Notes under the pieces: model-generated
Databases searched by the model: none
The model's input: the letters and a program-made list of their open reading frames with translations, nothing else
What the model was told of the DNA's origin: nothing
Part shown: one piece after another, positions 1 through 23,064 of the stretch
How positions within the stretch are numbered: position 1 is the stretch's first letter
How the letters are laid out: every line of letters begins with the position of its first letter
Position numbers and translations under genes: made by a program
Assembly (NCBI GenBank): GCA_029858565.1
Contig: JAOUEV010000054.1
Coordinates: 1-23,064 of the forward strand
Reading direction: 5' to 3'
Length of the DNA stretch: 23,064 nt
Source of the DNA: Nitrospirota bacterium
GTDB lineage: Bacteria > Nitrospirota > UBA9217

Positions 1-235
1 TCACGTGATAAACGGCACCGGCATATTCTATGCGAAGAGGGCGGGACATGCGGAATGGATAGCAGAGAAATGGCTGAATTGCAACAAAAGAGACCTGTAG
101 GTTCCGCAAGATTCATCCGCATTGCGGGCTTCTTAACCAGAGGCTTTCAACTTAAATACGAATGAGTCGACTATTTTAGTGATATTTCAGTTGTTCACTA
201 AGCAGTTAGGTGGGTCCGACCCGGATATGTGCGCC

Positions 236-270
236 AAAAGCCGGTTCCTGTAAAGTGGACCGGCTTTTTT
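236..270 (-). terminator. Intrinsic terminator (possibly bidirectional) closing the minus-strand operon
   Basis: AAAAGCCGGTTCC-tgtaaagt-GGACCGGCTTTTTT hairpin with A/T tracts on both sides, 15 bp past the stop at 285. Confidence 0.75.
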
Positions 271-284
271 ATGTGCCCCGGACA

Positions 285-1454
285 TTATCCGAGCTTCCCG
301 AAAGGACAGACGGGATAGCGGCACAGGTCGCAATGCAAGCAGAGCCCGCCGTGGCCCAGCGCGGCAAGCTCTTTCCTTCCGATTCGTTCGCCCGCGAGGA
401 TGCGCGGCAGGATAAGATCGATGATCGTGATCTTGTGATACATGCCGCAGGCGGGGATTCCGAGAATCGGGACAAGCGACGAGCGACAAGTGATTAGTTC
501 AGACCCAGGCATTCCCGTCTCTTGTCTCTTGTCTCTCGTCTCTATGTACCCCACCAGCACCATCGCTCCGGGAAGCACCGCGGAACCGTAGGTGATGTCC
601 GAAACGCCCAGATCCCGGATGGCCTGCCGCGTCACGTCGTCGGGATCGACGGACATCCCGCCCGTGGCGATCAGCAGATCAGCCCCGGCATTGAGCAAGT
701 CACGCAGCCGGTCAGCGATGAAAGATCTGTCGTCCGGCGCATAATAGACGCCTGCCAGCTCGCCGCCCATGTCCCCGATTTTTTCTGCGATGACCGGCGC
801 GAAGGCGTCCTTGATCCTGCCGTGATACACTTCGTTCCCGGTAATGACCACGCCGGCCCTGGGCTTGCGAAGTTCCTTGACTTCGATAACGCCGGTTTTC
901 ATCCTTTCGGATTTCAACTCCCCGTTCCGCAATCCGCGTTCCGCAATGTTGACCGCTTGCTCGACGACGCTGCGCCTGATCACCAGCGGGATCGCCCTCG
1001 TGCCCGCGATGACCCGGCCCTTCCGAACGACCGTGTTGTCATGGAGCGTCGCGCACATGACCTCGCCCAGCATATTGAAGCCGAGAAGGGCCTCCCGGTC
1101 GATCCTGAGCAGACCATCGCGGTCCGCGACGATGTTGATCTTCCCCTCCTTCGGCTCGCCCTGAATCCGCACCCCCTCGCCCATGAGCGCCGCTGCAAGA
1201 ACATTCGCAGCGTCATCCTCATGCATCTCTTCGTCAGCGACCTGCAATACGTAGAGATGCTCCTTGCCGAGCCGCTGCAAGCGGCAGACGTCCTCTTCCC
1301 CTACGACATGGCCTTTCTTATAGGCCCGCCCCTTGAATTCGCCGGGCCGGATCTCCGTGATGTCGTGGGCGAGGACCGTGCCCACGGCTTCCGTTACCGG
1401 GATCGCTGTGCCCGAAAGCGGGCTTTCCTCCTCGGCGTGGTTTCCATTGCACAT
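285..1454 (-). CDS. MoeA/MogA-like molybdopterin-binding (Moco biosynthesis domain) protein with C-terminal Cys cluster
   Basis: AVGTVLAHDITEI, ITGNEVYHGRIKDAF, TGGMSVDPDD, YGSAVLPG motifs; C-terminal GHGGLCLHCDLCRYPVCPFG; start moved to ATG 1454 with AGGAGG RBS. Confidence 0.88.
   Translation of the reverse strand: MCNGNHAEEESPLSGTAIPVTEAVGTVLAHDITEIRPGEFKGRAYKKGHVVGEEDVCRLQRLGKEHLYVLQVADEEMHEDDAANVLAAALMGEGVRIQGEPKEGKINIVADRDGLLRIDREALLGFNMLGEVMCATLHDNTVVRKGRVIAGTRAIPLVIRRSVVEQAVNIAERGLRNGELKSERMKTGVIEVKELRKPRAGVVITGNEVYHGRIKDAFAPVIAEKIGDMGGELAGVYYAPDDRSFIADRLRDLLNAGADLLIATGGMSVDPDDVTRQAIRDLGVSDITYGSAVLPGAMVLVGYIETRDKRQETGMPGSELITCRSSLVPILGIPACGMYHKITIIDLILPRILAGERIGRKELAALGHGGLCLHCDLCRYPVCPFGKLG
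471..543. repeat. Heptamer-repeat imperfect hairpin inserted in frame in the MoeA-like gene
   Basis: GACAAGC-GACGAGC-GACAAGT (471-491) facing GTCTCTT-GTCTCTT-GTCTCTC-GTCTCT (517-543); encodes ETRDKRQETGMPGSELITCRSSLV. Confidence 0.7.
904..947. repeat. Second heptamer-repeat tract inside the MoeA-like gene
   Basis: TTCCGCA-ATCCGCG-TTCCGCA (925-945) with a short complementary CGGATT arm near 908; encodes AERGLRNGELKSER. Confidence 0.55.
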
Positions 1455-1556
1455 GCTTCCCTCCTGCGCCGTTTCCGCTTCTTTTGCCGCTGCCGCCGGC
1501 TGCAAAATCCGGCGAAGCGTTTCTTCGAGCGGCCGTCATCGCCTTCCGGCGGCGAT

Positions 1557-3119
1557 TCATCGCCGAATCTGCCGGACAGCATCATGCGCGATCTTCTGAA
1601 CTTTCGTTTCCGCCATCGCGCCACGCCCGTCCCCGCCGATCTTGAAGAATGCGATGGTCTCCGTAAGCCGGCTCGCCTGGGAGGAAAGCTCCTCCGCCGT
1701 GGAGGATATCTCCTCTGCCGCGCCGGCGTTCTGCTGCACTACATGATTCATCTGCTGGATCGCGCTGTTGATCTGGTCCGCGCCGCTCGCCTGCTCCTTG
1801 GACGACGCGCTGATCTCCTGCACCAGTTCCGCGGTTTTCTGGATGTCCGGCACCAGCTTTGCGAGCATCTGGCCCGCCCGCTCGGCCACGTCCACACTCC
1901 GGACCGACAATTCGCCGATCTCGGCCGCCGCGGTCTGGCTCCGCTCGGCAAGCTTGCGCACTTCCGCGGCAACCACCGCGAACCCCTTGCCGTGCTCGCC
2001 GGCGCGGGCCGCCTCGATCGCCGCGTTCAGGGCCAGGAGGTTCGTCTGGCGGGCGATCTCTTCGATGATATTTATCTTCTGGGCGATCTGCTTCATCGCT
2101 TCCACGGTTTCCGTCACGGCCTTGCCGCTCTCTTCAGCGTCCGCCGCGCTCTTTTGCGCGATCTTCTCGGTCTGCAGGGCGTTGTCCGCGTTCTGCCTGA
2201 TCGTGGCGTTCATTTCCTCGACCGACGACGACGCTTCCTCGGTGGACGCAGCCTGCTCGGACGTGCCCTGCGACAACTGCTCCGCGCCGGATGAGAGCTG
2301 CCGGCTGCCTGACGCAACGTTGTCGGCGGCGTTCTTGACGTCGGAAACGATGCTCCTCATCTTCTCCACCATGTGCTTTATGGCGGAAAGAAGCTGGCCC
2401 GTCTCGTCCCGGTTCGTCACTTCAAGGATCATAGTCAGATCGCCCTGCGACAGACGGTTTGCCGCCGACACGCCCTCTTCGATAGGCATGGTGATGCTGC
2501 GGGATATGATGAGCGAGACGACGGCGAAGAGAAGGCTGGCGCAAACCATGATACCCAGGATCACGCCCTTGCTTCTTTTTATCCCGAGTATTTCCCTGTC
2601 CTTGGTTTTTTCAAATGAGCCCCGGTGCTCGTCCAGCAGATCGAGAATCGCTTTTTTCACTTCCCGCCACTTGGGAGTTTCTTGACTCACCAACAGCGCT
2701 ACGGCTTCATTCTGCTTTCCCAGGACCGCAAGATCCTGGACTTCCGCCTTGAGCTTATGATCCTCTTCCCAGAGGCCCCCGATCTTTTTCAACCTGCCTT
2801 CCATCTCCTTGGGCGCATTCGCCAGCGCCTTGCTCATCGCCGAAAGAAAATCCTCATGCGCCGCCTTGTAGTTGTCTTTTGCTTTTTGATCCTGCGGATT
2901 GATCAGGACGTTTCTGGTTGCCTGGCCGGTCTGGAGCCCCATGGCATACATGTCATTCAGGCTTACCAGTAGCTGCAAATCCGTTCCCGCCAATCTTACG
3001 ACCGTCGCCTCCGTGGTTCTTGTCTGGAGCATGAAAAAAACGCCGACAAGAACAAGCGTGACGATAACCGCCCCAACCAGCAGATACAATCTCAGCCCGA
3101 TTTTGAAACTTCTGAGCAT
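1557..3119 (-). CDS. Methyl-accepting chemotaxis protein (2 TM, periplasmic helical sensor, HAMP, MCP signalling domain)
   Basis: [40 protein letters not shown] signature; two TM segments; start moved to ATG 3119 after AAAGGAGG. Confidence 0.95.
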
Positions 3120-3155
3120 GCCCCCTCCTTTTGTGCCTTTTTGCATTATGTTTCG

Positions 3156-3797
3156 CTACGTATTAAGCGCTGAACTGTTGCACTGCGAACTTTCCTGCCT
3201 ATAGTATCCGCCTGACGCGCAGGGAACGCACAGGACCTTTCCTTTCCGGCAGACCTCTCTTCCGTCCTGGACGTGTTCACCGCAGGAGTCGCACCGCACC
3301 CGGCGCAGGGGCCGGCCCGGCATGTCCTCGGGCGCAAGGGCAACCGTCACTGCCATGACAGCGAACAACTCTTCGTCGGCCATGACCTTGTACGCCTCGG
3401 TCTGTCCGGCGTACTTGTTCTCCCTGTCCGGAAAGAGTTCCTTCGCCTTCCGGCGGGAGTCTTCGCGCGCAAGGACCCTGACCGCCTTCCGCGTTTTCAG
3501 GTTCAGAAACGTCGCGGCCATCTTCCCGTAATCCAGGAACTTCATGGTCCGGTGCCCGAGGCTGCATCCGGTCACGGACTGTATCGCATCAGCAGCGCAC
3601 CGGTCCATCTCTACAAAGACTATGATGTTCTTCCGGTCTCTGCCCTTCGGCTCACGGATGCCGATTTCCCGGAGGCCGAGTATCGACATCCGGACGCCGA
3701 GCACCTGACCGGGGCAGAGATGACCGTGGATCCTGACGGATTCAGCGAGGAGCTGTTCGAAATCCGAAGGTGACGGCGCCGTCGATTGCATGGTCAT
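3156..3797 (-). CDS. fmdE: FmdE-family protein with C-terminal CxxC...CxxC zinc finger
   Basis: HGHLCPGQVLG, RCAADAIQSVTGC, DYGKMAATF, CDSCGE...CVPC. Confidence 0.88.
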   Translation of the reverse strand: MTMQSTAPSPSDFEQLLAESVRIHGHLCPGQVLGVRMSILGLREIGIREPKGRDRKNIIVFVEMDRCAADAIQSVTGCSLGHRTMKFLDYGKMAATFLNLKTRKAVRVLAREDSRRKAKELFPDRENKYAGQTEAYKVMADEELFAVMAVTVALAPEDMPGRPLRRVRCDSCGEHVQDGREVCRKGKVLCVPCASGGYYRQESSQCNSSALNT

Positions 3798-3932
3798 GGG
3801 GAATGTCTCGTCTTTATTGATCTGCAGGAGATTCCGGCCATCAGCGCCGGCGGACGGCCACGGATGACCCGCGATGAGAGTTTTTCAACGATCTGCCCGG
3901 CCCGCATTCCCGCGTTCAGCGCGCACAGGGGA

Positions 3933-4709
3933 TCAAGAGGCGCTGAATTCTGCCACAATAGCCTCTGCGTAATGGGCGCGTTCGCATTCCGGGCAGAGGC
4001 CGCCTTGTTTCGTACGCGGCTGCTCGCTGTTGCGCGACGCCACGTGGTCGAGAAACTGCTTTGTTGCGTAGGGGGTTCCGCAGTTCCCGCACCGGACAAG
4101 CGGGAACCTGCCGATCAGGTTGTTCTTCAGGAAAATGGTGCGCTCGCCGCCTTTGTCCTCCAGCCGGACCGCGCCGGTGGGGCAGACGTTCGCGCAGGCG
4201 CCGCACCCGACGCAGGCCTCCGAGAGCTTGCCGAACTCCGCCGTGACCCGCCGCTTCTGCCCCCTGCCGGCGAAGCTGATCGCCGCAACGCCGATCTTGT
4301 CCCTGCAGGCACGCACGCAGAGGCCGCAGCGGACGCAGTCGTCGCTCTCCGCCGCGCGGAACCGCGAGGTCTCGACGCCGTAGCGCTTCGCCATTTCGCG
4401 GAGCCGGGACGAATCCGGCGTCCTGCCGAGCAGGAGTTCGAAGATGATCCTGCGCGACGCCGCCACCAGGGGCGTCTCCGTTTCCACCGAAAGCCCCTCG
4501 GAAACAGCAAGCGTGCACGAGGTGACGAGCGAACGGCGGAGCTGGGGGCTTTCCGCCTCCACCACGCACAGCCTGCACGCGCCGTAGGGGCCGAGTCCCT
4601 CATGAAAGCAGAGCGTCGGGATGTCGATGCCTTCGCGCCGCGCCACTGCCAGCACGGTCATGGATTCATCCGCCGTAACGGTTTTTCCGTTCACTTTGAT
4701 CGTCGCCAT
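3933..4709 (-). CDS. NuoG/HydA N-terminal-like FeS subunit ([2Fe-2S] + 2x[4Fe-4S]), no catalytic domain
   Basis: IPTLC..GACRLC..TSC; CVRCGLCVRAC; CVGCGACANVCP; extra CGNC..CPEC; no H-cluster or Mo-binding domain. Confidence 0.88.
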   Translation of the reverse strand: MATIKVNGKTVTADESMTVLAVARREGIDIPTLCFHEGLGPYGACRLCVVEAESPQLRRSLVTSCTLAVSEGLSVETETPLVAASRRIIFELLLGRTPDSSRLREMAKRYGVETSRFRAAESDDCVRCGLCVRACRDKIGVAAISFAGRGQKRRVTAEFGKLSEACVGCGACANVCPTGAVRLEDKGGERTIFLKNNLIGRFPLVRCGNCGTPYATKQFLDHVASRNSEQPRTKQGGLCPECERAHYAEAIVAEFSAS

Positions 4710-4712
4710 GGT

Positions 4713-6509
4713 TCACGCCTTTTGTATGGATCCGAATTTGCAGGTATCGAAGCAGATCCCGCACTTGATGCACAGCCCCTGATCGATGGCATGGGGCTTC
4801 TTCTTCTCCCCCGAGATGGCCTTCTGCGGGCAGGCGAGGGCGCAGGCGGTGCAGCCGGTGCATTTCGCAGGATCGATGGAGAACCTGATCAGGGCCCTGC
4901 AGACGCCGGCGGGGCATTTTTTGTCCCTGATATGCGCGTCGTATTCATGCCGGAAATACCGGAGCGTCGAGAGGACCGGGTTGGGCACCGTTTTTCCCAG
5001 GCCGCAGAGCGACGCTTCCTTGACCACCTGGCAAAGCTCCTGCAGCGTGTCGAGGTGCTGCTCGGTCCCCCTGCCCGCGGTGATGTCGTCCAGGAGGCCC
5101 ACCAGCGCCCGCGTCCCTTCCCGGCAGGGCGTGCACTGGCCGCAGGACTCGTCCAGGCAGAAGGACACGAAGAACTTCGCCACATCCACCATGCAGGTGT
5201 CCTCGTCCATGACCACCATGCCGCCGGAGCCCATGATCGAGCCGAGCGCCGTGAGGTTCTCGTAGTCCACGGGAACGTCGATATGCTCCCAGGGAATGCA
5301 GCCGCCCGAGGGGCCGCCGGTCTGGACGGCCTTGTATTTTTTGTTCTTCGGAATGCCGCCGCCGATGTCGTAAATGATCTTGCGGAGCGGTATGCCCATG
5401 GGCACTTCCACGAGGCCGGTGTTGTTGATCTTGCCCACGAGCGAGAAGATCTTGGTGCCCTTGGATTTTTCCGTGCCCATGGACGCGAACCAGCGCGCCC
5501 CGTTGGTCATGATCTTCGGGACCGTGGCCCAGGTTTCCACGTTGTTGATGTTCGTCGGCATTCCCCAGAGCCCCTTGTTCACGGGAAACGGCGGCTTGGG
5601 CCGCGGCTCGCCGATCTGGTCCTCCAGCGAGGCGATCAGCGCCGTTTCCTCGCCGCAGACGAAGGCGCCCGCGCCGAGCTTCACCTGGATGTCGAAATCC
5701 ATGCCGCTCGCCGCGATGTTCCTGCCGAGCCACCCCCGCTCCCGCGCCTGCTTGATGGCGTGCCGCAGCCGCTCCACGGCAAGGGGGTATTCCGCCCTGA
5801 TATACACAAAGCCCTCGGCCGAGCCGATGGCGTAGGCGCCGATGATCATCCCCTCGATGACCGCATGGGGGTCCCCTTCGATGATCGCCCGGTCCATGAA
5901 AGCGCCGGGGTCGCCCTCGTCGCCGTTGCAGATGACGTATTTCCGTTCGCCCGGCGACCTCCGGCAGATCTCCCATTTCATGGCGGTCGCGAACCCGGCG
6001 CCGCCTCTGCCCCGCAGCCCGGAGCTTTTGATCTCCTTGATGACCTCGTCGGGCATGAGCGCCGTGAGCACCCGTTCCGCGGCCCGGTACCCCCCGGCGG
6101 CAATGTAGGAATTTATGTCTTCCGGATCGATGTTCCCGCAGTTTGCCAGAACGATTTTATTCTGCCCCCCATGGAACGACGCATACTCGGGTCCGGCCTT
6201 CCACGAGTCGATAGGCGCGCCGCCGATGATATGTTCATCGATGATCCGGTCCGCCATTTCAGGCTTCACGAACTGATAAGTGGTCGTCACGCCGTTGATG
6301 ATGACGTCGACGAGGACGTCCTTGGCGCAGAACCCCCGGCAGCCCACACGATGCGCGCCGCACCGCTTTTCCACGGTGCCGGAGACGGGACGGCGCGCGA
6401 ATCCTTCTTGAAAGGCGGCGAGGACCTTTTCTCCGCCCGTGGCGATGCCCCCGGTGCCCATGCAGACCTTGACCGTGATGTTTCCGTCCTGTGCGCCTCG
6501 TCTGCCCAC
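4713..6509 (-). CDS. nuoF: NuoF/HydB-like FMN- and NAD(P)H-binding subunit, long form with N-terminal thioredoxin-like and C-terminal 2x[4Fe-4S] domains
   Basis: SGLRGRGGAGF, CNGDEGDPGAFMDR, GAGAFVCGEETAL, GGPSGG, ESCGQCTPCREG, SLCGLG, two CxxCxxCxxxC motifs; GTG start. Confidence 0.93.
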   Translation of the reverse strand: MGRRGAQDGNITVKVCMGTGGIATGGEKVLAAFQEGFARRPVSGTVEKRCGAHRVGCRGFCAKDVLVDVIINGVTTTYQFVKPEMADRIIDEHIIGGAPIDSWKAGPEYASFHGGQNKIVLANCGNIDPEDINSYIAAGGYRAAERVLTALMPDEVIKEIKSSGLRGRGGAGFATAMKWEICRRSPGERKYVICNGDEGDPGAFMDRAIIEGDPHAVIEGMIIGAYAIGSAEGFVYIRAEYPLAVERLRHAIKQARERGWLGRNIAASGMDFDIQVKLGAGAFVCGEETALIASLEDQIGEPRPKPPFPVNKGLWGMPTNINNVETWATVPKIMTNGARWFASMGTEKSKGTKIFSLVGKINNTGLVEVPMGIPLRKIIYDIGGGIPKNKKYKAVQTGGPSGGCIPWEHIDVPVDYENLTALGSIMGSGGMVVMDEDTCMVDVAKFFVSFCLDESCGQCTPCREGTRALVGLLDDITAGRGTEQHLDTLQELCQVVKEASLCGLGKTVPNPVLSTLRYFRHEYDAHIRDKKCPAGVCRALIRFSIDPAKCTGCTACALACPQKAISGEKKKPHAIDQGLCIKCGICFDTCKFGSIQKA

Positions 6510-6511
6510 CG

Positions 6512-6973
6512 TTACCCTTCCTTCTCGATCTTTTTTACGATATCCGTCGCCTTCTTCGTCGTGACGTTGCCGTGCGTATCCTTGTCAACGACCATCACCG
6601 GCGCGAGGCTGCAGGCCCCGATGCAGCGGACCGCGTCCAGGGTATAGCGCATGTCCTTTGTGGTTTCTCCCTCTTCCACGTCCAGTTTTCGTTTGAGTTC
6701 GTCGAGTATGCGCTGGGACCCTTTCACATGGCATGCCGTTCCGAGGCATACCTGGATCTGGTGTTTCCCTTTCGGGGTCAGGCTGAAGAGATGGTAAAAG
6801 GTGGCGATGCTGTAGAGCCTCGTAATCGGGACGCCGGTTTTTTTTGCAAGATACATCAGGACGTCCTCGGGCAGATAATTATACCGGGACTGTATCTCAT
6901 GAAGCACCGAGATCAGGTTTCCCCGTACCTCGGGGTAGCGGGAAAGAACGTCGTCGACGGGCTGCATTTCCAT
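6512..6973 (-). CDS. nuoE: NuoE/HydC-like [2Fe-2S] subunit
   Basis: ATFYHLF, VCLGTACHVKG, RCIGACSLAP; AAAGGAG RBS. Confidence 0.93.
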   Translation of the reverse strand: MEMQPVDDVLSRYPEVRGNLISVLHEIQSRYNYLPEDVLMYLAKKTGVPITRLYSIATFYHLFSLTPKGKHQIQVCLGTACHVKGSQRILDELKRKLDVEEGETTKDMRYTLDAVRCIGACSLAPVMVVDKDTHGNVTTKKATDIVKKIEKEG

Positions 6974-6982
6974 GGCGCTCCT

Positions 6983-7411
6983 TTATATTCCCGACAAATA
7001 GTCCTTCAGGTGGTGAATCTCCGACTTCAGGTTTCCCACCTGCGTCTTTACCACGTCCCGGATCGAGAGCATGCCCGCGACCTTTCCCTGCTCCATCACC
7101 GGCATGTGGCGAATGCGCTTTTCGATCATGACGCTCATGACCGCGCAGAGGTCCTCCTCGGGCTCGGCCACGATCAGGTCAGCGGACATGGCCTGCTCCA
7201 GGAGGACCGTGCTGAATTGCTCCGGCCACCTGCGGTACGCCCGGAGGACGTCCCGCTCGGTGAAAATCCCGGCGGTCCGGGAATTCTTCCTGACCAGCAC
7301 GGCGCTGACATTCCGCTCGGTCATTGTCGCAATGGCCTTGTCCACGGTATCGCTCGCATCGAGGAAAATGGTCTCCCGTCCCTTTTCATCCAGCAGATCC
7401 TTTACCGTCAT
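6983..7411 (-). CDS. Stand-alone CBS-pair domain protein
   Basis: GIFTERDVLR, RIRHMPV, GMLSIRDVVK; GAGGAG RBS. Confidence 0.92.
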   Translation of the reverse strand: MTVKDLLDEKGRETIFLDASDTVDKAIATMTERNVSAVLVRKNSRTAGIFTERDVLRAYRRWPEQFSTVLLEQAMSADLIVAEPEEDLCAVMSVMIEKRIRHMPVMEQGKVAGMLSIRDVVKTQVGNLKSEIHHLKDYLSGI

Positions 7412-7450
7412 ACGAACGCTCCTCTTCCCCCTGCCGCGGTTTTCTCCGCC

Positions 7451-7753
7451 CTATGCCGGCTGCTTCCCCGATGCCCGGTCCAGCACGCTGCCGATCTTCC
7501 GGATTTTTCCGTCGAGTTCCAGAAACTGCGCCGCGGCATGCCTGCTGGTACCGCGGGAGCGCACCTCGCGGCGGGTCATTTCTTCCAGCAGCCGGCGCGC
7601 TTCGGACAAAATAGCGTCCATTTCCCGGACCTGGCCGGCCTTCGAGGACCCCGCAGCGGACATCCGGACCGCTTCCCGGGAAATGTCGTCCAGGAGAGGC
7701 GAAAGATCATCGAAACTTCTCGCCGCCTGCATCGTTTTCAGAAGGTCCGTCAT
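7451..7753 (-). CDS. Hypothetical alpha-helical protein (100 aa) in the operon
   Basis: GGGAGG RBS; fills the gap between the FeS subunit and CBS genes in operon orientation; no recognised motif. Confidence 0.65.
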   Translation of the reverse strand: MTDLLKTMQAARSFDDLSPLLDDISREAVRMSAAGSSKAGQVREMDAILSEARRLLEEMTRREVRSRGTSRHAAAQFLELDGKIRKIGSVLDRASGKQPA

Positions 7754-7782
7754 GAGTCATCCTCCCGGACATCCCCGACAGC

Positions 7783-8295
7783 CTAATATGCCGCCCCGAA
7801 CTCGGCGATTTCCCGCGCAAACCGCTCCCGCTTCAGCGCCGATGCCTCGGCCGCGGACACCCAGCGCAGCGCGTGGGCCGTGCATTTGGTCACGCAGGCC
7901 GGTTTCAGCCCTTTGTCGACGCGGTCCTTGCAGTAGTCGCATTTGATCACCCTGCCCGTCTCGGGGTTCCACTGCGGCACGCCCCAGGGGCAGGCGGTGA
8001 TGCAGGACTTGCACCCCACGCAGAGCGGCTGCTCCACGAACACGATCCCGTCCTTCGTCCGTTTCTGCATGGCGCCGGTGGGGCAGGCGGAAACGCACCA
8101 GGGCTTCTCGCAGTGGAAGCAGGGCATGAAGACGAAATGCATGCGCGGGATCCCCCTGATCATCTTCGGGCCCACGGGCATGATCCTGCAGAACCGCGGG
8201 CCCACGGGCACGTTGTTCTTCGTTTTGCAGTGCACCTCGCAGGCATAGCACCCGATGCACCGTTTCTGGTCTTGATGGATGTAATAGATGCTCAT
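7783..8295 (-). CDS. Four-cluster FeS beta subunit of a DMSO-reductase-family enzyme (PsrB/PhsB-like)
   Basis: CIGCYACEVHC, CFHCEKPWCVSACP, CVGCKSCITACP, KCDYC..PACVTKC; AAGGAGG RBS. Confidence 0.93.
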   Translation of the reverse strand: MSIYYIHQDQKRCIGCYACEVHCKTKNNVPVGPRFCRIMPVGPKMIRGIPRMHFVFMPCFHCEKPWCVSACPTGAMQKRTKDGIVFVEQPLCVGCKSCITACPWGVPQWNPETGRVIKCDYCKDRVDKGLKPACVTKCTAHALRWVSAAEASALKRERFAREIAEFGAAY

Positions 8296-8307
8296 CGCGC
8301 TCCCTCC

Positions 8308-10392
8308 TTACGCCTTGGCAACGCTCACGAAACATTCGAGGTAGGCGACGCCGCCGCCCACGGGATCCACGGTCTCGAGCAGGCCGATTTCGAATTTCGT
8401 GTCGCTCAGGCCTTTCTGATAGGACCGGGTCTTCAGCGGGATATCGCTCCCGAACCCGTGCACCATGAAGACCGCCTCGGGATGGATGTGGGGCGTCACC
8501 TTGGCCTTGATCTTCCCGCGATAGCCGCCGGACGAGACCTCGACCGTGTCGCCGTCCTTGACGCCCAGGGCCTGCGCTTCCGCATCGTTGATCCAGAGCG
8601 CGTTCTCCGGCATCAGCTCGTTGAGGTAGATGTTGTTCTGGGACTGGGCATGGGTATGGACGGCGCTCCTGCCGAACAGCAGCCGGAACGACCCCTTGTC
8701 CGGCTTTTTGGGCGGCGTGTATGCCTTGAAGGACGGGAACCCGGCCTTCGCCAGGTCCTCGGAAACAAGCTCGATCTTTCCCGAAGGCGTCTTGAATTTC
8801 AGCGCGTTCCGGTCCTGCAGAATGGCCGCTTTGGCGAGGCCCACCGATCCTTTCGCGGAAAAATCCTCGATTTTCACGCCGGTGTTTTCCAGCTGGTAGT
8901 TCCAGATGTCCTCGATGCTCTTGTAAGGGAAGTATTCCCCCGCGCCCATCCGGTGGACGATGCTCGTGAAGATCTCCCAGGCGGGCTTGCTGTCGTACCT
9001 CGGCGGAACGGCCTGCCGCCGCATGACGAAGGAAGGCTTCTGCCCCTTTGCCGTGCCGATGATGTTCGACCGCTCCAGGTAGGTCGCTTCGGGAAGAATC
9101 ACGTCTGCGAACCACCCGGTCTGGCTGTAGTTGACGTCGATGGAAACCAGCAGGTCGAGGCCGGCCAGGACCTTCTTCTGCGCCTCGGGATCGGGCAACG
9201 ACGCGATCGGGTCGTAGCGGTAGGCGAAGTAGGCCTTGATGGGATAGGGTTCGCCGGTTTTGATCGCCTTGTACAGGTTCACCACGTGTCCCGTGCCGAA
9301 GGGTTTGTTCTTCATTGCCGCGTCGGCGATCTTGTCCTTGGGCTCGGGAATCTTCGCTCCCAGGGACTGCAGCGGTTTCCTGCCTGCGTCCGACGGCCCC
9401 TTGGCGATGATCATGCCTCCCTTGGTCTCGATGTTTCCCATCAGCGCGTTCAGGATATAGAGCGTCCTGCTGGCGTAGAAGGAGTCCACATACCGGGCCA
9501 GCATCCACCCGGGATGGAAGATCACCTTCGGCTTTGCGCTGCTGAAGTCGCGGGCCAGGCTGACGATCTCCTGGGCGGGGATACCGGTCTCCTGTTCGGC
9601 CCACTCCGGCGTATAGGGCGCGACGAAGTTTTCGAGCTCCGTGATGCCGCTGACGTATTTATTCACGAAATCGGGGTCGTAGAGCCGTTCCTGCAGCACC
9701 GTCCGGATGAGCGCGAGGTTGAGCGCGTAATCCGTTCCCGGCCGGATCATGAGGAACCGGTCCGCTTTCGACGCCGTGACCGTTGCCCGGGTGTCGATAT
9801 AGGTCAGCTTCGCGCCGCGCTCCATGCCGTCAAGGATATTGTTCACCTCCTTGACCTGCAGCGATTCGAAGACGTTCCGTCCGTACAGGACGATGTGGCC
9901 CGCGTTGGCGAAGTCATAAGCCAGCTCCGCGCGGCTGTTGAACCCGAAGAGGCTCCTGCACGCCATGTCCACGTTCTTGCCGCAGGTGTCGTCATGGTTG
10001 AAATAGTTGGCCGAGCCCAGCGCCTTCAGGAAGCTCGTGGTCAGGTCCGTGAACGGGCCGCTCCGGTCGGAAAGCGCGATGGCCCTGCCGCCGTGCTTCG
10101 CAGCGACCTCCTTCAGCTTTCCCGTGATATACTCGAGCGCTTCGTCCCAGGTCGCCCGTTTCCACTTCCCCGAGCCCCGCTCGCCGTCCCTGATCATGGG
10201 GAACTGGGGCCGCTCGGCGTCGTATTCGAACGCAAGGCCGGCCGAGCCTTTTGCGCAAAGACTCCCTTCCAGGCCCGGCTCGTGGGGGTTCCCTTCGATC
10301 CATTTCACCGCGCCGTCTTCCGTCTCCACGCGGATGGAGCAGCGGACCGCGCACATGCCGCACATGCTGTATACCGACGATGTTTCTCCCAT
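8308..10392 (-). CDS. Molybdopterin oxidoreductase catalytic subunit, PsrA/PhsA (polysulfide/thiosulfate reductase)-like, without Tat signal
   Basis: CGMCAVRC..LCAKG FS0 motif within the first residues; NHDDTC at the Cys-ligand position; IRPGTD, ADVILP..YLER, C-terminal HPEAVFMVHGFG; start at ATG 10392 after GGAGG. Confidence 0.9.
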   Translation of the reverse strand: MGETSSVYSMCGMCAVRCSIRVETEDGAVKWIEGNPHEPGLEGSLCAKGSAGLAFEYDAERPQFPMIRDGERGSGKWKRATWDEALEYITGKLKEVAAKHGGRAIALSDRSGPFTDLTTSFLKALGSANYFNHDDTCGKNVDMACRSLFGFNSRAELAYDFANAGHIVLYGRNVFESLQVKEVNNILDGMERGAKLTYIDTRATVTASKADRFLMIRPGTDYALNLALIRTVLQERLYDPDFVNKYVSGITELENFVAPYTPEWAEQETGIPAQEIVSLARDFSSAKPKVIFHPGWMLARYVDSFYASRTLYILNALMGNIETKGGMIIAKGPSDAGRKPLQSLGAKIPEPKDKIADAAMKNKPFGTGHVVNLYKAIKTGEPYPIKAYFAYRYDPIASLPDPEAQKKVLAGLDLLVSIDVNYSQTGWFADVILPEATYLERSNIIGTAKGQKPSFVMRRQAVPPRYDSKPAWEIFTSIVHRMGAGEYFPYKSIEDIWNYQLENTGVKIEDFSAKGSVGLAKAAILQDRNALKFKTPSGKIELVSEDLAKAGFPSFKAYTPPKKPDKGSFRLLFGRSAVHTHAQSQNNIYLNELMPENALWINDAEAQALGVKDGDTVEVSSGGYRGKIKAKVTPHIHPEAVFMVHGFGSDIPLKTRSYQKGLSDTKFEIGLLETVDPVGGGVAYLECFVSVAKA

Positions 10393-10420
10393 GGTTTCCT
10401 CCCGCATGGTCTCTTGCGAA

Positions 10421-10457
10421 GCTCCCCTCCCCCGGGCCGCAGCAGGGGGAGGGGGGC
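10421..10457. repeat. GC-rich intergenic hairpin without U-tract
   Basis: GCTCCCCTCCCCC (10421-10433) pairs with GGGGGAGGGGGGC (10445-10457). Confidence 0.65.
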
Positions 10458-10465
10458 GCTCCGGA

Positions 10466-10855
10466 TCAGTACACTCCCAGCAGGTTCAGGGCGAGAATGA
10501 CCAGCCCCGCCACGGCGACCCGCTTGACCGTCGTCGGGCTTATCCGCTTGGCGATCTGCGGGGCGATGTAGCCGCCGAGGATCGCCGCGGGAAACATGAT
10601 GAGGAAAAAGACCAGGTCGAAATTTCCGAACTGGTAGTGCCGCATCGTCCCCATGAGCGTGTTGAAGAAGATCGCGAGCAGCGAACTCCCGACCACCACG
10701 TACATGGGAAGTCCCAGCCCCACGGTCATGAGCGGCACCATGAACGGCCCGCCGCCGAACCCGAACATGGAAGAAACCACGGCGATGAGAAATCCGCCGA
10801 TGCATCCCAGAACAATATTGATTTTGAACTCGTGACCCCAGAAATGTACGATCAT
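10466..10855 (-). CDS. TauE/SafE-family transporter half-module (about 4 TM)
   Basis: SSMFGFGGGPFMVP, VVGSSL, ILGGYIAP; GGAGG RBS. Confidence 0.85.
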   Translation of the reverse strand: MIVHFWGHEFKINIVLGCIGGFLIAVVSSMFGFGGGPFMVPLMTVGLGLPMYVVVGSSLLAIFFNTLMGTMRHYQFGNFDLVFFLIMFPAAILGGYIAPQIAKRISPTTVKRVAVAGLVILALNLLGVY

Positions 10856-10890
10856 GGCATGCCTCCCTGCCTTCCGGTTGTAGGATTGCG

Positions 10891-12171
10891 TTAATTGCCT
10901 TTCTTCGCCTTTGCCGCGTCTTCGGCCTGCTTCTTGAACTGCTTCATGATGTCCTGCTCTTTCTTGTTCTTTTCGAGGTACCCCGGCGTCGTTTGCCAGA
11001 ACATCAGTCCCGCGAGCACGAGCAGGATCCAGCCGAAGACGAACTTGAACTGCGCCAGGGTGATCATCTCGGTCAGCTTCGGACCGATGAATCCGCCGGC
11101 CACCATGGCCAGGCCGATGGCAACGCCCAGCTTCCAGCTGATGAACTTGATCTTCGAGTAATTATAGATGCCGCTGCCCTGGGAAAAGAGCACCGTGGGC
11201 ATCACCGTCCCGGCGACCACGGTATGCGGCAGGGGCCAGATGGAAACGAGCAGGGGATTCATGATGAACCCGCCGCCTGCGCCCATCAGCACGCCGAAAA
11301 TCGCGATGGCGAGCGTCAGGAAGAACGGTCCGAACAGATTGACGCTCGTTCCCCCGTTGCTCAGGTAGACGAGGGGAAAGGCGATCCTGTTTTCGAACGT
11401 CACGGGCTGGCTTTTCGCGGTCTTGTCCACGGCCGCGACGATATTGTATTTGCCAGGCGCAAGGCCGGCGCGGATTTTTATTTCCGCCCGGTACGTCCCG
11501 TTGGGATGCATTTCCACGTCCGCGCTCATGACCTTGTCCACCGACCGGAAGCGGGCTTTCACGAGCTGCATGGACCGCTTTGCGTTTTCCTTCTCATCCA
11601 TGGAGGAAAGCGGGGCGCCGCGGGACCCGATGATGCTGCCCATGAGCGTTGCCTGGTACCGATCGACCGCCTTGGCGGCCGGCGCCGAGTAGACCGCGTC
11701 CGCGCCCACGTCCTTAAGCGCCTTGGAGAACGACCATTTGCCGCCTTCCTGCTTGATCTTGACGAGCGTTTCCTTGTGCTCCTTCGGCACGAACATCTTG
11801 TAATAGGCGGGCATGTCATGGGTCATATAGAGAATATAGGGCCGTTTTCCCGTATCTTTGTCCACGTCGGCATCGAACCGCGAGGCCCGCACCGTCTTTT
11901 CCGCCCACACTTCGAGGTAAACCGGCTTGCCCACCGGCGCGGTCCCCGTCACAACGATCGTTCCGCCGTTGTCTAAGGCGGTCTTGTCGATCTGCACTGT
12001 CGGCGCCGCTGCCGGCGGCTGGCTTTTTCCGGCCCCCTGCGCTGGCGATTGCACTCCGGCCTTTGGCGCAGGCGCATGCTGCGCCGGCTTTTCGGCAAAG
12101 GCGCCGTTTTGCCAAAGGATAACGAAAGCAGCGGTCATTGCAACAGCAAGAGACAACCAAGAACGTTTCAT
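10891..12171 (-). CDS. Signal peptide + large extracytoplasmic domain fused to a TauE/SafE half-module
   Basis: N-terminal signal ending AFA, Pro/Ala linker, soluble domain, then FGVLMGAGGGFIMNP, VAGTV, GGFIGPKLT; AAGGAGG RBS. Confidence 0.85.
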   Translation of the reverse strand: MKRSWLSLAVAMTAAFVILWQNGAFAEKPAQHAPAPKAGVQSPAQGAGKSQPPAAAPTVQIDKTALDNGGTIVVTGTAPVGKPVYLEVWAEKTVRASRFDADVDKDTGKRPYILYMTHDMPAYYKMFVPKEHKETLVKIKQEGGKWSFSKALKDVGADAVYSAPAAKAVDRYQATLMGSIIGSRGAPLSSMDEKENAKRSMQLVKARFRSVDKVMSADVEMHPNGTYRAEIKIRAGLAPGKYNIVAAVDKTAKSQPVTFENRIAFPLVYLSNGGTSVNLFGPFFLTLAIAIFGVLMGAGGGFIMNPLLVSIWPLPHTVVAGTVMPTVLFSQGSGIYNYSKIKFISWKLGVAIGLAMVAGGFIGPKLTEMITLAQFKFVFGWILLVLAGLMFWQTTPGYLEKNKKEQDIMKQFKKQAEDAAKAKKGN

Positions 12172-12253
12172 AAGGCTTCCTCCTTGCGCGCGATAGTGAA
12201 CATCGTTTTCTCCCCCCTGGTTAAGAAGTAAGTGAATTACCGGAATAGATTAA

Positions 12254-12270
12254 TGCAAAGGTTTTGCCGA
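12254..12270 (-). promoter_or_regulatory. Sigma-54 -24/-12 promoter
   Basis: Minus strand TCGGCAAAACCTTTGCA = GG-N10-GC with TTGCA; about 80 bp upstream of 12171, next to a GAFTGA activator gene. Confidence 0.85.
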
Positions 12271-12275
12271 TAACC

Positions 12276-12288
12276 CAATCTATTGATA
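12276..12288 (-). promoter_or_regulatory. IHF binding site
   Basis: Minus strand TATCAATAGATTG matches WATCAANNNNTTR exactly, between the UAS and -24. Confidence 0.7.
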
Positions 12289-12322
12289 AAGCGGAGTTTT
12301 GACAGGAGACTTGCCTGATGGG

Positions 12323-12383
12323 CGTTCCCGGAATGGAACAGAGCGAGGGGTTATTTTGCAGGACGTGTTCCCGGCAGGGAACA
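12323..12383. promoter_or_regulatory. Two palindromic upstream activator sequences (TGTTCC-N6-GGAACA)
   Basis: cGTTCCCGGAATGGAACA (12323-12340) and TGTTCCCGGCAGGGAACA (12366-12383), 43 bp apart. Confidence 0.8.
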
Positions 12384-12388
12384 ACGAA

Positions 12389-13747
12389 TCATTCGATTTG
12401 ATATTCCTTTATTTTCTTCCAGAGCACTTTCCTGGTAATGCCGAGGCGTTTTGCCGCGTCCATTTTTTTGCCTCCTGTTTCCTTCAAAGCCGCGATGATT
12501 TTCTGTTTCTCGAAGCACTTGATGCTGGAGTCGAGAGAAAGGTCCTCGGAAACGCACGGCATGGCCGCGGCCCCTCCCGCGACTTCCTCGGGAAGATGCT
12601 CGATGTTGATGACGCCGTTCTTCGCAAGGATAACCGCCCGCTCGATCGCGTGTTTCAGTTCCCGCACATTGCCGGAGTACCGGTGCGCAAGCAGTGCGTT
12701 GTACGCGGACACGGACAGGGACAGTCCGGCCTTGTCGTATTTCGTCCTGAAATTGGCAAGAAAATGATCGATCAGACAGGGGATGTCCTCCCCCCGGTCC
12801 TGCAGCGGCGGCAGCACAATGGGAACCACGTTGATCCGGTAGTAGAGATCTTCCCGGAATGTTCCTGCCGCGATGCGCTCCTTGAGGTTCTTGCTCGTGG
12901 CGAACAGGCCGCGCACATCCGCCTTGAGCGGAACGTTGCTTCCCAGGCGGGTTATGATGCCGTCCTCCAGCACCCGCAGCAGTTTCGGCTGGAGCGACAG
13001 AGGAATATCTCCGATTTCATCGAAAAAGATCGTCCCGCCGCCGGCATACTCGAACTTGCCCTTCCGTGCCTCCACGGCGCCCGTGAAAGCGCCCTTTTCA
13101 TAGCCGAAGAGTTCGGACTCGAAGAGGCTTTCCGGGATGGCCGCGCAGTTGATCTTGATGAACGGTTTCCCGGCACGGGGACTCAGCCGGTGAAGAGCGT
13201 TTGCCGCCAGTTCCTTGCCGGTGCCGCTCTCGCCCTGAATGAGCACGGGCACGTCCGTTCCCGCGACGGACCCAATGCGGCCGAACACGTCCTTCATCGC
13301 GGCGCTGATGCCGATGAAGTTCTCGAATTCCGTTTTCTCCCGCAGCGTCTCTTTCAGGAAGACTACTTCTTCTTCGAGCTTCCGGTAGTTGAAAAACCGT
13401 TCCACGGAGATCAGGAGCTCTTCATTGGAAAAGGGCTTGGCGAGATAATCGAACGCCCCGTTCTTGATGGCCTGGACCGCGGTCTTTATCTCCGCATGGC
13501 CGGTAATCATGATGACGCCGGGCGGGGGGGACCCGGCCCGCGCCTTTTCAAGGACCGCGAACCCGTCGGCGTGCGGAAGCTTCAGGTCCGTAATGACCAG
13601 ATCATACGCCGCGGTTTCCAGGGCATGCAGGCCCTCGCGGCCGTCGGCGCGCGCGTCGACCCCGTATCCCTGATAAGCGAGGAAATGGCTCATCCCCAGC
13701 CGCATGGTGGGATCATCTTCCACGATCAGAACGCGTTTTTTCGTCAT
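12389..13747 (-). CDS. Sigma-54-dependent NtrC-family response regulator (REC-AAA+-Fis HTH)
   Basis: VEDD, TDLKLP, GESGTGKE, ESELFGYEKGAFTGA, FFDEIG, FREDLYYRINV, GNVREL, AAKRLGITRKVLWKK. Confidence 0.96.
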   Translation of the reverse strand: MTKKRVLIVEDDPTMRLGMSHFLAYQGYGVDARADGREGLHALETAAYDLVITDLKLPHADGFAVLEKARAGSPPPGVIMITGHAEIKTAVQAIKNGAFDYLAKPFSNEELLISVERFFNYRKLEEEVVFLKETLREKTEFENFIGISAAMKDVFGRIGSVAGTDVPVLIQGESGTGKELAANALHRLSPRAGKPFIKINCAAIPESLFESELFGYEKGAFTGAVEARKGKFEYAGGGTIFFDEIGDIPLSLQPKLLRVLEDGIITRLGSNVPLKADVRGLFATSKNLKERIAAGTFREDLYYRINVVPIVLPPLQDRGEDIPCLIDHFLANFRTKYDKAGLSLSVSAYNALLAHRYSGNVRELKHAIERAVILAKNGVINIEHLPEEVAGGAAAMPCVSEDLSLDSSIKCFEKQKIIAALKETGGKKMDAAKRLGITRKVLWKKIKEYQIE

Positions 13748-15375
13748 AATAGCCGCAGATGCACGGTAAAGGTCGTCCCCGCTTCCGAGGTTTCCGCCGT
13801 GATCTCTCCTTTATGCTGCTCAATGATCGCCTTGCTCACCGAGAGTCCCAGGCCGGTCCCTTCGCCCGAGTCCTTGGTGGTGAAGAACGGGTCGAAGATC
13901 CGCGGCAGGACCTCGCGAGGGATCCCCTTGCCCGTGTCGGAGAGGGACACCCGGCACGTATTCCCCTCACAAGCCGTCCGAACGGTCAATATACCGCCGC
14001 CGTCCATGGCCTGGACCGCGTTGATGACCAGATTCAGAAAGACCTGTTCCAGTTTGCTTGCGTCAGCCGTAACTTCAGGCATGTCCGCGGCAAATTGCTC
14101 CTTGATCGAGATCCCTTTCTTCGCAACAGTGTATTCCGAAAGCCGCAGCACGTTGCTCAAAATAGCATGGATCGATGTCCGGGACATGCGCAGCTCCGAA
14201 TGCTTGGAATAATCGAGCAGCTGTTTTACGATGCGCTGGATCCTGTCGAAGCCGGACCTGATGACCTCGATATGCTGCCGCCGGGTGTCTTCGTCCATCT
14301 TCGTTTCGATCAGGTTGTTGAAGCACAGGCTGATCCCGCCCAGCGGATTGTTGATCTCATGGGCGACGCCCGCGGCTATCTGACCGAGCGCCGAGAGCCT
14401 GTCGAGCCGGAATTTCTCCCGGTTCGCCTCTTCAAGCTCCTGCAGGTTGTTCTTCAGGTCGCCGACCATCTGGTTGAAGACCTCGACCAGTTCCCCCACC
14501 TCGTCGCCGCACGACTCCCGGTAGATAATGCACTTCTTGCAATCACAGATCTTTTCGGCGATACCGCCCTGTTCGCAGCCGAAGCATTTAGTGCCCGGGA
14601 TCGTCCAGCACCGCGTTTTTCCGTATGCCGGGCAGTCCTGCCGGGCGCAGCGCAGGACTTCCCAGCAGTTCAGCAGGTGGTCATTGGGGACCGTTATATC
14701 GAGGTTCCCGGCCTGCACTTCCTCCATTTTCTCCTTCAGTTTTTTCATGGGGATGGTAAGCTGCCTCGCCAGGACCGTCGCGCTCCCGATGCCGACGACG
14801 ATGACAAACCCCGAAATGAGAAAGATGTACCGTTCAAGGTCCTGCATGTTCCTGGTTACGATCCCGTCCGTGCTGTCACGGGAAAAACCGGCGATGACTA
14901 TGCCGAGGACCTCATACCCGATCTGAACGGGAACGATGATCTTCTTGATCCCGTCCTGCTGGCCGTCGTCGATATGGGTTTCCCGTTCCGAAAGAACGCG
15001 CGTTGCCTGGTTTTGCAAGGCAGGCGAAATTGCCCTGCCGAGAAAGGTCCGCGCCGTATGGGCCACGATGCGCTTGTCCCTGTCGGCAACGAGTGCATAG
15101 CTGAGCCCCGACAGCTGCGCGGACGTCTGCACCAGTTCGTCGAGCTTGAGCGGATCCATCACAATAAGGGGCACCACCGCGTCGTTGGCGAGGTTTTTCG
15201 CGATGAAAAGCTGCTTATTCTCCAGTTCGGCCCTCAGAACGCCCTTCTGGTGGTTCACGATAAGCAGGTTCAGCGTCACCGTCATGATGATGATCAGGAA
15301 AATGACGCCGAGGGAAAATTTCCCGAAGATGCTCAGTTTTCGGAATATGGCGGATACCTGCTGTTTCATGATCAA
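13744..15375 (-). CDS. Membrane sensor histidine kinase with Cys-rich two-CW insertion in HAMP
   Basis: Two TMs; GVAHEINNPL, QVFLNLVINA, DTGKGI, FDPFFTTK, GTGLGL; 4-bp overlaps with both neighbours. Confidence 0.94.
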   Translation of the reverse strand: MIMKQQVSAIFRKLSIFGKFSLGVIFLIIIMTVTLNLLIVNHQKGVLRAELENKQLFIAKNLANDAVVPLIVMDPLKLDELVQTSAQLSGLSYALVADRDKRIVAHTARTFLGRAISPALQNQATRVLSERETHIDDGQQDGIKKIIVPVQIGYEVLGIVIAGFSRDSTDGIVTRNMQDLERYIFLISGFVIVVGIGSATVLARQLTIPMKKLKEKMEEVQAGNLDITVPNDHLLNCWEVLRCARQDCPAYGKTRCWTIPGTKCFGCEQGGIAEKICDCKKCIIYRESCGDEVGELVEVFNQMVGDLKNNLQELEEANREKFRLDRLSALGQIAAGVAHEINNPLGGISLCFNNLIETKMDEDTRRQHIEVIRSGFDRIQRIVKQLLDYSKHSELRMSRTSIHAILSNVLRLSEYTVAKKGISIKEQFAADMPEVTADASKLEQVFLNLVINAVQAMDGGGILTVRTACEGNTCRVSLSDTGKGIPREVLPRIFDPFFTTKDSGEGTGLGLSVSKAIIEQHKGEITAETSEAGTTFTVHLRLL

Positions 15376-17045
15376 TATTGCCGGAGCCCCTCGAACTCAG
15401 CGTCACTGCTTGCCCGAAATCCCCGGATTTTAGCGGCCCCCAGGACGTTCCGGTCGTTCAAATCAACGAGCAGCCGCGCGACCTTTTTCACCAAAGAGGG
15501 ATTGGTCTTGCCGCAGAGCGAAAAAGGCCAGTTCGGGAGCGACTGGGTGCGGGTCAGAACCCGGATCTGCCGCATATCGATCTCGCCCTTCAGCACTTCG
15601 AGCGCCGATTCCCTGACGAAACCCGCGTCCGCCTGGCCCTTATAAACGCCGAGGATGACGTTTTCCTGCCTCTTCGCCTCCCGGACCATCAAGTCCCGCT
15701 CAACGGAGATTCCCCTCTGTTGCAAGAAGAGCTTCTGCGAAAGGTACCCCCCCGCGGATTTCGCAGAGACGACCAGGACGTTTTTCCCCCGCAGGTCCTC
15801 GACGGTCCTGATCTTGCTGTCGGCCCGCGTGATGATAACCCCGCGAAACCTGTCGCCTGCCGCTCCCTCGCCGGCAGTCGCCCCTTCCTCCCCGATCGTC
15901 GTCACGAGCGGCGTGAGACGCACGGTCCGGTCGATCAGCGAAAACACGTAGGGATTCTGGTAGGAAAAGTTCACGTTTCCCTTCTTTACCACCTCCACGA
16001 ATTCCTCGAAGTCCCGGGGGATGACGAGCTTGAATTCATACCCGGTTTTCCGAGAAAGGTACCGCATGAGCGGATCATACCGTTCGAAGAGGGTAATGGC
16101 GGAATACAAGGGGAGGATGGCGACTTTGATCGTATTCGGTCCGTACTCGATGTAGTTCTTCCCCGAGAGGTTCTTGATCATGACCCTGACGGCGTCGAAG
16201 TCCCTGTCCTGGGCAGGCGTAAAACGCCCGATCTGCCCGTCTTTCGTCCGTTCCCGGTCCGGCGCGTCCGGGGGGGCAACGAGACCGCGAACGATCAATT
16301 CGCGCGTCGCGGGACTCAGGTCGCGGGACGCGCACAGCACGAGCCGGGAAATTTCCTCGGATTTTTTCAAGACGGTCAGGCCGTCCGCCAGATATTTCTC
16401 CGCCACCAGCTGGCTCAAAGCGCCGGCGTCATGATCGCCGATCAGCACGGAAAGCGCCACGCTGTCTTCCTGCTGAAAGTGATCGACCGCGGCGAAGTCC
16501 TCGGCGCCGATGCCGACGTCCTTGAGCATTGCAAGAGGCGCCAGGTGGCCGAAGGTGGAACGCTGATGGCCGAAGGCGATGCGCTTCCCCTTCAGCTCAA
16601 CGATTTTTTCCATGCCCCTGTCCTGCTTGACGATGAGCACGCTGCGGGACAGCTCGCCCTCCTGTTTCGCCGTTTTGACGAGAGGGATGACCTTCTCTCC
16701 GTAGCGGGCCCGCGCCTCGCAATAGGTGGAGGGATCGAGGCAGGCGATGTGGATCTGGCCGTTCCCGATCTCACGAATGATGGTATCGTAGTCCTTGGCG
16801 ATTTTAATCGTAACGCGTCTCTTTAGCGTATGCTCGAGGGAATACTTCAGCGGCAGCAATCGCCCGTACAGGCTGGCGGCGCTTTCTGCGGGAATGATGG
16901 ATATCCGTAACGCCGGCCCAGCTGAGATGCCGGACAGGTCCTGCTGATCATTCTTCGGAGGAGGGAGAGAAGGTGCGGCAGTATTCTGGCAGGAACAAGA
17001 AAGCAACGCGCCGAACAGAACAAAGGATATGAGTTTTTTTCGCAT
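15372..17045 (-). CDS. Lipoprotein with two tandem PhnD-like (phosphate/phosphonate-type) substrate-binding domains
   Basis: Lipobox LLSC; duplicated motifs LKGKRIAFGHQRSTFGHLAP / LRGKNVLVVSAKSAGGYLSQ and VALSVLIGDHDAG / VILGVYKGQADAG. Confidence 0.88.
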   Translation of the reverse strand: MRKKLISFVLFGALLSCSCQNTAAPSLPPPKNDQQDLSGISAGPALRISIIPAESAASLYGRLLPLKYSLEHTLKRRVTIKIAKDYDTIIREIGNGQIHIACLDPSTYCEARARYGEKVIPLVKTAKQEGELSRSVLIVKQDRGMEKIVELKGKRIAFGHQRSTFGHLAPLAMLKDVGIGAEDFAAVDHFQQEDSVALSVLIGDHDAGALSQLVAEKYLADGLTVLKKSEEISRLVLCASRDLSPATRELIVRGLVAPPDAPDRERTKDGQIGRFTPAQDRDFDAVRVMIKNLSGKNYIEYGPNTIKVAILPLYSAITLFERYDPLMRYLSRKTGYEFKLVIPRDFEEFVEVVKKGNVNFSYQNPYVFSLIDRTVRLTPLVTTIGEEGATAGEGAAGDRFRGVIITRADSKIRTVEDLRGKNVLVVSAKSAGGYLSQKLFLQQRGISVERDLMVREAKRQENVILGVYKGQADAGFVRESALEVLKGEIDMRQIRVLTRTQSLPNWPFSLCGKTNPSLVKKVARLLVDLNDRNVLGAAKIRGFRASSDAEFEGLRQY

Positions 17046-17047
17046 AA

Positions 17048-17281
17048 TCAGAAAGAAAAGCGGAGTGTTCGGTTCACTATTGCTGCCGGCTGTTCCCGGA
17101 TATATATTAGCAAGTCAATCCACTGAAATCCATCCTCTTTTTTCGCCGTTTCCCGCAAGGGCGCCATGAGTCTGATGCAGCTCATGCCCCGGACCGCCTC
17201 GGACCTGAATGTATAGTACGCCGCTCCGGCCAGCTTGTGAGCGAGTGCGTTGTGCGCGGCCATGAAGCTGGTCTTCTGCAT
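17048..17281 (-). CDS. Possible small leaderless ORF (77 aa) upstream of the sensor operon
   Basis: ATG 6 nt after an extended -10 TGcTATAAT; stop 2 bp before the next start; no recognised domain. Confidence 0.3.
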   Translation of the reverse strand: MQKTSFMAAHNALAHKLAGAAYYTFRSEAVRGMSCIRLMAPLRETAKKEDGFQWIDLLIYIREQPAAIVNRTLRFSF

Positions 17282-17287
17282 TTTGCG

Positions 17288-17316
17288 ATTATAGCATGCC
17301 CGTGCCTGTTTGTAAC
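17288..17316 (-). promoter_or_regulatory. Sigma-70 extended -10 promoter for the sensor operon
   Basis: Minus strand GTTACA-N17-TATAAT with TGn extension. Confidence 0.55.
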
Positions 17317-17514
17317 TGCGTCGAGCATCAGGCAGGGTTCGGCCGCCTCGGTGCCTTCATATGATTATCAGGCCTACGTTCATGCCATGTGGCAACCAAG
17401 GAGATTGCCCCCATGGTTCCCGGTGGGTGACAGAGGAGAATCAAAGGAAAAAGCCCGGGACTCTTTTTGTTGAGAACACAAGCCGTCTCCGCGGCTGCTC
17501 CAGAGTCTACCAGT

Positions 17515-17530
17515 AAAGAACTGACCCTAT
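17515..17530 (+). repeat. Dispersed REP-like motif, copy 1
   Basis: AAAGAACTGACCCTAT; similar to copies at 19504, 20155, 20991 and 22726. Confidence 0.55.
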
Positions 17531-17547
17531 TTGTTCTTTCGTCGGTC

Positions 17548-18084
17548 TTACGGCGTACGCTCCTGCTTCGACAGCCGCAGGACCATGCCGTCGCCGAACG
17601 TGATATCGTCGATATGCACCGCTGCCTTGCTTCCACGCGAGACCACGTGGATATGGATGAAGTTCTGCATGCCCGAGTCTTCACTGATCGCCGGAGCATA
17701 CTGGCTGATGAACTCGCCGGGATGACTCTCGGCATGGAAGCCGACGATATCGACCGGCTCGTTCTTCATCACATAGCCCTGCTTGGACTTGCGGAACAAT
17801 TCCTTGGTGATGGTTTTTCCCTCGGTCCGGTTCACGTTGATATGCCATTTGATCTCGGCCGGCGTTCCGGTCATCAGGAACGGAAACGGCTTGGCCACGT
17901 CGATTCCCGCCTTCTGCGCCTGCTCCTTGACAAACTTCCGCAGGTCCACGTAGGTCTTTACCGTCGCGGGAACCGGCACGTCCTGCCAGGCCGACTGTTC
18001 GGTCCATACCAGGAAGATCGCATTGTGCTTGAGCGTCGTATCCACGGTAAAATCTTCGCCCCGCACCTTGCTGATTTGGATTAC
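17548..18084 (-). pseudogene. Alpha-acetolactate-decarboxylase-like protein, apparently 5'-truncated
   Basis: PFPFLMTG, IVGFHAESHPGEF, HIH-x10-HIDD metal motif; frame starts mid-domain (IQISKVRG) without RBS or ATG. Confidence 0.6.
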
Positions 18085-18111
18085 GGTATGAGTCGGGTAC
18101 TGCAGGACGTG

Positions 18112-18441
18112 TCAGGCTGAGGGCGGCTTCAGTATCTCTGCGGGATGCGCTTCCGCGAAATGAACGGCCAGGAACGACGCAAGCGCCTTTACCGCAGACA
18201 CCTGGATGCCGGGGCAAAGTCTCGCCGCGGTAAAGAGGAATTGCGGAAAACGGTGTGTAGTTGAACCGGAAAGCATGGGCCCCGGTGCCGTCGGCACGGG
18301 GCGGTGGCAGAGGCGCCTGAGCGGACAACCTTCGCACTTCGAAACCACGCTCGACTTACCGGCCGCCCCGAAGGGGCAGGTATTCTGGAGCATGAGCGAA
18401 AGAGCAAGACAGCAGGCGATAAACAGCAGCACTCGCTTCAT
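18112..18441 (-). CDS. Small exported Cys-containing protein (signal, CxxC, C-terminal PP), DUF2946/CutF-like architecture
   Basis: MKRVLLFIACCLALSLMLQNTCP signal-like start, KCEGCPL, terminal LKPPSA; promoter directly upstream. Confidence 0.6.
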   Translation of the reverse strand: MKRVLLFIACCLALSLMLQNTCPFGAAGKSSVVSKCEGCPLRRLCHRPVPTAPGPMLSGSTTHRFPQFLFTAARLCPGIQVSAVKALASFLAVHFAEAHPAEILKPPSA

Positions 18442-18448
18442 GCGTCAG

Positions 18449-18477
18449 ACTATAAGTCCGGCCTGAACAGGCGTCAA
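18449..18477 (-). promoter_or_regulatory. Sigma-70 promoter giving a leaderless transcript
   Basis: Minus strand TTGACG-N17-TATAGT-N7-ATG. Confidence 0.7.
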
Positions 18478-18628
18478 GGCTTGTATTCGATCTTACGTTG
18501 CATGCATTCCGTTGTGTAACCGTGAGTTGTCTTGGTCCGGCACGGCTGTGTTATGAGACCGCACAGTCCAGCATTCAATACCTGATAATCATATAAAGGG
18601 CACCTCCCCGTTCGTTTCGGGAAACCCC

Positions 18629-18659
18629 TTGACCTGTCTACAGCTTCATAGTTTAGAGT
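18629..18659 (+). promoter_or_regulatory. MerR-type promoter with 19-bp spacer
   Basis: TTGACC-N19-TAGAGT upstream of the MerR-family start; weak dyad in the spacer. Confidence 0.6.
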
Positions 18660-18684
18660 ATACTCGTGAGAAGGGAGGTGAACC

Positions 18685-18879
18685 ATGTACACCGTGGGCA
18701 GCCTGGCCAGGTCCTTTGGTCTTTCCCGCAGCACCCTGCTGTACTACGATTCCATCGGACTGTGCAAGCCCTCAGGCAGGAGCGCTGCCAATTACCGGAC
18801 CTACACCGAGAACGACCGGGCGCGTTGCCGTTGCTGCACTCGGGATCGAACGAAGCCGGATCAACGCCATTCTCAATGA
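18685..18879 (+). pseudogene. MerR-family regulator, N-terminal HTH only (truncated after about 47 aa)
   Basis: MYTVGSLARSFGLSRSTLLYYDSIGL.KPSGRSAANYRTY; strong GGAGGTG RBS; similarity lost near 18825, no effector domain. Confidence 0.8.
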
Positions 18880-19375
18880 CCTGGAGCGCCACCTGACATT
18901 CCTGTACCGCCACAAGAACGGCAGGGTCGCCTGGGCCTACCCGGTGACGGTGGACGAAACGCCCCACCGGCTTAAGTTCAGTGCCGGCGAGGAGGTGTAC
19001 GCTGCCTGAGCAGCGGATGCCTTTGCCACGCCCTTCGTGCAAGGGCGCTTACGCAATGAAACCCTGAGCGTCAGGGTCAAAAGCTCCTGCGCTCACTGCG
19101 GTAAACCGATCGAGCTCACCATCGACAGCGACCTGAACTGCACAGTCCATGATCCGGAGGCTCGTCCCCTCGTGTTCGTGCCTGACGTGGACCTGCTCAC
19201 GCTGCGCGAAGAGAATATCATCAATGCATTTTGAAGAAAGACCGTATTCTTCTGTTCAGAAGAATGCGCAAGAGAATACAGAAAAAAGGGTCATACGACA
19301 AGGGGCATCTATTTGTTGCCTGAGGAGATGAAGGCGATCAAGGTGATGCAGAGCGTCCTGTTCGGTTTCGAGTAA
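18824..19375 (+). CDS. merB: MerB-like organometallic lyase with two in-frame UGA (putative selenocysteines); 5' end appears missing
   Basis: One frame: ..WAYPVTVDETPHRL..VYAA(UGA 19007)AADA..SSCAHCGKPIEL..IINAF(UGA 19232)RKTVFFCSEECAREY..FGFE TAA 19375; UGAs match MerB YAWCAxD and SFCxxVHFF cysteines. Confidence 0.8.
19029..19047 (+). promoter_or_regulatory. SECIS-like hairpin for UGA 19007-19009
   Basis: CGCCCTT-cgtgc-AAGGGCG, perfect 7-bp stem, G at loop position 2. Confidence 0.6.
19243..19268 (+). promoter_or_regulatory. SECIS-like hairpin for UGA 19232-19234
   Basis: CGTATTCTTCT-gttc-AGAAGAATGCG, 11-bp stem with one GU; loop starts with G about 20 nt after UGA. Confidence 0.65.
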
Positions 19376-19443
19376 TGCGAGACTCCGGTTTGTTGACAAA
19401 CTCGCTTCGGAGCGGGTCGTGGGGAGATGAGGGAGTTGTAAAG

Positions 19444-19475
19444 ATAAAGGCCCGGGATATTTCCGGGCCTTTATT
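19444..19475. terminator. Bidirectional terminator between converging genes
   Basis: ATAAAGGCCCGG-gatattt-CCGGGCCTTTAT; lies after TAA 19375, consistent with the read-through gene end. Confidence 0.8.
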
Positions 19476-19503
19476 GTTGAGAAAACATGTGTTGTCAAGC
19501 CGC

Positions 19504-19518
19504 AAGACCTAACCCTAT
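19504..19518 (+). repeat. Dispersed REP-like motif, copy 2
   Basis: AAGACCTAACCCTAT. Confidence 0.5.
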
Positions 19519-19588
19519 TTGTTTTGTAACGGATGCGCCGGTGTCCGTGAAAACAGATGAACGCCGAGACTTGCTGCGCGACGCCTCG

Positions 19589-19909
19589 TTATTCACCGTA
19601 CACAGTAACCGTGTATTTGCCAAAGAGCGCAAGGCAGGAGAAGCTCGAATTATCAACATGGTGGATCTTCGTTATCTTGGCGGCGCTGGCGATCGTGTTG
19701 ATGCTGCAATCGCCGATCGCCAGCAGGCCGAGGATCGAGGTGCAGGAACCGCTCCCGGATTTGGTCGAGACCGCATTTGACGTTGCGGATCCGGCCCAAT
19801 CAACATTGGTGTAGAGACCGCCGGCCACCGGCGATGCAACAATGCTACAACCCGACAACAGCACAACCGCTACCGCGACAACTGCCAGAACTGCGATGAT
19901 CCTTTTCAT
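19589..19909 (-). CDS. TRL-like family lipoprotein
   Basis: Lipobox LSGC; GGLYTNV, KSGSGSCTSILGLLAIGDCSI, ITKIHHVD, TVYGE; AAAGGAG RBS. Confidence 0.88.
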   Translation of the reverse strand: MKRIIAVLAVVAVAVVLLSGCSIVASPVAGGLYTNVDWAGSATSNAVSTKSGSGSCTSILGLLAIGDCSINTIASAAKITKIHHVDNSSFSCLALFGKYTVTVYGE

Positions 19910-19975
19910 ACGCTTTCTCCTTTGCTGGTTTCATGATGATCCGGCTCCGGCCGGGTCCGTCTGGAATGTCGATCA

Positions 19976-20004
19976 AGGATATACATTTTTCCGAACATTG
20001 TCAA
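19976..20004 (-). promoter_or_regulatory. Sigma-70 promoter of the TRL-like gene
   Basis: Minus strand TTGACA-N17-TATCCT. Confidence 0.65.
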
Positions 20005-20032
20005 GCTGATGACAATCGGCTGATGACAATCG
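20005..20032. repeat. 14-bp tandem duplication abutting the -35 box
   Basis: GCTGATGACAATCG x2; also forms inverted ATTGTCA-N6-TGACAAT over the -35. Confidence 0.8.
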
Positions 20033-20154
20033 GTCCAGAGTCAGAAAAAACTCCCCGGCAGGGGCCTTGTCGCCTCCCTGAGATCGGGCGCTCCTCACAG
20101 CGACATCATTCTCCCCTGACCGGTTCGGGAAAACATACCGGGCACCAGGTCTCC

Positions 20155-20170
20155 AAGAGCTGACCCTATG
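20155..20170 (+). repeat. Dispersed REP-like motif, copy 3
   Basis: AAGAGCTGACCCTATG. Confidence 0.55.
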
Positions 20171-20196
20171 AGGTTCCCTTCAATACCCGCCCGAGG

Positions 20197-20748
20197 TCAC
20201 AGGTTCCGGGCAACCGCTTCCGCAAGAACGATGATGTCCTCACTGCAAAAGATTCCCGTAACGTTCCGGTCGAACAGAAGGTTAGCGTCCGGTCCGAATT
20301 CGTCGTCTGCCGTCCAAAGCTCGATCAATGCAGGTACGCCTTCGAACACCTCGACAACGATCGCCGCATCCGCCTGGACAAGCTTCCTGCCGGGCGCTCT
20401 TTCCAAAACACGGTAGATGCCCTGGGGATCGCAACCGTACTTGTCGACCAGGACCGCGATAGCCTGCTTCTTGAACGCATTATCAAAGCCCGTTGCCACG
20501 GAAAGTTCGCTCAGACTGAGCCACGCCCCGGTCTGCGGCGGCAAGCCTGACGCTCTGCGGGCAAGGTAGTGGAGGATCAACAGGCCAAGCCCGTCCTCGG
20601 CCGAAGCTCCTGTTGACGGGTTCACGATGCTCCTGGTATCGAGATCGACCAGGTACTCGTGGGAAAGAAAACGAACAGACAGCCTTTTCAGCGGGTTTGA
20701 TTCGCCGAGAAGGTCCCATGCTTTCTTGAGTGCCGCTTCAGGGTTCAT
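20197..20748 (-). CDS. DUF3786-family protein
   Basis: LLILHYL, WLSLSEL, ELWTADDEFGPDANLLFD, SEDI; preceded by ATGACG-N17-TAGTAT-N6-ATG (leaderless geometry). Confidence 0.85.
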   Translation of the reverse strand: MNPEAALKKAWDLLGESNPLKRLSVRFLSHEYLVDLDTRSIVNPSTGASAEDGLGLLILHYLARRASGLPPQTGAWLSLSELSVATGFDNAFKKQAIAVLVDKYGCDPQGIYRVLERAPGRKLVQADAAIVVEVFEGVPALIELWTADDEFGPDANLLFDRNVTGIFCSEDIIVLAEAVARNL

Positions 20749-20874
20749 GTCGTCATACTACACTATTTCAAGGTGTACGTCATGGAATGCGATCCGGAGC
20801 AGTTCGAGCACGGGAACGGAGAGTACGAATGCGAGCACTACGGTAAGCGGCGCGGTGGTTTCCGGTGAAAAAAG

Positions 20875-20901
20875 AAAAGCCCGAAACAGTCTCGGGCTTT
20901 T
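20875..20901 (-). terminator. Intrinsic terminator with no obvious upstream gene
   Basis: AAAAGCCCGA-aacagtc-TCGGGCTTTT; long U-tract on the minus strand. Confidence 0.7.
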
Positions 20902-20975
20902 ACTGCATCTACCTCAAATATCAATATGTAAGCCTGCCCCGCGACCGTCCCTCCGAAAATGAGTGCCCCCATAGG

Positions 20976-21004
20976 GCCGACACCAATTCAATAGACGTGA
21001 CCCC
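20976..21004 (+). repeat. REP-like/RAYT-end sequence, inverted copy of 22730-22761
   Basis: GCCGACACCAATTCAATAGACGTGACCCC vs minus-strand GTCAACACCAATACAATAGACCTG(TATG)ACCC. Confidence 0.7.
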
Positions 21005-21103
21005 AAGAAGTTGAAGAGTGAACAGGATAAAAATAGTACAATGTATGCGAAACAATCTGCACGATAAGCGGCAGGAACGATGATAGATAGTTCTGGGAAA
21101 TAT

Positions 21104-21132
21104 TTGACATTGAGTATAATTTATAGTAGTCT
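21104..21132 (+). promoter_or_regulatory. Sigma-70 promoter in AT-rich region
   Basis: TTGACA-N17-TAGTCT. Confidence 0.55.
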
Positions 21133-21336
21133 CTTCTCAATATAGTTTGTATTCCGTTTTTGCTGCATCACTCGCCTGCTGATTAGTGTCGCGCTTCATT
21201 TTGTAGATAAAGATTTAAAGTTCTTCATTATGCATATATGTGCATGCGCTCATGTACGGAGGCGACGTGAGCGGTAATGCGCCCTGCAGTCTGCCCGAAA
21301 ACAACGGTAATGGTCACGAAAAAAAAGGAGGAAAAC

Positions 21337-22176
21337 ATGAACACGTTGACATCCCGTTTTTTAGCGCTTGTATGCATTGTGATTTTCAGTGTTTCTCACG
21401 CATGGGCCAAGGATACGCTCGTTATGGGCGTTCATCCGTATAAGCCGGCTACGGAACTTTATAAGATATTCAAGCCCATTGCGGATTATCTTTCGCAAAA
21501 AACGGGCAAAACGGTTGATCTCCAGATCGCGCAGTCCTACGAAGACGCGGCGGAAAAGGCGGGAAACGGAAAGTTTGACTTATCCTATATGGGCCCTACG
21601 GTCTATGCAAAGGAGAGTAAACACCTGCAGCTCAAACCGCTCGTCCAGATCATAAACAATGGTAAGCCGTCATTCCACGGCGTCATCATCGTCAAACAGG
21701 GAAGCGGACTGAAATCACTCAAGCAGCTCAAGGGAAAGTCGTTCGTGTTCGGCGAAAAGAACTCCACGCTTACTCATGTGGTGCCCCTCTATCTGCTCCT
21801 CAATGAAGGCATTCACCTGCGGGATCTCACAAAGCATGCATTCGTGGGAAGCCATGACAACGTGGCGCTTAATGTCAAGACCGGCTCGTTCGATGCGGGC
21901 GGGCTTATGCCCGATATCGCGGAAAAGTACAAGGATCAGGGGATCGAAATAATAGCGAAATCTCCCGAACTTCCCGAGCATGTTTTCGTTGCGACCAAAT
22001 CCATGGATGCGGCGACCTTCAACAGGATTCAGGAAACGCTCCTAACCATGGACCTGGCTACTCTCAAGGGAATCAAACCTACCCTTACCGGAACTCAAAA
22101 AGTGAATGACAAGGATTTCGATATCCTTCGGACCATCATGCAGATGGTGGAAAAGGAAATGGATCGGAAAGACTGA
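21337..22176 (+). CDS. Solo PhnD-like periplasmic substrate-binding protein
   Basis: Signal ending AWA; KPIADYLSQKTG, FHGVIIVK, LKGKSFVFGEKNSTLTHVVP, GSHDNVALNVKTGSFDAG; start moved to ATG 21337 after AAGGAGG. Confidence 0.9.
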   Translation: MNTLTSRFLALVCIVIFSVSHAWAKDTLVMGVHPYKPATELYKIFKPIADYLSQKTGKTVDLQIAQSYEDAAEKAGNGKFDLSYMGPTVYAKESKHLQLKPLVQIINNGKPSFHGVIIVKQGSGLKSLKQLKGKSFVFGEKNSTLTHVVPLYLLLNEGIHLRDLTKHAFVGSHDNVALNVKTGSFDAGGLMPDIAEKYKDQGIEIIAKSPELPEHVFVATKSMDAATFNRIQETLLTMDLATLKGIKPTLTGTQKVNDKDFDILRTIMQMVEKEMDRKD

Positions 22177-22276
22177 CAGGACTTCTGCTGAACAGTCAGT
22201 CCTGCAGCGAGGATGCCGAACGAACCAATCCTGTCCCAGGGTCGCACCGCAGCATGTGGGACGTTGTTACGAAACC

Positions 22277-22305
22277 ATGACATTCCCATCGTGGTTTGCT
22301 ATCCT
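22277..22305 (+). promoter_or_regulatory. Extended -10 promoter giving a leaderless transposase mRNA
   Basis: ATGACA-N17-TATCCT (TGn extension)-N6-ATG. Confidence 0.6.
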
Positions 22306-22311
22306 CGCCCC

Positions 22312-22704
22312 ATGCCCCGCAAGCCCCGCATCGAATTCGCCGGCGCCTTCTACCACGTCATCGTCCGCGGCAACCAGAAACAGCGCGTATTCAAGGATGC
22401 TGCGGATTTCCAGAAGTACCTCCTCACCCTCACCGTGTACAAGAACCGCGCCGGCTGCCGCATCTACGCCTATGTCCTCATGAACAACCATGTCCATCTG
22501 CTGGTCGAGACCCAGGACGTCCCCTTGTCAAAAGTCATGCAGGGCGTGAATCAGACCTATACCATGTATTTCAACCGGAAATACCGCACTGTTGGCCATC
22601 TTTTCCAGGGGCGCTACAAAGCGATTCTCTGTGATCGAGACGCCTATCTCCTCGGGCTCGTCAAATATATTCACGAGAATCCCCTCCGCGCCAGAACTAC
22701 ATAG
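22312..22704 (+). mobile_element. rayT: REP-associated tyrosine transposase (Y1/HUH), C-terminally truncated
   Basis: MPRKPR..YHVIVRGN, AYVLMNNHVHLL (HUH), GHLFQGRYKA, KYIHENP; stops abruptly at the TACATAG repeats. Confidence 0.88.
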
Positions 22705-22761
22705 TACATAGTAGTACATAGAGTACATAGGGTCATACAGGTCTATTGTATTGGTGTTGAC
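22698..22761. repeat. Stuttered TACATAG repeats plus REP-like end at the junction of two RAYT genes
   Basis: TACATAG-TACATAG-TAG-TACATAG-AG-TACATAG-GGTCA-TACA-GGTCTATTGTATTGGTGTTGAC. Confidence 0.8.
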
Positions 22762-23064
22762 TGCTCTTTCTCATAATATTGCACACCGTTGAGACGTGCA
22801 GGTCGAGATGACGGGCGATCTCGCTCTGGCGGTACCCGTGCTGCGTAACAGCCTCGGCGATCTTCTTGTCGCGTCTGCCGGTATCGTCAAGAACACGCTG
22901 AGGGAAGATCGCATCGAGTGTTGGCCTGTTGGCGAAGCGCTGGCTTTTGGGGATCTCGGGGATGTGGTGCCGTTTATGGAGATGGTCCGCGTGGCTGTCA
23001 ATAAATTCGTCATCACCAAGGAGAATCTGGCCTTTGACATCCGTCCAGATGGTTTCCTTGTTGA
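22733..23064 (-). mobile_element. rayT: 3' end of a second RAYT-type transposase with C-terminal HTH (partial, runs off window; absent from ORF track)
   Basis: Open frame from 23062: ..IWTDVKGQILLGDDEFI..EIPKSQRFANRPTL..RDKKIAEAVTQHGYRQSEIARHLDLHVSTVCNIM..RPV-TGA. Confidence 0.75.

Follow-up and report, generated by a model that had tools for sequence, protein, structure and literature searches.

We propose, with a probability of about 45%, that five proteins encoded in one operon form a soluble, cytoplasmic PhsAB-BfuABC complex that reduces imported thiosulfate with NADH and ferredoxin. The operon lies within a stretch of 23,064 nucleotides (the window), spans positions 12171-3156 of the minus strand, and runs from a TauE pair through a molybdenum (Mo) subunit, PsrB, a small ORF, a CBS protein, NuoE, NuoF, and a 258-aa NuoG-like protein to an FmdE-domain protein. 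The intergenic gaps within the window measure 2-73 nt, and no terminator-like site was found between its genes. Every gene named in the initial annotation is present at its coordinates on the minus strand (Table 1).

Table 1. Features of the operon and its upstream region.
Feature	Position	Strand	Basis
Tandem PF12974 (phosphonate-bd) substrate-binding protein, 557 aa	15372..17045	-	Pfam PF12974 1e-104, two stretches
Sensor histidine kinase: sCache_3_2, HAMP, Cys-rich insert, HisKA, HATPase	13744..15375	-	Pfam and translation
Sigma-54-dependent response regulator	12389..13747	-	Pfam Response_reg, Sigma54_activat, HTH_8
Candidate sigma-54 -24/-12 element cGGCAa-N5-TTGCA	12255..12269	-	Pattern match, 2 mismatches
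TauE/TSUP N half, 426 aa, signal sequence, ~280-aa extracytoplasmic domain	10891..12171	-	Pfam TauE profile positions 2-114
TauE/TSUP C half, 129 aa	10466..10855	-	Pfam TauE profile positions 126-237
Leaderless Psr/Phs-type Mo/W-bisPGD catalytic subunit, 694 aa	8308..10392 (ORF to 10407)	-	Pfam, NCBIfam, PDB
PsrB/DmsB-type four-[4Fe-4S] subunit, 170 aa	7783..8295	-	Pfam Fer4_11, NCBIfam DmsB-like
Putative 100-aa ORF, family-less	7451..7753	-	ORF only
CBS-pair protein, 142 aa	6983..7411	-	Pfam CBS, two stretches
BfuC/NuoE-type [2Fe-2S] subunit	6512..6973	-	Pfam 2Fe-2S_thioredx 2e-52; NCBIfam HoxE/NuoE
BfuB/long NuoF, 598 aa	4713..6509	-	Pfam and full-length alignment to solved BfuB subunits
BfuA, WorA-like adaptor, 258 aa	3933..4709	-	Pfam Fer2_4 and Fer4; PDB 9mqx_A
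FmdE-domain protein with Zn ribbon	3156..3797	-	Pfam FmdE 9e-35

The Mo subunit has a maximal ORF of 699 aa (8308-10407) that cannot be extended upstream; the database-called start, M6, gives a 694-aa form in which the first FS0 cysteine is residue 11. Alignment to the Thermus PsrA precursor starts from that protein's residue 36, and alignment to NCBIfam PhsA from profile position 36, so the Tat leader is absent, as had been claimed. The protein contains Molybdop_Fe4S4, Molybdopterin, and Molydop_binding domains, and its best PDB match is Thermus PsrA (2vpw_A, 1e-123), with the cysteine aligned to C173 conserved. By sequence, it is placed in a strictly leaderless clade that takes in 73 of 143 rows of one tree (local support 100) and 24 of 54 rows of a second (SH-aLRT 100). 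This clade is sister to three NCBIfam PhsA equivalogs plus P0131, with a joint support of 98 in both trees, from which a SoeA reference is absent. This position and the PDB match uphold the Psr/Phs-type assignment over one to the formate dehydrogenases. Desulfocapsa sulfexigens (P0276) is among the species named in the clade; Dissulfuribacter thermophilus and D. dissulfuricans are not. PsrB has 16 invariant cysteines in a 13-row alignment and lacks a signal sequence. None of the operon ORFs matches NrfD, in line with the reported lack of a membrane anchor; four NrfD genes occur on other contigs of the genome, each with its own adjacent FeS subunit.

The NuoE/NuoF/258-aa trio, described earlier as HydABC-like and catalytically empty, fits the published definition of BfuABC by its sequence features (PMC9304861). 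BfuC is NuoE-like. BfuB carries the Pfam domains 51K-FMN, SLBB, NADH_4Fe-4S, and 2x Fer4, in an architecture comprising an N-terminal thioredoxin-like domain with four cysteines (C16, C50, C57, C61; the pattern was compared in relatives), an FMN/NAD(H) domain, SLBB, an N3-type [4Fe-4S] site, and a C-terminal 2x[4Fe-4S] domain. Its translation contains all the motifs listed in the initial annotation (GAFM, KIFSL, GGPSGG, and two C-terminal CxxCxxCxxxC). It aligns over its full length with 9bov_B, 7t2r_B, 9n5u_B, 7q4v_B, and 9mqx_B, and PDB ranks 1-9 (E 2.6e-232 to 2.8e-189) are all B subunits of Bfu-family (HydABC-type) complexes, whereas the non-bifurcating Nqo1 and FdsB match at 1e-121 and below, in the core only. 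BfuA (2Fe-2S and Fer4 domains) has ligands for one [2Fe-2S] and two [4Fe-4S] clusters, which are invariant in 13 rows, followed by a C-terminal four-cysteine finger and a terminal helix; neither an H-cluster nor a Mo domain was found in it, and Cys and His are absent between residues 66 and 124. Its best PDB match, over its full length, is WorA (9mqx_A, 3e-50, residues 4-249, CxxC...CxxC finger included). In the WorABCSL structure, cluster A3 is missing from WorA, and the polyferredoxin WorS is recruited through the Zn finger and C-terminal helix of WorA (PMC12318220).

A corresponding contact between BfuA and PsrB is predicted by co-folding, a check of the AlphaFold-multimer type on the link between the two modules. 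The pair reached an ipSAE of 0.73 in three runs, and the best of 3 controls, PsrB against an unrelated chain, reached 0.45. Of 80 solved complexes, 58 attained the mark, as did 2 of 110 mismatched pairs. Agreement in contacts between runs was 86% or higher, with a partner pLDDT of at least 83. The predicted interface joins BfuA residues 134-140, 169-175, and 215-255 to PsrB residues 64-75 and 90-106, with cluster-binding loops on both sides. The prediction makes a physical link between the PsrAB and BfuABC modules plausible, and it may have passed through likeness to the solved WorA-WorS complex.

Gene order was compared in 80 loci, 60 of which were evaluable with at least 3 kb downstream of psrAB. 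An electron module follows psrAB directly in 57 of these 60: Nuo without NuoEFG in 26, a GltD-like flavoprotein in 22, and a NuoEF-type module in 9. The full order of the window (TauE-N, TauE-C, PsrA, PsrB, CBS, NuoE, BfuB with ferredoxin domain, BfuA) recurs in two of the nine NuoEF-type genome loci (L013, L019) and in a metagenome contig (L098); in the remaining seven, a NuoF-GltD fusion or a short NuoF stands in place of BfuB with a ferredoxin domain. The proposed co-conservation of the modules holds in these three loci but is narrow; most PsrAB relatives carry a Nuo or GltD-like module. In L008 and L010, whose PsrA is closest to that of the window (81-82% identity), the module is of the Nuo type, and the genomes of the five nearest relatives whose contigs end after psrB yielded no close BfuA (best 36-44% identity). 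Viewed from BfuA, 28 metagenome loci extend 6 kb or more upstream, and just 2 of these hold a PsrA relative. Mapped onto the PsrA tree, the Bfu label requires 8 changes, a minimum of 5 being forced. Among the GltD-type loci that are long enough to judge, L062 alone lacks a BfuA-like gene.

Several further genes lie beyond those initially annotated. Between psrB and nuoE sit a putative 100-aa ORF and the CBS protein. The former has no Pfam or NCBIfam family, tblastn matched it neither in any of the 80 loci nor at a second place in the genome, and it is missing at the corresponding site in L013 and L019; the latter, a possible regulatory subunit, holds the same position in L013, L019, and L098 and precedes the BfuA-like gene in 9 GltD-type loci. 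The FmdE-domain protein is probably an accessory of Mo/W enzymes: paralogs of 77% and 70% identity adjoin other Mo enzymes on two contigs (C122 and C6), and a 69% homolog lies close to the L019 locus. Also new are the extracytoplasmic domain of TauE-N and, upstream (12389-17045), a set of substrate-binding protein, histidine kinase, and sigma-54 regulator.

The split TauE arrangement recurs in 21 loci, without stops, and in relatives TauE-C starts ~10-40 nt after TauE-N, which is modelled as two beta-sandwiches and helices followed by TM helices. The PF12974 binding protein, which is conserved ahead of psrAB at 8 of the 80 loci, is probably an oxyanion sensor partner, the X of an XSR three-component system. 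PF12974 proteins also sense arsenite, arsenate, and phosphite. The candidate sigma-54 element precedes the start codon of TauE-N by 84-98 nt; pattern matches in the window are no more frequent than in shuffles, so position alone supports it. PF12974 is the proposed sensor domain of the tetrathionate kinase TtrS and was the search criterion that found the thiosulfate kinase ThsS (PMC5408782).

In the proposed mechanism, extracellular thiosulfate would be sensed by the binding protein/kinase/sigma-54 regulator set and imported by the TauE/TSUP pair. The leaderless Mo (or W) subunit would be the catalytic site, PsrB with its four [4Fe-4S] clusters the wire, and BfuA the adaptor, whose Zn finger and terminal helix would clamp PsrB and place its distal [4Fe-4S] beside a PsrB cluster; BfuBC would form the NAD(H)- and ferredoxin-reactive flavin core. 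NADH and reduced ferredoxin would together supply, by confurcation, the electrons for the reductive cleavage of thiosulfate into sulfide and sulfite, and the sulfite would pass to DsrAB (the genome encodes dsrAB and aprA). Other relatives would serve the same PsrAB core through Nuo without NuoEFG, linked to quinol and proton-motive force, or through the GltD-like NAD(P)H flavoprotein.

We regard thiosulfate as the likeliest substrate. During thiosulfate disproportionation by D. thermophilus, a cytoplasmic PhsAB-like enzyme, which may belong to the leaderless clade, was among the most increased proteins, as were a TauE protein and its co-occurring membrane protein (PMC13490349). The thiosulfate/(sulfide+sulfite) couple, with an E0' of -402 mV (cited in PMC13490349), is close to the H+/H2 couple (-414 mV) that HydABC serves through confurcation (PMC9304861), a likeness that we count for thiosulfate. 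By a Nernst estimate for cellular concentrations, at which Dsr would hold sulfite down, the potential of the thiosulfate couple rises by 100-200 mV from its standard value, where NADH alone could suffice and confurcation would waste ferredoxin.

The same PsrAB-BfuABC complex could instead be a plain NADH- or NADH-plus-ferredoxin-linked sulfur reductase with a higher-potential substrate (polysulfide, persulfide, elemental sulfur, or tetrathionate), which we consider rather unlikely. The best solved relative of the Mo subunit, 2vpw, is presumably a characterised polysulfide reductase, though deposited as 'thiosulfate reductase'; relatives are annotated at source as 'thiosulfate reductase/polysulfide reductase chain A'; with 533 bits, the Mo subunit falls short of the NCBIfam PhsA cut-off of 694; the GltD-like partners resemble NAD(P)H-dependent flavoproteins, which we take to be comparable with sulfide dehydrogenase/NfnB; and the PF12974 sensor is compatible with tetrathionate too. 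However, where Thermus PsrA has H145 and R332, the aligned columns hold R and W in 60 of 60 leaderless loci (K/K/R and H/H/W in the PhsA equivalogs, mostly H and R in other Tat-bearing proteins), and the clade is sister to those equivalogs, not to most Tat-bearing Psr-like proteins. A soluble oxyanion is likewise a better match than sulfur or polysulfide for a TSUP anion transporter and for a sensor of the oxyanion type, and a high-potential acceptor would leave a ferredoxin-reactive BfuB or a Nuo module unexplained. That the complex runs oxidatively is, in our estimate, decidedly unlikely: it would act as a SoeA-like cytoplasmic sulfite dehydrogenase, or make thiosulfate from sulfide and sulfite, and, like WorABCSL acting on aldehydes, hand low-potential electrons to both ferredoxin and NAD+ (in Nuo-linked relatives, menaquinone would accept them and protons would be pumped), while the TauE pair exports sulfate or imports sulfite. 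Cytoplasmic SoeABC is a precedent, and the sulfate/sulfite couple, at about -516 mV, could reduce both acceptors and, with a Nuo module, mirror NADH:quinone energetics. Disproportionators are among the hosts (Dissulfurispiraceae, L019; Desulfocapsa sulfexigens), TauE is named as a sulfite exporter family, and Bfu enzymes with very low-potential third substrates (aldehyde, CO, pyruvate) are known (PMC9304861, PMC12318220). Against this direction, the clade is sister to reductive PhsA, AprA in the genome serves sulfite oxidation or APS reduction, and the D. thermophilus PhsAB-like proteins were more abundant with thiosulfate than with sulfite plus H2, a condition under which sulfite was disproportionated as well (PMC13490349).

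BfuA without a catalytic domain is hard to reconcile with two separate enzymes sharing an operon, in which PsrAB is fed by free ferredoxin or an anchor encoded elsewhere and NuoE/NuoF/BfuA is an independent NADH:ferredoxin oxidoreductase. In WorABCSL this type of subunit docks the polyferredoxin (PMC12318220), and the passing co-fold, the electron module after psrAB in nearly all evaluable loci, the BfuA-like gene retained in GltD-type loci (L062 excepted), and the FeS subunit beside every NrfD gene also make such a split quite improbable, despite the frequent partner swaps, the closest relatives without such a BfuA, the unrelated-chain control at 0.45, and the four NrfD genes themselves. Least probable of all is a non-sulfur oxyanion (arsenate, selenate/selenite, or phosphite) sensed by an AioX/ArrX/PtxB-like protein. 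The binding protein's best PDB matches are PtxB (3e-25), AioX, and ArrX, the X-S-R layout with its sigma-54 regulator presumably matches that of AioXSR/ArrXSR, and ArrA is related to Psr/Phs (NCBIfam 1e-38); yet the Mo subunit is much nearer Phs/Psr than ArrA (533 vs 133 bits), the hosts are sulfur-metabolising lineages with Dsr/Apr, the TauE/TSUP name ties to sulfur anions, the XSR set occurs at 8 of 80 loci only, and proteomics links a cytoplasmic PhsAB-like enzyme to thiosulfate (PMC13490349).

The claim of novelty narrows to the combination and does not extend to its building blocks. Catalytically empty HydABC-like modules are already published as the BfuABC "plug" (PMC9304861, PMC12318220) and a role for PhsAB-like enzymes of the cytoplasm in disproportionating thiosulfate is under discussion in print (PMC13490349); PhsAB together with BfuABC was not found in the searchable literature, and only this pairing appears to be undescribed. 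For a widespread cytoplasmic sulfur enzyme, the operon of this sulfate-reducing Nitrospirota bacterium suggests an electron source: an NADH/ferredoxin "electron-bifurcating" module.

The window pairs the genes of a cytoplasmic PhsAB-like enzyme with those of a Bfu plug; both kinds of module are known, and it is their combination that appears to be undescribed. The genes are closely packed (table below), with intergenic gaps of 2-73 nt and a gap of 135 nt ahead of the FmdE gene, and the window scan found no terminator-like site in the minus-strand intergenic gaps; the 14 terminator-like sites in the window are not above the 10.8 +/- 3.8 found in shuffles. No sigma-70 promoter-like site was returned by the window scan, and the sigma-54 pattern matched 15 times in the window where 21.7 matches were expected. 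A candidate sigma-54 element, cGGCAa-N5-TTGCA, lies at 12255-12269, 84-98 nt ahead of the first TauE gene, where its position alone is suggestive and the statistics are not. The tRNA scan of the window found no tRNA.

Genes of the operon in minus-strand order
Feature	Coordinates	Strand	Remark
TauE-N, 426 aa	10891-12171	minus	
TauE-C, 129 aa	10466-10855	minus	
Mo subunit (PsrA)	8308-10407	minus	maximal ORF 699 aa; database start M6 gives 694 aa
PsrB	7783-8295	minus	
100-aa ORF	7451-7753	minus	no family
CBS-pair protein	6983-7411	minus	
NuoE (BfuC)	6512-6973	minus	
NuoF (BfuB), 598 aa	4713-6509	minus	
NuoG-like protein (BfuA), 258 aa	3933-4709	minus	
FmdE-like protein	3156-3797	minus	

Two further stretches of the window deserve mention. 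At 17046-19500 (~2.5 kb), overlapping ORFs occupy both strands, none with a Pfam family, and at 285-1505 (minus) lies the gene of a 406-aa protein in which a MoCF_biosynth (molybdopterin-binding) domain is combined with a Cys cluster at the C-terminus, which has paralogs of 67-72% identity on two other contigs of the host genome (C36 and C17) and a 56% homolog near the L019 psrAB locus, and which may be a cofactor-insertion accessory.

The Mo subunit, a Mo-bisPGD protein of the CISM/DMSO-reductase superfamily (Psr/Phs group), comprises the FS0 [4Fe-4S] cysteine motif (PF04879, 2e-13), a Molybdopterin domain (PF00384, 1e-44), and a Molydop_binding domain (PF01568, 9e-17), and its best solved relative is Thermus thermophilus PsrA (2vpw_A), matched over its full length at 1e-123. 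Its alignments start at residue 36 in the precursor of Thermus PsrA and at position 36 in the NCBIfam PhsA profile, and no Tat leader was found: the maximal ORF begins 15 residues before the first FS0 cysteine, has no RR motif, and cannot be extended upstream. There is likewise no NrfD match among the operon ORFs, and the four NrfD genes of the host genome lie on other contigs, each adjoining its own four-cluster FeS protein. The initial annotation had read the enzyme as leaderless and without an anchor in its operon, and both readings are borne out; because neither a Tat leader nor a PhsC/NrfD anchor is present, the Mo subunit would be cytoplasmic and not quinol-linked. In PsrB, 16 cysteines in four motifs are invariant in an alignment of 13 rows.

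To place the enzyme, we used 150 representatives, one per 50%-identity cluster, from a library of 1.84 billion proteins; the closest among these 150 are leaderless. Against the NCBIfam PhsA model (NF012032), the Mo subunit scores 533.4 bits, below the curated cut-off of 694, whereas three representatives that pass this equivalog cut-off (P0139, P0159, and P0173; 998-1058 bits) share 33-37% identity with it. Trees were built with FastTree (143 rows) and IQ-TREE (LG+C20 PMSF, short search; 54 rows), with no root inferred and without named SoeA, SreA, Wolinella PsrA, TtrA, or ArrA references, the other Tat-bearing clades carrying no names. All locus proteins and 13 representatives (nine in the smaller tree) fall into one clade with support of 100 in both trees; ten of these representatives are leaderless, three have an unclear N-terminus, and no Tat-bearing member was found among the clade's 73 rows. 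Its sister in both trees is the group of PhsA equivalogs plus the representative P0131, with joint support of 98. A formate dehydrogenase, the outcome that the initial annotation had named as telling against its claim, is excluded by the profile scores (254 bits for Fdh-alpha vs 533 for PhsA), as do the solved structures, in which formate dehydrogenases match at 1e-47 or weaker vs 1e-123 for PsrA.

The active-site columns can be compared with those of Thermus PsrA, for which roles of C173, H145, and R332 are reported in the structure paper, C173 being the Cys ligand to Mo. The cysteine of NHDDTCGKN in the Mo subunit aligns to C173, and the columns of C173, H145, and R332 read C, R, and W in all 60 of 60 leaderless locus proteins; the three PhsA equivalogs have C, then K/K/R, then H/H/W, and other Tat-bearing proteins have mostly C, H, and R. 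Thermus PsrABC (2VPW, deposited as 'thiosulfate reductase') thus shares the cysteine with the window enzyme but differs from it at the other two positions, where the Mo subunit has R and W, and in being Tat-exported and seated on a PsrC anchor, neither of which the Mo subunit has. With Salmonella-type PhsABC, the enzyme has in common the FS0, Molybdopterin, and Molydop_binding domains, the Cys ligand, a four-cluster B subunit, and a basic residue in the H145 column (in PhsA equivalogs and leaderless proteins alike), but it lacks the Tat leader and the PhsC/NrfD anchor and falls under the PhsA cut-off.

The three genes behind the CBS-pair gene, for BfuC, BfuB, and BfuA, are contiguous, with gaps of 2-3 nt. 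BfuB has PF01512 (2e-46), PF10589 (1e-33), two Fer4 domains, and an SLBB match of 24.1 bits, below the Pfam cut-off of 27; BfuC has PF01257 (2e-52), and BfuA has Fer2_4 (5e-16) and Fer4_7. Among solved chains, the best full-length matches of BfuB are all Bfu B subunits: 9bov_B (the best, 2.6e-232), 7t2r_B (NiFe-HydB), 9n5u_B (NfnB), 7q4v_B and 8a6t_B (both HydB), and 9mqx_B (8e-196), whereas the non-bifurcating Nqo1 and FdsB match only its core, at 1e-121 and below. PDB 9bov is probably a formate-dependent Bfu enzyme, with a 1178-aa molybdopterin oxidoreductase beside BfuB; HylABC-FdhF2 is another enzyme of this kind. The BfuB motifs listed in the initial annotation (GAFM, KIFSL, GGPSGG, and two C-terminal [4Fe-4S] sites of the form CxxCxxCxxxC) are all present in the translation, and the C-terminal motifs, a CPxxxC site, and an N3-type motif are kept in comparison with 9bov_B and 7t2r_B. 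In the N-terminal thioredoxin-like domain of BfuB, the canonical second Cys is replaced by Gly, and a neighboring cysteine, Cys50, is kept both within this lineage and among the host genome's own paralogs. The published Bfu family is defined by a BfuB with 51-kDa FMN, SLBB, NuoF-[4Fe-4S], and 4Fe-4S ferredoxin-type domains, a NuoE-type [2Fe-2S] BfuC, and a BfuA with 2Fe-2S and 4Fe-4S ferredoxin domains (PMC9304861); judged by domains and gene content, the window trio belongs to it.

BfuA aligns to WorA (9mqx_A) over residues 4-249 (3e-50), with both CxxC pairs of the C-terminal finger aligned. No Cys or His occurs between its residues 66 and 124. In an alignment of 13 rows, its 2Fe-2S cysteines and its two 4Fe-4S motifs are invariant, as are three of the four finger cysteines (C207, C239, and C242). 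WorA is described as lacking cluster A3 and as having a Zn finger where a catalytic domain would be, and its C-terminal helix recruits the polyferredoxin WorS, placing clusters S4 and A4 within 10.7 A (PMC12318220). Because BfuA has these WorA-type features over its whole length, the HydABC-like module that the initial annotation called catalytically empty corresponds to a known Bfu "plug". The WorABCSL complex (9MQX) resembles the window in its BfuABC core with a small BfuA, without A3 and with a C-terminal four-Cys finger and helix, and in the four clusters of the polyferredoxin that WorA recruits (PMC12318220); the window differs in having a Mo-bisPGD PsrA with one PsrB instead of the tungstopterin WorL and the WorS nanowire, in its substrate, probably a sulfur oxyanion where WorABCSL takes an aldehyde, and in also encoding a CBS protein and a transporter. 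Coupling of a Mo-bisPGD enzyme to BfuBC is likewise found in formate-dependent Bfu enzymes (Fdh-Bfu, PMC9304861), but their Fdh-type Mo domain is fused to BfuA, whereas in the window the Mo subunit is a separate, Psr/Phs-type protein that would be reached via PsrB.

A contact between the two halves was modeled by co-folding BfuA with PsrB, each chain entered as a 13-row alignment, in three runs and with three controls. The pair reached an ipSAE of 0.73 in 3/3 runs, the best of the three controls scoring 0.45, which is also the score of PsrB with an unrelated chain; the mark applied is attained by 58/80 solved complexes and by 2/110 mismatched pairs. The runs share at least 86% of contacts, with partner pLDDT of at least 83, and the predicted interface joins the BfuA 4Fe-4S loops (134-140 and 169-175) and its finger and helix (215-255) to PsrB 64-75 and 90-106. 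The model thus supports binding of BfuA to PsrB, although the pass may reflect likeness, because the like complex WorA-WorS is already solved. Structure prediction, which the initial annotation had proposed for five subunits, here makes a contact plausible for this one pair.

Gene order was compared across 80 genome loci with PsrA relatives of 53-85% identity, from Nitrospirota, Desulfobacterota, Thermodesulfobacteria, and others. PsrB follows PsrA throughout, and of 60 loci that extend 3 kb or more downstream, 57 have an electron module right behind psrAB, the three without one being L016, L075, and L080. In 26/60, this module is a Nuo cluster (A, B, C, D, H, I, J, K, L, and so on) without NuoEFG; in 22/60, it is a GltD/NfnB-like flavoprotein of ~720 aa, which is in most cases accompanied by a CBS protein and a BfuA-like subunit of 253 aa; and in 9/60, it is NuoE, NuoF, and a BfuA-like subunit. 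The general rule is therefore psrAB plus one of three electron modules. Within the nine NuoEF-type loci, a window-like BfuB with the C-terminal ferredoxin domain occurs only in L013 and L019; L020, L021, L039, and L074 have NuoF-GltD fusions of ~1011-1052 aa, L059, which has a frameshift, probably belongs with them, and L029 and L036 have a short NuoF without the ferredoxin domain. The cores of PsrAB-associated NuoF proteins share 67-82% identity across phyla, vs 61% for the best paralog in the host genome.

Several of these loci have features of their own. In the NuoF-GltD fusion (L020, L021, L039, and L074, and also L062:12607-15645), a GltD/NfnB-like FAD/NAD(P)H domain replaces the ferredoxin domain and puts two nicotinamide sites in a single subunit beside psrAB, and L020, L021, and L039 have a second NuoF-like gene ~4.4 kb farther on. 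In two Desulfobacteraceae loci (L029:13233-14582 and L036:13468-14838), the BfuA-like subunit behind psrAB carries a fused glycine-cleavage H (lipoyl/GcvH) domain, which makes this another variant of the soluble module, one without a published description. The MAG contigs of L005, L006, L007, L009, L011, L018, and L046, loci of the closest PsrA relatives, stop 6-1062 bases past psrA/psrB, where the partner module starts; these ends could be due to a repeat (for example, nuo or nuoEF paralogs) or to strain-level differences in partner module within populations.

A scan from the BfuA side gave 80 metagenome loci, 28 of them with at least 6 kb upstream, and a PsrA relative was present in two of the 28 (L098, of the window type, and L097, of the fusion type), the rest being other Bfu trios with BfuA identity of at most 46%. 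The nearest neighbors of the window in the PsrA tree, L008 and L010 (81-82% identity), are Nuo-type, and the Bfu label changes eight times on that tree, at least five of the changes being forced by well-supported branches. Among relatives whose contigs stop 293-1062 bases past psrB, the five nearest have genomes without a close BfuA (best 36-44% identity). These results confine co-conservation of Bfu and psrAB to the window, L013, L019, and L098; the linkage of the two modules claimed initially thus recurs, but most psrAB loci have a Nuo or GltD-like module instead.

The split TauE pair is found in 21 loci as a signal-bearing gene of ~400-440 aa followed within ~10-40 nt by a ~129-aa gene; a pseudogene was rejected, the two-gene form recurring in those 21 loci with no internal stops. 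The model of the TauE-N extracytoplasmic domain shows two beta-sandwiches and a helical insert (mean pLDDT 71.9, residues 55-280 mostly >85), for which a Foldseek search of the PDB returned only generic Ig-like/arrestin-like beta-sandwich matches with TM-scores of at most 0.2. The genes ahead of the operon, also on the minus strand, encode a sigma-54 response regulator, a Cache/HAMP histidine kinase, and a protein of 557 aa made up of two PF12974 (phosphonate-binding-type) domains. By domain content, this set fits the layout of AioXSR/ArrXSR-type three-component oxyanion sensors (periplasmic PF12974 binding protein, histidine kinase, and sigma-54 regulator), and it stands beside psrAB in 8/80 loci. 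The histidine kinase (13744-15375, minus) has a Cys-rich insert, ~12 Cys in ~55 residues, between HAMP and HisKA; besides the Cache domain and the separate binding protein, there may thus be an element that senses metal or redox state. Another PF12974 binding protein, with one such domain (21277-22176, plus; 9e-61), lies beside an IS200-like (Y1_Tnp) transposase (22213-22704, plus), and GC at 21277-22704 drops to 47% vs ~60% in the operon.

The host genome (3.9 Mb, 144 contigs, the window being an entire contig) encodes dsrAB and aprA, and the Psr/Phs-type A subunit of the window is its only one. Its FmdE paralogs adjoin other Mo enzymes. Besides the window's NuoEF set, there are five others, making six in 3.9 Mb: NuoE-NuoF-(NuoG-Mo fusion) sets on C41 (35442-40230) and C7 (6556-11891), which look like formate-dehydrogenase-type Bfu enzymes, and further sets on C89, C142, and C14.

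Enzymes of the PhsAB side have been described before. In Thermodesulfovibrio sp. N1, PsrAB lies beside Nuo without NuoEFG, and a coupling was proposed by Frank et al. (PMC5165239); this locus (THER_0567-0582) is our L056, at 58% identity and within the leaderless clade. PhsA-1/B-1 of D. dissulfuricans (GF1_30490/30500) are numbered directly ahead of the Nuo subunits GF1_30510/30520, which were detected only under thiosulfate disproportionation (PMC9751629). In D. thermophilus, a PhsAB-like enzyme without Tat and PhsC is among the proteins most increased in thiosulfate disproportionation, a TauE protein and a co-occurring membrane protein rise alongside it, and its donor was left open, membrane association and partners being posed as questions (PMC13490349). 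A role in thiosulfate cleavage has been proposed from proteomics for these cytoplasmic enzymes (PMC13490349, PMC9751629), and in D. alaskensis G20, mutants in PhsAB are mildly impaired on thiosulfate (PMC4215793). Like the window enzyme, the published ones (DITHS69_2027/2028, GF1_30490-30520, and THER_0567-0582) have leaderless A and B and no C subunit; they differ in having no named partner, or Nuo without NuoEFG, where the window has BfuABC. Our assignment of the D. thermophilus and GF1 proteins to the leaderless clade is drawn from the papers' descriptions rather than from sequences; neither species name appears among the 120 PsrA relatives listed for L073, few of which carry species names, and proteins of Desulfocapsa sulfexigens and Thermodesulfovibrio thiophilus do fall in the clade. 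The main text of the Bfu survey (PMC9304861) does not contain the words molybdopterin, polysulfide, thiosulfate, or Psr, but its 17 clades of unknown function may already include this one, and the listings and passages returned by our literature search gave no description of a Psr/Phs-type enzyme joined to BfuABC.

Our best reading, to which we give a probability of about 0.45, is that imported thiosulfate is reduced by PhsAB-BfuABC with electrons from NADH and ferredoxin and that the sulfite goes to DsrAB. The TSUP pair would import thiosulfate, which would be split at the Mo site into sulfide and sulfite, the latter being passed to DsrAB; NADH and reduced ferredoxin would feed electrons into the BfuBC flavin core, from which they would pass to BfuA clusters A1-A2-A4 and on to the four PsrB clusters. 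The presumed thiosulfate-cleaving activity is supported only indirectly, by the PhsA sister position and the published proteomics. As for energetics, NADH lies at about -280 mV, ferredoxin at about -500 mV, and menaquinol at -74 mV. The thiosulfate couple has a standard potential of -402 mV (cited in PMC13490349) and H+/H2 one of -414 mV (PMC9304861), so that the thiosulfate couple falls between NADH and ferredoxin and near H+/H2, which is the energetic window of HydABC confurcation. If sulfite is kept low, our Nernst estimate puts the couple 100-200 mV higher in cells; NADH alone might then suffice, which counts against our best reading, and the GltD-type partners may work in just this way. 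In the Nuo-linked sisters, thiosulfate cleavage would be driven from menaquinol with proton-motive force. Thiosulfate reduction by Salmonella PhsABC is reportedly driven by proton-motive force. The physiological function of that enzyme is thiosulfate reduction from menaquinol (cited in PMC13490349), and the proposed Nuo-linked route is like it in both donor and driving force.

Other readings of the operon bear on substrate, direction, or the link itself. In the tetrathionate kinase TtrS, a PF12974 domain has been proposed as the periplasmic sensor, and selection for this domain led to the thiosulfate kinase ThsS, beside thiosulfate reductase genes (PMC5408782). A sulfur acceptor other than thiosulfate is unlikely. 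The best PDB matches of the tandem PF12974 protein are PtxB, AioX, and ArrX, which would suit a non-sulfur oxyanion as substrate, a reading that we regard as scarcely probable. An enzyme working in the oxidative, sulfite-type direction is distinctly unlikely. SoeABC, a cytoplasmic sulfite dehydrogenase, has an NrfD-type SoeC besides its Mo and FeS subunits, and no SoeC is encoded in the operon. That two unlinked enzymes share the operon is very unlikely. Taken as a whole, the observations made initially are confirmed, and their interpretation as a soluble five-subunit complex is partly supported.

A broader proposal, which we consider rather doubtful, is that with PhsAB-BfuABC the Bfu family would gain its first member for inorganic sulfur, a flavin-based electron-confurcating/bifurcating thiosulfate reductase, and that this would be one of three interchangeable power supplies for one cytoplasmic PhsAB cassette, with the Nuo-linked sisters acting as proton-motive-force-driven (or proton-pumping) menaquinol:thiosulfate oxidoreductases. 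Thiosulfate disproportionation has long been postulated to involve reverse electron transport, and if this proposal were true, those sisters would be its molecular form. Among the three electron modules, the NADH/ferredoxin (Bfu) solution is seen most clearly in the window, whose value is that the source of electrons for a much-discussed sulfur-cycle enzyme becomes directly testable. The published third substrates of the Bfu family are H2, formate, NADP+, F420, CO, pyruvate, aldehydes, aryl-CoA, H2O2, and quinones; if our best reading is confirmed, an inorganic sulfur substrate would join them, the WorA-type "plug" would prove to serve as an adaptor for four-cluster subunits of CISM enzymes in general, and the three modules would provide a genetic marker set for how sulfur-cycling lineages pay for low-potential thiosulfate cleavage.

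Follow-up and report, generated by a model that had tools for sequence, protein, structure and literature searches.

The closest described systems are the TIRtrons, whose TIRYT proteins form the class of Di Nocera et al. 2013 (PMC3733652) and the TnpA_REP subclass 2.1 of Quentin et al. 2018 (PMC6006769). In passages of these two papers, the terminal inverted repeats (TIRs) carry the motif GGGGWSAS and are found as single copies, as dimers or clustered, while the TIRYT proteins end in an HTH_23, HTH_28 or DnaA_C domain (PMC3733652, PMC6006769). The enzyme encoded at the locus studied here belongs to this already known, TIR-associated class. It is a RAYT-like Y1 HUH protein with an HTH_23-type C-terminal HTH, its gene lies between non-palindromic TIRs with a motif of the GGGGWSAS type, here (A/G)GGGTCA(G/C), and additional repeat copies are single, paired or grouped. 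Unlike the TIRtrons described, the locus has solo copies in co-oriented runs between accessory genes, and its repeat is targeted by IS110; the passages of PMC3733652 and PMC6006769 consulted here mention neither. The elements are also multi-copy and diverged, at least 15 contigs of this genome having a RAYT-like gene or a piece of one, and the exact 13-mer core of the repeat is common to 16 of the 19 genera of the family.

REPtrons, in which a RAYT goes with REP, REPIN or BIME sequences, were reportedly described by Nunvar in 2010, by Bertels and Rainey in 2011 and by Ton-Hoang in 2012. They likewise have a related Y1 nuclease, whose gene stands between short repeats in inverted orientation, and further copies of the repeat in intergenic DNA, often right after the 3′ ends of genes. 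IS110-type elements are known to target REPs (PMC1525189, PMC11208160). The original prediction took the motif for a REP, a reading that we reject: the repeat alone does not fold (two folds, z +0.49 and −0.07), the GTAG head of REPs is absent from the window copies, and the enzyme is a TIR-associated TIRYT. There are tens of copies rather than hundreds, and the nuclease gene is multi-copy, in contrast to the single-copy, domesticated genes in the portion of PMC5581495 used here.

The window, that is, the whole 23,064-nt stretch of DNA analysed, carries a motif that forms the outermost 13–15 nt of a TIRtron TIR of about 24–40 bp (Table 1). Inward from the terminus, the TIR runs ATAGGGTCAGGTC-N7-TTGNCA, also written as the core GACCTGACCCTAT followed by N7 and TGNCAA; in the 5′ repeat, TTGNCA is also the −35 of the TIRYT gene's own promoter, with −35 and −10 readable inside the repeat. 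The 14-mer AGANCTGACCCTAT is found on the plus strand at 17517–17530 and 20156–20169 (no mismatches) and at 19505–19518 (one). With up to two mismatches allowed, it matches three times in the window against 0.30 expected, a number reached in none of 100 shuffles. Both of its exact matches in the 3.9-Mb genome lie in the window, as do three of the 12 matches with at most one mismatch. Copy 4, at 20993, has three mismatches and is not significant by itself; it is nonetheless a true member of the family, since the region 20976–21013 matches two other contigs of this genome, C14 (94.7% over 38 nt) and C118 (93.8% over 32 nt). The plus-strand copies of the original prediction are thus real and non-random, and the first three do lie past the 3′ ends of minus-strand ORFs (17548, 19589 and 20197; 18, 70 and 27 nt after the stops). 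The window copies fall into different TIR subtypes and so are not a single recent series.

Table 1. Positions of repeats, transposase remnants and genes in the window.
Feature	Position	Strand	Basis or remark
TIRYT N-terminus (~16 aa, MSRPLRIEYAGAVYHV), runs off contig start	1–48	−	same N-terminus in full copies
TIR copy beside contig-start TIRYT gene (5′ TIR)	64–97	+	nhmmer, E 0.14 for window; diverges after GACCTG
Double PhnD-like binding protein, last gene of block syntenic with G009	15372–17045	−	Pfam; synteny over 7783–16901
Decayed IS110-family element: transposase C-terminal remnant (17201–17326) and left-end remnant (17350–17376)	17201–17376	−	tblastn; left-end 28-mer
Half TIR copy (..GCCTGA), interrupted by IS110 left end	17372–17390	−	junction sequence; type matches other junctions read
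Non-coding unit of ~115 nt, ends in TIR copy 1 (core 17516–17530)	17412–17530	+	sequence comparison
Acetolactate decarboxylase (ALDC) fragment, aa 87–256 of ~257, 5′ part lost	17566–18075	−	alignment extent
Half TIR copy (CATTCAATACCTGA; 18573–18586) fused to 22-nt IS110 left-end remnant	18573–18607	+	junction sequence
Broken MerR (64-aa HTH only) and MerB-like pieces, several frames	18685–19376	+	Pfam MerR; weak NCBIfam MerB_rel_SaoL on two ORFs
Unit of ~115 nt, ends in TIR copy 2 (core 19504–19518)	19405–19518	+	strong hairpin 19444–19470
TRL-family gene	19589–19909	−	Pfam; own promoter-like site 20004–19976
TIR copy 3 (core 20155–20169)	20140–20169	+	14-mer match, nhmmer
DUF3786 gene, rare accessory	20197–20748	−	Pfam
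TIR copy 4, GACGTGACCCC	20971–21013	+	reverse complement GGGGTCAC, exact GGGGWSAS fit; nhmmer
PhnD-like binding protein, low GC	21277–22176	+	Pfam; GC 0.49, upstream 0.45
Second TIR type, GGGACGTTGTTAC	22256–22268	+	upstream of plus-strand RAYT fragment
TIRYT N-terminal 130 aa; HUH motif and Tyr region kept, C-terminal half missing	22312–22704	+	Pfam Y1_Tnp, tblastn
Short tandem repeats, TAGTACATAG ×3	22698–22730		abut TIR outer end
TIR copy 5, 3′ TIR of minus-strand TIRYT, TAT insertion	22727–22770	−	94% to own contig C120 over 50 nt; nhmmer
TIRYT C-terminal 109 aa (HTH), multi-copy, off contig end	22736–23064 (ORF 22733–23062)	−	HTH_23 (Pfam); 93.5% to own contig C95

The TIRtron is about 0.93 kb in size and encodes a TIRYT, a RAYT-like predicted Y1 HUH nuclease with a C-terminal HTH (Pfam Y1_Tnp and HTH_23; NCBIfam REP_Tyr_transpos, 89 bits, cut-off 80). 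Full TIRYT genes of this genome are bracketed by outward-facing repeat copies, as on contig C51, where copies at 46165 (−) and 47084 (+) enclose the gene at 46218–47069. The same inverted repeat flanks RAYT-like genes family-wide, which bears out the original assignment of the motif to RAYT ends. Inverted repeats of the GGGACGTTGTTAC type also flank TIRYT copies on contigs C123 and C44, and short tandem repeats like TAGTACATAG recur at other TIR ends. The right end of the window consists of two TIRtrons: a plus-strand TIRYT cut after codon 130 (REP_Tyr_transpos 62 bits, under the cut-off of 80) and a second, inverted, multi-copy element (summed contig depth 57–80 against 14). The 3′ repeat of the latter, copy 5, has a 3-nt insertion (GACCTGTATGACCCT) and lies 22 nt past the stop codon of the cut gene. 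This minus-strand copy overlaps the RAYT stop, as had been claimed, for the minus-strand fragment; the plus-strand fragment stops before it, at 22702–22704.

Across the family, 41 of 64 genomes contain the 13-mer core, at 149 places in all (control, 4 places), and 28 of them the 24-nt repeat pattern, at 97 places (control, 1 place). Eight (−,+) pairs are 905–919 nt apart, the spacing expected of complete elements, and four are 68–180 nt apart, as expected of miniature ones. Similar motif clusters lie in other genera among PIN, DUF5615, Fic, RhuM, HsdM, IS66 and IS110 genes.

The four plus-strand window copies, 1 to 4, are solo repeats, two of which terminate gene-less units of about 115 nt. 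These units have GAGGAG..AAAG..GCCCGGG..TTGTTGAGAA(A)ACA in common, and the fold of the one at 19405–19518 (z −3.7) is due to its hairpin. The two half-copies, at 17372–17390 (−) and 18573–18586 (+), and the copy at 64–97 (+) had not been listed in the original prediction.

The solo copies are part of a 6-kb accessory island that begins where a conserved synteny block ends: synteny with G009 ends at 16901–17045, and the genes beyond differ in that genome, in keeping with the earlier view that the segments between copies are unrelated. Gene orientation in the island is mixed. Intact rare genes (TRL, DUF3786 and PhnD) are mixed with gene wrecks, namely the 5′-truncated ALDC, the broken MerR/MerB, IS110 fragments and SLT fragments. 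DUF3786 is present in one of the 63 other family genomes (34% identity), and GC around PhnD is 0.45–0.49 against 0.60 in the core. Each module had been credited with its own promoter; a scan gave promoter-like sites for ORF109/ALDC, MerR, TRL and the RAYT fragment, and none for DUF3786 or PhnD. The damaged state of the ALDC and MerR/MerB modules had not been remarked on before.

The lone repeat copies mark the joins in an accessory island that is a patchwork and has partly decayed, and an integron-like capture array is unproven. In our estimate, TIRtron-end debris in this island is the best explanation of motif and array, with a probability of roughly 0.6. Mixed gene orientation, own promoters and diverged motif copies favour it over a dedicated capture system. 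TIRtrons and their miniature derivatives would have landed in the island repeatedly; deletions or recombination starting at element ends, driven by the enzyme or by the host, would then have removed transposase genes together with adjacent DNA, so that solo ends remained precisely where unrelated segments meet. Such a history would explain why strain differences break at the motif. No TIRYT remnant is recognisable beside the solo repeats (by tblastn, the window has RAYT-like sequence at 22312–22701 and 22736–23062 and nowhere else), so that their origin by deletion is something we infer.

Comparison with other metagenomes shows where the segments part. On an X3 contig, MerB (88% identity) is joined to DUF3786 (100% over 110 nt) with TRL absent, the skip running from 19472 to 20199 with 67 letters in between. 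Since copies 2 and 3 agree at no more than some 13 of the 15 core bases, ordinary homologous recombination is insufficient for this gain or loss. Homology breaks by copy 3, at 20153/20154, on X2 and X3 contigs, and contigs of X2, X3 and X4 all depart after 21012, by copy 4; these joints come from short contigs aligned at 88% likeness, three of them with a shorter side below 35 nt. The unit 19405–19518 stands in X2 and X4 in a different context, after copy 4. Other metagenomes have extra sequence at 18824–18839, in the MerR/MerB region, and most of PhnD (21277–22176) has no depth in X2–X4. Between genera, segments with 88–96% DNA identity are reordered, and their ends fall 6–16 nt from the outer edge of a repeat. 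Of 96 alignment ends, 14 are no more than 20 nt away from such an edge, where the random mean is 1.5; six of these are trivial, being the ends of the C72 element. The TRL-less join and the shuffling across genera look like active exchange at the motif rather than decay alone. The prediction of module gain or loss at the motif is thereby partly borne out: modules are missing or in another order, and the breakpoints coincide with it or lie close by, but no result shows a non-RAYT gene moved by the HUH enzyme. Identical boundaries would be expected if elements had inserted and their ends had later undergone deletion or recombination.

These breakpoints also speak for an unlikely alternative, in which the TIRYT mobilises units of a repeat and its neighbouring gene through single or alternative repeats, by one-ended events or insertion beside an existing repeat. 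Such units would be excised, copied and inserted until directional arrays had grown beside a TIRtron, giving an integron-like gene pool made by an HUH nuclease. Directional arrays do recur: besides the four plus-strand copies of the window, contig C118 has three (+) copies (135, 3259, 5585) and then one (−) (7241) among RAYT fragments, and a G051 array has seven (+) and then five (−). With complete and miniature elements left out, neighbouring copies family-wide are co-oriented in 19 pairs and opposite in 4, an excess not predicted by random debris, although tandem duplications, or whole elements in the same orientation, account for at least some of them. Two units of a DsbA-like gene plus repeat adjoin a TIRtron in G014, and in G051 a 615-nt unit of repeat plus resident gene is present two or three times at 95–99% identity, the gene being single in each of G049, G050 and G012; tandem duplication explains both cases equally well. 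Against mobilisation, no array unit of the window has a duplicate elsewhere in the genome, gene orientation relative to the repeat varies within and between arrays, several modules are pseudogenes, modules carry their own promoters, and more than one repeat subtype is represented among the window copies. Moreover, the ends of mobile elements are homology breakpoints by definition.

Like integron arrays with IntI, attI and attC, the locus has unrelated small accessory genes parted by a recurring short site, toxin–antitoxin genes occur in related arrays, and content differs between strains. Unlike them, its site has no attC-like fold, genes lie in both orientations at irregular spacing, and three of the modules are pseudogenes; no IntI-type recombinase was found among the ORFs scanned. 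The integron-like array originally proposed is therefore not upheld. To our knowledge, a single end is known to move neighbouring DNA only by the one-ended or alternative-end route of ISEcp1 and IS91/ISCR, which would similarly yield nested units with one common end. The ISEcp1 enzyme is a DDE transposase and that of IS91/ISCR a Y2 HUH rolling-circle enzyme, whereas the enzyme here is a Y1, and we know of no comparable mobilisation by Y1 enzymes.

It is quite improbable that solo copies have been kept by selection as host cis elements, either portable −35/promoter sequences or operator sites to which the HTH domain of TIRYT proteins binds, in regulation of neighbouring genes; selection rather than recombination would then account for their place between genes. 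TTGACA-like hexamers in the inner repeat do provide TIRYT genes with their −35, the half-copy at 18573 and copies 3 and 4 sit 130–245 nt upstream of the co-oriented TRL, DUF3786 and ORF109, and four copies at locus L032 of G008 lie 46–270 nt upstream of co-oriented ORFs. TRL and ORF109 have closer promoter-like sites of their own, however, a terminator-like hairpin separates copy 4 from DUF3786, none of the seven promoter-like sites from the scan coincides with a solo copy, the inner side points to convergent genes in arrays L026, L027 and L028, and strain-level breakpoints are left unexplained. Least probable of all is that short shared repeats joined non-adjacent DNA in part of the array during metagenome assembly, the contig being from a metagenome bin: although independent contigs of the likely source run break at 20983–21012, loose ends lead elsewhere at 20981, 21012 and 22738–22740, and both contig ends stop within TIRYT copies, one source-run contig spans 16500–21012 unbroken with one differing letter, so that copies 1–4 are truly linked, while a second covers 20983–22790 and depth is even across the join (14.4 and 14.1).

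Two of the window's repeat copies were split by IS110-family insertions that have since decayed. The remnant at 17201–17326 is 67% identical to aa 287–328 of the G014 IS110 (tblastn) and is the only IS110 trace in this genome. Element limits were set from two G014 copies, and the IS110 assignment is confirmed by its DEDD and Transposase_20 domains. Thirteen junctions were read, and in 10 of them the IS110 left end follows ..CCTGA; these elements target the TIR motif specifically, inserting after CCTGA.

The motif recurring in the window, which is the whole of contig C138 (23,064 bp) in a genome bin of 3.9 Mb, 144 contigs and 57% GC, is a genuine repeat; the nearest named relatives of one window gene are Nitrospiraceae. 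AGANCTGACCCTAT lies on the + strand at 17517, at 19505 (one mismatch) and at 20156. With up to two mismatches allowed, the window holds three matches where 0.30 would be expected, and none of 100 shuffles reached three, which bears out the recurrence described in the original prediction. Genome-wide, the sequence occurs exactly at two sites, both in the window, and at 12 sites with at most one mismatch, the window accounting for three. The copy near 20993 has three mismatches and is not significant by itself. Its 38-nt context is 94.7% identical to C14 and, over 32 nt, 93.8% identical to C118, two other contigs of the genome, so that it is taken as a true member of the repeat family. The fifth copy, 22727-22770(-), carries a TAT insertion; it had been said to overlap the RAYT stop, which holds for the minus-strand RAYT fragment and fails for the plus-strand one. 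A first repeat profile was built with the window's own four copies, making their scores circular. Into the second, copy 2 alone (19480-19518) can have entered from the window, and at window size it gave E values of 0.2-0.4 for copies 1, 3 and 4 and of 0.005 for copy 5. An Rfam scan of 16.5-23.06 kb returned just two sub-threshold matches (STnc390 and a Trp leader), which are taken as chance.

Throughout the genome, TGNCAA-N7 stands before the core GACCTGACCCT, and inverted copies of the core, facing outward, bracket RAYT-like genes. A 283-aa gene on C51 lies between copies at 46165(-) and 47084(+), and C120 has a miniature element that consists of two copies 180 nt apart and contains no gene. 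The inverted flanks are seen for these two pairs, each TIRYT copy of the window showing one end only. On the 5′ side of the gene the repeat reads AGGGTCAGGTC-N7-TTGNCA-N17-TATNNT-ATG, a layout in which TTGNCA, followed by TATNNT, would place the gene's -35 within the repeat. Five RAYT-like ORFs are apparently full (283-325 aa), in addition to a C66 copy of 282 aa with a divergent C-terminus. The window RAYT fragment matches Pfam Y1_Tnp (E 3.9e-16), and the full C51 protein combines Y1_Tnp with a C-terminal HTH_23; the latter, found in the C51 copy and in window ORF 22733-23062, is in both slightly under the Pfam gathering cut-off. Against NCBIfam REP_Tyr_transpos (cut-off 80 bits) the full C51 copy scores 89.1 bits and the truncated window copy 62.1.

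Y1 proteins with a C-terminal HTH_23, HTH_28 or Bac_DnaA_C are placed in TnpA_REP subclass 2.1 in the available part of Quentin et al. (2018; PMC6006769), which states that the genes of this subclass have no flanking REPs and assigns to it 20 of 26 "TIRYT" examples. The terms TIRtron and TIRYT come from Di Nocera et al. (2013; PMC3733652), whose available text gives GGGGWSAS as the shared TIR motif and has the TIR repeats standing single, in dimers or clustered. Read on the opposite strand, the window motif is (A/G)GGGTCA(G/C). Copy 4 (GGGGTCAC) and the C118 copy at 5585 (GGGGTCAG) fit GGGGWSAS at every position, and most copies (AGGGTCAG) fit it at seven of the eight. A motif of this type, together with the lack of a fold, points to a TIRtron repeat and not a REP, and we assign the window motif to this class, which is already described. 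A second RAYT-like subfamily (C123, C44) has another inverted repeat, GGGACGTTGTTAC, which is also present at window 22256-22268, upstream of the plus-strand RAYT fragment. Left of a small conserved gene, two loci of sister genomes (L037/L038, in G050 and G049) have a GGGGACGTTGATGC type of repeat where genome G051 has the GACCTGACCCT type, which suggests that different TIR types turn over at one gene end.

The REP hairpin reading is ruled out, the motif being without a fold: no hairpin was found in the repeat (z +0.49 and -0.07 in two folds of the repeat alone), and a GTAG/CGTC head is not present in the window copies, whose heads are TAAAGAAC, GCAAGACC, CCAAGAGC and AATAGACG. The proposal that the motif is a REP-type cognate site of the RAYT is thus abandoned. 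REP/RAYT systems (REPtron, REPIN) pair a high-copy repeat with a single-copy nuclease, whereas here at least 15 contigs carry a RAYT-like gene or a fragment of one (47-79% identity to the window N-terminal fragment by tblastn), beside 18-29 repeat matches genome-wide. An integron-like array fares no better. Integrons have attC-like folding sites and co-oriented, mostly promoterless cassettes, in contrast to the absence of a fold, the genes on both strands and the promoter-like sites inside the modules observed here, and the IntI recombinase that in an integron stands with attI and a common promoter next to the array has no Pfam match among the 12 ORFs of 15.4-23.06 kb. For IS200/IS605, the NCBIfam model transpos_IS200 reached 19.9 bits against a cut-off of 55; these elements have subterminal hairpins and no inverted ends, whereas the ends here are inverted repeats.

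The RAYT pieces of the window are not one gene. The minus-strand C-terminal piece is 93.5% identical to a copy on C95, and in the likely source run its contigs sum to a depth of 57-80, against 14 elsewhere, so that it looks multi-copy.

Remnants of mobile elements and broken genes in the window
Feature	Position	Strand	Remarks
RAYT-like N-terminal fragment	22312-22704	+	first 130 residues only; HVH and KYIHENP tyrosine region, then end
RAYT-like C-terminal fragment	22736-23064	-	last 109 residues with HTH; other copy than the plus-strand piece
RAYT N-terminus at contig start	1-48	-	its 5′ repeat at 64-97
IS110 debris	17201-17376 and 18586-18607		two left-end remnants, 22-27 nt; transposase aa 287-328
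IS110 transposase C-terminal remnant	17201-17326		only IS110 trace in own genome
Acetolactate decarboxylase	17548-18066		C-terminal two thirds, aa 87-256 of ~257; N-terminal part not found
MerR			64-aa HTH only

Similar wreckage is seen beyond the window. C118 (7,365 bp) has the same layout, with RAYT fragments at 5-91(-) and 7271-7363(-), the latter C-terminal, and repeat copies at 135(+), 3259(+), 5585(+) and 7241(-); the ORFs between are unrelated, and one, of 421 aa, is highly repetitive. At L033 (G046:C8), 2785-2928, a 115-bp tandem duplication (5′ repeat, promoter and first 18 TIRYT codons) precedes a full copy, and at L026 the repeat and the first 51 TIRYT codons are followed by an unrelated 386-aa gene. 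Truncation series keeping the TIRYT 5′ end appear to be common. Directly outside the repeat stand short tandem repeats with units of 7-10 nt, at window 22698-22730, at C72 2610-2637 and 7303-7330, and at L030 ~310-352 and 4405-4426; in the window and L030 their unit includes the TIR-terminal ATAG(G). They may have been left by the terminus being cut and joined again and again, or may have nothing specific to do with it.

In the bacterial family, the 24-nt pattern AGGGTCAGGTC-N7-TTGNCA is found at 97 places in 28 of 64 genomes (control, one place), and the 13-mer AGACCTGACCCTA at 149 places in 41 of the 64 genomes and 16 of 19 genera (control, four places). The 13-mer forms 35 neighbour pairs at most 10 kb apart on one contig, counts that are not independent, as the genomes are related. 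Nineteen pairs are co-oriented. The 16 opposite pairs comprise eight (-,+) at 905-919 nt, which are complete elements, four (-,+) at 68-180 nt, which are miniature, and four others. Replication-strand bias is an unlikely cause of the co-orientation, given that a single 1.7-Mb contig of G008 has copies of both orientations less than 20 kb from each other. As in the window, the repeats in G051, G008, G014, G060, G067 and G072 stand between PIN, DUF5615, HAD, MscS, Fic, RhuM, HsdM, DsbA-like, IS66 and IS110 genes. Several such runs have simpler origins: in G014 a DsbA-like gene has been triplicated in tandem together with the 5′ repeat of the TIRtron itself, and the pair in G061 is two whole TIRtrons. 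The unit in G051 was considered as a repeat-bounded cargo element and rejected, its gene being resident and single-copy in three sister genomes; the triplication may therefore be plain duplication, and the unit may be a resident gene duplicated along with the adjoining repeat, a simpler origin than capture.

Synteny with G009, another family genome, covers window 7783-16901 and ends at the start of the double PhnD gene. Beyond that point G009 has different genes, including nif genes, and homologues of its right flank lie mid-contig elsewhere in the window's own genome. DUF3786 is found in one of 63 other family genomes (34% identity), and among 230 pattern matches to the protein in metagenome contigs there was no confirmed relative. 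GC is 0.45-0.49 around PhnD against 0.60 in the core. TRL, DUF3786 and PhnD look intact; the MerB-like similarity is weak and split across frames, and other metagenomes hold extra sequence at 18824-18839. The end of synteny, the rarity of DUF3786, the drop in GC and the broken genes together indicate an accessory island, partly decaying. The segments between the copies do hold unrelated accessory genes, as had been claimed, but three of the modules are wrecks. At 17150-17215 the + frame reads GAMSLMQLMPRTASDL, which resembles lytic transglycosylases around their active site; this stretch of ~70 nt is ~80% conserved in many relatives and is probably a gene remnant. Upstream of TRL, the 14-nt sequence GCTGATGACAATCG is duplicated exactly in tandem (window 20005-20033 and 20069-20083). 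A contig of metagenome X3 skips 20011-20106, and GTCGCCTCCCTGAGA also directly follows a C118 repeat copy (3270).

We put at roughly 0.6 the probability that the copies are solo TIRtron ends in this island. TIRtrons would have inserted repeatedly, and deletion or recombination starting at their ends, at presumed cut sites, would have left the solo repeats behind. The rival reading is that the TIRYT itself moves repeat-plus-gene units, likewise with presumed cut sites, and the evidence that keeps this capture idea alive is that breakpoints at the motif are real enough. Same-genus genomes are only 73-81% identical, with the modules on other contigs or absent, and contigs of three other metagenomes (X2, X3 and X4) match parts of 18620-21012 at ~88-100% identity. 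In one X3 contig of 494 nt, 19472 is followed after 67 letters by 20199 (39 differences in 317 nt for MerB, 0 in 110 nt for DUF3786), so that TRL is absent between MerB and DUF3786 there. Contigs of X2 and X4 run from 21012, at copy 4's outer edge, to 19446 through letters that resemble the start of the 19405-19518 unit. At the edge of copy 3, homology begins in X2 (20154) and is lost in X3 contigs (20153), and X2, X3 and X4 all end at 21012; these joints come from short contigs placed at 88% likeness, some with shorter sides of 25-33 nt, and contigs naturally end at repeats. X2-X4 have no depth at 17595-18470, nor at 21099-21536 in all three (to ~21975 in most bins), segments that may be filtered or absent. 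In the source run, one contig covers 16500-21012 and a second 20983-22790 at equal depth, their sole join being a 30-nt overlap at copy 4. Between G050 and G008, segments of 88-96% DNA identity (one encoded protein is 98.9% identical) stand in different order, with ends 6-16 nt from repeat outer edges. When every cross-genome alignment of 150 nt or more is counted, 14 of 96 alignment ends fall no more than 20 nt from an outer edge, the random mean being 1.5 and the random maximum 8 in 2000 trials; six of the 14 are the trivial C72 element end, leaving 8 of 90.

The prediction that module boundaries in relatives fall at the motif is therefore partly borne out, by the X2-X4 contigs and by G050 and G008, but a homology breakpoint is expected at the end of any mobile element. 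Further, the arrays in G014, G061 and G051 have simpler origins, the window genes are of mixed orientation with promoter-like sites of their own, three modules are wrecked, the window copies fall in different repeat subtypes, and no window module recurs elsewhere in the genome. The simpler origins, mixed orientation, wrecks and subtypes lead us to prefer solo ends left by insertion and deletion and to regard TIRYT-driven movement as unlikely. We are similarly doubtful of a broader proposal for the family, in which TIRYT nucleases would not be only selfish and their end-repeat would be a recombination site, single accessory genes with one repeat being excised, exchanged across strains and genera and stacked unidirectionally beside a TIRtron, and the repeat also serving as the landing pad of RNA-guided IS110 elements. 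The available parts of PMC6006769 and PMC3733652 mention no gene capture by TIRtrons and report no TIRYT binding or cleavage activity; the cut is predicted at or immediately beyond ...CCCTAT.

Were the broader proposal true, cassette-like gene pools would have a second route, based on an HUH enzyme, and an enzyme moving repeat-plus-gene units would be a new gene-shuffling mechanism in uncultivated bacteria of sediments. Otherwise the locus remains a clear case of element ends turning into accessory-island seams. TIRYTs are a large and widespread class of HUH nucleases, for which this locus and its relatives provide a sharply defined, highly conserved 13-nt end, with natural evidence in the form of strain-to-strain genome differences that break at it.

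An IS110 family has also picked the TIRtron end as its target. A 28-mer at 18580-18607 and its inverted partner at 17350-17376 are 100% conserved in several genera, and the 28-mer is the left end of a 1,524-bp IS110-family element in G014 (L014 968-2491), an intact relative with DEDD and Transposase_20 domains; in G019 the 28-mer lies at contig ends. On this identity, two other readings were set aside, one in which the pair bounds a 1.2-kb element and one in which a small "MIIR" gene starts there. Of the 13 junctions read, 10 have ..CCTGA, the first motif half, ahead of the element, and the two G014 copies terminate in ..GACCC. These IS110 elements thus insert into the TIRtron repeat, the predicted target being AAGANCTGA|CCC with the break marked. 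IS110-type elements are likewise known to insert into REPs, as described in the available text of PMC1525189, PMC11208160 and PMC11187229. Read outward, the left end gives GGAGGTG-N8-ATG. At window ~17362-17513(+) this opens a 50-codon frame (MIIRPTF...) whose stop abuts copy 1 and which probably arose by chance; the outward frame at 18594 reads MIIRY-stop only. The 3′ non-coding region of the G014 element contains motif-like strings, such as AAGAACTGAC, which might serve a bridge or seek RNA as its guide.

Follow-up and report, generated by a model that had tools for sequence, protein, structure and literature searches.

The stretch of DNA analysed here (the window; 23,064 nucleotides from a Nitrospirota bacterium, GCA_029858565.1, JAOUEV010000054.1:1-23064) contains a plus-strand reading frame that is interrupted by two TGA codons. 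This raises two questions, namely what the two codons stand for, and whether the gene that carries them is still a working gene. A preliminary description of the locus, made from the sequence, had answered both by proposing a hidden, intact MerB-like lyase with two selenocysteines (Sec).

A MerB-like reading frame with two in-frame UGA codons

With TGA translated as U, the frame 18629-19375 departs from translation table 11 at only two steps, U127 and U202, and is closed by the TAA at 19373-19375, 46 codons 3' of the second TGA. Translation of 18629-19375 thus bears out the earlier claim of one frame with two TGAs that ends at TAA 19375. The MerB-like part occupies 18824-19375 on the plus strand (183 codons plus the TAA, with the two in-frame TGAs). 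A search of MerB models with U in the translation, as the preliminary description had suggested, gave a match to the Pfam MerB family (PF03243) well above its cut-off: the 183-residue piece (18824-19372) scored 64.1 bits, against a gathering score of 27 bits, with an E-value of 1.6e-17 over residues 42-170, a match that spans both TGAs.

In the phmmer alignment to the MerB sequence of PDB entries 1s6l/3f0p, yaaCaaD lies on yawCalD and nafCrktvff on qsfCChvhff. According to this alignment U127 (TGA at 19007-19009, plus strand) is the equivalent of Cys96, the Asp three residues further on, which the window copy has kept, is the equivalent of Asp99, and U202 (TGA at 19232-19234, plus strand) is the equivalent of Cys159, in agreement with the earlier claim that UGA stands at both catalytic Cys with the Asp retained. 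The window piece is 58-65% identical to full-length relatives, it retains all 17 invariant columns of the family alignment (A3), and its retained part contains no frameshift and no extra stop.

We also modelled the full-length homologue of G008, a genome that belongs to the window's taxonomic family, with AF2, using A3 (56 sequences), and obtained a mean pLDDT of 91.2 and a pTM of 0.89. The 11 best PDB matches of this model in Foldseek are all MerB or MerB2 (E 4e-12 to 2e-7), with target TM values of 0.63-0.81 over 198-226 aligned columns, and the same protein scores 61.7 bits against Pfam MerB. By score and by predicted fold, the latter modelled on the full-length homologue, the family belongs to Pfam MerB. 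The NCBIfam models gave no match at cut-off on either the window or the full-length G008 protein; the MerB models NF009710 and NF033555 (cut-offs 193 and 200) remained below threshold on the window, at 52.3 and 52.1 bits, and gave 56.2 and 47 bits on the G008 protein.

Near the second TGA, positions 19250-19270 of the window read FFCSEEC, where FFWSEEH is found in 81/86 relatives. The change places two additional Cys near the second putative Sec, in a CSxxC pattern that can be compared with TRASH-type metal motifs; the Pfam TRASH and treble-clef matches in the window are weak (E 0.02-0.3). Downstream of the frame we read from the sequence a terminator-like, G+C-rich hairpin, GGCCCGG...CCGGGCC, followed by the T run TTTATTGTTG (19449-19479, plus strand), which corresponds to the terminator announced in the preliminary description. 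Rfam matches of a terminator-like kind in this region are weak only, and a terminator scan marked another, weaker site at 19364-19384.

Conservation of both UGA positions in the family

The family was assembled from 86 homologous loci, comprising one from G008 (L011), five from genome contigs and 80 of the metagenome matches, which number at least 212. Some of these are near-duplicates, and together with the window they provide 78 unique 60-nt stretches after each TGA. TGA is present at both aligned positions in 86/86 loci, as is the Asp at site 1 + 3, and no locus has a further stop inside the homologous region. The preliminary description had raised the possibility that similarity might end at the UGAs; instead, homology continues downstream in every locus, with conservation at the protein level for about 120 codons beyond the first TGA. 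Their sources are metagenomes and MAGs that bear the labels Nitrospiraceae, delta proteobacterium, Dehalococcoidia and Blastocatellia. Within the phylum, 7 of 301 sampled genomes are carriers (E <= 1e-20), all belonging to the window's own taxonomic family and all with two TGAs.

A word-indexed protein search returned 27 relatives, and a search with the A3 profile, covering 1.84 billion representatives, returned 1208 proteins at E <= 0.001, 458 at E <= 1e-10 and 86 at E <= 1e-30. Most of the best 150 of these 1208 are cut off at site 1 (profile position 125) or site 2 (200). The JGI calls have W at both UGA positions, the majority of the remaining entries terminate at ...YAA (125-127 aa), and the source name is 'hypothetical protein' in every case seen. 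Gene callers do fragment the gene as had been predicted, with database entries that end at ...YAA (~125 aa) or at site 2 (~200 aa).

Some database entries have Cys at site 1 and end at site 2. Cys occupies site 1 in P0007-P0010, P0033, P0037, P0040 and P0042, the last four of which end at site 2. In the full-length proteins P0031 and P0034, site 1 is Ser and site 2 is Cys. Since Cys is found at one or the other site in relatives, each UGA position has Cys counterparts, and the comparison of TGA and TGC codons proposed earlier thus gave TGA/TGA in all loci of the set and Cys-bearing relatives at either site.

These data bear on the simplest alternative, in which the TGAs are ordinary stops and the family consists of short proteins of ~125 aa followed by untranslated DNA, or of pseudogenes. 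Such a reading would agree with the database gene calls that end at the first TGA, and the insertion of Sec in the family is deduced from sequence. It is opposed by the conservation past the first TGA without any other stop, by the Cys found at either position in relatives, and by the MerB fold, which requires the downstream part; the hairpins and the Sec machinery described below argue against it as well. We consider the family, which is MerB-like and has UGA at both Hg-ligating Cys positions with the Asp kept, to be real as judged by these alignments, and UGA to be truly a sense codon in it, predicted to be read as selenocysteine.

The W in the JGI translations prompted us to consider a third Sec at FF-W-SEE, which was discarded, the codon being TGG in 81, CGG in 3 and TGT in 2 of the 86 loci. 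One locus (L048:1020-1866) has a third in-frame TGA elsewhere, at FL-W-QK, where relatives have Trp; it may reflect a sequencing error or an inactivating mutation, or have some other cause. In addition, there is a divergent full-length sub-branch (27-36% identity; P0035, P0038, P0043, P0063, P0104 and P0090) with no Sec or Cys at either site and with the Asp mostly absent. Its members have a Cys in F[FY]CSxEHA, at the position of the window's Cys that is Trp in most of the family.

Hairpins downstream of the two UGA codons

Each TGA is followed by a SECIS-like hairpin. The first, at 19029-19047 (plus strand), has the stem CGCCCUU/AAGGGCG and the loop CGUGC, and is supported by folding and by pair conservation. 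The second, at 19243-19268 (plus strand), has an 11-pair stem in the window and folds with -13.2 kcal/mol (z -2.7). The bSECISearch model of bacterial SECIS elements asks for a spacing of 16-37 nt and a G within the first two loop positions, and both hairpins fit it, because their loops start 26 and 19 nt 3' of the respective UGA and have a G in the first two positions. The folds are therefore in line with the earlier claim that each TGA has its own stem-loop with G in those positions. A permissive Rfam search of 18500-19550 gave no family at gathering score and nine weak matches, none of them to a SECIS family.

Among the 78 unique sequences, five pairs of hairpin 1 are kept in 78/78. The pair that follows these is G-C in 66, and the outer pair varies between C-G (28), U-A (26) and C·A (23). 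Hairpin 2 has across the family an upper stem UUCUUCU/AGAAGAA, of which seven pairs are kept in 77-78/78, and a loop that is GGUC in 75 and GUUC in 3, the window among the latter. Compensatory pair changes are present in the hairpins of this set: the closing pair of hairpin 2 is U-A in 74, C-G in 3 and U-G in 1, and in the C-G cases a Trp-to-Arg codon change is paired with a synonymous change from TCA to TCG.

The codons that form the hairpins are almost invariant in the 52 DNA-backed rows of A3. At site 1 these are CCC (52/52), TTC (52/52), GTG (52/52), CAA (50/51) and GGG (52/52), and at site 2 TTC (50/52), TTC (51/52), TCA (48/52), GAA (52/52) and GAA (44/50), while other invariant Pro, Val, Gly and Thr columns of A3 have codon entropies of 1.2-2.0 bits. 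This freeze of synonymous sites is the strongest evidence for the SECIS hairpins, and it also counts against the TGAs being ordinary stops. The comparison supports the view that in this family each UGA would be served by a conserved SECIS-like hairpin of its own.

Selenocysteine machinery of the carrier genomes

The preliminary description had pointed to selA, selB, selC and selD as the genes to look for, and all four were found in the window's genome. The scores of selA (604 bits), selB (389 bits) and tRNA-Sec (64 bits, with a cut-off of 47) are all above their cut-offs. There are two selD genes, L107 (G000:C3:2376-3290) and L108 (G000:C14:90529-91446), with one in-frame TGA apiece, which probably encode Sec-containing selenophosphate synthetases. 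selA was also found in 5/5 other carrier genomes tested, so that Sec machinery is present in all six genomes examined, by selA in the five other than the window's. Taking this together with the conservation and the hairpins, we regard it as extremely improbable that the two TGAs are ordinary stops.

Truncation of the window copy and its junction with a merR remnant

The second question, whether the window copy itself is a working gene, has a different answer. Its match to P0002 covers only residues 80-264 of 264, and that to P0029 only residues 71-251, the relatives being 253-264 aa long. The missing N-terminus amounts to about the first 70-79 of ~250 residues, which in the AF2 model form a beta-hairpin and the helices 25-42, 45-61 and 67-74. 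The six other carriers of the 301-genome phylum sample align from residue 1-3 or 29-32. Where sufficient upstream DNA is present, the alignment of most loci begins at residue 0-8, with a start codon at that point. In the window, homology to the family begins only at 18824-18833, and the 65 upstream codons of the ORF 18629-19009 are merR-like sequence read out of frame. Another 5'-truncated copy of the family is found at L068:2171-3017, with homology from near residue 92 and unrelated sequence with stops upstream.

The merR-like sequence belongs to a truncated ORF of the MerR family, which we call merR' (18685-18879, plus strand, 64 codons), whose ATG at 18685 follows GGGAGGTG. The MerR-like part is limited to roughly the first 47 codons, after which the frame reaches the TGA at 18877-18879. 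This part contains a helix-turn-helix and matches Pfam MerR (PF00376, E 1.3e-9, residues 3-40) and MerR_1 (residues 2-47), and it shares 70% identity with the MerR-like protein (192 aa) encoded ahead of the full-length gene of G008. Upstream of merR', the segment 18629-18664 (plus strand), with TTGACC at 18629-18634 and TATACT ending at 18664, would be its promoter region; the promoter scan found a 9/12 match at 18637-18664. Between the -35-like and -10-like boxes lies the block CTTCATAGTTTA, which is identical in the window (18640-18660) and in G008 (L011:876-892) and is a candidate MerR operator.

The junction was located at 18820-18833 by DNA alignment with L011 and by the point where the protein match starts. 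Homology to merR, in the frame of 18685, ends near 18825, and MerB-like sequence, in the frame of 18824, runs from 18824-18833. The merR codons extend up to CGT 18823-18825 and the codons of the MerB frame begin at 18824/18827, with an offset of one base. In G008, the full-length MerB-like gene (L011 1513-2274 including the stop) is immediately preceded on its strand by the gene of the 192-aa MerR-like protein (891-1469). Since the gap between the merR block and the MerB-like block is 712 nt in G008 and 52 nt in the window, ~660 nt are missing from the window.

The most likely explanation starts from an ancestral layout in which a MerR-family regulator gene stood directly upstream on the same strand, as it still does in G008, of the same taxonomic family. 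A deletion of ~660 nt would have taken two-thirds of merR from its 3' side, the ribosome-binding site and the start along with the intergenic region, and the first ~70-79 MerB-like codons, and would have joined the two stumps one base out of frame, leaving 18824-19375 as the surviving 3' part (183 of ~250 codons) of the MerB-like gene. Because the stumps are out of frame, translation from the merR start ends at the TGA 18877-18879 after 64 codons. Translational coupling at this stop was considered and rejected, as the ATG at 18876 is in the third frame. With no usable start codon left, the window copy is probably a recent pseudogene, 5'-truncated and fused out of frame to a merR stump, and presumably is not expressed.

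The starts that are in frame with the MerB part are TTG 18629, a TTG near 18719 and GTG 18944/18950, and none of them has a Shine-Dalgarno sequence. The window copy could nevertheless be proposed to be an intact, expressed di-selenocysteine lyase that begins at TTG 18629 or at an internal start such as GTG 18944, given that the frame is open from 18629 except for the two TGAs, that the catalytic region, both hairpins and the terminator are intact, and that natural members without the first ~30 residues exist (G067, G086 and G228, which align from residue 29-32). However, codons 1-65 of such a protein would be merR read out of frame, without homologues, TTG 18629 is located inside the -35-like TTGACC box of the promoter-like region, and the copy lacks helices 45-61 and 67-74, which are part of the MerB-aligned fold (198-226 columns). 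Furthermore, no other examined locus begins at this point, and the sole other late start, L068, is also truncated and has stops upstream. We therefore consider an intact lyase in the window unlikely, and the original reading of a hidden intact enzyme is not upheld, as the window matches full-length relatives only from residue 71-80 and offers no start with a ribosome-binding site.

A second possibility concerns the single base of the offset. The promoter-like region and the Shine-Dalgarno sequence of merR are intact, and the join is one base away from an in-frame MerR-HTH::MerB' fusion. The true sequence might thus be such an in-frame fusion, the offset being an assembly or sequencing error or a strain variant, as may be suggested by two frames that lie exactly one base apart at 18826 and by the preserved merR start. 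Against this, a separately built 7140-nt contig from run X1 (depth 14.4) spans 18200-19700 with the same sequence, 0 differences and no alternative joint. Run X1 is possibly the window's own source, so this contig is not independent support, and contigs lose rare variants. Moreover, no fused form was seen among the homologues found, in a search not directed at longer proteins, and the join breaks both domains mid-helix. An in-frame fusion thus seems to us quite improbable. Runs X2-X4 contain near-identical 3' pieces, covering 19067-19450 only, with the junction outside.

We thus favour the out-of-frame pseudogene for the window copy. As the retained part shows no decay and the hairpins are intact, either the deletion is recent or the stump is still used.

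Neighbourhood of the window copy and of its relatives

A MerR-type regulator is adjacent to the MerB-like gene in the window and in 4/86 loci, a count limited by the short length of many of the 86; it is upstream in G008 L011, L014 and L074 and downstream in L021. The regulators found among the neighbours are of the MarR (4), MerR (4), PadR (2) and TetR (1) types. Among 121 neighbour ORFs from 40 loci there is no conserved operon around the family, the neighbours being assorted regulators and unrelated enzymes, and Pfam scans of these neighbours revealed no recurring transporter or efflux set. No merA, merT or merP was found in the 20 window ORFs scanned or in the 121 neighbour ORFs of the 40 loci, and the family is not in a mer operon.

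An IS200-like transposase is encoded near the end of the window (22213-22704), and in G008 IS3-type integrase ORFs (L011:2414-3666) lie directly downstream of the full-length MerB-like gene, which hints that the cassette moves. In the same-genus genomes G001-G003, only the ORF 17548-18066 is shared with the window, and the cassette is absent. This ORF is in a minus-strand segment (17548-18441) with two ORFs without a Pfam family, one of 172 aa, with 73-74% DNA identity in the same-genus genomes G001 and G002, and one of 109 aa, with a signal-peptide-like start and several Cys. Further upstream, the minus strand of 3156-10407 encodes FmdE, a NuoF-like flavoprotein, a NuoE-like 2Fe-2S protein, a CBS protein and a molybdopterin oxidoreductase (699 aa, no in-frame stop), which together look like a formate-dehydrogenase-type cluster.

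Proposed chemistry of intact family members

Sec insertion and lyase activity of the intact members are what we infer from the comparison with MerB. By analogy with this enzyme, an organometal substrate would have its metal bound by two chalcogenolates, with the conserved Asp donating a proton to the leaving carbon. Selenolates are expected to be deprotonated at neutral pH and to hold Hg more tightly, so that cleavage should be faster and product release hindered. This mechanism is a likely one for the intact members, although it is deduced by analogy. With small-molecule selone mimics of MerB, Hg-C cleavage is reported to be faster than with the sulphur (thione) analogues (PMC11639659), and a di-selenolate site is therefore chemically plausible and testable.

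The intact members form a separate clade in which UGA, and thus presumably Sec, occupies both metal-ligand positions in 86/86 loci, and which databases hold in fragments as 'hypothetical protein'. As a tentative proposal, they may constitute a previously undescribed class of organometal lyase that uses two selenolates in place of MerB's thiolates, each inserted with the help of an in-gene SECIS of its own, that is common in anoxic sediments and wetlands and that is independent of the mer operon, the window copy being a freshly inactivated one. To our knowledge, MerB is the sole well-characterised enzyme that cleaves carbon-mercury bonds, and if the proposal is true, the family is a candidate means by which anaerobes would cleave methylmercury (or other organometals) without the mer operon. 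A Sec-aware model is needed to annotate the family, and the window locus should be labelled a truncated remnant rather than a working enzyme.

Comparison with known systems

In a full-text literature search, whose scope did not extend to supplements, no two-Sec MerB relative appeared in titles or abstracts, and the only selenium-containing MerB relative was SaoL. The rows retrieved by term from the tables of two selenoprotein reviews (2022 and 2026) list the SaoL form only, with one Sec (PMC9312934, PMC13188914).

The hairpins resemble the E. coli fdhF-type SECIS in being located within the coding sequence shortly 3' of the UGA and in having a G in the first two loop positions, and the GGUC loop at site 2 corresponds to the fdhF apical loop. 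Unlike the fdhF type, the putative elements described here are two separate ones in a single gene.

SaoL, the MerB-like organometallic lyase selenoprotein, is according to the consulted part of its description (bioRxiv 10.1101/2022.07.06.499078, Haft & Gwadz) a protein of ~213 aa with one Sec in a CU dipeptide and with Cys kept at the Cys96 equivalent (Cys99), and it marks a nine-gene SAO locus. As far as that source goes, the present family is similar to SaoL in being a MerB relative from anaerobes, with Sec predicted at the Cys159 equivalent and with database entries truncated at the UGA. It differs from SaoL in having two putative Sec (AA-U-AAD and AF-U-RK), no Cys before the second (F-U-R/K), a length of ~250 aa and, in the Pfam scans of neighbours, no conserved neighbourhood. 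The CU dipeptide and the Cys at the Cys96 equivalent, both typical of SaoL, are absent in the window and across the family, and the SaoL model NF040728 scored 49.4 bits on the window and 38.9 on the full-length protein of G008, its cut-off of 140 not being reached in either case. The family is not SaoL, and the label 'SaoL-like' used in the preliminary description does not apply in the strict sense, given the score of 49.4 against 140 bits, the two UGA positions and the missing CU dipeptide.

The closest likeness is to MerB itself (EC 4.99.1.2; PDB 3F0O/3F0P, 1S6L), with which the full-length homologue shares its predicted fold (Foldseek E 4e-12, target TM 0.76-0.81). The family has only ~20% identity with MerB, and has an extra C-terminal helix region with FF[W/C/R]SEEHAREHR. 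Where MerB has Cys96, Asp99 and Cys159, the family has U, D and U, a site that would be chemically analogous if UGA is read as selenocysteine.
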